A stretch of 64,000 bases of DNA from Paragordius varius (GCA_964247055.1 OZ176050.1:9238001-9302000), one strand, 5' to 3'. Shown: positions 1 to 64,000, counted from the first letter of the stretch. Numbers and translations are program-made. The notes: generated by a model from the sequence alone, not told the origin.

Positions 1-733
1 CATTTAACACTTGAATCATAATACATTTGACCTGATATATTTGTATGAAGTTATACCTGTGCCTCTGTAAAGGGCTTTTGCATATAATCCAATAAGCTTG
101 CCAAATCTTGTTCACAATATTCCATAACTAAATATATACTCTGTAAACTATAAATCAAAAGTTTAACTTATCATAATTTTTCCCAATCGCTATATCATAA
201 ATTTTAATTATATTTGGATGAGGGTCATCATCCTTAAAATAAAGAATAAAAAACCATGGACAAATGCAGCAGTAAAGATATTTCTCGCAAAGAAGTAAGG
301 GGAATTTCTTTATCCGACAAATTTTCACTATTTGTTCGAATTTTTTTAAGTGCGACGATTTTCTGACTTTCCTTATCAAGAGCCTTATATACAACTCCAT
401 ACGTCCCTTCGCCAAGTCTTTTTAATTTTTTATATTTTTCAATCGATTTACAATTATTATGCTTGAACTATAATTAAAAAATGCGATTACTAAAAAATTC
501 TTATCTAACAAATATAATTTATTTGAAGAATCCTCCATATCTAACATGTGTTCTTATTTATTTGCGCAAGCTCTATTTTTTTGCAAACCTAACCTGGTTC
601 CGTTTACATTAACTTTGATTTGATACCATTTGCTGTTTATAATTTAATTCTTGGCTATTTCAATTATGGACAAGTAAATATAAATAAACTTAATATTTAG
701 ATCTTTGTGTTTATTGTTTGTTGTCTATTTATT

Positions 734-3700
734 ATGAGCGTATCTGACAAAAAACAACAGAAAAAACCTCATACTCCTTTTTCACTTAATCATTTTTCTA
801 ACTATGGACAATTAAATGGCGAAATGATAGCGTTACAGGTCAATTCGCAGCAAAATAGCCATCCTAAGTCACATTCAAATAATACACATCGACCAAATCA
901 ATATTATAAAACGATAGAATCAGATATGAATGTGATTCAATCCGCGAATCCTTCGTTGGGTATTGAAAAAAATAATTTTAAAACAAATGGATTACCCTTG
1001 AACAATATAATGGATTCTAACATGATGAATAATTTGAATTGCTTACACATTATACCAGTTAGTCAAACACCACTCTTTTACGTGCCAACTATGAATAATT
1101 TTAAGTTTTTACAATCACCAAATAATCAATATCCCCCACAATTCCCATATCCATTGAATGCGAATCCCAATTTATTATTTGGCAATGTACCTCAGCAACT
1201 TTTCCCAGTTAATCTTGTTGCAGTGTCATCACATACAACCATTCCGAATTCTACCTATTCTTATGGACAATCTATGGCTATAAATGGCAATGAATCAACG
1301 ATAATTGAGTCCTCGAATTCTGGTACCATTTCCTCCGTCGCTCAAGTGGTTGGAACCATGAGTTTACCCTTTAACAACGATAATAGTAAAAATGTTTCAT
1401 ACATACCAAATCATTTGCAACAATCGCAATCATATGCTGCACCAGCTTTTCCCACTCAAATTCCATTTCCCTTGGCATACCAAAATATACCGTCCCCACA
1501 CAACACAAATAATGCCCCATCATTGGGATATCCTAATGCTCCTTTCATAAATTTGTTGCCGGTTGGGAGCGTGAGTGGAGCGCCCGTGGCACCATTTATA
1601 CCCTCTGCATTTACTAATCATCCCCTTATACCTAATTTACAGAACCTTCAAACTTTACCGGTGATAGCTTCAGCTGGAGTTGGATCAACCTACAATGGTA
1701 GCGTTAATAATGGTATGGCTTTGGGTACAACAAGCCTAATATCGTCCTTGACTACAACTACGCATACGACAACGTTATCAGCTATGATGAATTCTAGCAA
1801 CATATCCTCTTCCATCATATCATCCCAGCATAATCACCATCAACAAGCGCCGCCCCCTTATGTTATAGCTTCTTTAGTTTCAACTCTGCCACAAAGCTCA
1901 ACAACTATGCTTATACACAACAATAATGCTAATATTGTTCGGAGCAAAGCAGTCAATGCATCATCGAGCGGCGAGGAAGGTGGTATACATGTTTTGCCTA
2001 ATGCTACCACACCACTTATCAATACTTCCTCATCCTATAACTCTATTGCTCTTCCCCTTAGCCATCCCATGGGCCATCCCACATCTAATTGGCAACCTTC
2101 GACTCATCACACGAGTAAACCAATCAAGAAATCACATGCATTGAATATAACCCATCCAGAAACAGGCGCTATTTTTACAGCTAAAGAGCTAGCTGCTTCC
2201 GAACCCGATAAGAATAGCATTGAGTTCAAAAATAAAATAACTCAAGTGGCTTTGACAGAAAAGGAGGAAGTGTTGGATGCATCTGTCATCCCCCCAGATG
2301 AGGAAATTAAAACGAAGGATGCATTTCCTGCAGTAAAGGATATTTTGGAATCGGATTATAAAAATATTATTGTTACTGAGGCGGCACCAACATTGGTTGG
2401 CGTAAAAGAAGTGGAAATGGTCTCAAATGATATTCATATCAACATTTCTAATGAGGATGACTCTCTAAAACGTCTTGATAAAATTGATCAAACTGATGCT
2501 AAAGTAGATTCTATTCAATGCTCAATAGTTACTACTACTACTACTAGTGATGTACCCATTGATAATAAAAATATTTCGATACCTATCAAATCTCTTGAAA
2601 CTTCAAATGCTCAACCTGGGCTTAACACTAATTTTGCCCCTAGTACCGCTCTTTTGTCTGATTTTCAAACCCCTGCGACTCCTTTACCAAACAATAAAAT
2701 CAGCCCTACCACAAGGATTTTACCATCAAGCAGTCAAAGATTTATTCAATACACCAAGACTGATTTGCTAAAGATCAAAACTTTGGTTGATGTTAATGAG
2801 TGTCCCGTATCTTTGGTTCATTATGATTTTTATGTTGCTACTAATCGTATGTACAATAATAATATGGGCAACAAACGAAACATGGGTGGTTATGGTATGG
2901 TCAATGACATGCGAATGGCATTCCCTCGTAATTCCGTTTATGGTCGCTCTATGATGACACCCGAACCCTTACCGACTACCAAACAAGTTGAATACATACC
3001 TGCTAAAGATGCCTGGCGAGCCTCACATCGACGGACTGAAACGAATCCCGAAACTGCTGAAACGGAAATGATTGTTGGTAAAGTTAAATCTCTTTTAAAT
3101 AAAATTTCACCAAACAATTTCAATCAGCTCCTAGACGAGTTTAAATCTTTGGCTTTACATATAAATTCATTGGACCGTGTTACCGGTGTTGTTAAGGTCA
3201 TTTTTCATAAGGCCCTTCTCGAACCTGCCTTTGTTGACATGTATGCACTACTTCTTCAAGCTCTCTGTGCATGTTGTGAGCCATTTAAACCGTTGTGCAT
3301 TATATTAACAATGTGCCAAAAACAATTTGAAGCAATCAAATCCGAAAAGTCTGAGGAAGAGCTTGAATTTGAGAAAAAAATTCAAGAAGCAACTGACGAA
3401 AACGAAAAACGAATTTTAGAGGAAGATTTGAATGAATATATTTTGAAGGAACGCGATCGATATCTTGGTAATATCAAGTTTGTAAGTGAATTGCTTAAAC
3501 TACAATTGTTGACTCCTAAGATTTTCTTGGATTGCCTAGTGACTCTATACAACGTTAAAACTGATATTGCTTATGAAGGTCTTTGCAACATGTTGCGTTA
3601 TGCCGGCAAAGATTTTGAATCTCATCCCGGTCAACGTATAGTGGAGGAAATGATAAATAACTTTAAAAAACTTTCGAAAGATAACAATATATCCTCACGC

Positions 3701-5140
3701 ATCCGTTTCATGATGACTGATATAATTGATTTGAAAGAAAATGGTTGGGTTCCACGTCGAGACGAAGATGCTCCCCGCACTTATGAGGAGATTGAAATGG
3801 AAATGGCTCGCGAAAATGAGGAAACCCGGAAAATGGCAGCGAGTGTTTTGAAACGACACCATTTACAATCTAAGGGTGGTGGTAATGTTAACCGTATGGG
3901 AGAAACACCCAGCCCTAATTTGTATAACAATAATACAGCTGGCTCAAATTCAATCATGAGTTCAGGTTTATCGTCGAATGCCGGTATGTCCCCAATGCCC
4001 GAGTTTAAAAATTTAGCTCATAGGCCAGTCGGTATTCATAGTAGGCAAGAACAAAATTTGGATACGATTAAACTTGGACCCTCTAAATGGGTTCGTAATA
4101 CTTCAACTAATGCCAATAAGCAAATCTCAGCAAACGTTAAAACGGCTTCTCCTGCATCTACCACACCTGTAAGCGTTTTGTCGAATGCTACGCGAAACGC
4201 AACTGCAGAAAATATTAATGGTTCATTTGATGCATTTAAGAATGGCAAAACTAATATTTCCAAAGGTGCTATTCCAAACGTTTCAATGGTCCCATCGGCT
4301 AATGCCGAGCGCAAAAAAAGCCCAGAAGACTTTTTAGCCTCGCTGAAATACTTTCTCGAATCTGGGGAGCCCGAAGATATTACCGAATGCTTTGATTTCG
4401 ATATACCTACCCTTATTAGGGATTTCGATGTAATTTATGGCATTTTTGATCACAATGAAACCAGACCTAACTATACGAAGGCTCTTTTTACATTTTTGCA
4501 AAAATCGCAGTGCGATATTAGCGATATTCAGAGCTTAATTGATTATTTGATAGATCAAAAAGAAAATTTTGATTTCCCCCTTCTTTTGCAATATGTTGCT
4601 GATATTATCATTCCCATTTACGAAGAATCAGAATACCACCCGTATCTTCCTGAATTGTTATCGTCCATTAAAAATAAATTAACACCGCTAGATTATACCT
4701 CTTTGTGTTTAGCCTTGTATGAAACTACCACATCTATTTCTACTGAGCCATCTACATTTTCCAACGAAATATATAACATTTACATTGAATCCTTGAACGG
4801 CCTGTTTAATGGTAAAACATTGACCCCTTCCGAAATATTCGCAACAGATTCGGCTCTCAAAACATACCTTATTGATCTTTGTTCGAACATTTTGCGATAC
4901 ATGCGCAAAACAAGCACTGATGGAAACGATACATTGTTAAAATCAAAGGGCGATCCTTTGTTCGAAGCCCTAAAATTATTTATGCATACAAACGAATCTT
5001 TAATTACATCCCCTACGCAAACTGTACTTTTATTACCAATCCTTTCCCAAGTTTTGCAGCAAAAACACAAGAGTGATGTATATGACCGCCTTCAACAAGA
5101 TTCCGAACTTGCAAATATTTTCAATGGATCCCAAGTTTAA
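734..5140 (+). CDS. eIF4G: Eukaryotic translation initiation factor 4G, 1468 aa, intronless CDS
   Basis: Long ORF with a low-complexity P/N/Q/S-rich N-terminus and an eIF4E-binding motif YTKTDLL (YxxxxL-phi). It contains a MIF4G domain (KVKSLLNKISPNNF...IFHKALLEPAFVDMYA...RYLGNIKFVSEL...SSRIRFMMTDIIDLKENGWVPRR) and a divergent helical, probably MA3-like, C-terminus. The first ATG is at 734; the ORF track starts at a GTG at 707. Confidence 0.95.
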   Translation: MSVSDKKQQKKPHTPFSLNHFSNYGQLNGEMIALQVNSQQNSHPKSHSNNTHRPNQYYKTIESDMNVIQSANPSLGIEKNNFKTNGLPLNNIMDSNMMNNLNCLHIIPVSQTPLFYVPTMNNFKFLQSPNNQYPPQFPYPLNANPNLLFGNVPQQLFPVNLVAVSSHTTIPNSTYSYGQSMAINGNESTIIESSNSGTISSVAQVVGTMSLPFNNDNSKNVSYIPNHLQQSQSYAAPAFPTQIPFPLAYQNIPSPHNTNNAPSLGYPNAPFINLLPVGSVSGAPVAPFIPSAFTNHPLIPNLQNLQTLPVIASAGVGSTYNGSVNNGMALGTTSLISSLTTTTHTTTLSAMMNSSNISSSIISSQHNHHQQAPPPYVIASLVSTLPQSSTTMLIHNNNANIVRSKAVNASSSGEEGGIHVLPNATTPLINTSSSYNSIALPLSHPMGHPTSNWQPSTHHTSKPIKKSHALNITHPETGAIFTAKELAASEPDKNSIEFKNKITQVALTEKEEVLDASVIPPDEEIKTKDAFPAVKDILESDYKNIIVTEAAPTLVGVKEVEMVSNDIHINISNEDDSLKRLDKIDQTDAKVDSIQCSIVTTTTTSDVPIDNKNISIPIKSLETSNAQPGLNTNFAPSTALLSDFQTPATPLPNNKISPTTRILPSSSQRFIQYTKTDLLKIKTLVDVNECPVSLVHYDFYVATNRMYNNNMGNKRNMGGYGMVNDMRMAFPRNSVYGRSMMTPEPLPTTKQVEYIPAKDAWRASHRRTETNPETAETEMIVGKVKSLLNKISPNNFNQLLDEFKSLALHINSLDRVTGVVKVIFHKALLEPAFVDMYALLLQALCACCEPFKPLCIILTMCQKQFEAIKSEKSEEELEFEKKIQEATDENEKRILEEDLNEYILKERDRYLGNIKFVSELLKLQLLTPKIFLDCLVTLYNVKTDIAYEGLCNMLRYAGKDFESHPGQRIVEEMINNFKKLSKDNNISSRIRFMMTDIIDLKENGWVPRRDEDAPRTYEEIEMEMARENEETRKMAASVLKRHHLQSKGGGNVNRMGETPSPNLYNNNTAGSNSIMSSGLSSNAGMSPMPEFKNLAHRPVGIHSRQEQNLDTIKLGPSKWVRNTSTNANKQISANVKTASPASTTPVSVLSNATRNATAENINGSFDAFKNGKTNISKGAIPNVSMVPSANAERKKSPEDFLASLKYFLESGEPEDITECFDFDIPTLIRDFDVIYGIFDHNETRPNYTKALFTFLQKSQCDISDIQSLIDYLIDQKENFDFPLLLQYVADIIIPIYEESEYHPYLPELLSSIKNKLTPLDYTSLCLALYETTTSISTEPSTFSNEIYNIYIESLNGLFNGKTLTPSEIFATDSALKTYLIDLCSNILRYMRKTSTDGNDTLLKSKGDPLFEALKLFMHTNESLITSPTQTVLLLPILSQVLQQKHKSDVYDRLQQDSELANIFNGSQV
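2750..2770 (+). other. eIF4E-binding motif of eIF4G (YTKTDLL)
   Basis: TAC ACC AAG ACT GAT TTG CTA matches the canonical YxxxxL-phi motif and lies upstream of the MIF4G domain, as expected. Confidence 0.75.
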
Positions 5141-7052
5141 TAACCACATTATTATGTTTATATCCAACTGCGACTGACCTATACATTCTTTGTGGAAAAA
5201 TAATTTAAAACACCAATTTTTTATTACATACAAAAAAATTTTTAGTACATGTTAATTGGCTAATTAGTTTGTTATTTTCAAGCTAGTGAGTTTCGAATTA
5301 TTTTTTGCCTTTTACGAATTTTATTTTTGGCACATAGAATTGATTATTTTAAACTTCCACCCCTATTAGTCATCACTTTCATAAATTGAGCACATTTGTA
5401 ATTTATTTATGTTTTTTGGATTTCTTAATTTGCTTTTTGGTTTGAATTCATATTTAATTGATATATTAACAAGGCTCATTGCCCATTATATATACCCATA
5501 TGTCTTATAGTATTGTCCTGCATTACACCATTATCTTACATTTTACATATACATACATTATTGGTACATATTTTTCGGATTTCATTCAATAAAAAACATG
5601 CAACATGTCCCAATCATTTTGGGTGTTTAAAACTTTGATCCACGCAATTTACGACATAATAGTTAAAAAATATTATCTTACTTTTTGGCGTCTGCTCTGC
5701 TAATAAATAATACGCTTTGCTAATAGGTGTTATTGTAACTTACAGCAGACTTCCTTTTACTGAAGAAATATAACAATGTTGAATGCAAATTTTTTATTTT
5801 TTATCTATCATTTGGCAATTTTTCTTTCAATTTAAATAAAAAAATAGGTTGCGACGCGCCATTGGATTGGTTATATCTAAGTATAACTATATTATCTTCT
5901 CCTGGGCACGCTTTACGATAATTTTATATTATGTAATCAATATATATGCTACTTTTACTATAATATACTGCTGATGCATGCATGTTTCTTAATTAATTAT
6001 TTTTATAAATATGTTATTAAGTAAAACACCTCTTTATCCCTACCTTATTATATCATAATACATAATTATTTTATTGCCATTGTTTGATTGATTGATTTTG
6101 GGATATAGAGATACATCAAAATTAATTAGTATATATATGTGTATGTGAAACTCTGTATGGATAGGAGAGTTTTAAATTGCATCGTTGTTTTGCTATATAA
6201 CACAAAATACACCCCTAAACTTTTAAGCAAGCACTTGTGTATAAATAAAATGGAGACATACATAATTGATGCTGCATATTTTGTCCATTAAGTAACAAAC
6301 ATATTACATAAATGTATATCCATCTTTTTATTATTATACATACATATATATTTATATATTATACCTGATGTTTCGCGCAAACAAATATACTTATTGTATT
6401 GAAATATATATATACACTATTATGAAACCACAAACATGTCGCATATGAAAATACCGAAAATGACAACAAGGGAAATAAATTTAATTTTATAATTTTGCTT
6501 TTTATCAGAGCTTTTAACGAAATCATTAATGAAAGATTAGAATAGGGTTTTTTCTCATATAAAATAAGGAACAGGTTTTACTCCTATTTTAAACCGAAAT
6601 TTGAGTTTCGGAATAGTGAGGCTTTCTTTTCATTTTATGCTACCAGTCCTCAGTTATTTATTCTTCATTATTTATAGCGGAATAATCAAAATAATGCCGA
6701 TCGCCAGAGATTACTTATAAATACATCCCATTTTTTCTAGGGTGATAAGATAGTAGTTTTGCATTTTTTTACAGTCTTTTGTTACGAATCTATAAAATAT
6801 TTGTTTAAGCCCTTACATTTTTCGAATGCGGTCCGTCAGTTATCTGTGTAGCAGACCCCTGGTTTATAAAATTTAATAACTTTAAATTAGTATTAATAAT
6901 CCGGACACTCACCTAAAAATTTTAAGGGCCGAAATAAATATTTTTCTTGTATCAAGGGCCACTCGCCATATAGTACCGACAAATATTCCAAAGCTATTTG
7001 ACATGTTATTTATACCTTAAATAAGTAAGTACATACAAAAATGAATGAATAA

Positions 7053-8189
7053 CACTGCTCAACAAGGTTTTGCACCACCCCATTATTTTTGCATTTTCTG
7101 ATACCTAATGGCATGGAAAGGCCAAAACAAAAAAGAAAATTGAGGCCACCAATAGGATTTTTCCGAAATTTAATTTTTTAATTTGTATTTAATTTAAAAA
7201 TAACAATCATTCCTCGTGTACATATGTTTAAATATTCAAACGAACAAGTCGATACAAGTAAATTCCATGCATGAATAACAAAATTCTAGGCATTAAAAAA
7301 GATACTAAACATGCTAAGAGCCAAAGTATTAAAAATCTAAAAGGGGCTTATGTATCGTGTGATAGATCCGGGCGGCTGCACAAGCTCTGCATATCCCCCA
7401 AGCGATCCAATTATGCCAGATATGGCAAAGATAACAATAAGTAATCGTAAAGCCCGATAAGAGAGACTTGCAAGCAAAATCCAGGCAAATTGACATGTCA
7501 AATTAACCAATTCACAGAATAAAGTTAGAGAAATTCTACAATTAAATTGAATAAAAAGATTAGGTAAATACAAATGGTCCAATCCCATAATAGTAAATTC
7601 TACTAAGAGTGGCTACACAACATCCATCTGAAATTAAAAATACAAAACAACCAATAATTTTAAAAAATAAAGTATATCCACTAGATATAATAAAGGATTT
7701 TTTGTAAGAACCAACTCAAGAAAAAAGCCTAATAAGTACTTGAAAGAACGAAAACTAACAAAAAAAAATATAGCCTATCTGAAAGCCGAAGGTTTAAACC
7801 ATAGAATCCCTTTTTTGGTATATTTTAAAAATTTTTCTATACGTATTAAAAATTCACTTGAAAGAAAAAGACTAAATTTTGACGTTTAAGTCCGTACTAT
7901 TTTTTTCTCTCTGATATTTAAATGACATATTTATATTCAAAAGATAGAGTTTAAAACGCTTTAATAAATGATATTAAGTTTATAATATAATAACATTTTA
8001 TTATAAAGTTATATTTAATTTCTCTCGATTTTCTCTTGTTTTTGAAAAATTGAAAAACCTATGATATTTCAAAATTCTGATTGGCGGGATCAAAAAATTT
8101 TTCACATTCGGTTTTAAAACACTGAAATTAGTCATAATTTAAAAGTTTGAGTGGTGGTGCTCAAAAATGTCCAAATTTGTCGACTAGTG
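7053..8189. mobile_element. Non-autonomous DNA transposon (~1.13 kb) with CACTG...TAGTG termini, copy 1
   Basis: Near-identical to 22947-24070. Imperfect TIRs (CACTGCTCAACAA vs reverse complement CACTAGTCGACAA), with TAA on both sides. Superfamily is ambiguous (Tc1/mariner with TA, or CACTA/Harbinger with TAA). Lies between hAT-type end fragments (~6830-6862 and ~8217-8261). Confidence 0.8.
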
Positions 8190-9199
8190 TAATTCAAGAC
8201 AATATAAAACACTTTTAGGGCCGCGCTCGTAGCTGCGGTTTGAGTACAACTGCATTTTATAATTTAAGTAAAAATTTTATTATATATATGAATTCTATTA
8301 TTGCTCTTGTGGTAAAATGCTATGGTCATGAGAGCATTAAGATTTCTACCCATTAATAATTATTTACCCGTAAAACATATGATTGATAATGAAATAGACA
8401 AACTGTCTACAATGTATAAATTAAGAGATTTATTTCGAAGCTTATAATATTGTTTAATTAATAAACACCGTTAACTTTAAAGTTATCGGTGTGCCCAATG
8501 TTATGGTGTTTATTCAAACATGTTTACTTATTTATTTAAAAGAGAAATATATATTTTTATAATATTTCAAGATTTTTCATTTTTTTCATGTAAATTCCCA
8601 TCTTAAAACATTATTCCTTTGATAATTATAAAATAACGAACTTTAAAAACTCGCTACTTTGACAAAATATTAATTTCAAGACAGCCTGATACCAAATATA
8701 GTTTTTTGAAATATAAAGGAGGTGTTTTTAATTTAATAAACCTTAAATTCATTAGCGTATCGGATTTCTTGCGGGGGGGGGGGGGGCAGGAGGCAAATAT
8801 TTTGCTTTTATACGCGATCGGCACTCCTAATTAATTTATTATGATCTCATAATTTTGGCGAGCCTACAAAACATAATGTTACGCGGGTTTATGGGTATAA
8901 AGAATTCCACCAAATTTAAACAATGTTAACAAAAAATAATTATCCAGCAATGATTTTATCATAAAAAACATAAGCAATTATTCGGTGAAAATTGCCAAAA
9001 AAAATTATTTTTGACATCGGGTATATAAGTAATAAAAAACCATGTATAATTTTGTCCTTATGAAGTAAAGAGGTTTGAACATTTGTAAAACTATATATAT
9101 TTTTACCGTGGTAAACATGATAGTGTAAGTTGGAGCCTGCGAAGCTGCTATTTGAAAAAAGGGCAAACAAAATTGTGATCCATATATTGGATTATTTCA

Positions 9200-10500
9200 A
9201 ACCATTAATTAATAGTTATGATCTCATAGGTTGAAAACGGTGCATTTTAAATCTTTGCATATAATATATTGTTTACTGGCGTAAAAGCACAAATTGACGG
9301 CTAACGGAAAATACCGCTATACTATATTTTTTACCTTTTTATGGGTATTATTTTAAGCCTTTATAGAACTCGTCTTCCTTCTTAAGTTTTTAAATGAGCT
9401 CTAAAACCACCCCATTTTTGTATGGAGTCTCATTTTTAAACCGGTATACCCCTACCCTTAGACCTATATGGAAAAAGCGATTAGTTAAATTCTTTACCTT
9501 TATAGGACTTTGGAATCATCTTTGATACCATCGTCTAATAAGTTATTCGGAAAAATACCTCAACACATAAATAATCATTTTATGATTGCGTATTTTTAGG
9601 GCATAAAGGCCCCAAATTAACGGCTAATAAAAAACGCCTGATTTTAATTTTTAGCTAGTTACGGCTAATAATTCAAGCTTTTAATGAGCTCATATGGCTT
9701 CATAAATTTTCTGTAAATTAGCTCAAGACAACTCTTCTTATGCGCAGTTTTTGGCGGGTAGTCCCCTACCCAGAGCCCAATATAAAAAGGATGTTCAATA
9801 AAAAAAATTGCCTTTACTGAGGAATCCTGGAATCATCATTCATTCCATATGTTTTTAAAAGTTTTTGGAAGAATGGCCTCGAAACTAAATAATAGTTCAC
9901 TAATGGCGCATTTTTTAGGGCGTAAAGGGCCTAATTAACGGCTAATTTGAATAACCCGCTCGATATAAATTTTTGCCATTTTACGCGTAATATTCCAGGC
10001 CCCTTTTATAATTATATGGCCTAATAAGTTTTCTGAAATTCAACTCCTAAACAACGCAATTTCGATATGGTGGCTCCCTACCCAGAGGGTCATACAAAAA
10101 ATACCAGGAATCATGATTGATTCCATATGCTCTCATTAGTTTTTGGAAAAACTGCCTTAAAACTAAAAAATCATTCTATGGTGGCGCATTTTTTAGAGCG
10201 TGAAGGGCTTAATTAATTGATAATTTTAAGAAACCGCACGACCCAAATTTTAACCTGTTGCGGGTAATATTTTAAGCAACTATTGAACTCATATGGCCTG
10301 ATAGCTTTTCTGAAATTTAGCCCCAAAGGTAGGTTATTTGGATATGACGGGGCAGTTTTTAATGGGTACTTGTCCAGCAGCCAATATAAAAAACGCACGA
10401 CCAAAATTTTTGCCTTTTATACCCGGAATCCTCATTGAATTTTACGTCTTATACCTTGGGCGAAAAATAGATTTAAAAAATTAAATTTTTTGGAAAAAAA
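9200..10500. repeat. Degenerate tandem array, ~280-320 bp unit, about 4 copies
   Basis: Recurring blocks AATTAACGGCTAAT (~9295, 9615, 9935, 10210), CCCTACCCAGAG, GGAATCATC..TTCCATATG and GGCGCATTTTTTAG.GCG at regular spacing. Confidence 0.6.
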
Positions 10501-11745
10501 TAACATTTTACGGGGGGAGCGGGTAAAACGAGCATCTAAATTTTAAAGGCGAGCCGACTATGTTCGCCGCAATCGAAAAAAAAGTATATAAAAATCATAT
10601 TTGAAATCAAATGGTCCAACACGTCCGGAAAATTGTCTCAAAGACACGATTTTTGTGGACTTTTGTATTAAAAAAAAACGTTTTTACACGGGTGGGCCCG
10701 AGCTGGGGGCCTAATTCAAAAAAACGGGCGAAGCTATTGCACTAATGCAATCAAACCATAGTCCCAACTCTGGTGAGAGTACTTGTCTATCATTGTGGGA
10801 CAATGACATACTGAGAAGCAATGGAGCCGCTGATATTTGAGCAGGGCTGTTTACCAATCTTCGGCATTTATTTTAGCCGAAGTTCAGAGAGGAGAAGAAG
10901 CCGTCGGTTATTTATTCCAGCTGAAGGTACAGCTGAAACATGGTCGCACGAAGGGGTAACGTCAACACTAGCTGATGTCCAAACCATATTGCCCATACTC
11001 ATTTAGAAGCAAACGAACACCCCTTTGGCACCAAGGATAAGATCTAAAATAAACTCTACATTTGACTCGACATATAGCTTTGACTTTGAGAAGTAAGAAC
11101 CATAAACTGTTTGTACGATTATTTAAAATCAATTATTGTTTTTATATGCCTAACACGGCGAAATTAACATTTCTTTTAATTTATATACATATTGCTTATT
11201 AACCATACTAACTTACAATAAAACACTAACACAAAGGCATTTATTTATGTATGTATATAATCACATCAAACCCAACCTCCGATGTGTCTTCCCGCTCTGA
11301 AGCTCACTGCTTTACGAGTGGGTAGGTAATGCCTAGACGGTAGATGGCCGACGATCTTTTGACGCTACACCCTTTACTTTTTTACTTGCATAACACAACA
11401 TATTGCCGATTAAGACATTGGTCTTTCTATGTTTTGAAAAACCTTAATTGTTGTTTTATTACGATATTAATTTATTTTACCAAATACAAATATCAGGAAT
11501 ACTGATCATTTCTTATTTTTAATATATACCACTTTGCCATATTATTAAAATTTTTTTTATTTTAAAACACAGAAACAGCTCATATATAAAGTTTCAACCT
11601 TCCAACGAGATATAACTGTTCGTGCAAATCTATATTTAGATATGCGAAAGTGATATAAAAATATTTTTAGGAAATGCCTTTATACATAATTATTTACAAA
11701 AATATGGTTTAGTCATATACCAATATGGTTTTATAATATATTATA

Positions 11746-14700
11746 CAGTATGCTAATGTATGTTAAGTAATTTTATTGCCTGCCAAATAACATAAATGGT
11801 TTATCAAATGCGTAAAATACTGACCCACAAAATTATTTCGTAGTACACATATGAAAGAGGATTGACGTGAGAATTAACATAGGCTTTAATTTGATGGATA
11901 TTTTGTAATGTTAAATTTTGAGAATATTATAGCAATTTATGTTAACATTTGTAATATTGTTGTTACGTATTTAGATGCGGAATTTTATGGGTTTTTATCT
12001 TTGATAAATTAATAAATAGTAAAATACGTATTTTTAGATTTTTTATGTTTCCTAAATTTAATAATATATATTTTTCAACATGCTAAATACCTGTATTAAT
12101 TAATATTGGTATTATAATTTTATTTAGTTGTTATTACTAATAAAAAAAACAGGTAAATATATATTTGTGAAAATTTAAGTAGATTTTAGATTTTTGTCTT
12201 TTATGTTTTGCCTTGTTAATTATTAATAATTTTTAAGTATTTCAGACATTTTAATCAGGTAAAATTGCGGTTTTTAACAAATTTAGTAAAAATTTAGTTT
12301 TTTTTAGTTTTTTAGGTTTTGCATTGTTAATTGTAATTAACTACTACATATTTTGGACATTTTAATAATTACAGGTAAAAATTGCGGTTTTTAACAAATT
12401 TAGTAAAAAATTTTTTTTTGTTTTTTTAGGTTTTGCATTGTTAATGGTAATTAACTACTACATATTTGACATTTTAATATACAGGTAAAAATTGTGGTTT
12501 TTAACAAATTCAGTAAAAAATTAGTTTTTTTTGTTTTTTTAGGTTTTGCAATTGCGGTTTTTAATAAATTTAGTAAAAACTTAGTTTTTTTTGTTTTTTT
12601 AGGTTTTTCATTGTTAATTGTAATTAATTAATTTTGAACATTTTAATTAATAGATGTAAAAAATGAGGTTGTTTTTATATTTGGTAAAAATTTAATTTTT
12701 TCTTGTTTTTTTATTTAATATTGTTAATTATAATTAATTACTACATATTTGGAAATTTTAATAAATACAGGTGAAAATGGCGGTTTTTAATAAATTTCAA
12801 ATATAACATTTTTTGTATTTTGTATCATTGTTATTTAATTAATTACTAAATATTTTGGACATTTAAAAAAATGGTGTAAATTGCGGTTTTTATCAACCTT
12901 GCTAATTTATTTATCACTATATATTTGTGATACATTGATATATACAGGTAAAAATTACTATGACTTGCGGTTTTTTGAATTTTTTAAAATATTTTTTTAC
13001 ATTGATAACTTATATAATAAATATAGTTAACATATCTGAGTAGGTAATGCATGTTACGGTTTTATGTTTGACATTTTATTTTCCAAATCAACTATTTATA
13101 TTTTAACAAACAACTTATGTCACCAAAGATTGAAAATAAGATCAAAATATATAAAACATCTTTTAAAGTATCTGAATATCGCCAAATATAAATAAATTTA
13201 TTTAAATTATAAATGTATAATTATACAAAATATTCATATTATGTTTGAAATTAACATTCTTCTTATTGATATTAATACAGGTAATTTGTTTATATAAATG
13301 ATGTACGATGCGGTGTGCGTTCATGATGATCATATGGATTGAAGAATAGTATAAGATGCAATAATTAAATGCAGATAATCCTGAAAATTTTAATCACCAT
13401 CATTTTTTAGGTAGATTCTATCACCTAAAATATAAGATAATTGATATATTAGAAAATTGATACCTGGATTAAATATTGGGGGAAACATTCATAGTTTGAA
13501 AGGGAACTCAAAAGGTTGACTTGGCTTTTTAACAACTAAATTTGCAAAAAAATATTTTCTTCATGATAAAATATTCAAAAATGATACTTTATGTTTTTTC
13601 GTTCTACCATCCTAAACTATAAATATGAAAAGGCTTATATGATTTCACCATACCAATGACGTCAAATAGAAAATAGAAACAAATAATTTTTTTCAAAAGC
13701 TTGGAATGCAACAGCACTCCAAAAGCAGGCAACACTAACATTGTTTGCTTTGGTGAAGAATAATTTTTTATATTTATAGTTTAGGATGGTAAAACAAAAA
13801 CGTAAAATAAGGTATCATTTTTGAATTTTTTATCATGAAGAAAATATTTTTTTTGCAAATTTAGTTGTTAAAAAGCCAAGTCAACCTTTTGAGTTCCCTT
13901 TCAAACTATGAATGTTTCCCCCAATATTTAAATATTTTGAAAATACTTCTAGAATCCAGGTATCAATTTTCTAAAATATCAATTATCTTATATTTTAGGT
14001 GATAAAATCTACCTAAAAAATGATGGTGTTAAAATTTTCAGGATTATCTGCATTTAATTATTGCATCTTATACTATTCTTCAATCTATTTGATCATCATG
14101 AACGCACACCGCATCGTACATCATTTATATAAACAAATTACCTGTATTAATACCAATAAGAAGAATGTTAATTTCAAACATAATATGAATATTTTGTATA
14201 ATTATACATTTATAATTTAAATAAATTTATTTATATTTGGCGATATTCAGATACTTTAAAAGATGTATTATATATTTTGATCTTATTTTCAATCTTTGGT
14301 GACATAAGTTGTTTGTTAAAATATAAATAGTTGATTTGGAAAATAAAATGTCAAACATAAAACCGTAACATGCATTTTTACCTACTCAGATATGTTAACT
14401 ATATTTATTATATAAGTTATCAATGTAAAAAAATATTTTAAAAAATTCAAAAAACCGCAAGTCATAGTAATTTTTACCTGTATATATCAATGTATCACAA
14501 ATATATAGTGATAAATAAATTAGCAAGGTTGATAAAAACCGCAATTTACACCATTTTTTTAAATGTCCAAAATATTTAGTAATTAATTAAATAACAATGA
14601 TACAAAATACAAAAAATGTTATATTTGAAATTTATTAAAAACCGCCATTTTCATCTGTATTTATTAAAATTTCCAAATTAGTAATTAATTACAATTAATA

Positions 14701-15924
14701 TTAAATAAAAAACAAGAAAAAATTAAATTTTTACTAAATATAAAAACAACCTCATTTTTTACCTCTATTAATTAAAATATCCAAAATATGTAGTAATTAA
14801 TTACAATTAACAATGAAAAACCTAAAAAACAAAAAAATAAATCTTTACTAAATTTGTTAAAAACCGCAAATTTTACCTGTATTTATCATAATGTCCAAAA
14901 TATATAGTAATTAATTACAATTAACAATGAAAAACCTAAAAAAACAAAAAAAAACTAAATTTTTAATTTGTTAAAAACCACAATTTTTACCTGTAATTAT
15001 TAAAATGTCCAAAATATGTAGTAGTTAATTACAATTAACAATGAAAACCTAAAAAACAAAAAAAAACTAAATTAATTTGTTAAAAACCGCAATTTTTACC
15101 TGTAATTATTAAAATGTCCAAAATATGTAGTAGTTAATTACAATTAACAATGCAAAACCTAAAAAACAAAAAAATAACTAAATTTTTACTAAATTTGTTA
15201 AAAACCGCAATTTTTACTTGTATTTATTATAATGTCCAAAATATTTTAAAAAACAAAAAAAAACTAAATTTTTACTAAATTTGTTAAAAACCGCAATTTT
15301 TACCTGTAATTATTTCTAAAATATGTAGTAGTTAATTACAAAAACAATATTACATAAAAAAACAAAAAAAAATTAAATTTGACTAAATTTAAAAACCGCA
15401 ATTTTACCTGATTAAAATGTCTGAAATACTTAAAAATTATTAATAATTAACAATGCAAAACATAAAAGACAAAAATCTAAAATCTATTTAATTTTTCACA
15501 AATATATATTTACCTGTGTTTTTTTAATTAGTAATAACAACTAAATAAAATTATAATACCAATATTAATTAATACAGGTATTTAGCATGTTGAAAAATAT
15601 ATAATATTAAATTTAGGAAACATAAAAAATCTTAAAATACGTATTTTACTATTTATTAATTTATCAAAGAAAATCCCACAAAATTCCGCATCTAAATGCG
15701 TATCAACAATATTTCAAATGTTAACATAAATTGCTATAATATTCTCAAAATTTAACATTACAAAATATCCATCAAATTAAAGCCTATGTTAATTCTCACG
15801 TCAATCCTCTTTCATATGTGTACTACGAAATAATTTTGTGGGTCAGTATTTTACGCATTTGATAAACCATTTATGTTTTTTGGCAGGCAATAAAATTACT
15901 TAACATACATTAAAATGCATACTG
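11746..15924. mobile_element. 4.18-kb palindromic foldback element with ~2-kb inverted arms and Tc1/mariner-like ends
   Basis: Ends are TA|CAGTATGC...GCATACTG|TA. The left arm (e.g. 11761-11900) is the reverse complement of the right arm (15781-15910). Each arm holds a ~110-125 bp tandem repeat (AATTGCGGTTTTTAACAAATTTAGTAAAAA...TACAGGTA). No coding capacity is evident. Confidence 0.85.
13473..13927. mobile_element. 455-bp MITE at the centre of the foldback element
   Basis: TIRs of ~160 bp (ATATTGGGGGAAACATTCATAGTTTGAAAGGGAACTC...) flanked by TTAA on both sides. It breaks the symmetry of the outer palindrome (extra ~20 nt at 13932-13952). Confidence 0.65.
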
Positions 15925-16189
15925 TATCTTATAAATAAATCTATTTTTACGTAATAAGAATAATAAATTTCAAATGGAAATATTTAAAAAATTCCAATTC
16001 TGCAGTTGGCTCACTCGAACATTAGATGAAATAGGATAAAATTAATATTTTATCAATGTGAAATCTTGCGTGCTACGATGATAGTATAACACTGTGTGCA
16101 GCGAAAATGGGGATCGAAAAATAAATGTTGATGATTCATTTTCAATCATTCGATGATTAAAAACTCAGGGTAATGAATATCGAAAAATA

Positions 16190-16470
16190 CAGTAAAAAAT
16201 TTATATTATACGGACAAAACGTTAAAATATAAAGACAAAAAAGACAACCATACTTTTTCGAACCTTAATGTTTCCCATATAAGCTATTTAGTTACGATTG
16301 TAAAATATAGAATTGATTGTGTTAGTATTATATATCTCTATTTCACACTTTGCCATTCAAAAAAATGAGTTATATTGATATAAATTTAGGTCTAAAAAGT
16401 ATGGTTGTCTCTTAGAAAAAAATATTTGTCCTTATATTACATTTTGTCCGTATAATTTAAGTTTTTACTG
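16190..16470. mobile_element. 281-bp Tc1/mariner(pogo)-type MITE
   Basis: TA|CAGTAAAAA...TTTTTACTG|TA ends with long internal inverted arms (TATACGGACAAAA / TTTTGTCCGTATA; GACAACCATACTTTT / AAAAGTATGGTTGTC). Confidence 0.75.
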
Positions 16471-17363
16471 TAAATGCAATTAAAATATAAGAAAAAAAGC
16501 GATTTTAATTTTTCTGCTATAACCAAAAAAATCGCATTTCGCACACTAGGTCAAAATTTATATAATGGAGGAGAAGCGTTAACTAACATTCATTTGTTAA
16601 TATGCAGCATAATAAACACAAAAGATTATCGATTAAGATAATACATTGTTTCAAAAGCTTGGGGAAAATTTTAAAAATTTACAAACGTTAAATTTGAATA
16701 AAAATAATTGCTATGTGCCATAAAGGAATTTGTTTTTATATTAACTATCATATATTACAGTTTAAAGAATATTTCATGTATAAAAATAATTTGTCGTATA
16801 TGAATTTGCTATTTATTATTTGCACCATGCGGAACTAGCGTATTTTTCACAAATATCCAATATATAGTATAAATTTTTCCTGTACAATTCGATGCTAAAA
16901 AACTTTTATCGACTCAGCTTTTAGCGATATTTTGTGCCAAAAACCAGAATCAAAAGCCAAAATGGTGCTAAAATATAATCATTATTTTCGGGTTTCATTA
17001 TGTATATGCAAACGATGAATAAAACAAAAGATTCATTTTCAGGGCTTTTTGCCAAGCCAAAAAATGAAACGTGAACTGGGTTAAATCCCAAAATATGAAA
17101 ATGAACCCAGCCTGATTCGGAACCGATCCAACTTACATTTTACATCTTAGAACATTTTGTTTATATATTACCAAAATATCATGAAATTGGACAAGAAAAT
17201 AAAATTTATTTGTAATAATTATCAAATTAAAAATATCTTTATTGATTTTTATATGTTATAAGCAGTTCTACGGTCGAATTACTCAAAATAAAATTAAGTC
17301 CAAAGGCTTTATTTGACAGACACCTAATCTATATATTATATAAAAACAGGAATAGGGTATGGC

Positions 17364-18816
17364 TAATGTGACCAGATAGGCTGTTTCGCAGTACAGTACT
17401 GGGTTTTCAAAAAAAACTGCGCCTGTATTGCGCCCACTTTAGTACTGCTTTTTGAAGTTAAAAAAATTTAGTTTTTTATAAATATATATTAATTACCTTT
17501 TATTTATTTAAAAAATTATTTTAGAATTTGATATAGTACCCTCTGAAAAAATAACCCCATAATTTGTAAAGAAATGGTTCATTTTGCGGTAAAAAACTAA
17601 GATTGGCCTATTTTTAATTGGTTTATATTTTATTTTCTGCTTAAAGTATACATATAGGAGCCTTTAGAGCAGTGAAAAAACTATAAATCTCGGACTCCAC
17701 ACCATAAGATTAGGCTAATAGCTCTTTCACTCAGGGCTTCCGCAAAATGAGGTGCCTCAAAATTTAACATTAATTTATGATATTTTAATAAATGTTTCAT
17801 CAAGTTGAGAAAATTCATTTTTTGTTATAATTATTATCAAACGGAAAATTATACAAAATTTGTTATTCCCGTAACATAGATATAAAATTTATTATATATG
17901 GCATATGATTTCGAAATAACCTTTTTTTCATATTAAAAAACTAAGAGTTTTTACGTTTTCTATACTCATTAGGTGGGAGGTATGATATTAATTTTTTTCA
18001 TAAACTTTAATTTTCATTAGTTTCCTTATTTTTTGCATAAACAAAATTGAGATATTTTGTTGAAATGTACTTCAACTTATTTTGAAGCATGATGGAAACG
18101 TAACGCTTTGGTTGCAAATTTCGGTGAATTTTTGTAAAAAAACACAATTTATTTAAATATATTTGAAAACGAACGAACATTTTAATCAAAATTTTGATTG
18201 AGATTTAGCATTATCGAATTATATATATAAAATGTTATAACATCTCAACCGTTATATCGTTTCCATCATGCTCAAAATAATGTGAAATACGCTTCAAAAA
18301 ATTTTTGCTAAAAATTTTTTTGAAAGTGTCTATTTTTTAAAAAATATTTAGTTGATATCAAAATTTAATATGTATTTAAAACATTATTGCACAATGTCGG
18401 AATTTTTGCGTTTATTTTAAGAGAACAGTCCATTTTAAAAGAGCCAAAAAATTTGGGACTTTCAGCAACCACATCTATAAAAATTAATAATTTTAAAATA
18501 TTTTATGCTTTTTTGTTTTTATGTTGTATTTTAGTGATATTTTTTGAAACAAAGCATTTAGCTTTCACTAAAAATATATTTGAAAAAATTGCCACCTTTT
18601 GCAATTTTACACGGAGCACCTACCACAAAAGTGTAAATAACTTTCTTTAATACCCGTAAAGGTTTAAACCAAAAGCACCATGATAACCCTGATATTTTCC
18701 TATCAAAATATATATATTTCATTAGGATATTTTTTTGTAGAAACTGTGTAATATACCACACCGATGGTGTAAAAACAGGCTACTGCAGTCCAAGTTCAAA
18801 ATATCTGGTCTCATTA
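17364..18816 (+). mobile_element. Non-autonomous hAT-type element (family R, ~1.45 kb)
   Basis: TIR TAATGTGACCAGATA / TATCTGGTCTCATTA with a perfect 8-bp TSD GGTATGGC. Homologous to 35014-38326 and 35495-36896. Confidence 0.9.
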
Positions 18817-18849
18817 GGTATGGCTATCAAAATGTTGGCCAATTTACAG

Positions 18850-19090
18850 TTAAATTGTATATTTTCACAAGTTTTCGATATATTGTCTGTTGGGGGAATA
18901 AAGATATGTTGTCAATGGATGAATGGTCTCTTAAAAAAAGGATAAATTTTTATTTGCTGCAATATCTTCAGTAATAACATCTCCTTTATTAATGCGTTCT
19001 GAGAGCAAAAATGGTCGCGTGCCATATTCTTTTCCCTCAAAATTTAGTTTATTTTTATATTGCGCGTCTATATAGGCAGCGGCAAACCAA
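18850..19090 (-). pseudogene. Decayed hAT transposase fragment
   Basis: Minus frame FAAAYIDAQYKNKL resembles the hAT A..LDPRYK motif. Homologous, in the same orientation, to 38590-38815. Confidence 0.45.
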
Positions 19091-19329
19091 TTATTCATTT
19101 TTATATAAACGGGTCAAACATATAAAAGCTTTAAAATAAAATCAAAAATAACCATTTTTGATTTTATAAGCCGTTTCCAAACCTTAAAATCCGATAATAA
19201 CCCAATTGTAATTATATTTTAATTAAAAACCTGAGAAATAATATATTTTATATTTTAAAATAAATTTATTTTATAAAAGAAACACACGGAAACAACCAGT
19301 TCTAGTAAATTAACTATATGCTAAATTTT

Positions 19330-20060
19330 TTAATAGAAATAATTCTAAAAAAAGCTTATTATTTCATTTTTTTAGCTTACTTCATACTATTTCGATCCAT
19401 GATGGAAACGGTTTAAAAACGCATTAAGATATCATAAAATCACTTTTTCTATATAATTTGATAATGCGAACATTTCTATTGCTTCAGAATTTTAATGTTC
19501 GTTTGCCTAAATATATTGGTGTACTTTAGTAACAAAATACAATTTCATTTAACATAAATTCGAAGACGAACGAATATTTTCGAAATTCTGAGGTGATTGA
19601 AATGTTTAGCATCATCGAATTATATATAGGTATTTTTATAATATCTTAAAGCGTTTTTACACCGTTTCCATGCTCGAAATAGTTTATAGTACGCTTGGAC
19701 AAAATTTTATTTAAAATTAAACTTTTAAATAAAGCATGCATTTTTTCAAAAATATTTTTGGTTGATATCAAAATTTACATACATTTAAAAGTTTTATTGC
19801 GCATTCCGGCATATGCGTTTATAGAGGTCTAGCCCATTCAAACGGGCAAAAATATTTGGGATTTTTGGCGCCTACATCTAAAAATTAATTTGAACAATTT
19901 GTTTTGCTTTTAGTATGCAGTTTATGATATATTTAAGAGATATTTTTTAGAATGACGCCTTTAGCTTTTACCAATAAAAATTAAAAAATGTGCGCAAATT
20001 TTGCCATTTTTCGATATGAAGCAGTTACCACAAAATGAAAATAACTTTCTTAAATCACTC
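19330..20060 (+). repeat. Old, degenerate relative of the family R internal sequence
   Basis: Colinear similarity to ~18050-18660 (GTTGATATCAAAATTT, CATTTAGCTTT.AC.AA, .CACCTACCACAAAAGTGTAAATA). Confidence 0.55.
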
Positions 20061-20164
20061 GCAAGAAAATCTTAATAAAATTTAGATTTGAAAAAAAAGT
20101 TACATATCAAACTGCGTCGACGCCATTTTTATTTTAAACATATGTGCAAAATATCGTATTTTAA

Positions 20165-20730
20165 CACTTCGATTCAAATTGGGGTATCTAAATACCCCAG
20201 ACTAAATTTAAATCAATATTTTTAAAGAACTACTGAAGGAAACGGTCCCAATTTAAATTTATGCTTCTATCCTGATTAATATTATATAAATATGACAAAA
20301 TATCTTGATATTTTGTTTTGAAAAAAAGCTCCATCTCAAACTTCGACGCCATTTTTATTTCATAAAATTTTTGCAAAATATCGTCTTTATTTAATTTTAA
20401 GGGTCTAAAGCTAATTTTTTATATAAATTACATATAACATTGGTAGAAATAGAAAAAGCGGTTTAGTTTGTATAATTTTTCAATTTTACAATTTGACACA
20501 TGTCATGTTAACGAAATTTTTACCTTTCGGTTTTAGCTTTAAATAAATAATATCAAGTTTATGAATAAAATTTTTTAAACATTTCGGTTTATTAATGTTA
20601 GATAAGTGCAAAATTTTGCCAAGGTTTCGATTCCTTCCATATTTTTTAAAGAATTTAATTTTTTACAGGCCTGGGGTGTCCAACGACCCCAATTCGAATT
20701 GAAGGACTCAAATGAGGATCTCGACCAGGT
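20165..20730 (-). mobile_element. piggyBac-like MITE (family P), one end degenerate
   Basis: Starts TTAA|CACTTCGATTCAAATTGGGGTATCTAAATACCCC and is colinear with 50658-51236. Confidence 0.7.
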
Positions 20731-20879
20731 CAGTGACTATTTATTTTTTGACCATATTCATTTAAGAAAACAGCTACTTTTTTAAAAAAATGCTAGTAAA
20801 TTTTTTTTGAAAGAGAGAGAGCAAGATTTTATTGTATTTTGATAAATTCGAAAATCGATGTTGAAATGTGCTTATTTAA

Positions 20880-21080
20880 CACTTGGATACAACACATTCA
20901 TATTAGTCCTTCGATTCAAATTGGGCTAGTTAAATGCCCCAGGCCTGTTTAAAATTAAATTCTTCAAAAAATATGGAAGGAATCGAAACTATGAAAAGAT
21001 TGTTGCACTTATATAACATTAATAAACAGAAATATATAAAAATATTTCTTCAAAAATACTTAATATTAATTATTTTAAGC
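20880..21080 (+). mobile_element. Family P MITE, 5' fragment interrupted by a hAT end
   Basis: TTAA|CACTTGGATACAACAC...CTTCGATTCAAATTGGG; similarity stops at 21080, where CAGTTGAACTCAAACCGCGGCCC begins. Confidence 0.7.
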
Positions 21081-21208
21081 CAGTTGAACTCAAACCGCGG
21101 CCCTAAGAGTGCTATAAAATTGCCCTATGGCCATATTGATACTCAAATTATTTTTTTTATCGATGAATTTTTAAAATACACATAAACGAATTTTCGCTTA
21201 TTTTAATA

Positions 21209-21807
21209 TACCATTTACACTTCAAGAGTATCCTTGAACAATTCAAGTTGGTCCTTGAACAATTCAAGTTGGTCCTTTAACTTTTTTGTTTTGTTTTTAA
21301 CTTTTATCAATCAAATCGAAAATAATTCGTCTATTTTATTGTTTTTAACCTTTTTTCTATTATTTAACATAAATTTTAAATCGATATCAACTTTTAATCT
21401 TTGAAAACCGTATATCTTTATTAATTTCTTAAAATAAATTTAAATATTTATAAGATTTTAACACGAAATGAAAAAATATATATTTCTGGGTTATTAAAAA
21501 ATTTTTCATTAAAAACATTTAAAAGTCAATAATTTTGTTCAATTGAAAAAAATAGTTTTAAGAAAAAAAATTGGTTTTTCAATAAAAAAATTTATTTTTA
21601 AATGAATAAATATATAATAAATAAAGAAAATTAGGTTAATAAATAATTAAATAAAAAAATAAATGCAAAAATTATGGTTAAATCAAAATTTATAAATTTT
21701 AAGGACCAACTTGAACTGTTCAAGGACCAACTTGAATTGTTCAAGGACCAACTTGAATTGTTCAAGGACCAACTTGAATCAAGGACACTCTTGAGGTGTA
21801 AATGGTA
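21209..21807. mobile_element. Foldback-like MITE (family Q) with 21-bp subterminal repeats
   Basis: TA|TACCATTT.CACTTCAAGAGT...ACTCTTGA.GTG.AAATGGTA|TA ends, with tandem CAAGGACCAACTTGAA(C/T)TGTT units facing outward at both ends. Confidence 0.85.
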
Positions 21808-22946
21808 TATTAATTACTTTTCTATAGATTAATTTTGGTAATTTATATTTCACTAAAAATGTGGAAAAATTTCCCCACATGAAAATGCTTTCAAAATTTT
21901 GGGAAACGTTGTTTCTATTTCTAAATTCCATTTACTTTTCTATTTTAAAATTTTTATTGCATTTCTTTTCTGTATTTAAGCAAGCCTTTTCAAACTTGCA
22001 TATTCATTTTCATTTCATTGCTATCTTGCATCGTTTTTTATAAATCATTCCCATAAAATATTTTCAAATCAACGTCATTAAATTTCCAACTGTTATTTTA
22101 TAGCACAATTCAATTATATTCGTATTTTAATAAAAAAATTAACATAAAATTTAAACATAATTCTAAGGATGACATCTTATGCTAAAAACTAAATTATCCG
22201 AAAAAATCGCTATTTTAAAAAAGAATGGGAAGAAAAATACTTTGTAAGTTGTTACCTGCCTTATATATAAGGACAACATAATTATAAAAATACAATATTG
22301 AAAGACATTTTACAGTCCATCATTCTCATTAATTACCAGAAGATAATGAGGAAAGAAACGAAAAATATAAAAAGACTAATATATTATACCAGAAAGAAAA
22401 ATCTATTATGTCAGTAGCTTTCTCCCAGGAAAATGCTGTAACATTAGCTTCGTATGAAATTTTTATATTTAGGAAAAAATATGAAACCGTTTACTGATTA
22501 ACTAATAAAAGAATGTCTAATAGATGGTTGACTTTTTATTTGATTTCCATAATAAAGATCAAATCATGAAGCAAATTGAAAAACTTCAACTTTCTGATCC
22601 AACATGTGCTCGACGCATTGAAGAAATGTCTAAATATAGTTTCAACAATCCGTGGCAGAAAATTTAAAAATATGAAAGATATCCACAGTGAATTTGGTAA
22701 TATTCTTTTGTACACCGCTGTGAGATGGCTAAGCCTTAGAAAATTAAATAACTTTTGTTTTAAGACATGAAATTCTATTATTTATAAAAGATAACAGAAA
22801 GTTTGACGAGGAAATTAATTACAAATGGTGGGTTTTATTAGCCTACCTTTGCGTCATTACTTATAAACTAAGTAATAATACAAGTCTTGAAGGGAGCAAA
22901 ATAATTACCCAATTAATCAAATATTGCTTTTAAAGAAAATTAATAA

Positions 22947-24070
22947 CACTGCTCAACAAGGTTTTGCACCACCCCATTATTTTTGGATTTTCTGATACCT
23001 AATGGAAAGGCCAAAACAAAAAAGAAAATTGAGGCCACCAAAAGGATTTTTCCAAAATTTAATTTTTAAATTTGTATTTAATTTAAAAATAAAAATCATT
23101 CCTCGTGTACATATGTTTAAATATTCAAACGAGCAAGTCGATACAAGTAATATTCCATGCATGAATAACAAAATTCTAGGCATTAAATAAGATACTAAAC
23201 AAGCTAAGAGCCAAAGTATTAAAAATCTAAAAGGGGCTTATGTATAGTGTGATAGATCCGGGCGGATGCAGAAGCTCTGCATATCCCCCAAGCGATCCAA
23301 TTATGCCAGATATGGCAAAGATAACTATAAGTCATCGTAAAGCCCGATAAGAGGGACTTTCAAGCAAAATTCATGCAAATTGACATGTCAAATTAACCAA
23401 TTCACAGAATATTAGATAAATTCTACAATTAAATTGAATAAAAAGATTAGGTAAATACAAATCGTCCAGTCCCATAACAGTAAATTCTACTAAAAGTGGC
23501 TACACAACATCCATCTGAAATTCAAAATACAAAACAACCAATAATTTTAAAAAAAATAAAGTATATCCACTAGGTATAAATAAAGGATTTTTTGTAAGAA
23601 CCAACTCAAAAGAAAAAGCCTAATAAGTACTCGAAAGAACGAAAACTAACAAAAAAAATATAGCCTATCTGAAAGCCGAAGGTTTAAACCATAGAATGCC
23701 TTTTTTAGTATTTTTTTTTAAAAATTTTATACGTGTTAAAAATTCACTTGAAAAAAAAGACTAAATTTTGACGTTTAAGTCCGTACTATTTTTTCTCTCT
23801 GATATTTAAATGACATATTTATATTCAAAAGATAGAGTTTAAAACGCTTTATTAAATGATATTAAGTTTATAATATAATAACATTTTATTATAAAATTAT
23901 ATTTAATTTACTCTCGATTTTCTCTTGTTTTTGAAAAAAAGAAAAACTTATAATATTTCAAAATTCTGATTGGCGGGGTCAAAAATCACCGGTTTTAAAA
24001 CACTGAAATTAGTTATAATTTAAAAGTTTGAGTGTTGGTGCTCAAAAATGTCCAAATTTGTTGACTAGTG
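22947..24070. mobile_element. CACTG...TAGTG element, copy 2, inserted in the hAT transposase
   Basis: Near-identical to 7053-8189, TAA on both flanks; it splits the hAT coding relic. Confidence 0.8.
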
Positions 24071-24614
24071 TAATATATAAACAAGATTTTATAAATAAAA
24101 CACTCCTACATTTTCCAACACTTAAACGATTCATGAGGAAAATATGGAGTTTACCGCTGAGATTAATTAAATAATAGACAATCATTTAACATTTTTATAT
24201 AATTAGATGAAATTCAGATTTCCATAACTAAGAAACATTAAAAATTGCTTCGTTGAAAATCCACGGCATATGGATATACCCAATATTAAACAACATGAGC
24301 ATTTCGGTTTTGATCAGGCGTCTATCATTGAAGAATTCGTAGATTTTAAAAATGATACCAAATCGGAGGCTATTTTTATGGTGAATGATACAGAACAAAG
24401 TGGGAAAAATGTGCCAAATAAATATGAAATTATAAAAAAAGTGCTCAAGTTATTCTAACTGTTTTTCCCCTAGTTTACACGTGTGAGACGGCATTTTCTA
24501 AAAAGAAGTATGTTAAAAATACGACAGAAATCGCATAACCGATGATCGTATGGACGACGTAATAAGATTGGCCTGTCATGAGGCGAAACAATTTGTCAAA
24601 AATTATTAGTAAAC

Positions 24615-25488
24615 ACTTCGATTCAAATTAGGATATCTAAATACCCCAGACTAAATTTAAATTATTTTTAAAAAACTACTGAAGGAAATGCTCCTAATTT
24701 AAATTTATGCTTCTATCTTAACACTTGGATACAAGACACTAATTTTAGTCCTTCGATTCAAATTGGGGTAGTAGGATACCCCAGGCCTGTTTAAAATTAA
24801 ATACTTTAAAAAGTATGGAAGAATCGAAACCATGGCAAAATTTTGCACTTATATAACATTAATAAACTGAAATATATAAGAAATGTTATTCAAAAATACT
24901 TGATATTACTTACTTTGAGCTAAAACTGAAAGGTAAAAATTTAGTCAACGTGACATGTGTCAAATTGTAAAATTAAAAAATAATACAAAATAAACCGCTT
25001 TTTCTATTTCAATCAATGTTAGATGTAATTATAAAAAATAAGCTTTAGTTTTACCCTTAAAATTAAATGACGATATTTTGCAAAATTTTTGTAAAATAAA
25101 AATGGCGTCGAAGTAGTTTGAGATGGAACTTTTTTTTCAAAACAAAATTTTATCAAGATATTTTGGCATATTTATATAGTATTTATCAGGATACAAGCAT
25201 AAATTTAAATTGAAACCGTTTCAGTAGATTTTAAAAAAATTTAATTTAAATTGAGTCTGGGGTATTTTGGATACCCCAATTTGAATCGAAGTGTTAAAAT
25301 AAGTAATATCAAATATTTTCAATAAATTATTTTAGAGATTTCGGTTTATTAATGTTAGATAAGTGCAAAATTTTGCCATAGTTTCGATTCTTCCATATTT
25401 TTTAAAGAATATATTTGTAAACAGGCCTGGGGTATTTAACTACCCCAATTTGAATTGAAGGACTCAAATGAATGTGTTGTACCAAGTG
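24615..25488 (-). mobile_element. Family P MITE containing a second family P copy
   Basis: Outer ends CACTTCGATTCAAATT (24615) and ...GTGTTGTACCAAGTG|TTAA (25488). The inner copy replaces ~300 bp of the outer consensus. Confidence 0.7.
24722..25293 (+). mobile_element. Complete piggyBac-like MITE (family P, 572 bp)
   Basis: TTAA|CACTTGGATAC...GAATCGAAGTG|TTAA; the subterminal inverted repeat CTTCGATTCAAATTGGGGTA is placed asymmetrically. Confidence 0.85.
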
Positions 25489-25667
25489 TTTAATGTAAAA
25501 AAGCTTTCATTTTACCCTTAAAATAAATGAAAACGATATTTTGCAAATATTTTTCCTTCAGTTTTATTAATTAAAATTGTCTGGTGTATTTAGATACCCC
25601 ATTAAGAAGTATTAAAATATTGTCATGCATACAAAGAACGTATGAAATTACTTGACGCTGTATAATG

Positions 25668-28600
25668 ATGAACTTTTTGAACATCTTTTACAGTGGTTTA
25701 TGTGATTCGCTTGTGCCCGTTACACATATAAATAATTATTTCAAAAATTCACGGTCACGTATTAAGTATAGTTTTATATGACGTATAGAATATCTATATT
25801 TAAAAGAGTCAGTCAATGTTGCATTTTAAATTGTTTAATTTTTTGGTATAGTATGCAAGGGTTATATAACATTTTGATTTATCTTGAATATATTTTATTA
25901 TTCTTATCAGGTATATAACATATATTTAAGATTTTTTAATCATTCAAGCGTATTGGAAATATTTATTTGTCAATTTTTTATGGTTATTTAAATCTTTGTG
26001 GATTTTGCCCGTGTTTATAGTTAGTCGTTTAATCAATTGTATATGGTTTCAGGTAGAATTTTTAAACTTTTCTTTTTCTTATTTAATTATATACAATATA
26101 TTATTAATGTTAAAAGGACATTGTCGACGAATTTTATAAATGCAAACATGCAAAACCTGTCCTAAGCGGAAATAAAAGTTCATTTATTCCGGATATCTTT
26201 TTTACTTTAACTCAACAATCAATATTTCTCATTCAAGTTTTTTATTATTAAGTTATAGTCTTACCTTTTTTCTTATATACCTATACCGCTATTTCCAAAA
26301 TTTATTACGTTGATGCATTTTTCATTACTATATTCAGTATATTCTTTTGAATATAAGTGGTCTAATTTTGGTAAGTCCTTTAAATTAGTTACTTTTTATT
26401 ATATTATGGTAATCCTTACAATTTAAAACAGCTATATTTAGTTTTAATTAAAAATCTAGTCTTAGTCATGTTTATAAATATATGTGTTGAAATAAATTGA
26501 ATACCTAACTCTATATAATCAGAATATCAAATATGATAAAAAAAATAAATGGAATAATAATTTTTTTTTATATTTATACGCATCTCGCCAAAAAATATTT
26601 TTTACTATATATATACAAATACATACATACATACACTGTGTGCAAAAAGGAGGATCATTTTGATCGAAAACATTTTTTTTTCATGAGATAGCTTATGACC
26701 AGCGAATTCATTCGCCGCCGAAATTATTATTTGTTGACGACCTTATTTTGAAATATTAAGAGAAAATCAAAATCGGGCAAAAAGTGAAAATTAAAGATAA
26801 TTAAATTATATTAAAATTTGAGATATTATGGTTTATTATTATTTGGTATATATTTTCAATATATAAATAGCCTAAAATTATATAGTTAGCGTTTCTATAA
26901 AATTTTAGCTCAAAAGATGGCGTTTTTTAACATATCACAAGACAAGTTTTTTTTATAAATATTTAATATAATTTTTTTAAATTATTTATTAGCTAAACTC
27001 ACTAATAAAATCTTAACATTCACATTTTATTCAGAAAAAAACTTTTATATCAAAATAAAACCAAAAAATATTGTTTTTTATGTTTAGATTTTTTTGTCAT
27101 CTGGTTTGTGAGTGTAAAAATTTATACTGTTTTATTTTGGAATCTTACATGAGTGTGAATTATTAGTGGAATACCAACAAACAATCCGTACGAATCCCAA
27201 TACAAATATTAATTTGTCATAAAACAGACTTGTTACAGGGATTTGTTAGGATTGTTGGTTGATATTCCACTAATTTAAAATCGTATTTTGCATAAATTAT
27301 ATACTTTATAATTCGCTATTATGTAAAACAGTATAAATTTTTTATACATTCATAAACCAGATGACAAAAAAATGAAAAAATAAAAAGCAATATTTTTTGG
27401 CTTATATAAAAGTTTTTTTTACTGAATAAAAAAGAGTTTAGCTTGAAAATTAAAAAATATTTTAATATAGTTTCATTATTTTTTTGACTTTTATATGTTT
27501 TAAAAGAAAAACGCCATCTTTTTAACTGAGATTTTCTAGAAACCTTATTTATGTGATTTAAGGTATTTATATATATAAAATATCTCTTAAAATGATAATC
27601 AACCATATCACAACTTTTATTATTATTTTTTGAATTATCCTTAATTTTCACTTTTTGCTCGATTTCGATTTTCTCTTAATTTTTTAAAAACTACGTCGTC
27701 AACAATTAAAATTTTAGCGAAAGATGGATTCACTGGTCATACATTAGCTATCTCATGAAAATTTTTTTTTAAAAAAAATTAACCCTCTTTTTTGCACACA
27801 GTATATATAAATATATATTATGATTGTTGTTATAATTATTCGATTTGTACCCAACAAACTTAAAATTCTTATAAATTAATGTTGAATATTATGACGGATT
27901 AAAGCCACACAAACGTTTTATGAGACAAACGGTTTATTATTAATTTTTAGATTGAGTCAACTCTAAAAAAATTTGCAAGCTCTATCGTGCGACTTGAATT
28001 AGTTTAGATTAGAAAATCATACACATTTTAAAGAAGGGCCTATATTTATTATCTCTTTTAGTTTTGGAGTTTACCGGATGGCAATCTAAATAGCAGTTTC
28101 CCAATTATTCAGTTTAATATTTCGCTTTTTATTTAATAGTTAGATTCAAATTTGGCTAATTAGTGACTGACCATATTTAAAATGCTATCAAAAAACTACT
28201 GAATGGGACGGTTCCAATTTAAATTTAGTTTTGAAAAAATTTCTATATCAAACTACTTCAACGCCATTTTTATTTTGCAACATTTTTGCATAATATCGTG
28301 TTTTTTTAGTCTAACGCTAAAATTGAAGTTATTTTTTAAATCACATATAAAATTATTATATCAGAAAAGGTGATTTATTTTGCATTCATATTTATGCACA
28401 CCATGTTGGCTGAATTTTTACCTTCATGTTTATCCATAAAATAAGTATTATCAAGTTTTTTTGATTAAATCTTTTTTATATTTTGATAATGTTGTAAATC
28501 CGAATTTTTGCAATGGTTTCAATTTATTCCATATTTTTTGAAATATTTGATTCTAAACAGACCTGAGGTCACCAACCACCTGAATTTTAAACGAAGGTTT

Positions 28601-30973
28601 ATAATGTTTTGTATCCAATTCATTGTTTCTTTACTTATTCAATTGTGCGATGTTTTGTATCCAAGTTTCAAATCAAACCAGTTATTTTGACATTAAAAAT
28701 ATGAGTTTGAAAATACTTGTTATTAAATACCGAGTTTCTAGTACATCGGCTGTGATTGTGCAGTGTAATTATAAAATTCAATTTTGTTAAATACTACGAG
28801 TGTAATCCAATATAACCTAAAATAACCCTTATGAAATATTGTTAAAATTTAAAATCACGGTTTTTTGAACAAATGTACTTTTTATAGCACATATGTAAAA
28901 TTATTATTCCCTAAATTCGGCTTTGTAGCCTAGGGTGGAATGTGTTTCTATGATTTTAGGGGGCGCATATACAAAAAATTAGAATGAAAACGAATACCAT
29001 TTTGATAAATAACTCACCTAAACATAAAATTATCGTATATTTTTTATAATAGGAGTGGCGCCAAATTGGCATACAGTGTACACATTTTTTTATCAATTCA
29101 TTATGTTGGTAGCTCAAAGGCTCTGTTTTGAAAAAAGCCTTGAGGAAAATACGATTAATTTTATAAATATATAGTTTTTAAATAAATTCACTAATATTAA
29201 TTATGATAAAGGTTTTGAGATTCATAAACGGCTTAAGTTAGTGGAGACGAATTGGCCATATTTTTTGGGGTTCGGATTACCACTTGCTGTTGTTACCCAT
29301 TTGCCGCACTCATACGTTATTAGGTTCTAATATTTTTTTTTATATAATTAAAATTATTTTATTAATTAAATTTATATTTTTAGTGGGATAGTATTTTCAC
29401 TGTTGTTTCCACTTTTTATTCTGAGTGCCACAGAAGCCAAACCTATTGCTCAAAATTTGTAATTAATTTCTTAATTGACATATTTAAATAGCAATTTTTT
29501 ATGTGTTTCATTAAAATATATTTTCATATAAATAATATATTTTTTAGTGATGGGCCAAGTTTGCCCATATTTTTACCATCGATCTATCTTGCGAATCTCA
29601 TACTCAAAATTACCAAACAAGTTGAATACATACCTACTAAAGGTGCGTGGCGTGCCTCACATCGACAGACTGAAACAAATTCCGAAACTGCTGAAACGGA
29701 AATGATTGTTGGTAAAGTCAATTTCCTTTTGAATAAAATTTCACCCAACAATTTTTGTCAGCTTTTAGACGAGTTTAAATCTTTAACTTTGCATATTAAT
29801 TCTTTGGACCGTGCTACTGGTGTAGTTAAACTCATTTTCAATAGGGCTCTTCTCGAACCTGCCTTTGTTGACATGTATGCACTACTTCTTCCAGCTCTCT
29901 GCGCATGTTGTGAGCCATTTAAACCGTTGTGCATTATATTAACAATGTGCCAAAAACAATTTGAAGCAATCAAATCCGAAAAGTCTGAGGAAGAGCTTGA
30001 ATTTGAGAAAAAAATTCAAGAAGCAACTGACGAAAACGAAAAACGAATTTTAGAGGAAGATTTGAATGAATATATTTTAAAGGAGCGCGATCGATATCTA
30101 GGTAATATCAAGTTTGTAAGTGAATTGCTTAAACTACAATTGTTGACTCCTAAAATTTACTTGGATTGCCTAATGACTTTATACAACGTTAAAACTGATT
30201 TTGCTTATGAATGTCTTTGCAACATGTTACGTTATGCCGGCAAAGATTTTGAATCTCATCCCGGTCGACGTATAGTGGAGGAATTGATAAATAACTTTAA
30301 AAAACTTTCGAAAGATACCAATATATCCTTACGCATCCGTTTCATGATGACTGATATAATTGATTTGAAAGAAAATGGTTGGGTTCCACGTCGAGACGAA
30401 GATGCTCCCCGCACTTATGAGGAGATTGAAATGGAAATGGCTCGCGAAAATGAGGAAACCCGGAAAATGGCAGCGAGTGTTTTGAAACGACAGCATTTAC
30501 AATCTAAGGGTGGTGGTAATGTTAACCGTATGGGAGAAACACCCAGCCCTAATTTGTATAATAATAATAATAATACAGCCGGTTCAAATTCAATCATGAG
30601 TTCAGGTTTATCGTCAAATGCTGGTATGTCCCCAGTGCCCGAGTTTAAAAATTTAGCTCATAGGCCAGTCGGTATTCATAGTAGGCAAGAACAAAATTTG
30701 GATACGATTAAACTTGGACCCTCTAAATGGGTTCGTAATATTTCAACTAATGCCAATAAGCAAATCTCAGAAAACGTTAAAAGAGCACCTCCTACATCTA
30801 CCGCAACTGTAAGCGTTTTTTCGAATGCTACGCGAAACACTGCAGATAATAATATTGGTTCATCTCATGCACTTAAGGGTGGCAATACTAATATTTTCAA
30901 AGGTACTATTCCAACCGCTCTAATGGTTCCACTGCTTAATTCTGAGCGCAAAAAAATCCAGAAGTCTTTTTAG
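25668..30973 (+). CDS. Chimeric EI24::eIF4G(MIF4G) gene; 7 exons; 1-nt frameshift near the 5' end with a downstream in-frame ATG (699 aa from 25778)
   Basis: Exons 25668(or 25778)-25910, 25931-26052, 26117-26236, 26259-26370, 29212-29323, 29384-29458 and 29548-30973, all with GT-AG introns and matching phases (2100 nt from 25778). The translation has EI24 hallmarks (QCCILN, LWILPVFIVSRLINCIWFQ-DI, FEYKW, NWPYFLGFGLP, VFSLLFPLFILSATEAK) and then continues without a stop into eIF4G sequence at ~29611. Expression is untested, so it may be a pseudogene. Confidence 0.75.
26634..27803. mobile_element. 1.17-kb Tc1/mariner-type non-autonomous element in intron 4 of the chimeric gene
   Basis: TA|CACTGTGTGCAAAAA...TTTTTGCACACAGT ends with ~190-bp imperfect TIRs (TCATGAGATAGC, GTTGACGAC, GCAAAAAGTGAAAATTAA). 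Confidence 0.75.
28170..28670 (-). mobile_element. Degenerate family P MITE
   Basis: AAAAAACTACTGAA..GGACGGTTCCAATTTAAATTT...CGCCATTTTTATTTT...TTTTGTATCCAAGT, colinear with family P. Confidence 0.55.
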
Positions 30974-31002
30974 CCTCGCTGAAATATTTTCTCGAATCCG
31001 GG
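29611..31002 (+). repeat. Duplicated eIF4G coding segment (paralogous to 2977-~4370)
   Basis: Direct nucleotide alignment begins at TACCAAACAAGTTGAATAC. A 1-nt deletion at ~30958 gives TAG at 30971-30973. After ~31002 the alignment jumps to the parental 3' flank at ~5650. Confidence 0.95.
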
Positions 31003-31333
31003 CAACTTGGCAGAACACAACGACATAATAGTTACAATATATTATTAATCTTTCTAACGTTTGCTAATAATACGCTTTGCTCAGAGTTGTTATTGTAACT
31101 TACAGCAGACTTGCTTTTAATGAAGAAATTTAACAATGTTAAACGCAAATTTTTTATATGTCTTTTGGTAATTTAATTTTTTATGTTGTAATTTAATATA
31201 AAAATATTCGCGACGCGCCATTGGATTAGTTAATTAACTATATTATCTTCTCCTGGGCATGCTTCATGATTTTATATTATTTAATCAATATAATATATTT
31301 TTACTATACTGCTGATGCATGCATGTTTATTAA

Positions 31334-31764
31334 CACTTCATGACCTTTTTGGGGTAGTTTTATATCCCAAAGTGATAATAAATTTAAATATCTGAAAAAA
31401 TATTTAAGGTATTGGGTTAAATATAAAAATCGCATAATGTAAAAGATTTTCAAAAAATTAAAACAGTAAAAAAATCCTCATCTTAAACTTTTTCGCCGCC
31501 ACTTTTTTGTTAAATTTTTTAAACCGCTAATATGGAATTATTTAATTTTAAAATCAGTTTTTTCAGTTAAATCGTGTTTTGGATTGCCCAAAATATAGAG
31601 GAGTCACATAACTAAAAAATATAAATTTATATATAGAAAATAATGTTTGATAATTAAATTTTAAAAATTACTTTGAAACAGTATTTTATTCAAGAATGAG
31701 CTCCTAAATATAAAACAACTCCAATATGTCATCGCGAACAAAAAAGTGAAAAGGTCAAGAAGTG
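31334..31764. mobile_element. piggyBac-like MITE (family U, 431 bp)
   Basis: TTAA|CACTTCATGACC...GGTCAAGAAGTG|TTCA. The paralogous empty site at ~5981-6000 (CATGTTTCTTAATTAATT) has a single TTAA. Related pieces at ~39600-40060 and ~61970-62420. Confidence 0.7.
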
Positions 31765-31917
31765 TTCATTAATTAATTTTAATGATATCATATAAAACCT
31801 TTATTCCTACCTACCTATTATATCAATTGCCACCATTGTTTGTTTTAATTTTGGGATAAAATTAATATATTTGTGATACTCTTCAGTTCTCTTGATGGAT
31901 GGACGCAGTTTTTAATA

Positions 31918-32618
31918 TACCATTTGCACTTCAAGAGTGTCCTTGAACACTTCAAGTTGGTCCTTGAACAATTCAAGTTGGTCCTTTAACACTTCAAATT
32001 GGTCCTTGAACATTTCAAGTTGGTCCTTAAAATTTATAAATTTTGATTTAACCATAATTTTTGCATTTATTTTATTATTTATTAACCTAATTATCTTTAT
32101 TTATTATATCTTTATATTCATTTAAAAATAAATTTTTTTTATTTAAAAACCATTTTGTTTCAAACTACTTTTTTTCAATTTAACAAAATTTTTGACTTTT
32201 AAATGTTTTTAATAAAAAATTTAAATCAATAACCCATAAAACTTATATATTTCATTTCGTGTTAAAATCTTATAAATATCCAAAATTATTTTAAGAAATT
32301 AATAAAGATATACGCTTTATCAAAGATTAAAAGTTGATATCGATTTAATATTATGTTAAATAATAGAAAATAGGTTAAAAACAATAAAATAGATGATATA
32401 TTTATGATTTGATTGATAAAAGTTAAAAACAAAACAAAAAAGTCAAAGAACCAACTTAAAGTGTTCAGGACCAACTTGAAATGTTCAATGACCAACTTGA
32501 ACTGTTTAAGGACCAACTTGAATTGTTCAAGGACCAACTTGAATTGTCCAAGGACCAACTTGAATTGTTAAAGGACCAACTTGAAGTGTTCAAGGACACT
32601 CTTGAAGTGCAAATGGTA
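31918..32618. mobile_element. Family Q foldback-like MITE
   Basis: TA|TACCATTTGCACTTCAAGAGTGTCC...GGACACTCTTGAAGTGCAAATGGTA|TA with 21-bp repeats at both ends. Confidence 0.9.
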
Positions 32619-33204
32619 TAATATGTTTGTACTTTACAGTCATGTCTAAGATCGAATAAATTATTTATGAATGTCGGTATATAATACGAATGCGGAACGC
32701 CGTGCTTTTTGAGTTAAAATGCGGCCCGCGAAGCCATTGTGTTAGAATATCCTTTTCTATAAAATATTTTTAATGAATAACATATTAAAACCATGTTTTG
32801 TTTAGATTTTTTCCGACAGTATTTTTATACACAATTCTACATGTTTATGATCCAATTTGCGTTAAATAATTAATTTGAGATGAAAGTGGTATATTTTTAT
32901 AAATTTTATTATCCGTAACTATAGACTTTATAAGTTAGCCTCGAATATTAATGCGAACCATTGATAAAATAAAAAAATTATTAAATATTTTCTTAATTAT
33001 ACTTAAAAACCATAAAGTATTCTTCCAGTTAATAAAATATAGCTTTTAAAGAATTAATTATTAATGATTGTGTATTGGAATATATAGAAAATATTTTTAT
33101 ATAATCATTATAAATTCATAAAAAATAATATGCCAATATTACGTTGATAATGGTTAAAAGTTATTTTTATATCTTGTTTTAATATTTTTTATCAAAATTA
33201 AAAC

Positions 33205-33420
33205 CGTTTTTATTGATTGGGAAAACGTTTTTATTGATTGGGAAAATGTTTTTATTGACTGGGAAAATTTTCGATTGACTGGAAAAACTTTTCGATTGAC
33301 TGGGAAAATGTTTCGATTGACTGGGAAAATGTTTCGATTGACTGAGAAAACGTTTCAATTGATTGGGAAATGTTTCGATTGACTGGGAAAACGTTTATTT
33401 AGACTGGGAAATGGTATATA
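33205..33420. repeat. Minisatellite, 20-21 bp unit (TTTCGATTGACTGGGAAAATG), about 10 copies, ending in AAATGGTATATA
   Basis: Tandem units are directly visible. The terminus matches the family Q end, and the array is absent from the paralogous site at ~6400-6420. Confidence 0.8.
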
Positions 33421-34240
33421 TACATCCTATTATGAAACTACAAGCATGTCGCATATGAAAATACCAAATTTTATACATTTGTTTACTACAAATTAAAATT
33501 AATAGTATTTTTAAAATTCATAAGAAATTGAAGTTTTCAGGACTTTTACTCAGAACCAAAATTAGGAACCGGTTTTGCTTTTATTTAATACTGAAGTTTG
33601 TGTTTAAAAACTAAATTGGTTTCTCTCCTTTTATGCGACTAATAACTGTTCATAATTTATAGCGAAATAATCAAAATAATGCCGATCGCCAATATAAATA
33701 TAGTAAAACTCAAAATTTTAAATACCCAAAATATATAAATTAGAACACTCATTATAATTTAAAATTAATTGAATAAAATATACCGTTTATAAAAGGGGTG
33801 TTTTATTATAAAATTTGAAATTCCATCATTTGTAAAAACATGCTCACAAAGCCTAGTAAAATGATATCAAATAATTTTCCTGGTTAAGACCCATGCTAAA
33901 GTAAGTATGTGAGTATTACCATACTTAAGTGCTTATAACATTTTTAAATAAAGCCATTATAAGTCTGCTCCAATATACTTGTTAAAATTTCAAAGTAAAA
34001 CAATTTGAAAAATATTGCGAGTTGAATTCTGTTATATAGGAGGATAGAGAGCCAAGTTTATTTTACAAATAAATATTAGTGCGGTATTCTTTCGCACAAA
34101 TCTGATTAATTGAAGAGGAAAGAATATTTTTATACAAAATTCTGAGGGGATCGAAATGTTCAGCATCATTAAATTATATAGAAAAAGTATTTTTATAATG
34201 TCTTAAAGCGTTTTTACCGTTTCCATTATGCCTCAATATA

Positions 34241-34641
34241 TACCATTTTCACTTCAAGAGAGTCCTTGAACACTTAAAGTAGGTCCTTGAACACTTCAAG
34301 TTGGTCTTTTGACTTTATAAATCAATATCAACTTTTAATCAGAAACCGTATATCCTTTTTAATAACAATTTAACGCATAATTAAAAAATATACAAGTTTT
34401 TTGGGTTATTCACAATTTTTTATTGAAAACATTTAAAAGTTTATAATTTTGTTAATTTGGAAAATAATTAGTTTGAAACAAAAAAGTGGTTTATGAGTAA
34501 AATTTTTTATTTAATGAATATACATATAATAAATAAAGAAAATTGGATTATAATAAATAAAAAAATAAATGCAAATATTATAATTAAATTATAACTTATT
34601 TGACCAACTTGAAGTGTTCAAGGACACAAGTGCTAATGGTA
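34241..34641. mobile_element. Degenerate family Q MITE
   Basis: TA|TACCATTTTCACTTCAAGAG...GTGCTAATGGTA|TA; the internal AT-rich core is shared with other Q copies. Confidence 0.75.
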
Positions 34642-35494
34642 TAGTATGATGTACGCGCTTTAAAAAATTTGGCTAAACAATAAATTTTTGGTATATAAAA
34701 TATATTTTTAGTTGATATCAAAATTTAGCATATTTTTAAAAAAATTTCCTACTCCACTTTAAAAGAGCAAAAAAATTTGATACTTTCGGAGCCCATAAAA
34801 ATTAAATTTTTTAAATATTGTTTTGTTTTTTATAGGTAGTTTATGATATATTTTTGGAATGTAGCATTTAGCTTTCACCAAAAAATTTATTGAAAAAATG
34901 TGCGCAAGTTTCGCCATTTTCTGATACGGAGCACTTACCATTAAACTTTATCATGTCACATTTAAGGGCACTAAATATATAACAACAGGTTTTTTGTGGA
35001 CATTGTGTAAAAGTAATGTGACCAAATATTTTGAACCTTGACGCAGTACAAAATTAGAACATACTTTGCCTGTTTTTACACCAACCGTGTGGTATATTAC
35101 AGAGTTTCCACAAAAAAATATTCTGATGATTTAATATATATATATGATTTTGATAATATCAGAATTATCATGGTGCTTTTGGTTTAACCTTTATGAATGA
35201 AAGTTATTTACACTTTCATGGTAGGTGCTCCATATAAAATTCCAGAAAATGCGAAATTTTTTCAAATACATTTTGTGGTGAAACCTAAATGTTTTTTAAA
35301 AAATATCACTAAAACATAACATAAACTACATGTAAAAAGGCAAAACAATATTTTTAAAATATAAATTTTTAGATGCGGGCCCTGAAAGTCCCAAATTTTT
35401 TGGCTTTTTAAAAATGGACTATTTTCTAAAGATAACGATTCCGACATTGTGCAATTATTTTAAATATATGCTAAATTTTGATATCACATAAATA

Positions 35495-36896
35495 TAATGT
35501 GACCAGATATTTTGAACTTGAACGCAGTAAAAAATAAAACATACTTTGCCTGTTTTTATACTATCGTGTGGTATATTACACAGTTTCCACAAAATATCCT
35601 GATGAAATATATATATTCTGATAGGTAAATGGTGCTTTTGTTTTAACCTTTACGAGTTATTAAAGAAAGTAATTTACACTTTCGTGGTAGGTGCTCCGTA
35701 TAAAATTGAAAAGGTGCATTCAAATATATTTTTTGGTAAAAGCTATGCTTTATTTCAAAAAATATTACTAAATTATAACATAATTTACTTTTAAAAATTT
35801 TAAATTTTTAGATGTGGGCTCTTAAAGCCCCAAATGTTTTGGCTCTTTTAAAATGACTGTTCTCTTAAAACAAACGCAAAAATTCCGACATAGTGCAATA
35901 ATTTTAAATATATACTAAATTTTGATATCAACTAAATAATTTTTTAAAAAAACATACCTTCAAAAATTAATTTTTAGCATATATTCTTTCGTTTTCAAAT
36001 TTATGTTAAATAAATGTTTTTTTTACAAAATTCACCAAAATTTGCAAGCACACAAACCTTTAAATTTAAATTCTGAACCTATAGTAATATTCAACATCAT
36101 ATTATTTAGAAAAAGGGATTTATTATATCTTAAGCATTATACCGTTTCCATAAATGCTTCAAAATCGTCAGAAGTACGCTTCAACAAAATGTCTCAAATT
36201 TGTATGCAAAAAATAAGAAATCTAATAAAAATTAAATTTTAGGAAAAAAATAAGTAATATTATACATACCTACCACCTTAGTATAAAATACGTGAAAACT
36301 CTTAATTTTTAATAGAAAAGGTTATTTCGAAATCATATGCCATATATAATAAATTTTATATAATATGTTACGGGAATAACAATTTTTTATATAATTTTCC
36401 GTTTTTAATTATAACAAAAAATGAACTTTCTAAACTTGATCATACATTTATTAAAATATCATAAATAAATATTGTTAATTTTAAATTTTGAGGCACCTCT
36501 TTTTGCGGAAGCCCTGAGGGAAAGAGCCATTAGCCTGAATCCAACTGTGTGGAGTCCGAGATTTATAGTTTCGCCACTGCGCGAAATGCAGCATTCCTAA
36601 GTTTTATGTGTTATTCAAGCAGAAAATAAAATATTAACCAATTAAAAATAGGCCAAGTTTTTTGCCGCAAAATGAACCATTTTTTTACAAATGATGGTGT
36701 TATTTTTAATGAGGGTAATATATTAATTTCTAAAATTAATTTTTTATGAATTAATAAAAGGAAATCAATATAAATTTATAAAAAACTAAATTTTTTTAAT
36801 TTCAAAAAGCAGTACAAAAGAGGACTCAGTACTGGCGCAGTTTTTTTCTGAAAACCCAGTACTGTACTGCGAAAAGCAGCCTATCTGGTCACATTA
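35495..36896 (-). mobile_element. Family R hAT element (inner copy)
   Basis: TAATGTGACCAGATA...TATCTGGTCACATTA with a perfect 8-bp TSD CATAAATA. Confidence 0.9.
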
Positions 36897-37219
36897 CATA
36901 AATATGTTTTTTAAAAAATGAATTCTTTTAAAAATTTAATTTTTAGCAAAATTTTGTTGAAGCGTACTTCATACTATTTTCAGCATGATGGAAACGATAT
37001 AAACGGTTGAGAAGTTATAACACTATATAGTATATATAATATATATATATATATATATAATTCGATACCATTCATTTTTCTCATTCAGAATTTTAATTCG
37101 TTCGTTTTTAAATTTATGTTAAATAAGTACACAAATTCACAAAAATTTGCAAGCAAACAAACCTTTAAATAAAATGAACCTATATTCAACATCATCAAAT
37201 TATTTAGAAAAAGGGTTTT

Positions 37220-37561
37220 CAGTAGCGTACCGAGCATTTGCGGCGCCCGGGGCAAAAAAATTTTATGGCGCCCCTCCCCCCTTTTTTTAAAAGCCAAAAA
37301 TGAATTTAGTAAATAAATACAAACGTTGTTACCTAAACACCATAGATAAGACTGCACAGTCATATAAATTTAAAATCTATTAAATATATATATTTATATG
37401 ATACTAAATTTATTCAATGGTACTAATTAGGTGAATAATAGAGTATGTAATTTTTACATAATTAAAATTAAATTTTAAAAAATCATTTAGGCGCCCCTAA
37501 ATAACGGCGCCCGGGGCATGATGCACCCCTTGCCCCCCCCCCCCCCCCCGGTACGCCTCTG
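37220..37561. mobile_element. 342-bp hAT MITE
   Basis: TIR CAGTAGCGTACCG / CGGTACGCCTCTG with a perfect 8-bp TSD AGGGTTTT; internal GGCGCCCGGGGC repeats and a poly-C run. Confidence 0.9.
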
Positions 37562-38399
37562 AGGGTTTTTGCATATCTTAAAGCGAGTACGCTTCAACAA
37601 AATATATCAAATTTGATTATGCAAAAAAAGAAAACTAATAAAAATTAAAGTTTAGGAAAAAAATTAAGAAATATCATAACTCTCACCTAATGAGTGTAGA
37701 CAACGTAAAAAACTCTTAATTTTTTAATACGAAAAAAAGGTTATTTCGAAATCATATGGCATATATAATAAATTTTAAATAGTACGGGAATAACAATTTT
37801 CTATGTAATTTTCCGTTTGATAATTATAACAAAAAATGAACTGTGTAAACTTGATCAAACATTTATTAAAATATCATAAATTAATTTTGTTAATTTTAAA
37901 TTGAGGAACCTGTTTTTGCGGAACCCCTGAATGAAAGAGCTTATATGAATCTTACGGTGTCCGATATTTATAAGTTTCGCCACTGCGCGAAAGGCTGAAT
38001 CATAAGCGGTTAAACCGATTCAAAATCCAATTTTATGTATAATTCGAGCAGAAAATAAAATATAAACCAATTAATAATAAGCTAATCTTAGTTTTTTCCC
38101 GCAAAATGGACCATTTCTTCAAATTATGGGGTTATTTTTACAGAGGGTACTATATCAAATTCCGAAATAATTTTTTGAATAAATAAAAAGTAATTAATAT
38201 ATGTTCATAAAAAAATAAATTTTATTTAATTTAAAAAAGCAGTACAAAAGTGGGCGCAGTACAGTCGCAATTTTTTTCTGAAAATCCAGTACTGCACTGC
38301 GAAAAACAGCCTATCTGGTCACATTATGTAAAAGCTACAGGCATGGTGAAAAAATCACAGACAAAATGAAGTTATTCGCTTAATAATTATCATATTTTT

Positions 38400-38830
38400 A
38401 ACATATATTGATGAAATGCACTAAGCAAATACATGGTCAAACCACTTCTCAACTCTAAAAATATAAAATTTAAAGTCGAAGAGCTCCGTTTAACAGAAAA
38501 GTAATCTAAAGATTAAAATCCATGAGCTGCTGGTGAATCGACAAATTATTTATTAAAAGGGTAGTTTCATGTTTTCCCACAGCTCCAACATATTGACTGA
38601 TGTGGGAATAAATGCATAGTTGTCATATTGATGGTGTCTTTGGAATCAAAACTATTTTTCAACAGAGACAAATTTTGAAATCGTCTGTACTCATTAGCAA
38701 CAGTAATAACATTTGCTTTAGTAATGCGTTTGTACAACATCAATAAATGGTGGCGAGCCATATTTACAAATTTAGTTTAAATTTATGTCGTGGGCTATAT
38801 ACGCAGCGGCATAATCAACAGTATTTTTGA
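38400..38830 (-). pseudogene. Decayed hAT transposase fragment
   Basis: Homologous to 18850-19090 (YAAAYIA.., FIPTSVN..); several stops. Confidence 0.4.
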
Positions 38831-41325
38831 GGTATTGTTCCTGTTTCCCTTTTGAATAAACAGTTAAAAATAAGATGACCGTAAAACTGAAAAATTCACC
38901 ATTTTTATCTTAATTAAAAAATTAGGCTCAAAATTACGTTGAGATTCGGTAGTACTACGATGTAATTTTATTTCAAACAAAAACCAAAAAAATAATAAAA
39001 ATTTTTTTTTGAAAGAACCATATAAAATATTTAGCCATAAGAAATTGGGAATGCAAATGATTATTTTAATATTATGGAATTTACATTTATATTATATAGT
39101 TTAAATATACAGTCAACAAAATTTTCTTGATAATTATTAATGAAAAATTATTAAATTTTTGTATGGATTTTTTTGTGATTACATCCATAACTTATGCATT
39201 TATATCTAAATTTAAATATGAAAATGTCGAAAATGTTAAATCTTTAGGTTTAATATTTTGACCATATACCAAATTATTTTGTTTATATTGACCTAATATT
39301 ATTCAAATAATGAGTTTTTTCCACTTAAAATACTTGGCTTTATCTTTGACACTTCAAAAATAGGGGGTTTAATGTCAAATTCGTAATTCAAAAGAGAATT
39401 TCTTTTAGATTTCAAGATGGAAGTCAAAGCAAAATTGATTGGTGTTTATATTTACATACTATATTTTTGACCCTCATTGATGGTTATTTGCATGTAGCGA
39501 GAATTGCTTTCTAGCGAAAGACATTTTTTAATTATCTTCTAATATAGATTTTATTTTGGGTTATTTTCTATTATTAATACTTTATTACGTTTTCATTTGT
39601 ATGCGATGACATTTTGGGGTAGTTTTATAACCACAGCTTAAAGTAGTAAACAAACTAGTGCATCATAAGTTGTTTTGGCTAAAATTTAGAAAAACTTGAA
39701 ATTTTTACAGTTTCTTAACTTCTCTCCCGAATTCGGATAAATCTAAAACATGAGAGAAGCAAACAGCTGATATTTAAATCAATAAATATCAAGAGTTGGC
39801 TGGTATATTGTAATTTTAAAGTGTCCCAAATTTATTGTTTATATTTTTAACCATAAAAATAATTATTTACCTGTTGTATTGGCGATTTTAAAAAACGGAA
39901 AAAATGGCGGCGTTTGAGATCGGGATGTTTTTACCATTCTACATTTATCACTCCGAATAAGCTAAAGAAAGTAAATTCTTAATTTTAGCCTAATGTTAAA
40001 ATATTTTTTAAATATTTAAATTTTATAACCTTGGGTATAATACCCAATCGGTGAAGTGTTTATTTATTTTTTGATTATTGCGCACACGTATGCCGTAAAA
40101 ATATAAATTCCATCAGAATCTTATATATGGACTTTTCTTTGTTATCAGGCTTGTGTTAAAAAAGAGGATTTTATGCAAAAATTAGAGTTAATTTATCTGT
40201 AAAAAATGAGAACCCATCGTATTATTAAATTTGTTTAAAAGAATTATTTTTGGTATAAATCTCACTTATTGTTGACTAAGTTGTGATAAAACTACGGAAT
40301 TTAATAATTCTTTGAACCGCCATAAAGGAACCTTATAGGAGACAACTCCATTGGAATACTATTTCCAGCCCTATCTTATAATATTATTTTTGTTCTTTAA
40401 TACTTTTTAAATATAACTTTATTAACGATAAATATATATGCACTCCTGGATGATTTAATATAAATCTAAGTTATGCAAACCTAAGTGATTAGAATGTTTT
40501 ATACCCTCATTTGTTTTTTTGGCCCATTTTTATTATATGTCCATTTTTATATCAACATATCAAATATTCAAAATAATAAATTGACTAAACGTTTCATATC
40601 ATGAGATAAGGCAATAGTTTAAGTATACTGTATACACATTTATTCTGGCCCATTCACATCATTGTTAGCCAATAGTATTACAGTAATGTGTGTGTTATAA
40701 AACAACTTTAGTTCATGATTAAATAAACATAAGGATTTTTGTTATATTTACCCATACTCTACTTGTTGACAAATAACCAACAATAATAATGTGAATAGGC
40801 CAGCATAAATGTGCATCCTGTATTTATCCATTATTCACGTTTCTATTTTTTGATGATACTCACTTTACCAACAATAAATTATGTACAAGGGAAATTTATA
40901 AGGAAATAAAATATACGAATTTCTGGCATATGCAAGTTTTTAGACAATTGGATAACAAATATTGGCTTACTTCACTATAATCGTTAAGGGTATTTCACAA
41001 ATATGCAAGAACTTTGTTAATCAATCCTGAATCGACCGGATATTTACCAATCGATCAATATATTAACCTATGATTTGAAGTATCTGTATTACAATTAGAT
41101 TGCAATATTTGTTTAATTTAATACATATATTGACATTTTTATATATTAAATAGTCAAACAAAATCAAAGTACCCCCCTTATTTGTAAAATGTCCTTGATC
41201 CACAACAACATAAATATATCTTTTAATAATTCCGATAAATTTTTGTAAAATTCATATTCTATTTCTTTTCTGTCATTACATGCAATATAATCCGGATTAT
41301 TTGACACACAATTTCAATCACAAAC

Positions 41326-43925
41326 ATGAAAGTTATAAAAGCTCTTGGTGTCATAGCCATTCTCATTACGATAATGGTTGAAGCTAGGTTTCTATCAGAC
41401 CCTACGAATGATAGCTTAAATAAAAATGAGGTATTTTTTTCAATTTCCTAAATAATAGAGAAGTGAGAAAAATTAGCATTACAGAGTGAGTTATAGATTT
41501 CTATTTTTCATTAAATATTGCCAGTAATACACAATAAAAATAAATATTATTGGCTTAAAGTTATATTTTAGCTTTTCTTGTGATGCAATAATTCTCTTTG
41601 CCTCATATCGCTATTTAATGAAAAACTTGGAATGTATTGTTAATCACACTGTGAAACTAAATTTCCATATATAATGTAAAATACCAAATAAAAGATAAAA
41701 TGTATAATAATTAGTTTCAAAAGATTCGAGATTTAGTATATATGTAAATCTGGAAAGGGCTTCGATGTTCAAAAAATGTGGAAGAGCCGGAACCAGGGTG
41801 GTTTCTAAAGGGTTGGAACCGAAACCGGTTTGATTCCAAAAAAAATAAAAAAAAACCGGGGTAGTTCCTAAAATTTTGGAACCGTAACCGGTGTGGTTCC
41901 TTAAATATTTAACTGTCGGAACAGGTTTTTTACATTAGGAACCGGTTCCATTTTGGTTCCCGATTTTTTATCGAAAGATTCTCATAAAACATTTTTACTC
42001 TAGAAGTATAAGTACCACTGATATATAAGGTAGCTTATTTTTTTCCGTTATGGGTTAATCATGGATGATAATTCATGGTTTTGTAAAACTTAGGAACTTT
42101 AAAATAGTGATACTTTATAATTTTTAAAACTAATAAAGAGAAGGCTAATAACTGGGGACTACAAGTAATGTCAACGGTAAATTTATTGTATGTGTATATA
42201 ATGATTCTATATATATAACTATATATCTAAGATAATTAGGTCTAATGTATTCACATATATCAAGGTGAGATGTTTGCTTTTATACAATTAACTTAAGGTA
42301 TAATATACCATTTGCACTTCAAGAGTGTCCTTGAACATTTCAAGTTGGTCCTTGAAAGTTCAAGTTGGTCCTTGAACAATTCAAGTTGGTCCTTGAACAG
42401 TCCAAGTTGGTCCTTGAACATTTCAAGTTGGTCCTTAAAATTTTTAATTTTGATTTAATCATAATTTTTGCATTTATTTTTTTATTTCATTATTTATTAA
42501 CCCAATTAAATATTTATTCATTTAAAAAAATTTTTTTATAGAAAACCACTTATTTGTTTCAAACTATTTTTTTCAATTGAACATTATTATTGACTTTTAA
42601 ATGTTTTTAATGAAAATTTTTATTTAATAACCCAGAAAACTTATATGTTTTTTCATTTCGTGTTAAAATCTTATAAATATCTAAAATTATTTAAAGAAAT
42701 TAATAATGATATACGGTTTCTCACAGATTAAAAGTTGATATCGATTTAAAATTTATGTTAAATAATAGAAAATAGGTTAAAAACAATAAAATAAATGAAT
42801 TATTTACGATTTGATTGATAAAAGTTAAAATCAAAACAAAAAGGTCAAAGGACTAACTTGAAGTTTTTAAGGACCAACTTGAAATGTTCAAGGAGCAACT
42901 TGAACTGTTCAAGGACCAACTTGAACTGTTCAAGGACCAACTTGAAGTGTTCAAGGACCAACTTGAAATGTTTAAGGACCAACTTGAACTGTTCAAGGAC
43001 CAACTTGAACTGTTCAAGGACCAACTTGAACTGTTCAAGGACCAACTTGAAGTGTTCAAGGACACTCTTGAAGTGCAAATGGTATAATAATAGTTACACG
43101 TGGTGGTGAGGTTATAATAATATAATAATACTACACACATATGTTAAAAGGTTAATATAATAATATATAACGAATGTTGTTTGTGCGGTTAATCTAATAG
43201 TATAATAAAAGGTTTATTCAAATTAGCCTGTCAGTAACCACTCTAACAAAGGCGTAAACTGGATAAATTTATCGTATTTTCCCTTTTCCTAAGCTATGAG
43301 ACTCCAATAAGTTTAAGGCTTTTTACCAGATTATTTTATCAATTAATAAGGTAAATGTACTTAACCTATGGATATAAACTTAAATAATTATGTATGTTCA
43401 ACATATAATACTATTTTAATCGGATACGAGAAAAAAATGTTATCATATGATCAATTTATATATATTTAAACATCAAATTTTTAAATTATGATGGTCATCC
43501 ATTGTGAAGGGAGATCAAAAATGTTATTATACAATCAAATTTAAAAAATAATTTAAACAATAAATTTTATTTTTTAAATATAAATACTTATGGGAACCAC
43601 TTATTTTGGAAGTGGAATCGGAACCGAGTTGATTAACCTAACGGATCCGGTTCCATGTGGTTCCGGTTGGAAGCCCTAATATACACAAAATTTAAATAAA
43701 ATATTATAGTTTAATTTATTTCTCTATAGAGGATTACATAATAACATAAATATACATTTATTAAATTAAAACATTTTTAGTTATCAAAGCCAAAAATTAT
43801 TGTGGAAATCTTTAAGGGAAATCATTATCCGCATAATCCAAGAAGTATTATTGATTGTTAAAAAATTAGGATGCAAATTTAAACTCTGCAATATGGGATT
43901 CGGAGAAAATTTTAGGCGCAAATAA
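41326..43925 (+). CDS. Small secreted neuropeptide precursor, CNMamide-like (minimal model 74 aa)
   Basis: Exons 41326-41430, 43781-43844 and 43870-43925 (25-nt second intron) translate to MKVIKALGVIAILITIMVEA-RFLSDPTNDSLNKNELSKPKIIVEIFKGNHYPHNPRR-CKFKLCNMG-FGENFRRK*. It has a signal-peptide-like N-terminus and a CxFKxCNMG motif like insect CNMa (CHFKICNM-amide). Extra exons in intron 1 are not excluded. Confidence 0.75.
41755..43678. mobile_element. Ac-like hAT non-autonomous element in intron 1 of the neuropeptide gene
   Basis: Right end GGTTCCGGTTGGAAGCCCTA and degenerate left end AAGGGCTTCGA, with clustered GGAACC/GGTTCC/AACCGG subterminal motifs at 41790-41965 and 43590-43670. No TSD found. 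Confidence 0.55.
42306..43084. mobile_element. Family Q foldback-like MITE (longest 21-bp arrays)
   Basis: TA|TACCATTTGCAC...GTGCAAATGGTA|TA, with about 9 units on the right and about 5 on the left. It is the source of the overlapping repetitive ORFs at 42845-43140. Confidence 0.9.
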
Positions 43926-44714
43926 CTTGTCCAATATGCATCGTATTTATCGAATTTCAATTTATATTTTCTATTTTTTTTAATAAATATTATTATATAC
44001 ATATCAAAAGTGGTGAATAATAAATCTTATAAGATAAATAGTGGTACTTTTTATTAAAAATTGATTAGTTATTCTGCAAATGATATGGAGCTTTTATTCA
44101 AACTTATTCATAGTACACAATCATTTTTGCCTCCGATCATATTTTGCTGTAAAACGAACCAAAATCAGCATTAATAATAACGTTCAAAATTAAATTAATA
44201 TTCTTCATATCGAACAGTAATATTAAAACTGCCGCCTGCGTTGTGATATTTTTCGGACTAAATTGATAATTTCATGCGGCCTTCTTCTGCTGGAAGGCAG
44301 TAAAATGCAAACTTAAAGATGTATAAATACATTTTATGCTGACATATGGTGCGGTCCGCGAAAACATTCTGGTGTGTACACTGTCTTGAAGTAAGTGCAA
44401 AACTATTACACATTTTATCTTGACGAATAAATCAGCGGCTCTCTTTACAAATTTATCTCTATATGTCATCCATCATGCGATTTCATTATAGTTTTAACTG
44501 TTCTTATTCCCCCTACCCAATTTACCGATGGTGGACAAAGAGTTGTTTTTGTTTATAAAATAACCTTTATAGTTATCTGACTGAATAATAATAATACTAA
44601 TATGGTAAGTGCAAAATCGTTAATTTTATATTAACAATCGGTGGCGTGAAATAATGTAAGCGTTAAAATAAAATTTAAATTTAAACCAAAAATACTTGAT
44701 ATGTGAAATCTTAC

Positions 44715-45010
44715 CTCAATAGTAATGGCAGACTAATTTCGTGCTTGTCATTCATCAACACGACATGATTTGTGGGTTCATATATGAAAATAATATATTT
44801 TACACAACTGTGCAAATATGGTATAACTTCAGTCGGTAATACGAATTTTAATTTAATAAAATCTACGAAATTAAAATGAAAATTAGATCATAAACCTAGG
44901 TTTAACCCTTGATGCAGATTATAGCTACTTAGGAATTTCCTGTAGAAATCAGAACGCGGACAACTCCAAAGAGCATTTTGCACACCCGTTGGTACTGATT
45001 GCATTTCATG
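44715..45010 (-). CDS. Possible exons of an unidentified gene
   Basis: Exons 45010-44896 and 44862-44715 join across a 33-nt GT-AG intron into an 87-codon open frame (HEMQSVPTGVQNALWSCPRSDF...HEISLPLLL) that ends at a GTAAG donor. No family recognised. Confidence 0.35.
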
Positions 45011-46253
45011 CTTTAAAAGTAAAAATTATATTTCCTAACACTATTTGTTCAAAATTAACATGTCATAGTAGACCAAAAGTGTTCGTGCATATATATTTAG
45101 GCAGAGATATTTGGATCAAAAATTATTATTCTCTTAAATAATATCAAAAATTTAGCGTATACATTTCTAAATAGAGTCAAACTTTTTTTTGCAGATTTTT
45201 TTAAGAATTGACACTGTTTTACCTCCGTTTATGCGATTGAAATGTATTAACTTTTTTAATAAATCATAGCAAAAATTATTATTAGCTGTTTGGCGCCTTT
45301 TGTATTTATTGTTCGTATACGGTTTTGGACCCCCAATCAGATTCCACTCTAATTAAAAGAGATAATCCCTGAATAAATAGACCCTAAACCTAGATGCACT
45401 GATATTATAATAATTTGGTTTGATTTAGATACGGCAACCATTATTTTAAGAACACGAGAGTCAGCTTTTTACCATGTTGGGCGGTTGACTACTCTGAGCC
45501 TAAATCAAATACCTTAAAATTATGGGAATTATTGAAGCTAAAAATATTTAATGTATATTGATTTACAATATTTTTTTCAAAACTAAGTTATTTATATTTT
45601 AAAGTTTAGCCTGACAGCGGAAATATTTAATGAATGGCACGAGCTTATCAAATAGTATTAATTTAAAAAATATGGCACTAAATATAATATGAATGAATGT
45701 CGAATATTTTTTTGTATAATGATATAATAAATTTAAGCAAATCCAGAAACTCACACTGATGCATTTAAATTTCATACAATCTTTCTTCAAAGTTGGACTA
45801 GAGTAGTCAATTACCCTATAACGTACGGCTAAAGCAAGAATGTGCGCGAAATTATTATTTTTTGGCTAAAAATATTGACAAGTGTAAAATAGATAGGCCG
45901 CCTAAACAAAATTATGTAATTTTGCTTTAACGAATATTTTTATCCATGATTTTAAGCACCATAAAACCATATTTACAGAATATCCATATAAACGCCATAC
46001 AATATGGTTCAATATAATGGGTGAGATTGTGCGGTGCTGGTGGAAAATCTATTTTCACGCTACATACAACCACCTATTAAGGTTTACCAATAAAGTTTTT
46101 GAACCGAAAAAGAATTGATTTATTCAAAAATTACATTATTTCATGGGCAAGCATGTTTGAAATGCCATATTCTAACACAAAAAGATTGCCACACAACTTC
46201 AAGTGTGTTGAAACAACAAAATTCATAAAGATATTTATTTTTTGGCGACAATC

Positions 46254-48488
46254 TTATGACCTGGAGACTGTATTTAATTTGGTGGGTGTGGATATGAATG
46301 ATGTATTGCAAACAAAATTTTTGCCATCTTGTATGAGAATATAATAGGGTTGTCTTTCATTTAAAGAAGAGGTTGATGGTAATTGAGTTGTCGGACTAAT
46401 AATATTATTGCTAGATACTGAACGTCCGACAATTGTTTTATCAGAATTTTTTCCATCAATAATATTACCAATTGCAGTTTTGTTGATTTTTGTTAGCGCC
46501 GGTGAGGGATTTGAAATCGTAAGGTTGGTGGTTAATTGTTGATTTGCATCTAATACACATAAAAATAAAATTTAACTGCCTCCAATATTTTCAATAACTA
46601 AACATTGCTTTAGGGTAAAAAAACAGTATTATCAAGAATGTTAAATCGTATTTTACCTTGAGGTGTGTTGACCTTAAGGACTTGTAGTAAGGTTTTATCC
46701 AATTTATTTTCTTGTAAGTTTGTTGTTGTAGTTACTAATTGTATTGCTCTCAACAAATTTTGATTAGCAGTAGTAGATTCAGGGTTGTCATTTAAGTTAT
46801 TACCACTAATATGGCTTCCATGATAAAAGCGGGAAGAATCAGTGGTAGGCAATGGTAAAATTTGAGGAAATGTTTTAGCTGGATATAATTTAGGGATATT
46901 GCTAGCATTATTATTTTGTGCATTATTTAAATTTTGTTCTGTTTTAGCACCATGTTTATCATTGATCATATGATACATATTGTTCTCATGAGAGATTAAT
47001 TGAGCTTGTATATTCACATCATCCAAATTTTGTTGGCCCATTAATGATTCCAATGAAGTCTGAGTAGGTTCCATATTATTTTCCTCATTAGATTTTTTGC
47101 TGTTGAAACGACCACCAGTACCTCGGTTACGATTTAATGCATGTAAATGCCGTGATTCATGCATATATTTCTAGGTTAAAACAATAAATATTGTACTATG
47201 AAACTTTAATCTGAATATCTAAATATGGTTATTCCCTTATTATATAGTATAAATTAGATTTGTATGATCCCATATTATTTATATAATGTGTTTAACACTA
47301 TATTGAATATGTTTGCATAAAAGGTTACATTTTAGGGCATATTTAGTCAAAAAAATTAAATTTTCAGTTAACTCCAATAAATTTATGGGTATCTTTTAAT
47401 TGTTAAATCATAATATTTGGAATAGATTTAACTTTATATAAAAATATTTTACAAATGAGTTTTGACGAAAAAGGTTTGTAATAAAAATTTTACAATTTTG
47501 TGTTTCTTAAATCATATACCTTATAAGACAGGGAATGTTCACTTTTAAATATAAAGCAGAAGATTCCGCTATGCGGATTTAATGTAAAGCAGAAAACTGC
47601 GCATTTTTCAATCATTGCTGTCAGTCCTGAGCGAACTAGTGTCAAAGCTTTCACAAGTCCGGATATACAAGTAGAGTTCTTACTTTTGAATATAAAAGAA
47701 GACTCTAAAAGAGGGGTGACCAAAATGCGGCCCGTGAAAAATTTGGAATCACCAAAAAAATATAATGTTTTACAAAAATATATTGATATCTAAGTAAAAT
47801 TGATATTTCTTTTTTGAAAAGTCTTTTAAATAACAGCAATAGCAAAAAATGGTAAAATAAATAGTAATAATTTTTTTCAATTATTTTACAATCTTATGTT
47901 TGAAATGTAATATTGCCATATATTTTTCGAAAGCGCCGGATTTTTGAGTAAATGCGTAGGAAGCCATTTGTGCTGGACACTCCTGCTCTAAACTCTATAC
48001 ATTAGTGTATTTTATCTTTCTATGCCTGAAACATATGTTTCAGGTAAATGATCGCGTTTATTTAGCAAAGAAAAATTTCAAGATTGCTAATATATTTAAA
48101 GCAGTTAAAAGACAAAAATGATAAAACAAATTTGTTATACCCTCCTTTCTTTGGAAATTCGGCCTTGAGCTTCTAATTTTGCCCTAGCTTCTCTACGTTT
48201 TAATATTCTGGTATATTGTTTAGCATTCACAAATAAAGGCTCTTCAGTGGCATAACTTTGAGGATTGGGCCTAAAAACATAAGCCGGTGATGTTGGATTG
48301 TTTTGGAGGTTTATAAGATTTTTGGGATCTGAAATACCGTTATTCGATAGTATCTAAAAATTTAAAATATATACATATTTTAATAAGTTTTAAAAGGGTT
48401 AAATATCAAATGTATATACCATGTAGGCATCATTAATATTCACAATCGAAGAAACTGGAACAGTTATATATTCGTTTAAGGATGACAT
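46254..48488 (-). CDS. NFYA: Nuclear transcription factor Y subunit alpha (CCAAT-binding), ~363 aa, 4 exons
   Basis: Exons 48488-48420, 48353-48141, 47170-46657 and 46549-46254 (1092 nt). The core EEPLFVNAKQYTRILKRREARAKLEAQGRISKERR|KYMHESRHLHALNRNRGTGGRF is the CBF-B/NF-YA domain. The last exon boundary is less certain. Confidence 0.92.
47711..47985. mobile_element. 275-bp Buster-type hAT MITE in NF-YA intron 2
   Basis: GAGGGGTGACCAAAATGCGGCCCG...GGACACTCCTG with a near-perfect 8-bp TSD CTCTAAAA/CTCTAAAC. Confidence 0.75.
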
Positions 48489-49773
48489 AATGCGGTTATA
48501 CCTGTTTGATCGAAGTTTGATTCATACACGCATACTATATTGAAATGGATAAATAAAACTGTAATATTAAATTTAAATTACCGATTTTTACGAATCTTAT
48601 CATTAATTTAACTATTTTGTTAGACATCGATGAAAAGCATATCACAAACCAAAATTCCAAATATTGAATTCTAAATACGGGAAAAGACACCGTAATAAGC
48701 TATTTAGTGCTATGTGTTAGGCGCTAGTTATCACAAAACACACTTTATATTTATAATGTGTATATTGACTTATAGACTGTGACCAATCCAGCTATAATAA
48801 AAGATATAGGTTCTAAAATCCATACTTACGTTCGAAAACCGTTGTTCAATTCGATAAACAATTACATGTCTGTCTTTTTAAAAAATTATCATTTGGTTAA
48901 AAACAGTATTTTCAAATCAATGGTAAGGTATTATAGTAACTACACTCGTTTAAACGCCAAATGGATTTAGATATTTTGCAATTCCAATTTAAATGAACCA
49001 TTTAAGCCATAGACAATTTTAGGAGTTGAGTTATTTGATTGAAAATTAAAATTACTGCGATGGTTATGGATTAAAAATGATAAAAAAGAAAACATCCATA
49101 CATGGTTGATACATTGACTTTAATTGCAAGCATTTGTCTAAATCAGGGGTGCACACAAATGGTTTCGCAGGCCGCATTTCAGACTCATAAATTCGTCAAG
49201 CCAATTTTAAAAAATTATGACCATTAATAAATATTTTATTAAATTTTTATCACGTGATTGTATAATAATTTACTAACATATAAGTACTATTTATTCCACC
49301 GATGTCTTTAGTTTGTTGCTGAAATTGTAAGCATATTTTTGCATATCATGTCAATTTTTCAAGAGATATTAAAATAAATTCCAATAATATAAAGATTTGC
49401 CAGTTTATGATTGATATAGAAGTAGAATATTTTATAATTTAAATTATAAATATTTTTTGTTTCATACCAAGTTAGTCTTGATACCTATATAAATAATATT
49501 AGTATTGCCCACCAAATTTATCAAAATTCAATCTGTTTGACTAAACGATACAAATTAAGTGCTTAATAAAATATTTACACGGTATAATACCTTAAGTACA
49601 TTATTTAAAAAAAATAAAGTTTAAACCTGGGCTCTTGCTATCGCTTGATCATGTGGCTATCATCTCCAATGAATAAACATGTGCTTTAATTATTTTAAGA
49701 TTGCGGTTATGGTTATAAATTGTATAAATAGTTTGATTTTGCTCATAGCTAATTTGTGTGCTGTGGCATTTAA

Positions 49774-50341
49774 CACTTGGGTACAACACACTCATTTTAG
49801 TTCTTCGATTCAAATTGGGGTAGTTGGATACTTCAGGCCTGTTTAAAATATACCTAAAGAAGTATGGAAGGAATCGAAACATGACAAAATTTTGCACTTA
49901 TATAACATTATTAAACCGAAATATATAAAAAAAATTCAAAAATACTTGATATCACTTATTTTAAGCTAAAACCGAAAGGTAAAAATTTCGTTAACGTGAC
50001 ATGTGTCAAATTGTAAAATTAAAAGATAATACAAAATGAACCACTTTTTCTAATTCTATCAATGTTAGATATAATTTAAATAAAAAATTAGCTTTAATTT
50101 TACCCTTAAAATTAAATGAAGACGATATTTAGTAAAAATTTTGTAAAAAAAAATGGCGTCGAAGTAGTTTCAGATAAAACTTTTTTTCAAAACAAAATTT
50201 TATCAAGCTATTTTGGCATATTTATATAATTTATATCAGGATGGAGGCATAAATTTAAATTGGGACCGTTATCTTCAATACTTTTTAAAAATATATATTA
50301 AAAATTTTGTCTGGAATATTTAGATACCCCAATTTGAAGTG
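49774..50341 (+). mobile_element. Family P piggyBac-like MITE
   Basis: TTAA|CACTTGGGTACAACAC...CCCCAATTTGAAGTG|TTAA. Confidence 0.85.
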
Positions 50342-50657
50342 TTAATACAAATGGGGAATTAGGAGCTTATGGAAAGACTTTAAAAGGGGGTTAGTACTTT
50401 AATTAAACTCTGATGCCCACATTTGATATTTTAAAAAAACTACTAAAGAAACGGTTCCAATTTAAATTTATGCTTCTATCCTAATAAAAATTATATAAAT
50501 AAGGCAAAAGATCTAAATTAAATTTAGTTTTGGAAAAAAACCATATCAAACTCTTGGACGCTATTTTCATTTTAAAACATTTTTGAAAAATATCGTTTTT
50601 ATTTATTCTAAGCCTAAAATTTAGTTTGGTTTTTAGTAAAATCACATTTAACATTAA

Positions 50658-51236
50658 CACTTCGATTCAATTTGGGGTATCTAAATACCCCAGACTAAAT
50701 TTGAATTAGGATTTTTTAAAAACCACTGAAGGAAACGGTCCAAATTTAAATTTATGCTTCTATCCTAATAAAAATTATATAGATATGCCAAAATGTTTAA
50801 ATAAAATTTTGTTTTGAAAAAAAAGTTCCATGTCAAACTAGTTCGACGCCATTTTTATTTTACAAAATTTTCGCAAAATATCGTCTTCATTTAATTTTAA
50901 GGGTAAAATTAAGGCTATTTTTTTATTTAAATTACATCTAATATTGATAGAAATAGAAAAAGCGGTTTATTCCGTTGTATTTTTTAATTTTACCATTCCA
51001 CATATGTCACGTTGACGAAATTTCTACCTCTCGGTTTTAGCTAAAAATAATTAATATCAAGTATTTTTAAATAAATTTTTTAATATATTTCAGTTTTTTA
51101 ATGTCATAAGTGCACATTTTTCGATGGTTTCGATTCCTTCCATATTTTGTAAAAAAATTAATTTTAAATAGGCCTGGGGGATTTAACTACCCCAATTTGA
51201 ATCGAAGGACTAAAATGAATGTGTTGTATCCAAGTG
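50658..51236 (-). mobile_element. Family P piggyBac-like MITE
   Basis: TTAA|CACTTCGATTCAA...GTGTTGTATCCAAGTG|TTAA; further fragments at ~50420-50650 and ~51340-51528. Confidence 0.85.
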
Positions 51237-51939
51237 TTAATATAAAAAGGAAAAATGGTATATTTGCACTATGTTTAAATTTAGCTTATGAACACATGAT
51301 GTTGTCTAAATTCTTACCTTTAAGTTTTACCTCTGAATAAGTAATATCAAGTATGTTTGAATGAATTTATTTTTATATTTTAATTCAATAATGTTATATA
51401 AGTGCAAACATTTACCATGGTTTCAATTTATTCCAAATTTTTTGATATATTTGATTATAAACAAGCCTGTGGTATCTTACCCTAATTTGAATCGAAGGAC
51501 TGATTTAATATTTTGTATCCCTGTGTTAATAGAATTTTGTAAGTATATTTTCAGAAAAATGGATTTCTAAACTTATCCCAGGCCGCACCTAGGAGGTCCG
51601 CGCGTTAAAAACTCCTTGGTGTAAAGGAATTTAATATCCGTTCGGATTTTTTAGAATTCAACCCTCACACCCGTAAACAGAAGTTAGAAAAATGATTGCA
51701 TTTATAAGCCGAATTTTAGTTTTTAACGCCCAAATTTTGTTAAAACTTGCGGCCGTTTTGGCCATAGCGGCTCTACGTATTATCTCGGGCGTACAATATT
51801 ATCCTCACGTATTAAACTCCTTAGATATGTGTAATTTTTGACTAATTCAATAAGCCGTTAATAGTTACTGAAGCGTTAGCAATTTTCAGGTTAATTTACA
51901 ATATTAAGATTAATGTGGAGCCCTTATTGTTCACACTCA

Positions 51940-52260
51940 TTTATAAATGTTACAATATTAGCAATAATGAGCTTGGGCTGTCTTCGAAGATAACCGTATC
52001 GTCTGTATAAGGAATAGAAGGAAGATCATAACCTCCGACGTGTATGCCGAATATATCAGGCAAGCTCATGCATTCAAGATATGCATTGAGCAGAATAGGC
52101 GATAAGACGCATCCCAGACGTAACCCCTGACTCACCATACATGAATCAGTCATTGGAAACCGTAGCAGTCGAACTTAAGTCAATTGAATGCGTTGAAACT
52201 CTAACTCTTAACAATAAAGGTAGGTCATTATTTTGCATGGAGTGTAAATGCCCTGGAAAA
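51940..52260 (-). pseudogene. Non-LTR (RTE-like) reverse transcriptase fragment
   Basis: SQGLRLGCVLSPILLNAY and IPYTDDTVIF correspond to the RT motifs QGxxLSP and YADD. Confidence 0.8.
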
Positions 52261-52349
52261 ATCTTATAAATCTCCTTATTTCATTTTTATATGTTTGCCA
52301 ATATCCAACTTATATTGGCTATATACCTCTACATCCTCTCCTTTTAGCC

Positions 52350-52822
52350 TAAGTAAGTGATAATGGTTTCAATAGATTGAAGGCGTTTTTTAATTATTTT
52401 TAAGAAGATTTTAGACATTATTTGTTAAAAATATTTCCCTCTAGTTGTTACATATTTTTGAAATTGATTTTAAAAGTTTTAATTGTTTTTGGTTCAGTTT
52501 TTAGCTTCTCACCCAATTTATAATGGTGACTGTATTTGACCGTCCTTATGCTGTTGTGAAAAATGCTGTTTATTTGTATTCACACCAATCACCTTTGACT
52601 TTTGTTTAAACAGCAGTTTTCACAGCATAAGGACGGATAAAAACAGATACTATTATAAATTGGATGAGAAGCTAAAAACCGAAGCCAAAAACACTCAAAA
52701 CTTTTTTAAAAAAATTCGAAATTTTACAGAACAATATCTCTAACAAAAATTTAAAATTTTCTTTAACATAATTAAAAAACGCCTTCAATCGATTTTTGAA
52801 CCAGAAATATCACTTACTCAGT
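52350..52822. mobile_element. ~470-bp hairpin MITE with ~220-bp arms
   Basis: AGTAAGTGATA..GATTGAAGGCGTTTTTTAAT..AGCTTCTC..CCGTCCTTATGCTG is mirrored by CAGCATAAGGACGG..GAGAAGCT..ATTAAAAAACGCCTTCAATC..TATCACTTACT. Confidence 0.7.
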
Positions 52823-52829
52823 AGTTTCC

Positions 52830-53930
52830 TAAAAGGGAGGGAACGCAGAAATACATAGTAAAAATATCCTAATGAAATATATATATTCTGATAGGATAAT
52901 GTATCAGGATTATCATGGTGTTTTTGCATTTGACCACATTTTTCGTAAATTTTTTTTGATGGCTCTCCTCTTCCAAAAAATATCACTCAAAAATATTATA
53001 AACTACTTATTAACAAAACAATATTTTTATATGTGGGCTCAAAAAGTTCCAAAATTTTTACTCTCCTAAAATGGGATAGTTTTCTTAAAACAATCTCAAA
53101 AATGCCGAGATTGAGTGATAAAAATTTAAATATATACTAAATTTTTGTATCAACAAAAATATTTTTTAAAAAATGCATACGTTTTTCAAAAATTTAATTT
53201 TTAGAAAAATTTTGTTGCGTACTTCATACTGTTTTGAGGCATGATGCAAACGGTATAAAAACGTTTGATATTGTAAAACTTTTTCTGCATAATTCGATGA
53301 TGCTGAACATTTCTATGACCTCAGAATTTTGATTAAAATATATTTCATCTTCAAATGTATTTAAAATATAAATTGTCTTTTTTATGAAAATTCACCGAAA
53401 ATTTTAAAGGAAACGAACCTTTAAATTAAAATTCTGAAGTGATAAAAATGTTCAGCATTATCGAATTAGAAATTGTTTTTTCTAATATCTTTAACCGTTT
53501 TAAACTGTTTCCACAATGCCTTATAATAGTATGAAGCCCGCTTCAACCAAATTTTGCTAAGATAAATTTTTGAAAAAATATGCATTTTTAAAAAACATTT
53601 TTTAGTTGACAGAACCTTTTCGCGCTATCTGCATTTTTGGGATTATTTAAAGAAAACTAGTCCATTTCGAAAGAGCGAAAAAATTTGCGTGTTTTGAAGC
53701 CCACATCTAAATATTAAATTTTTTAAAAATATTATAATTTTTTATATGTAGTTTATGATACATTTTAATGATATTTTTTGGAGTGAAGCATTTAGCTTTC
53801 ACCAAAAAAATTTTATCTAAAAAAATGTGCTTAAATTTTGACATTTTTTATATGGAGCATGTACCACAAAAGTGTAAATAATTTTCTTAGAAAAGCACCA
53901 TGAGAATCCTAATACATATCCTATCATAAT
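52830..53930. repeat. Degenerate family R-related sequence (two opposed fragments)
   Basis: Similarity to 18350-18750 in reverse (52860-53190) and forward (53190-53930) orientation. Confidence 0.5.
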
Positions 53931-55106
53931 CTGATATCGTCAGGATATTTTCTAATACCTCCGATTTCGTACACTGTGTAATCTCCGTTTTTCAGCTATG
54001 GCAAGACTATTTTCTTAAAATTATTATTTTATGTCATAACTATATCATATAATTTTTAAAATTCGTCGCGTTTTTGCCTTTGTTTTTAAATAACTAGCCC
54101 GTTGGAGGCAAAAAATTTATTTTTTCGCATAATGTGCTGACATTTTGTTATCATTCGAGGGGAGCAAATACCGCAAAGTAAATATCTTTTTTATGACTTG
54201 AAAGGCCCAAAACCAAATTCTGATCTATATTATCAGAAAATAAATATAATTAAGAGATTTATTGTGTGCTTGTAAATTCAAAACATCTTGCAACGCTTTG
54301 CAATAATTAAATCAGTTGAAAAAAAAAGAAAAAAACTAAATGGCGATTGGAACAAAATTTCTGAATATAAAATAAAAGTCAGCCAATTACAGTGAAAAGA
54401 TTTATGTTTAGATGTGAGATTATACAAGGGCCTACAGAATAAGGAAGAGAATAGACGTGTTTCAGGGTTTGAGGAATTTATGGCGTCTAAAACGGGACTC
54501 CTTATCAGGTTATACCTAAACATCCACCATGAATCTACAAGTCTTAATTAATAAAGCAACGAGATTCTTGACAGGGGACATGTGCAAAAATTAATAGTGT
54601 TGAAAATGCCAATTGTATGCAACGGTAATTCCTCATTTCTAGCCATGCCAATGGCAGATACCCTATCAATAAATTCCTCGCATAATACCCCTCTGATTAA
54701 ATCAATATAAAAGATTTAAATCACTATAGACAAGGGTCATTTGAGATTAAATAAAATATAGTTTTGAACAGTATAATAAAAATTAAATCAAATATATTGA
54801 CATGGTAAGCGGTGGAAAATTCTGTTGTCAAATAATTCAACAATGACAACAGGAGACAAAATTTGAGTAAAGGATAAAAATGGGGATTTTACTACATATT
54901 TACGATTTCTTTGTTTTAGCTAAAACACCCACATATAATCTTTTGAAGGTTTGGTGGGAGAGGAGTATTAAATTATTCTGGCGCAAATAAATTTAATGGG
55001 TTTTAAAATTTTTACAACATTTAATTTTAACAGTCATTAAAAAAATGCGCAAAATTACCTTTAAAATGATTTTTTATAATTATAATTTTTTTGGTTTTAT
55101 TTAAAG

Positions 55107-55610
55107 CAGTAGTCTTCAATCTTTTTTCATTCACGTCCCACCGAATTGAAAAAAATTCTTGCGCATCTTCCCAAAGGGAAAAGTGCAAAATTCTACGATC
55201 TGATTTCCTGAAAAAACATTCTTTTTGGGTTAGTCGATGGTACTCGCAAAAGAAGCCGTCTCAAAAAGCGGTGGCTCGATATCCTTATATCAGTGACAAA
55301 CCTTACCATTTACCAAATAATTCAAAAGTCGTAAGATCGACTGGAATGGAAAACGCTTATTTATGAGAAAGCTAAGAGTCGCTACGCGACTAGCTTCTAG
55401 CACACACACAAACACAATTTAACATAAAAATTATAATCAATCAGATCCTTTCCGGAATTGTAGAAATAACAAAAACTTCATAATTTTCCCGTAAGATGTT
55501 CATTAACCGTCAATTTGTTTCTAGTTTATTATTAATTGAATCTCCAAACAAATTTTTTTACCGCCCTTCCTCTTCTAGGTTTTTCTAGGTCCCTTTTTTG
55601 GGAACCACTG
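55107..55610. mobile_element. 504-bp Buster-type hAT MITE
   Basis: CAGTAGTCTTCAA...GGGAACCACTG with a perfect 8-bp TSD ATTTAAAG. Confidence 0.85.
55232..55415 (+). mobile_element. RTE LINE 3'-end fragment with (AC)n tail, inside the hAT MITE
   Basis: Frame VDGTRKRSRLKKRWLDIL...DRLEWKTLI matches the RTE C-terminal GRPKxRWxD...DRxxWR pattern, followed by CACACACACAAACAC. Confidence 0.65.
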
Positions 55611-55899
55611 ATTTAAAGTATATTACATATTCCTAATCATAATACTTATACCTAATTATTTGTAAAGATATGTATTTTATTATTTCATTTTTTTTAAATA
55701 TATTTATTTATTTTTAGGTTTTATTTTTTAAATTGATTTTTTTCATTTAATTTTTAGGTATTATATCTGTTTATTTTTATTTTATTTTTTAATCTGTTAT
55801 GATTTTTTACTGTATTTTCTTTTTAATTGGATTTTCATTTTTTTATGTTGTATATAAGGCGTGCATGTGAGACCTGGGTCGGTGCACGGAGGTAGAGGC

Positions 55900-57830
55900 C
55901 AATAAGGCTAAAGAATGATGTAGAGTGTGTTTTGCCAGTATAAATGTTGGTTTGTTAAGAAAGTAATCTATATGAATTAGTTGAAACTATGAGGGTAAAA
56001 AGTTAATTTCTTGTGCATTCAGGAGGCTAGATATCGGTGAAACGGTAACAAGGCGTTAGACAAAATGTTTTATTTAGGTTCTAAGGATGGTTACAGTGGA
56101 GTCGCAATAATAGTCTGTCCAAGATTCGCCAATCAAGTAATTGATGATAGACTTGCTTACAGTAAAATTATAAATATTCACTTATTGTTAGATAAGAGGG
56201 TTTTTACCATCTATAGCGTGAACAGATAAATCATAGCGGTGATTTCAAATGGGCATGGATAAAATCGAAGATGATTTGAGCTATGGAATGGCGGTTAAGG
56301 TTACGGGATTAAAATTGAAGAATGGGCTAGTTCATTTAGATTTGCTCAATATTATAACTTGGCTATAACAAATATTTTCTTTACTAAAACGGATAGTCAT
56401 TTAATTACCCATGAAAGGGGAAATAAGAAGTCAGAAATCGATTATATCCGTGTGAAGTGAAAGTGTTTAAAATATGTTGTGGACAAGGCCTGACTTAACC
56501 TGCAGATTAGTACACAACATAATTTTATTATATGTAAATATATGACAGATATACCTTTAAATATTAAGCGTGAGCTAGCGTTGCAGCAATTAAATGGACT
56601 TCCTTACGAAACAGTAAAGAAAAATTTGTGGAAACGGTAGGTATACTTGACAGAATCAGCGATCCAGAAATTGGTCACAGGTGGCTAAAAAAATTATAAT
56701 TGTGGGAGTTAGGGTATGATACCATCCGAATAGAAAGAGAGTTTCACCGTTCCCATTTTAAAGGGTAAAAGAGACATAAATGATTGTAATTATTACAGAG
56801 GAATACAACGATCCGAATCATTCAGTAAGAGGGTTAATTGAAAAGCATATACGAGAAAGGAGTTGCATGGAATATTAATCGATATTAAAAAGGAGTTTGA
56901 CAGGATACCACGGAGTACAATATGGTGGAGTTTAAGGCGAAGAAAAGTTCCTTAACGTTGCATAAAAATTCTAAAAAGCATGTACGGCTCTTACCAAACA
57001 AGGTAAAATACATCAGAGAGTGTCAGATTATTGAAATAAACTAAAGCGTCTATCAGGTTTCAGCATATAGTCAGTTGCTATTTATAATATGCATGGACGA
57101 AATTTCAAAAGAATTGGTAGAATATGGAGGCTGGCATTTGCTTTATGCAGACCTGATTGTGTTGGTAGACATGTCGAATTAATTGAAAGAATTGGTGAAA
57201 TCGATTGATGTGCTATAAGAAGGCGGTTTAAAAGTAAATAAAAAGAAAAGGGAACTCATAAATTTTGGTGGGAAAAACGCTATATAATTAAAAGATGTTT
57301 GGGGTTTAATAGATCAGGAGGTTGCAAATATTTATGAGCGATTTTAGCAGCAGATGGTTCTTTAACGCATGATATAAATTAGAATTCAAAATAGTTTGGC
57401 ATATAAAAAGATCTCAATTGTATGGTGCGTTGAAATTATCCATGTAAAAGTCCAGAGTATCATTTACAGTGCTCTTGTACAACCAACAATGATGCACAAC
57501 TTACAGACATGGGTATTAAAGAAATTAGAATAAAGGCACTTTGAAGTTACTGAAATGAGAATGTGATTGATGTACGGTGTAGAAGAAACACAGAGTGAGG
57601 ATATTGATTAGAGCAAGTAAAGTAATCAAACCGACAACGCAAAAGATTATGTTAAATCATCTTAGATGGTTTGAACATGTAGAGAGAAGACATGGTAACA
57701 ATATTGGTAGAATGATTGTTAATTATATTGTGAAAGGTAGGGGGGAAGAGGGCGCCCTAAAGCGCGATTTAAAAATGACATGGCAAAATTCCTAAAAAAC
57801 ACGGACGCAGCAGTTTGCAAAATAGTTTAC
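55900..57830 (+). pseudogene. Heavily decayed RTE-type LINE (endonuclease to RT C-terminus)
   Basis: Ordered broken motifs: CIQEARY, GVAIIV, LAITNIFFTKTDSHLITH, IDYI, LYADLIVL, GLKVNKK, HLRWFEHVERR, RGRPK-like. Many stops and frameshifts. Confidence 0.8.
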
Positions 57831-58120
57831 GAATATGACCGCTAGAAAGAGTGATATCATGCAATGTAATTACTAGCATTCTTTTATTTAATTTAAATGA
57901 ACCGTATTGTATACTAGCTGACCGTGACACGCTTCACTATGACGTATTTTTACGGATAATTATTCTTATAAAATTTTGCAATAAATAGAGAAATATAAAA
58001 ATAAGAAAAAAACATATTTATTAACAAGAATATCTTTAAATATTTTCTTAAGGGTTTTTGCACAGGCTCAAATATTGTTATTACTCGAAATCGACCATAT
58101 TAAAACAGTCCCTTATTTAA

Positions 58121-58681
58121 CACTTCGATACAACACATTCATTTTACTTCGATTCAAATTGGGGTAGTAGAATACCACAGGTTGGTTTAAAATTAAATCC
58201 TTTAAAAAATATGGAAGGAATCGAAACCATGGCAAAATTTTGCACTCATATAACATTAATAAACCGAAATATATAAAAAATAAAAATACTTTACATTTAT
58301 TATAAGCTAAAACGAAAGGCAAAAATTTAGTCAACGTGACAAGAGTGCAATGGCAAAATTGAAAAATAACACATAATAAACCGCTTTTTTATTTCTGTCA
58401 ATGTTAGATGTAAATTAAATAAAAAATTAGCTTTAATTTTACACTTAAGATTTAATTTTGACGAGATTTTGCAAAAACTTTGTTAAATAAAAATGGCGTC
58501 GAAGTAGTTTGTTATGAATTTTTTTAAAATTAAATTTATTTAGATATTTTGTCTAATGTATATAATTTTTATTAGGATAAAATCATATATTTAAATTGGG
58601 ACCGTTTCTTTCAGTAGTTTTGTAAAAATCCTAACTCAAATTTAGTCTGAGGTATTTAATATCCCAATTTAAATCGAAAAG
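58121..58681 (+). mobile_element. Family P MITE ending ~150 bp upstream of the eIF1A start codon
   Basis: TTAA|CACTTCGATACAACAC...TCCCAATTTAAATCGAA; right end degenerate. Confidence 0.75.
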
Positions 58682-58829
58682 TTATGTTACTATTCAACTA
58701 TCATTGGATTTATTTTAAAATTTTCACAAAATGGTTAAATGTTTTATTATGAGATAAAAAATAAAAATTTGCCGATTTATCATTGCAATTATTCATCTGA
58801 TTTGCCATTACAAAATTAACTTATCTTAG

Positions 58830-59453
58830 ATGCCTAAAAATAAAGGTTGCTCATAATTTTTAAAGTATAGGAAAGGGAGGTAAAAATCGCAGAAGAGGAA
58901 AAAATGAAAACGACACGGAAAAACGAGAATTGATTTTTAAAGAAGATGGTCAAGAATATGCTCAAGTCACTAAAATGTTAGGGAATGGTAGATTAGAAGC
59001 GTCATGTTTTGATGGCGTTAAGCGACTTTGCCACATAAGAGGAAAGCTAAGGAAAAAAGTTTTAAATTGATCTTCTATTTTTAGGTCTGGATTAGTCAAG
59101 GGGATATAATTTTGATTGGATTGCGGGATTATCAAGATACAAAGGCTGATGTCATTCTCAAATATAATGCAAATGAAGCTCGTAACTTAAAAAACTATGG
59201 TGAACTTCCATCATCCGGTAAAATTTAATTTTTATTTGTAGCAAAAATCAATGAGACTGATATGTTTGGAGCCCAACCTGAAGATGATAACATTGAGTTT
59301 GATGATCAAGAAGATGAAGAAAGTAGTGAAGATGAAAGCGAGGACGAAGTTGATGATGTACATTTATTTTATATTACATTTTTATTTATTCTAAAATGTA
59401 ACGGGATATAACTAAAGATAATTGTAAATATTTAGATTCATGTATTATGCTAA
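58830..59453 (+). CDS. eIF1A: Eukaryotic translation initiation factor 1A
   Basis: Exons 58830-58845, 58871-59058, 59085-59217, 59242-59357 and probably 59436-59453 give [18 protein letters not shown]...[21 protein letters not shown]...[36 protein letters not shown] with an acidic tail. Introns are 25, 26 and 24 nt. The last exon is uncertain. Confidence 0.97.
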
Positions 59454-62400
59454 GAGACATTGCTTTAGAATTACAGAGCGGTTTGATTGGGTTAAATTGA
59501 TTTATTTAGTGTTTTCTGCTATTATTTAGCTACACAATTTGAGGGAAATTAAACGGTCAATAATTAATCGTCTAACTTTATATAAAACGTTTGACTTTAA
59601 AAATTTATAAATTCTTTTGCCCATTCTTACCAAATAAATATTTAAGGAGCACTTTACAAAAGCCTGTTAAACAATATTATTGATTTGGTTTTTTTCTGAA
59701 AATTGCATGACTTTTTTAAACTTAGCATAATATCGCTGTATACATATCGATATTTTTATAATAGTCAAATCTTAGGGAAAATCAGCCACATCATTATTTT
59801 TTTGCATTATTGACAGTTAAATCATAAATATGTTAAAAAATAGTTTTCCTATCTCTTTAACAAAAAGTATCCAATAATGCGACGTTTTTTAATATTAGAA
59901 GTTTTTATTGATTTTGAATAAAATTGGCCCTTTATTTACATGTCACCTCATTATAAAATTGTGCTGAATATATTAAATGTGTACTCCTGTTTTTTGGATA
60001 ATAATTTGAATACTCGTTGAAATAGTTTGGAAAATGTATCAGTTGTTTTCTTAATTCATGCTTTTTAAATTTTAATCAGAACCATTATTTAACCTTTTTC
60101 TGTTAGAAGGATATCTTTTAACCAAATTATATATTTAAAAATTTATTTTTGTTTTTTAGATTTAGAGAGAGAAGAAACCAACTTTGGCAATTATAATTTT
60201 ATTATATTACTGTATTTATATTTTACATTATAATGATTATGTTTCATTGTGATTTGTATGAACATACTATGAACACAAATAAATATCTAATTTTTAAACA
60301 TGTAATTATTATAGTCATTTTTTTCTAGCAGGGAATTCATTTCACACTTCATTAGTATCTCATTTTTTTGTGGACGATTACATGGGGTATTGAACCCGAT
60401 AACTTAAACTTGTATATAAATTGATCTTTTAAAGGTTGTTTTGCATACAATTAAATTATAAATTATTCTTTTGTTTTAAGTATATTAATATTTATCTCGT
60501 TTACTAACATGATCCCATAATTGGAATAGCTCCAAAATCCATTTGAAATAAAAATTGAAATTTCTTAAAGTTTATTTATATTTTTTAACCATAATATACA
60601 TATTGTCTGTTGCCTTAGCGATTTTAACTGGAGAAAATGGATAAAAGTTTGAGATGATGATTTTAATGTAATTTTTTTAATCATGCACAGGAGACTAAAT
60701 AATGTATATTAAAGTTGGCCCAATATTTAAAATACTTTTCGAAATATTTGAATTTAAAATCGCTCTTGGGTACAAAACAAATCAAAGGTTATTAAGTTTT
60801 AATATAAAAACTTTTATTATACTATCAACTAATTCTTATATTACCTGTTCCAACATTAAATTCAAAATATCATATTCTTTATCATCTTTCATGTTATGTT
60901 TCTTGTTTACCTTTTAAGTTAGTATAATACGCTTCGCCACAGAAAATAAAGCTCCATAAATCATTTATCATTCTATAGCTAAAATCTTCGGGATAATGAA
61001 TATCGAAATGATATATGCGGTTAAAATACTAGAAAAAAAACTTATATTAATTTTTCTGTTATTAACCAAAAAAATATGGCAAATTAATGATATAAATAAT
61101 ATAATTTTACCAAGAATTTTCTAAACAAAATATTGAATTTATTTGGTCTTTTTTTCGCAGTCTATATAAAATGTTTTGAGGGCCGCATACATCTCTGAGC
61201 TATATATATCATATATTATATCTAAAAAACAAAACAAATTTTAATATTTAGTAAGCTCTCAAAGTCTTAAATTTTGAAGTCTCCAAAATGGCCTTTTCGT
61301 AAATTATTATGAAACAAAAAAAATATTTTTGTAAAATCGATATATAAAAATTTATTTTTGGAATTTTGTTTAAGCGTATTTTATAATATTTGGCATACCA
61401 TACAAATGACTTGATATAAAAACACTTTAATCTAATTCTATGACCAAATACTTCAGAAATTTTAAAATATTTTTCGACTTGGAATTTAAGTACGTTTTTT
61501 TTGTAAAGAAAAATATTTTTAAAGAGAATACCCACATTCTCTAATATTTAATACACCTGAATGGTTTTTTAACCATTTTATAGATAGGACCTAATTTATA
61601 ATTGGGCTATATATAAATATCCTGAAATTTATATAAATGTATCGAAATCTTATGCTTTACTAATGATATATGAAAGTTATTTGCGCTTTTGTTTTAATTG
61701 TTTGATATCGGGGTATTGCAAAATTGTATTTGATAAAAAATTTTTGGTAAAAGTTAGATGCTTTATTATTAAAATATAAAATACTATATATATAAAAAGT
61801 AAATATGTTTATTAAATTGTAATTAGATGTTGCTCTCCTAAAATGGGCTAGTTGTCTAAAAATTAACACAAAAATGCCGGACTTCGCATTAAAATTTATA
61901 CATATGCTAAAGTTCGATTATGGGATTTATAAAAATTATTTTTGTAAATGCATAATTTGTCATTGCACGCTATGATAATGGGTAATTATCGACCCCACAG
62001 CTTAAAGTAATAAACAAACCACATTTAATAATAATCAAAACCTTTTCTTGTGAATTAGTTAAAAAAGTACAATTTTTATTTTTTATCATCTAGAAATTCA
62101 GATAGCTTAACACAATTGTGATGAGCGCTTGATATTAAAATTTATAAACAAATATTTGCGGCTAAATTATAATTTAATGCTTTCCCGAGTTAATTATTTA
62201 TATTATTCAAACAAGATATACAGTTGTGTGTTGTAATCACGGAGAAAAATTATATTTTTTTACATTTTTAATTTTTTAAATATTTTTTATGCATTATCAT
62301 GCGCATAAAATGCAAGAGAAAACCAATTTTTAAGTTTGGCCCAATGTTAAAATTATTTTTTAAGATATTTAAATTTTAAATGACCCTGGGGTAAACTTGT

Positions 62401-63237
62401 ACAAATGGTCAAGTTAAATGGTAACGGTATAAAACGTTATATTTTATCAATACTTACAATACAATTTATGATGTGAAATTTCTATTACCTCATGATTTCG
62501 ATAGAAATATTTTGTGCTAAATATAAAGAAATATTAGATTTAAAAGCAAAGGAATCTTAAATCAAAATGATACTATAATATGTTCCACTTTAAAAAATTT
62601 AATTGAAAAAGTTTTTATATAATATTTTAAGAGTTTTCAATTTCTAATTTATCAAAATTTTGCCATAATGCTCACAAGCAGATATATTAATCGTGCATTC
62701 AACTTTTTAGCCTTTATTTTATACTTAGATCTAAATTGAGGCATCAAAACCACTTATTTTTGTTAATTTTTTAAAGTACTGAAAGAAACGTTTCCAATTT
62801 GAAATTAGTTGTAAAATTTTTTTTTACTAAATTATTTTCCAGTTCTTATTATAATTGCTAACGCAACATGCAAATACATGCATAATGTGGATAGAAATGT
62901 AAATAATATTTAAAAGCTCTTAGGTACATTTAACCAGCAAAAAATTGATTTTAATATCTGCTCTTTGTCTCGATCGTGTTTTGAAGCTGTTCCAATAAAT
63001 CCAGAAGTTATAAAACTTTTATAAAACAAAGTTTTTTTTAGTGAACAAGGACAATGTTTGATACAGATATTTTAAATAAATTAACTTTTAAAACATTTTC
63101 AAAATTGAGCTTTGGAAAATAAAATTACCCCAATATGTGAACTAAAACAAATAGGTGAAAAGATAATGAACTGTGAAGACACCATGGAAATGTCATGCGA
63201 AAAAAGAATGTATGAAACTACTTGACGCTATAATGTG

Positions 63238-64000
63238 ATGAATTTTTTGAACACTTTTTACACTGGTTTATATGATTCATTTGTGTCCATTGCGCATATA
63301 AATAATTATTTTAATAATTCACGGTCACAAATTGAGTATAGTTTCTATATAAAATATAGAATATCCATATTTAAAAGAGTTATTCAATGTTGCATTTTAA
63401 ATGGTTTAATATTTTGGTTCAGTATACTTGGGTTTTATAACGTCTTTTTGGTTTATCTTGAATATATTTTATCATTTTTATCAGGTATAAAACATATAAA
63501 TTTTTAGGTTTTTCAATCATTCAAACTTATTGGAAGTTTTTATTTGTTATTTTATCATGGTTATTTAAATCCTTGTGGATTTTACCCATGTTTATAGTTA
63601 GTCGTTTAATCAATTGTTTATGGTTTCAGGTAGTATCTCAATCATTTTCATATATAAAATTATTTTTGATTTAGTTTTATTTAATATATTTTTAATTTTA
63701 AAAGGACATTGCCGACGAATCTTATAAACGGATATATGGAAAACCTGTTTTAAGCGGAAATATAAGTCGCTTGATAGCGGACATCTTTTTTAGTTTGACT
63801 CAACAATCAATATTTCTCATTCAAGTTTATTATCATTAATATAAAGTCTTACCTTTTTTCTTATCTACCTATACCGCTAATTCCCAAATTTATTGCTCTG
63901 ATGCATTTTTCATTACTGTATTCGATATATTCTTTTGAATATAAATGGTACAATTTCGGTAAGCCTTCAAAATAATCATTTTTATTATATCATGGGAATA
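63238..64000 (+). CDS. EI24: EI24 (etoposide-induced protein 2.4, autophagy-associated membrane protein), 5' partial, intact copy
   Basis: Exons 63238-63484, 63508-63629, 63705-63824 and 63847-63958 (introns 23, 75 and 22 nt, then GTAAG running off the window). Translation [63 protein letters not shown] matches EI24. Confidence 0.9.

Follow-up and report, generated by a model that had tools for sequence, protein, structure and literature searches.

A young EI24::eIF4G chimeric gene, probably maintained, in the genome of Paragordius varius

Introduction

Does the genome of Paragordius varius carry a gene in which an EI24 coding sequence continues in frame into the core of eIF4G and, if so, how was it formed and is it being kept? 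EI24/PIG8 (Pfam PF07264, CysZ/EI24 family) is an ER membrane protein, and the MIF4G domain has eIF4A, eIF3, and RNA as partners. An initial annotation described such a fusion within a stretch of 64,000 nucleotides (GCA_964247055.1, OZ176050.1:9238001-9302000; hereafter the window, from whose first letter all positions are counted). Here, we examine its gene model, its presence in sequencing reads, its origin, and its signs of selection and decay. On balance, we favor the view that it is a genuine chimeric gene derived from a segmental, most likely tandem, duplication, with an open frame and probably maintained.

Results

The spliced coding sequence of the chimera is 2178 nt (725 codons) long and, by sequence reading and a homology check, its sole stop is the terminal one. 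The model lies on the + strand (25665/25668-30973) and consists of 8 exons joined by GT-AG splicing, with 7 introns of 35, 20, 64, 22, 2841, 60, and 89 nt that all run from GT to AG (i.e. 14 of 14 splice dinucleotides are intact). The in-frame fusion reported by the initial annotation is borne out at the DNA level; the EI24 core and the MIF4G domain are both complete and the splice phases are correct. Its GT-AG boundaries and phases were also right, while its counts of 7 exons and 6 introns fell short by one mini-intron.

Exon 1 (25665-25753) opens with adjacent ATGs at 25665 and 25668, aligns to a second EI24 copy in the window, ends in phase 2, and encodes an N-terminal motif with a weak alignment to positions 7-31 of our EI24 HMM. 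Exon 2 (25789-25910) and exon 3 (25931-26052) are preceded by GT-AG mini-introns of 35 and 20 nt, exon 4 (26117-26236) by an intron of 64 nt, and exon 5 (26259-26370) by a mini-intron of 22 nt. Intron 5 (26371-29211, 2841 nt) contains very high-copy repeats at ~26485-27860 and 28060-28650, where the word depth of run X2 reaches up to 300,000 compared with ~350 in unique sequence. Exon 6 (29212-29323) holds the most conserved EI24 motif (..NWPYFLGFGLPLA..) and is followed by exon 7 (29384-29458). The first part of exon 8 (29548-29610), which ends in ..DGPSLPIFLPSIYLANLILKI, is still derived from EI24 and represents its final conserved segment (HMM positions 288-309 of 320). The junction, which had been placed at ~29611 and parental position 2977, is located at 29610|29611, corresponds to parental 2977, and falls within a codon (AT|T) with the frame kept. 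From there, the eIF4G copy (29611-31002, + strand) matches parental positions 2977-4366 with 92.8% nucleotide identity, and is coding up to a TAG at 30971-30973.

An improbable alternative is that the locus makes two products, i.e. a truncated EI24 paralogue in which intron 7 is retained (..AQNL*), and an independent eIF4G paralogue consisting of MIF4G only, made from its own transcript with an internal start at ATG 29501 or a later Met. Reading past the intron 7 donor leads immediately to TTG TAA, and ATG 29501 by itself opens a frame of 490 codons, the one listed as a 490-aa eIF4G fragment in the ORF track; this ATG sits inside intron 7, as the initial annotation had claimed. MIF4G-only proteins of 300-530 aa also form sizeable clusters in other eukaryotes, and both halves of the locus show selection signals that are sharply different in kind. 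However, the donor, acceptor, and phase of intron 7 are intact and join the halves in frame, an internal promoter is without support, and EI24 homology crosses the splice up to the junction, so the short product would lose the last EI24 segment.

The EI24 origin of the 5' part, also claimed initially, holds when the single-protein model is searched as a whole: chimera residues 27-275 match the EI24 HMM at positions 60-309 of 320 (256 bits, E = 2.7e-80), with no gaps at the exon joins. This HMM was built from 18 full-length EI24 proteins, 6 of which were scanned with Pfam and all 6 passed as EI24; they were fetched with exon 6 as query, which retrieved 135 EI24-family proteins at E <= 0.001. 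Among single EI24 exons searched against Pfam, exon 6 alone registered, and this short piece stayed under the 32-bit cut-off of PF07264 (E = 0.0015). In mouse and human, Ei24 has six transmembrane segments, a cytosolic N-terminus, and a charged importin-beta-binding-like stretch (PMC4018778). Like EI24/PIG8, the chimera has the entire conserved core in order plus the N-terminal motif. It differs in that the variable C-terminal tail is swapped for eIF4G sequence and, unlike in mammals, both copies found here are without the importin-beta-binding-like stretch, with HMM positions 32-59 unmatched. A Kyte-Doolittle scan, which is crude for topology, finds three clear hydrophobic peaks in the chimera.

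On the eIF4G side, the MIF4G (HEAT-1) domain lies at 29714-30376 on the + strand (residues 56-276 of the exon 8 translation) and covers positions 3-202 of 203 in Pfam PF02854, with a score of 86 bits (cut-off 30.8). Against PDB, exon 8 matches human eIF4G1 chains 6zmw_g and 8oz0_2 with E ~1e-44 (9e-45), and the MIF4G matches also include eIF4GII and eIF4G2 chains. Duplicate and parent each keep 60 of 103 conserved MIF4G columns, as defined from 13 animal eIF4Gs. The parental ORF (707-5140, + strand; 1477 codons in one exon) has its MIF4G at residues 791-1012, is without MA3 or W2 in Pfam, and carries an eIF4E-binding motif, YTKTDLL (Y-x4-L-L), ~75 codons upstream of the breakpoint. Because the duplicate begins at parental nucleotide 2977, it lacks this motif. 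The chimera resembles eIF4G2/DAP5/p97 and the middle fragment of eIF4G1 in starting past the eIF4E-binding motif and having a complete MIF4G/HEAT-1 domain. It differs from them in having no MA3/W2 (as does its parent by Pfam) and, whereas they are soluble, in that its MIF4G follows a predicted multi-pass membrane domain.

When exon 8 was searched against a word-indexed protein collection that does not include this lineage, with length limits of 260-830 aa, only three distant MIF4G+MA3 proteins were returned, and the parental eIF4G had no match above 35% identity. No record was found in an exact-product look-up of the 490-aa ORF, none of the Atlas look-alikes had an EI24+MIF4G architecture, and a search for literature naming both EI24 and MIF4G found no relevant description.

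Is the junction present in the organism, or is it an assembly chimera? We consider the latter highly improbable. An independent, read-derived contig of 298 nt from the public run X2 covers 29414-29711 with flanks of 197 and 101 nt at the junction, and has a depth of 346, where single-copy sequence ranges from 324 to 387. The junction is thus not an assembly artifact, as this contig bridges it at single-copy depth; it also carries three differences of its own, and so is not simply the haplotype of the assembly. Some support for an artifact comes from the low-coverage run X3 (organism B), where no bridging contig was found over 29585-29610 among the contigs listed, and where a contig at 29611-29988 resembles the parent over its first 90 nt and the duplicate from there on. 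However, this pattern is expected of a k = 31 graph at 3-6x, as the paralogues have a 37-nt identical stretch in common.

The order of features along the + strand is eIF4G (707-5992), the chimera (25621-31333), and an EI24 copy (63191 onwards), which is the outcome expected if a single tandem duplication had its breakpoints within the two genes. A single event would have copied a unit of ~26.6 kb, from inside eIF4G (2977) to inside the last EI24 exon. The resulting join would have set the 5' end of EI24, with all of its conserved exons and the splice sites, ahead of the middle region and distal 3' flank of eIF4G. Intact copies of both parents would have been left, eIF4G on the upstream side and EI24 on the downstream side (63238 onwards). 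Exons 1-5 of this second EI24 copy (63238-63958, + strand) are better conserved than those of the chimera, and the gene continues past the end of the window.

Collinear anchors that relate the two units are 2977>29611, 5651>31020, 6401>33408, 16420>60958, and 25621>63191. Between the genes, only two of these, both weak, remain (6401>33408, 68% identity; 16420>60958, 72%), the remainder being transposon turnover; tblastx of the two intergenic units gave repeat noise alone past the 6401/33408 anchor. The second unit contains an NF-YA-like ORF (46610-47164) without a counterpart in the first. Neutral divergence is alike in both halves of the chimera (EI24 introns, 21%; eIF4G 3' flank, 22%), and dS is 0.24-0.35 for EI24 and 0.37 for eIF4G codons 1-100. 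By these measures, the two halves are of similar age.

The duplicate derives from two parental segments, 2977-4366 and 5651-5992. Between them, a scar at 31003-31019 (+ strand) marks the loss of 1284 nt (parent 4367-5650), a deletion that took the C-terminal 257 codons of eIF4G together with its stop and proximal 3' flank. The distal 3' flank follows at 31020-31333 (+ strand) with 78% identity to the parent. Just ahead of the scar (30956-30973, + strand), the copy has lost 1 nt that is present in the parent, and the resulting frameshift leads to the stop at 30971-30973; an X2 contig covering 30922-31233 has no indel there, which confirms the frameshift near 30956. This 1-nt deletion, the 1.28-kb deletion, and the second EI24 copy were absent from the earlier account.

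Two other routes were considered for the origin of the duplicate. A retrocopy is not favored, since 31333 is not followed by a poly(A) tract and the genes are arranged as expected after a tandem duplication; intron loss is no criterion here, given that the parental eIF4G is a single long exon. Capture by a Helitron or other transposon is not favored either, as X2 shows the block to be single-copy.

The evolutionary signals on the chimera are mixed. Its 725-codon ORF is preserved better than neutral decay predicts: apart from the terminal frameshift, both halves are free of the stops and frameshifts that such decay should bring, and simulations leave the EI24 part without a stop with a probability of 0.002-0.014 and the eIF4G part with one of 0.011-0.047. 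Within the eIF4G part, the unconverted 5' portion of MIF4G (codons 1-100) has an omega of 0.17, which rejects the value of 0.55 expected with constraint on the parent alone (P = 0.004), and codons 300-350 have an omega of 0.05. This unconverted flank is under purifying selection. By contrast, the C-terminal tail (codons 350-449), which ends in the frameshift, has an omega of 1.76 and is evolving at a neutral or faster rate.

Between these lies a tract (29911-30510, + strand) that diverges from the parent by 2.5% compared with 10-11% on either side. Its longest run identical to the parent is 176 nt (permutation P = 5e-5), and its dS is 0.053 vs. 0.37 in codons 1-100. The center of MIF4G has probably been homogenized by gene conversion from the parent, judging from this local drop in divergence, and such conversion, rather than selection on the copy, probably explains this best-preserved portion of the domain, and with it part of the MIF4G conservation.

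The EI24 half has changed in another way. The chimera and EI24 copy 2 share 86.8% identity in exons and 79% in introns, and for exons 1-5, the part of copy 2 that lies in the window, the HMM score is 182 bits for copy 2 vs. 131 for the chimera. Over the same exons, the chimera has lost 9 family-consensus sites that copy 2 keeps, with 0 in the reverse direction; near-invariant residues have been replaced (e.g. G to C, F to L, and A to P), and amino-acid change on the chimera's branch proceeds near the neutral rate. Indels speak for maintenance, with only 1 (3 nt, in frame) in the 565 nt of exons 1-5, compared with 5 in 199 nt of introns. These residue comparisons indicate that the EI24 half keeps its family-level match under clearly relaxed constraint, and its fast evolution would fit equally well a role cut to that of a membrane anchor or a general relaxation.

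Upstream of the chimera, homology to EI24 copy 2 begins at 25621, 47 nt before ATG 25668. A multi-copy transposon sequence, present in 8 copies in the window, lies directly upstream (24600-25600), and X2 depth reaches ~16,800 at 25500-25696, which places high-copy transposon sequence ~50-170 nt upstream of the ATG. Everything beyond about -50 to -170 has been replaced by the transposon, and the original promoter may have been lost with it.

Could the locus then be a decaying by-product of the duplication, non-functional or barely expressed, with a frame left open partly by luck and partly because gene conversion from the functional eIF4G refreshes its MIF4G part? We find this rather unlikely. 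It draws on the one-sided loss of consensus residues and the near-neutral rate of the EI24 half, on a conversion-like tract that spans ~600 of the 1360 nt of the eIF4G part, on the tail with its omega above 1, terminal frameshift, and 1.28-kb deletion, and on the transposon at the promoter position. In addition, the X2 allele has two nonsynonymous differences within 298 nt, and chimeric duplicates are usually lost (PMC5460883). However, 725 AT-rich codons have remained without a stop at neutral odds of at most 0.014 and 0.047 for the two parts, indels in exons are few and keep the frame, every splice dinucleotide is intact, and the low omega of the 5' MIF4G segment outside the conversion tract is inconsistent with a copy that drifts freely. 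The locus is, in our reading, a real, young chimeric gene that is probably maintained.

Discussion

The initial annotation overstated its case. The route of fusion is the well-known tandem-duplication path to chimeric genes, documented in Drosophila (PMC5460883); in addition, the EI24 half changes almost freely at the protein level, gene conversion from the parent probably accounts for some of the MIF4G conservation, and a transposon has taken the place of the sequence upstream of about -50. As in the Drosophila cases, the downstream gene contributes its 5' end and the upstream gene its 3' end, the start comes from one parent and the 3' end from the other, and parent A, chimera, and parent B lie on one strand with the parents intact. 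Unlike those segregating polymorphisms, the chimera described here is old (neutral divergence ~0.25) and has since lost an internal segment, undergone probable gene conversion, and received transposon insertions; and whereas the Drosophila genes were defined with RNA-seq (PMC5460883), this one is a gene model read from DNA. Five RNA-labelled runs of the same species (X7-X11) contain 0.00 of the sampled words for the chimera and the parental eIF4G alike, and nothing from X7 was placed on the window. As the parental eIF4G is missing too, these runs are uninformative on expression rather than negative.

The predicted product has 725 residues. Residues 1-272 would form a multi-pass membrane domain of the EI24 type, with an eIF4G core in place of its variable C-terminal tail. 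This core consists of a complete MIF4G/HEAT-1 domain between a short lead-in and a low-complexity linker, and would have neither the eIF4E-binding motif nor the eIF4G C-terminus. We infer that transcription would begin at the EI24 start and give rise to a single fusion protein, whose tail may face the cytosol, given the cytosolic N-terminus and six transmembrane segments of mammalian Ei24 (PMC4018778), and may hold or sequester the MIF4G partners eIF4A, eIF3, and RNA at the ER membrane. As a hypothesis, the product would be a membrane-tethered translation scaffold.

To our knowledge, a membrane-tethered eIF4G core has not been described for any eIF4G-family protein. More specifically, we propose, very tentatively and as a possibility we rather doubt, a working gene in which a degenerate EI24 serves as ER anchor for a cytosolic MIF4G core that does not bind eIF4E and acts as a platform or sink for eIF4A/eIF3. 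If so, translation initiation at the ER would be biased or restrained. The asymmetry between the halves, with the anchor free to change and MIF4G kept like that of the parent, fits such a working gene without proving it.

If expressed, the locus would represent a well-resolved, one-step gene birth in which a single duplication gave the start, the splice sites, two folded domains, and the 3' end, as well as a natural experiment on a membrane-fixed eIF4G core unable to bind eIF4E. Both parents adjoin the chimera for comparison, and the aftermath is legible in the internal deletion, the gene conversion, and the asymmetric rates of the halves. If unexpressed, it would be an ordinary relic of duplication and mainly a caution for annotation: from the same DNA, an ORF track gives a 490-aa eIF4G fragment, and a gene predictor would give a striking domain fusion.

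Structure of the EI24::eIF4G gene

The window is AT-rich (GC ~27%) and its source genome is animal-like. Reading of positions 25500–31100, tested by homology, gives a chimeric gene of eight exons on the + strand, at 25665/25668–25753, 25789–25910, 25931–26052, 26117–26236, 26259–26370, 29212–29323, 29384–29458, and 29548–30973. Its seven GT..AG introns measure 35, 20, 64, 22, 2841, 60, and 89 nt, and the terminal stop is the sole stop in a spliced coding sequence of 2178 nt (725 codons). The initial annotation, which had proposed this in-frame fusion, counted seven exons and overlooked one mini-intron; the rest of its model holds, including the 29458/29548 splice and the intronic position of the ATG at 29501, both borne out by sequence reading. 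The long intron 5 contains very high-copy repeats (26485–27860 and 28060–28650), whose word depth in the public read run X2 reaches 300,000 vs ~350 in unique sequence. These have an internal inverted arrangement, with a − strand ORF at 27319–27651 mirroring 26560–26700, and the reads show many variant joints.

Exon 6 alone retrieves 135 proteins at E ≤ 0.001 among 1.84 billion representatives, and all 9 of the matches scanned with Pfam pass EI24 (PF07264), 6 of them full-length. Against an EI24 HMM built from 18 full-length exon 6 matches, residues 27–275 of the spliced chimera score 256 bits (E 2.7e-80; HMM positions 60–309 of 320). Because this match continues over all exon joins up to the junction with eIF4G, the EI24 core is complete and the variable C-terminal tail alone has been replaced.

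From 29611 on, exon 8 is a copy of the neighboring eIF4G gene at 707–5140 (the parent). Parent positions 2977–4366 are present at 92.8% nucleotide identity, a 1284-nt deletion removes 4367–5650, and 5651–5992 follow at 78% identity. The junction splits a codon (AT|T) with the frame preserved, and the predicted peptide spanning it reads ..LILKITKQVEYIP..; the stop at 30971 arises from a 1-nt deletion near 30956. The copy carries a full MIF4G domain (86 bits, Pfam), with human eIF4G1 chains among its matches (E about 1e-44). It starts ~75 codons past the parental motif YTKTDLL, which is the Y-x4-L-Phi eIF4E-binding pattern, and the chimera is thus predicted not to bind eIF4E.

The eIF4G of the window is only about 34% identical to any protein in the searched collection. 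The parent is itself highly divergent (MIF4G region ≤35% identical to any animal eIF4G; 60/103 conserved columns kept), and a Pfam scan of its 257-residue C-terminus found no MA3 or W2 domain.

Support for the junction in independent reads

The EI24/eIF4G junction is real. A 298-nt X2 contig corresponding to 29414–29711 bridges it at single-copy depth (346, with other unique contigs at 324–387) and carries three differences of its own from the window, which makes an assembly artefact extremely improbable. Another X2 contig (30922–31233) confirms the frameshift region. The X2 allele has two nonsynonymous changes relative to the window, at 29655 and 29658 (Ala>Val and Ser>Leu), both of which hit a WRAS motif common to parent and duplicate in the assembly.

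In X3, a low-coverage run (3–6x) filed under another organism label, none of the listed contigs spans the 27 nt that immediately precede the junction. One 578-nt contig of this run, at 29611–29988, is a hybrid: its first 200 nt place nowhere in the window, the next 90 nt carry parental bases (29643 A, 29647 C, 29653 A, and others) at sites where the duplicate has its own (29643 G, 29647 G, 29653 T), and the final 290 nt match the duplicate at every base. Since parent and duplicate share a 37-nt identical stretch in this region, we take this contig as a possible k-mer graph artefact at 3–6x coverage; alternatively, conversion or the junction itself could differ in that sample. X3 and a further run, X6, contain near-identical sequence of the locus, introns included, at low depth and under two other organism labels. 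These labels could name the same organism or close relatives of it; alternatively, it was carried along in those samples as a passenger.

Probable maintenance of the reading frame

Several analyses argue that the frame has been maintained. Under simulated neutral decay (8–13% per branch, AT-biased mutation), the EI24 part stays stop-free in just 0.2–1.4% of runs and the eIF4G part in 1.1–4.7%, conversion tract allowed for. EI24 exons 1–5 have one indel (3 nt, in frame) in 565 nt, compared with five in 199 nt of introns. Outside the low-divergence center of the eIF4G part, omega is 0.17 for codons 1–100, rejecting the 0.55 expected if the parent alone were constrained (P = 0.004), and 0.05 for codons 300–350. 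Of 103 columns conserved among 13 animal eIF4Gs, the duplicate retains 60, as does the parent.

Other features argue against a settled function and would suit a decaying relic whose frame is open through luck and conversion. Polarized by 18 EI24 proteins, nine family consensus sites are lost in the chimera and kept in a second EI24 copy (copy 2, beginning at 63238 and continuing past the window end), with none in reverse; exons 1–5 score 131 bits in the chimera vs 182 in copy 2, and amino-acid change in the EI24 half of the chimera branch is near the neutral rate. Omega is 1.76 in the tail (codons 350–449 of the eIF4G part). Divergence of the eIF4G copy is also mosaic, i.e. 10–11% at either end and 2.5% across 29911–30510, and its longest run of identity is 176 nt (permutation P = 5e-5). 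Synonymous and nonsynonymous sites are equally quiet within 29911–30510, a pattern that suggests conversion by the parental gene and not selection on the copy. Upstream, a transposon occupies 24600–25600 (eight copies in the window; X2 depth ~50-fold), and homology with copy 2 reaches only 47 nt upstream of the ATG; the original promoter may therefore be missing. Given how seldom simulated decay leaves either part stop-free, and the low omega of codons 1–100, we nonetheless regard a relic as rather unlikely.

Predicted product

We consider it somewhat probable that this is a real chimeric gene, kept open by selection and translated as an EI24-type membrane domain bearing a cytosolic eIF4G core. 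Mammalian Ei24 has a cytosolic N-terminus and six transmembrane segments (PMC4018778), and from this topology the core of the chimera would face the cytosol. Judging by MIF4G domains elsewhere, the putative protein would bind partners, with eIF4A and eIF3 recruited, or merely sequestered, at the ER. That the locus instead gives two separate products appears improbable. Runs filed as RNA for this species contain 0.00 of sampled words for the chimera and for parental eIF4G, and one of them, X7, placed no reads on the window; because a housekeeping gene is absent too, these runs are uninformative on the chimera. Limited, non-exhaustive searches of proteins and of the literature found no EI24+MIF4G architecture elsewhere.

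Probable origin by duplication

Copy 2 and the chimera are 86.8% identical in exons and 79% in introns. The gene order, i.e. eIF4G, EI24'::eIF4G', and EI24 on one strand, fits a single tandem duplication with one breakpoint per gene, a route to chimeric genes that is already well known and has been documented in Drosophila (PMC5460883). Collinear anchors (2977>29611, 5651>31020, 6401>33408, 16420>60958, and 25621>63191) support this origin, as do the agreeing neutral divergences of both halves (21% in EI24 introns and 22% in the eIF4G 3' flank; dS of 0.24–0.35 for EI24 and 0.37 for eIF4G codons 1–100). A single event is the most economical reading of the sequence but is not proven, because transposons have scrambled the rest of the intergenic units and an NF-YA-like ORF of the second unit lacks a counterpart in the first.

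The NF-YA-like ORF (46610–47164, − strand, 184 codons) is single-copy in the window and includes a stretch, ..HESRHLHALNRNRGTGGRF.., which we take to resemble the NF-YA/HAP2 DNA-binding motif. A second pair of direct duplicates, both on the + strand and without a clear ORF, lies at 7044–8193, 1 kb past the eIF4G 3' flank, and at 22938–24074, 1.5 kb upstream of the chimera. At 93.8% identity over 1.15 kb, this pair is younger or more constrained than the other noncoding duplicates (78–79%). Arrays of a 21-nt unit occur in three places and both orientations (21217–21813, 31912–32624, and 42300–43090). One frame reads ..FKDQLEL/VFKDQLE.., the opposite strand gives ..SSWSLN.., and the arrays resemble satellite DNA or a piece of a transposon.
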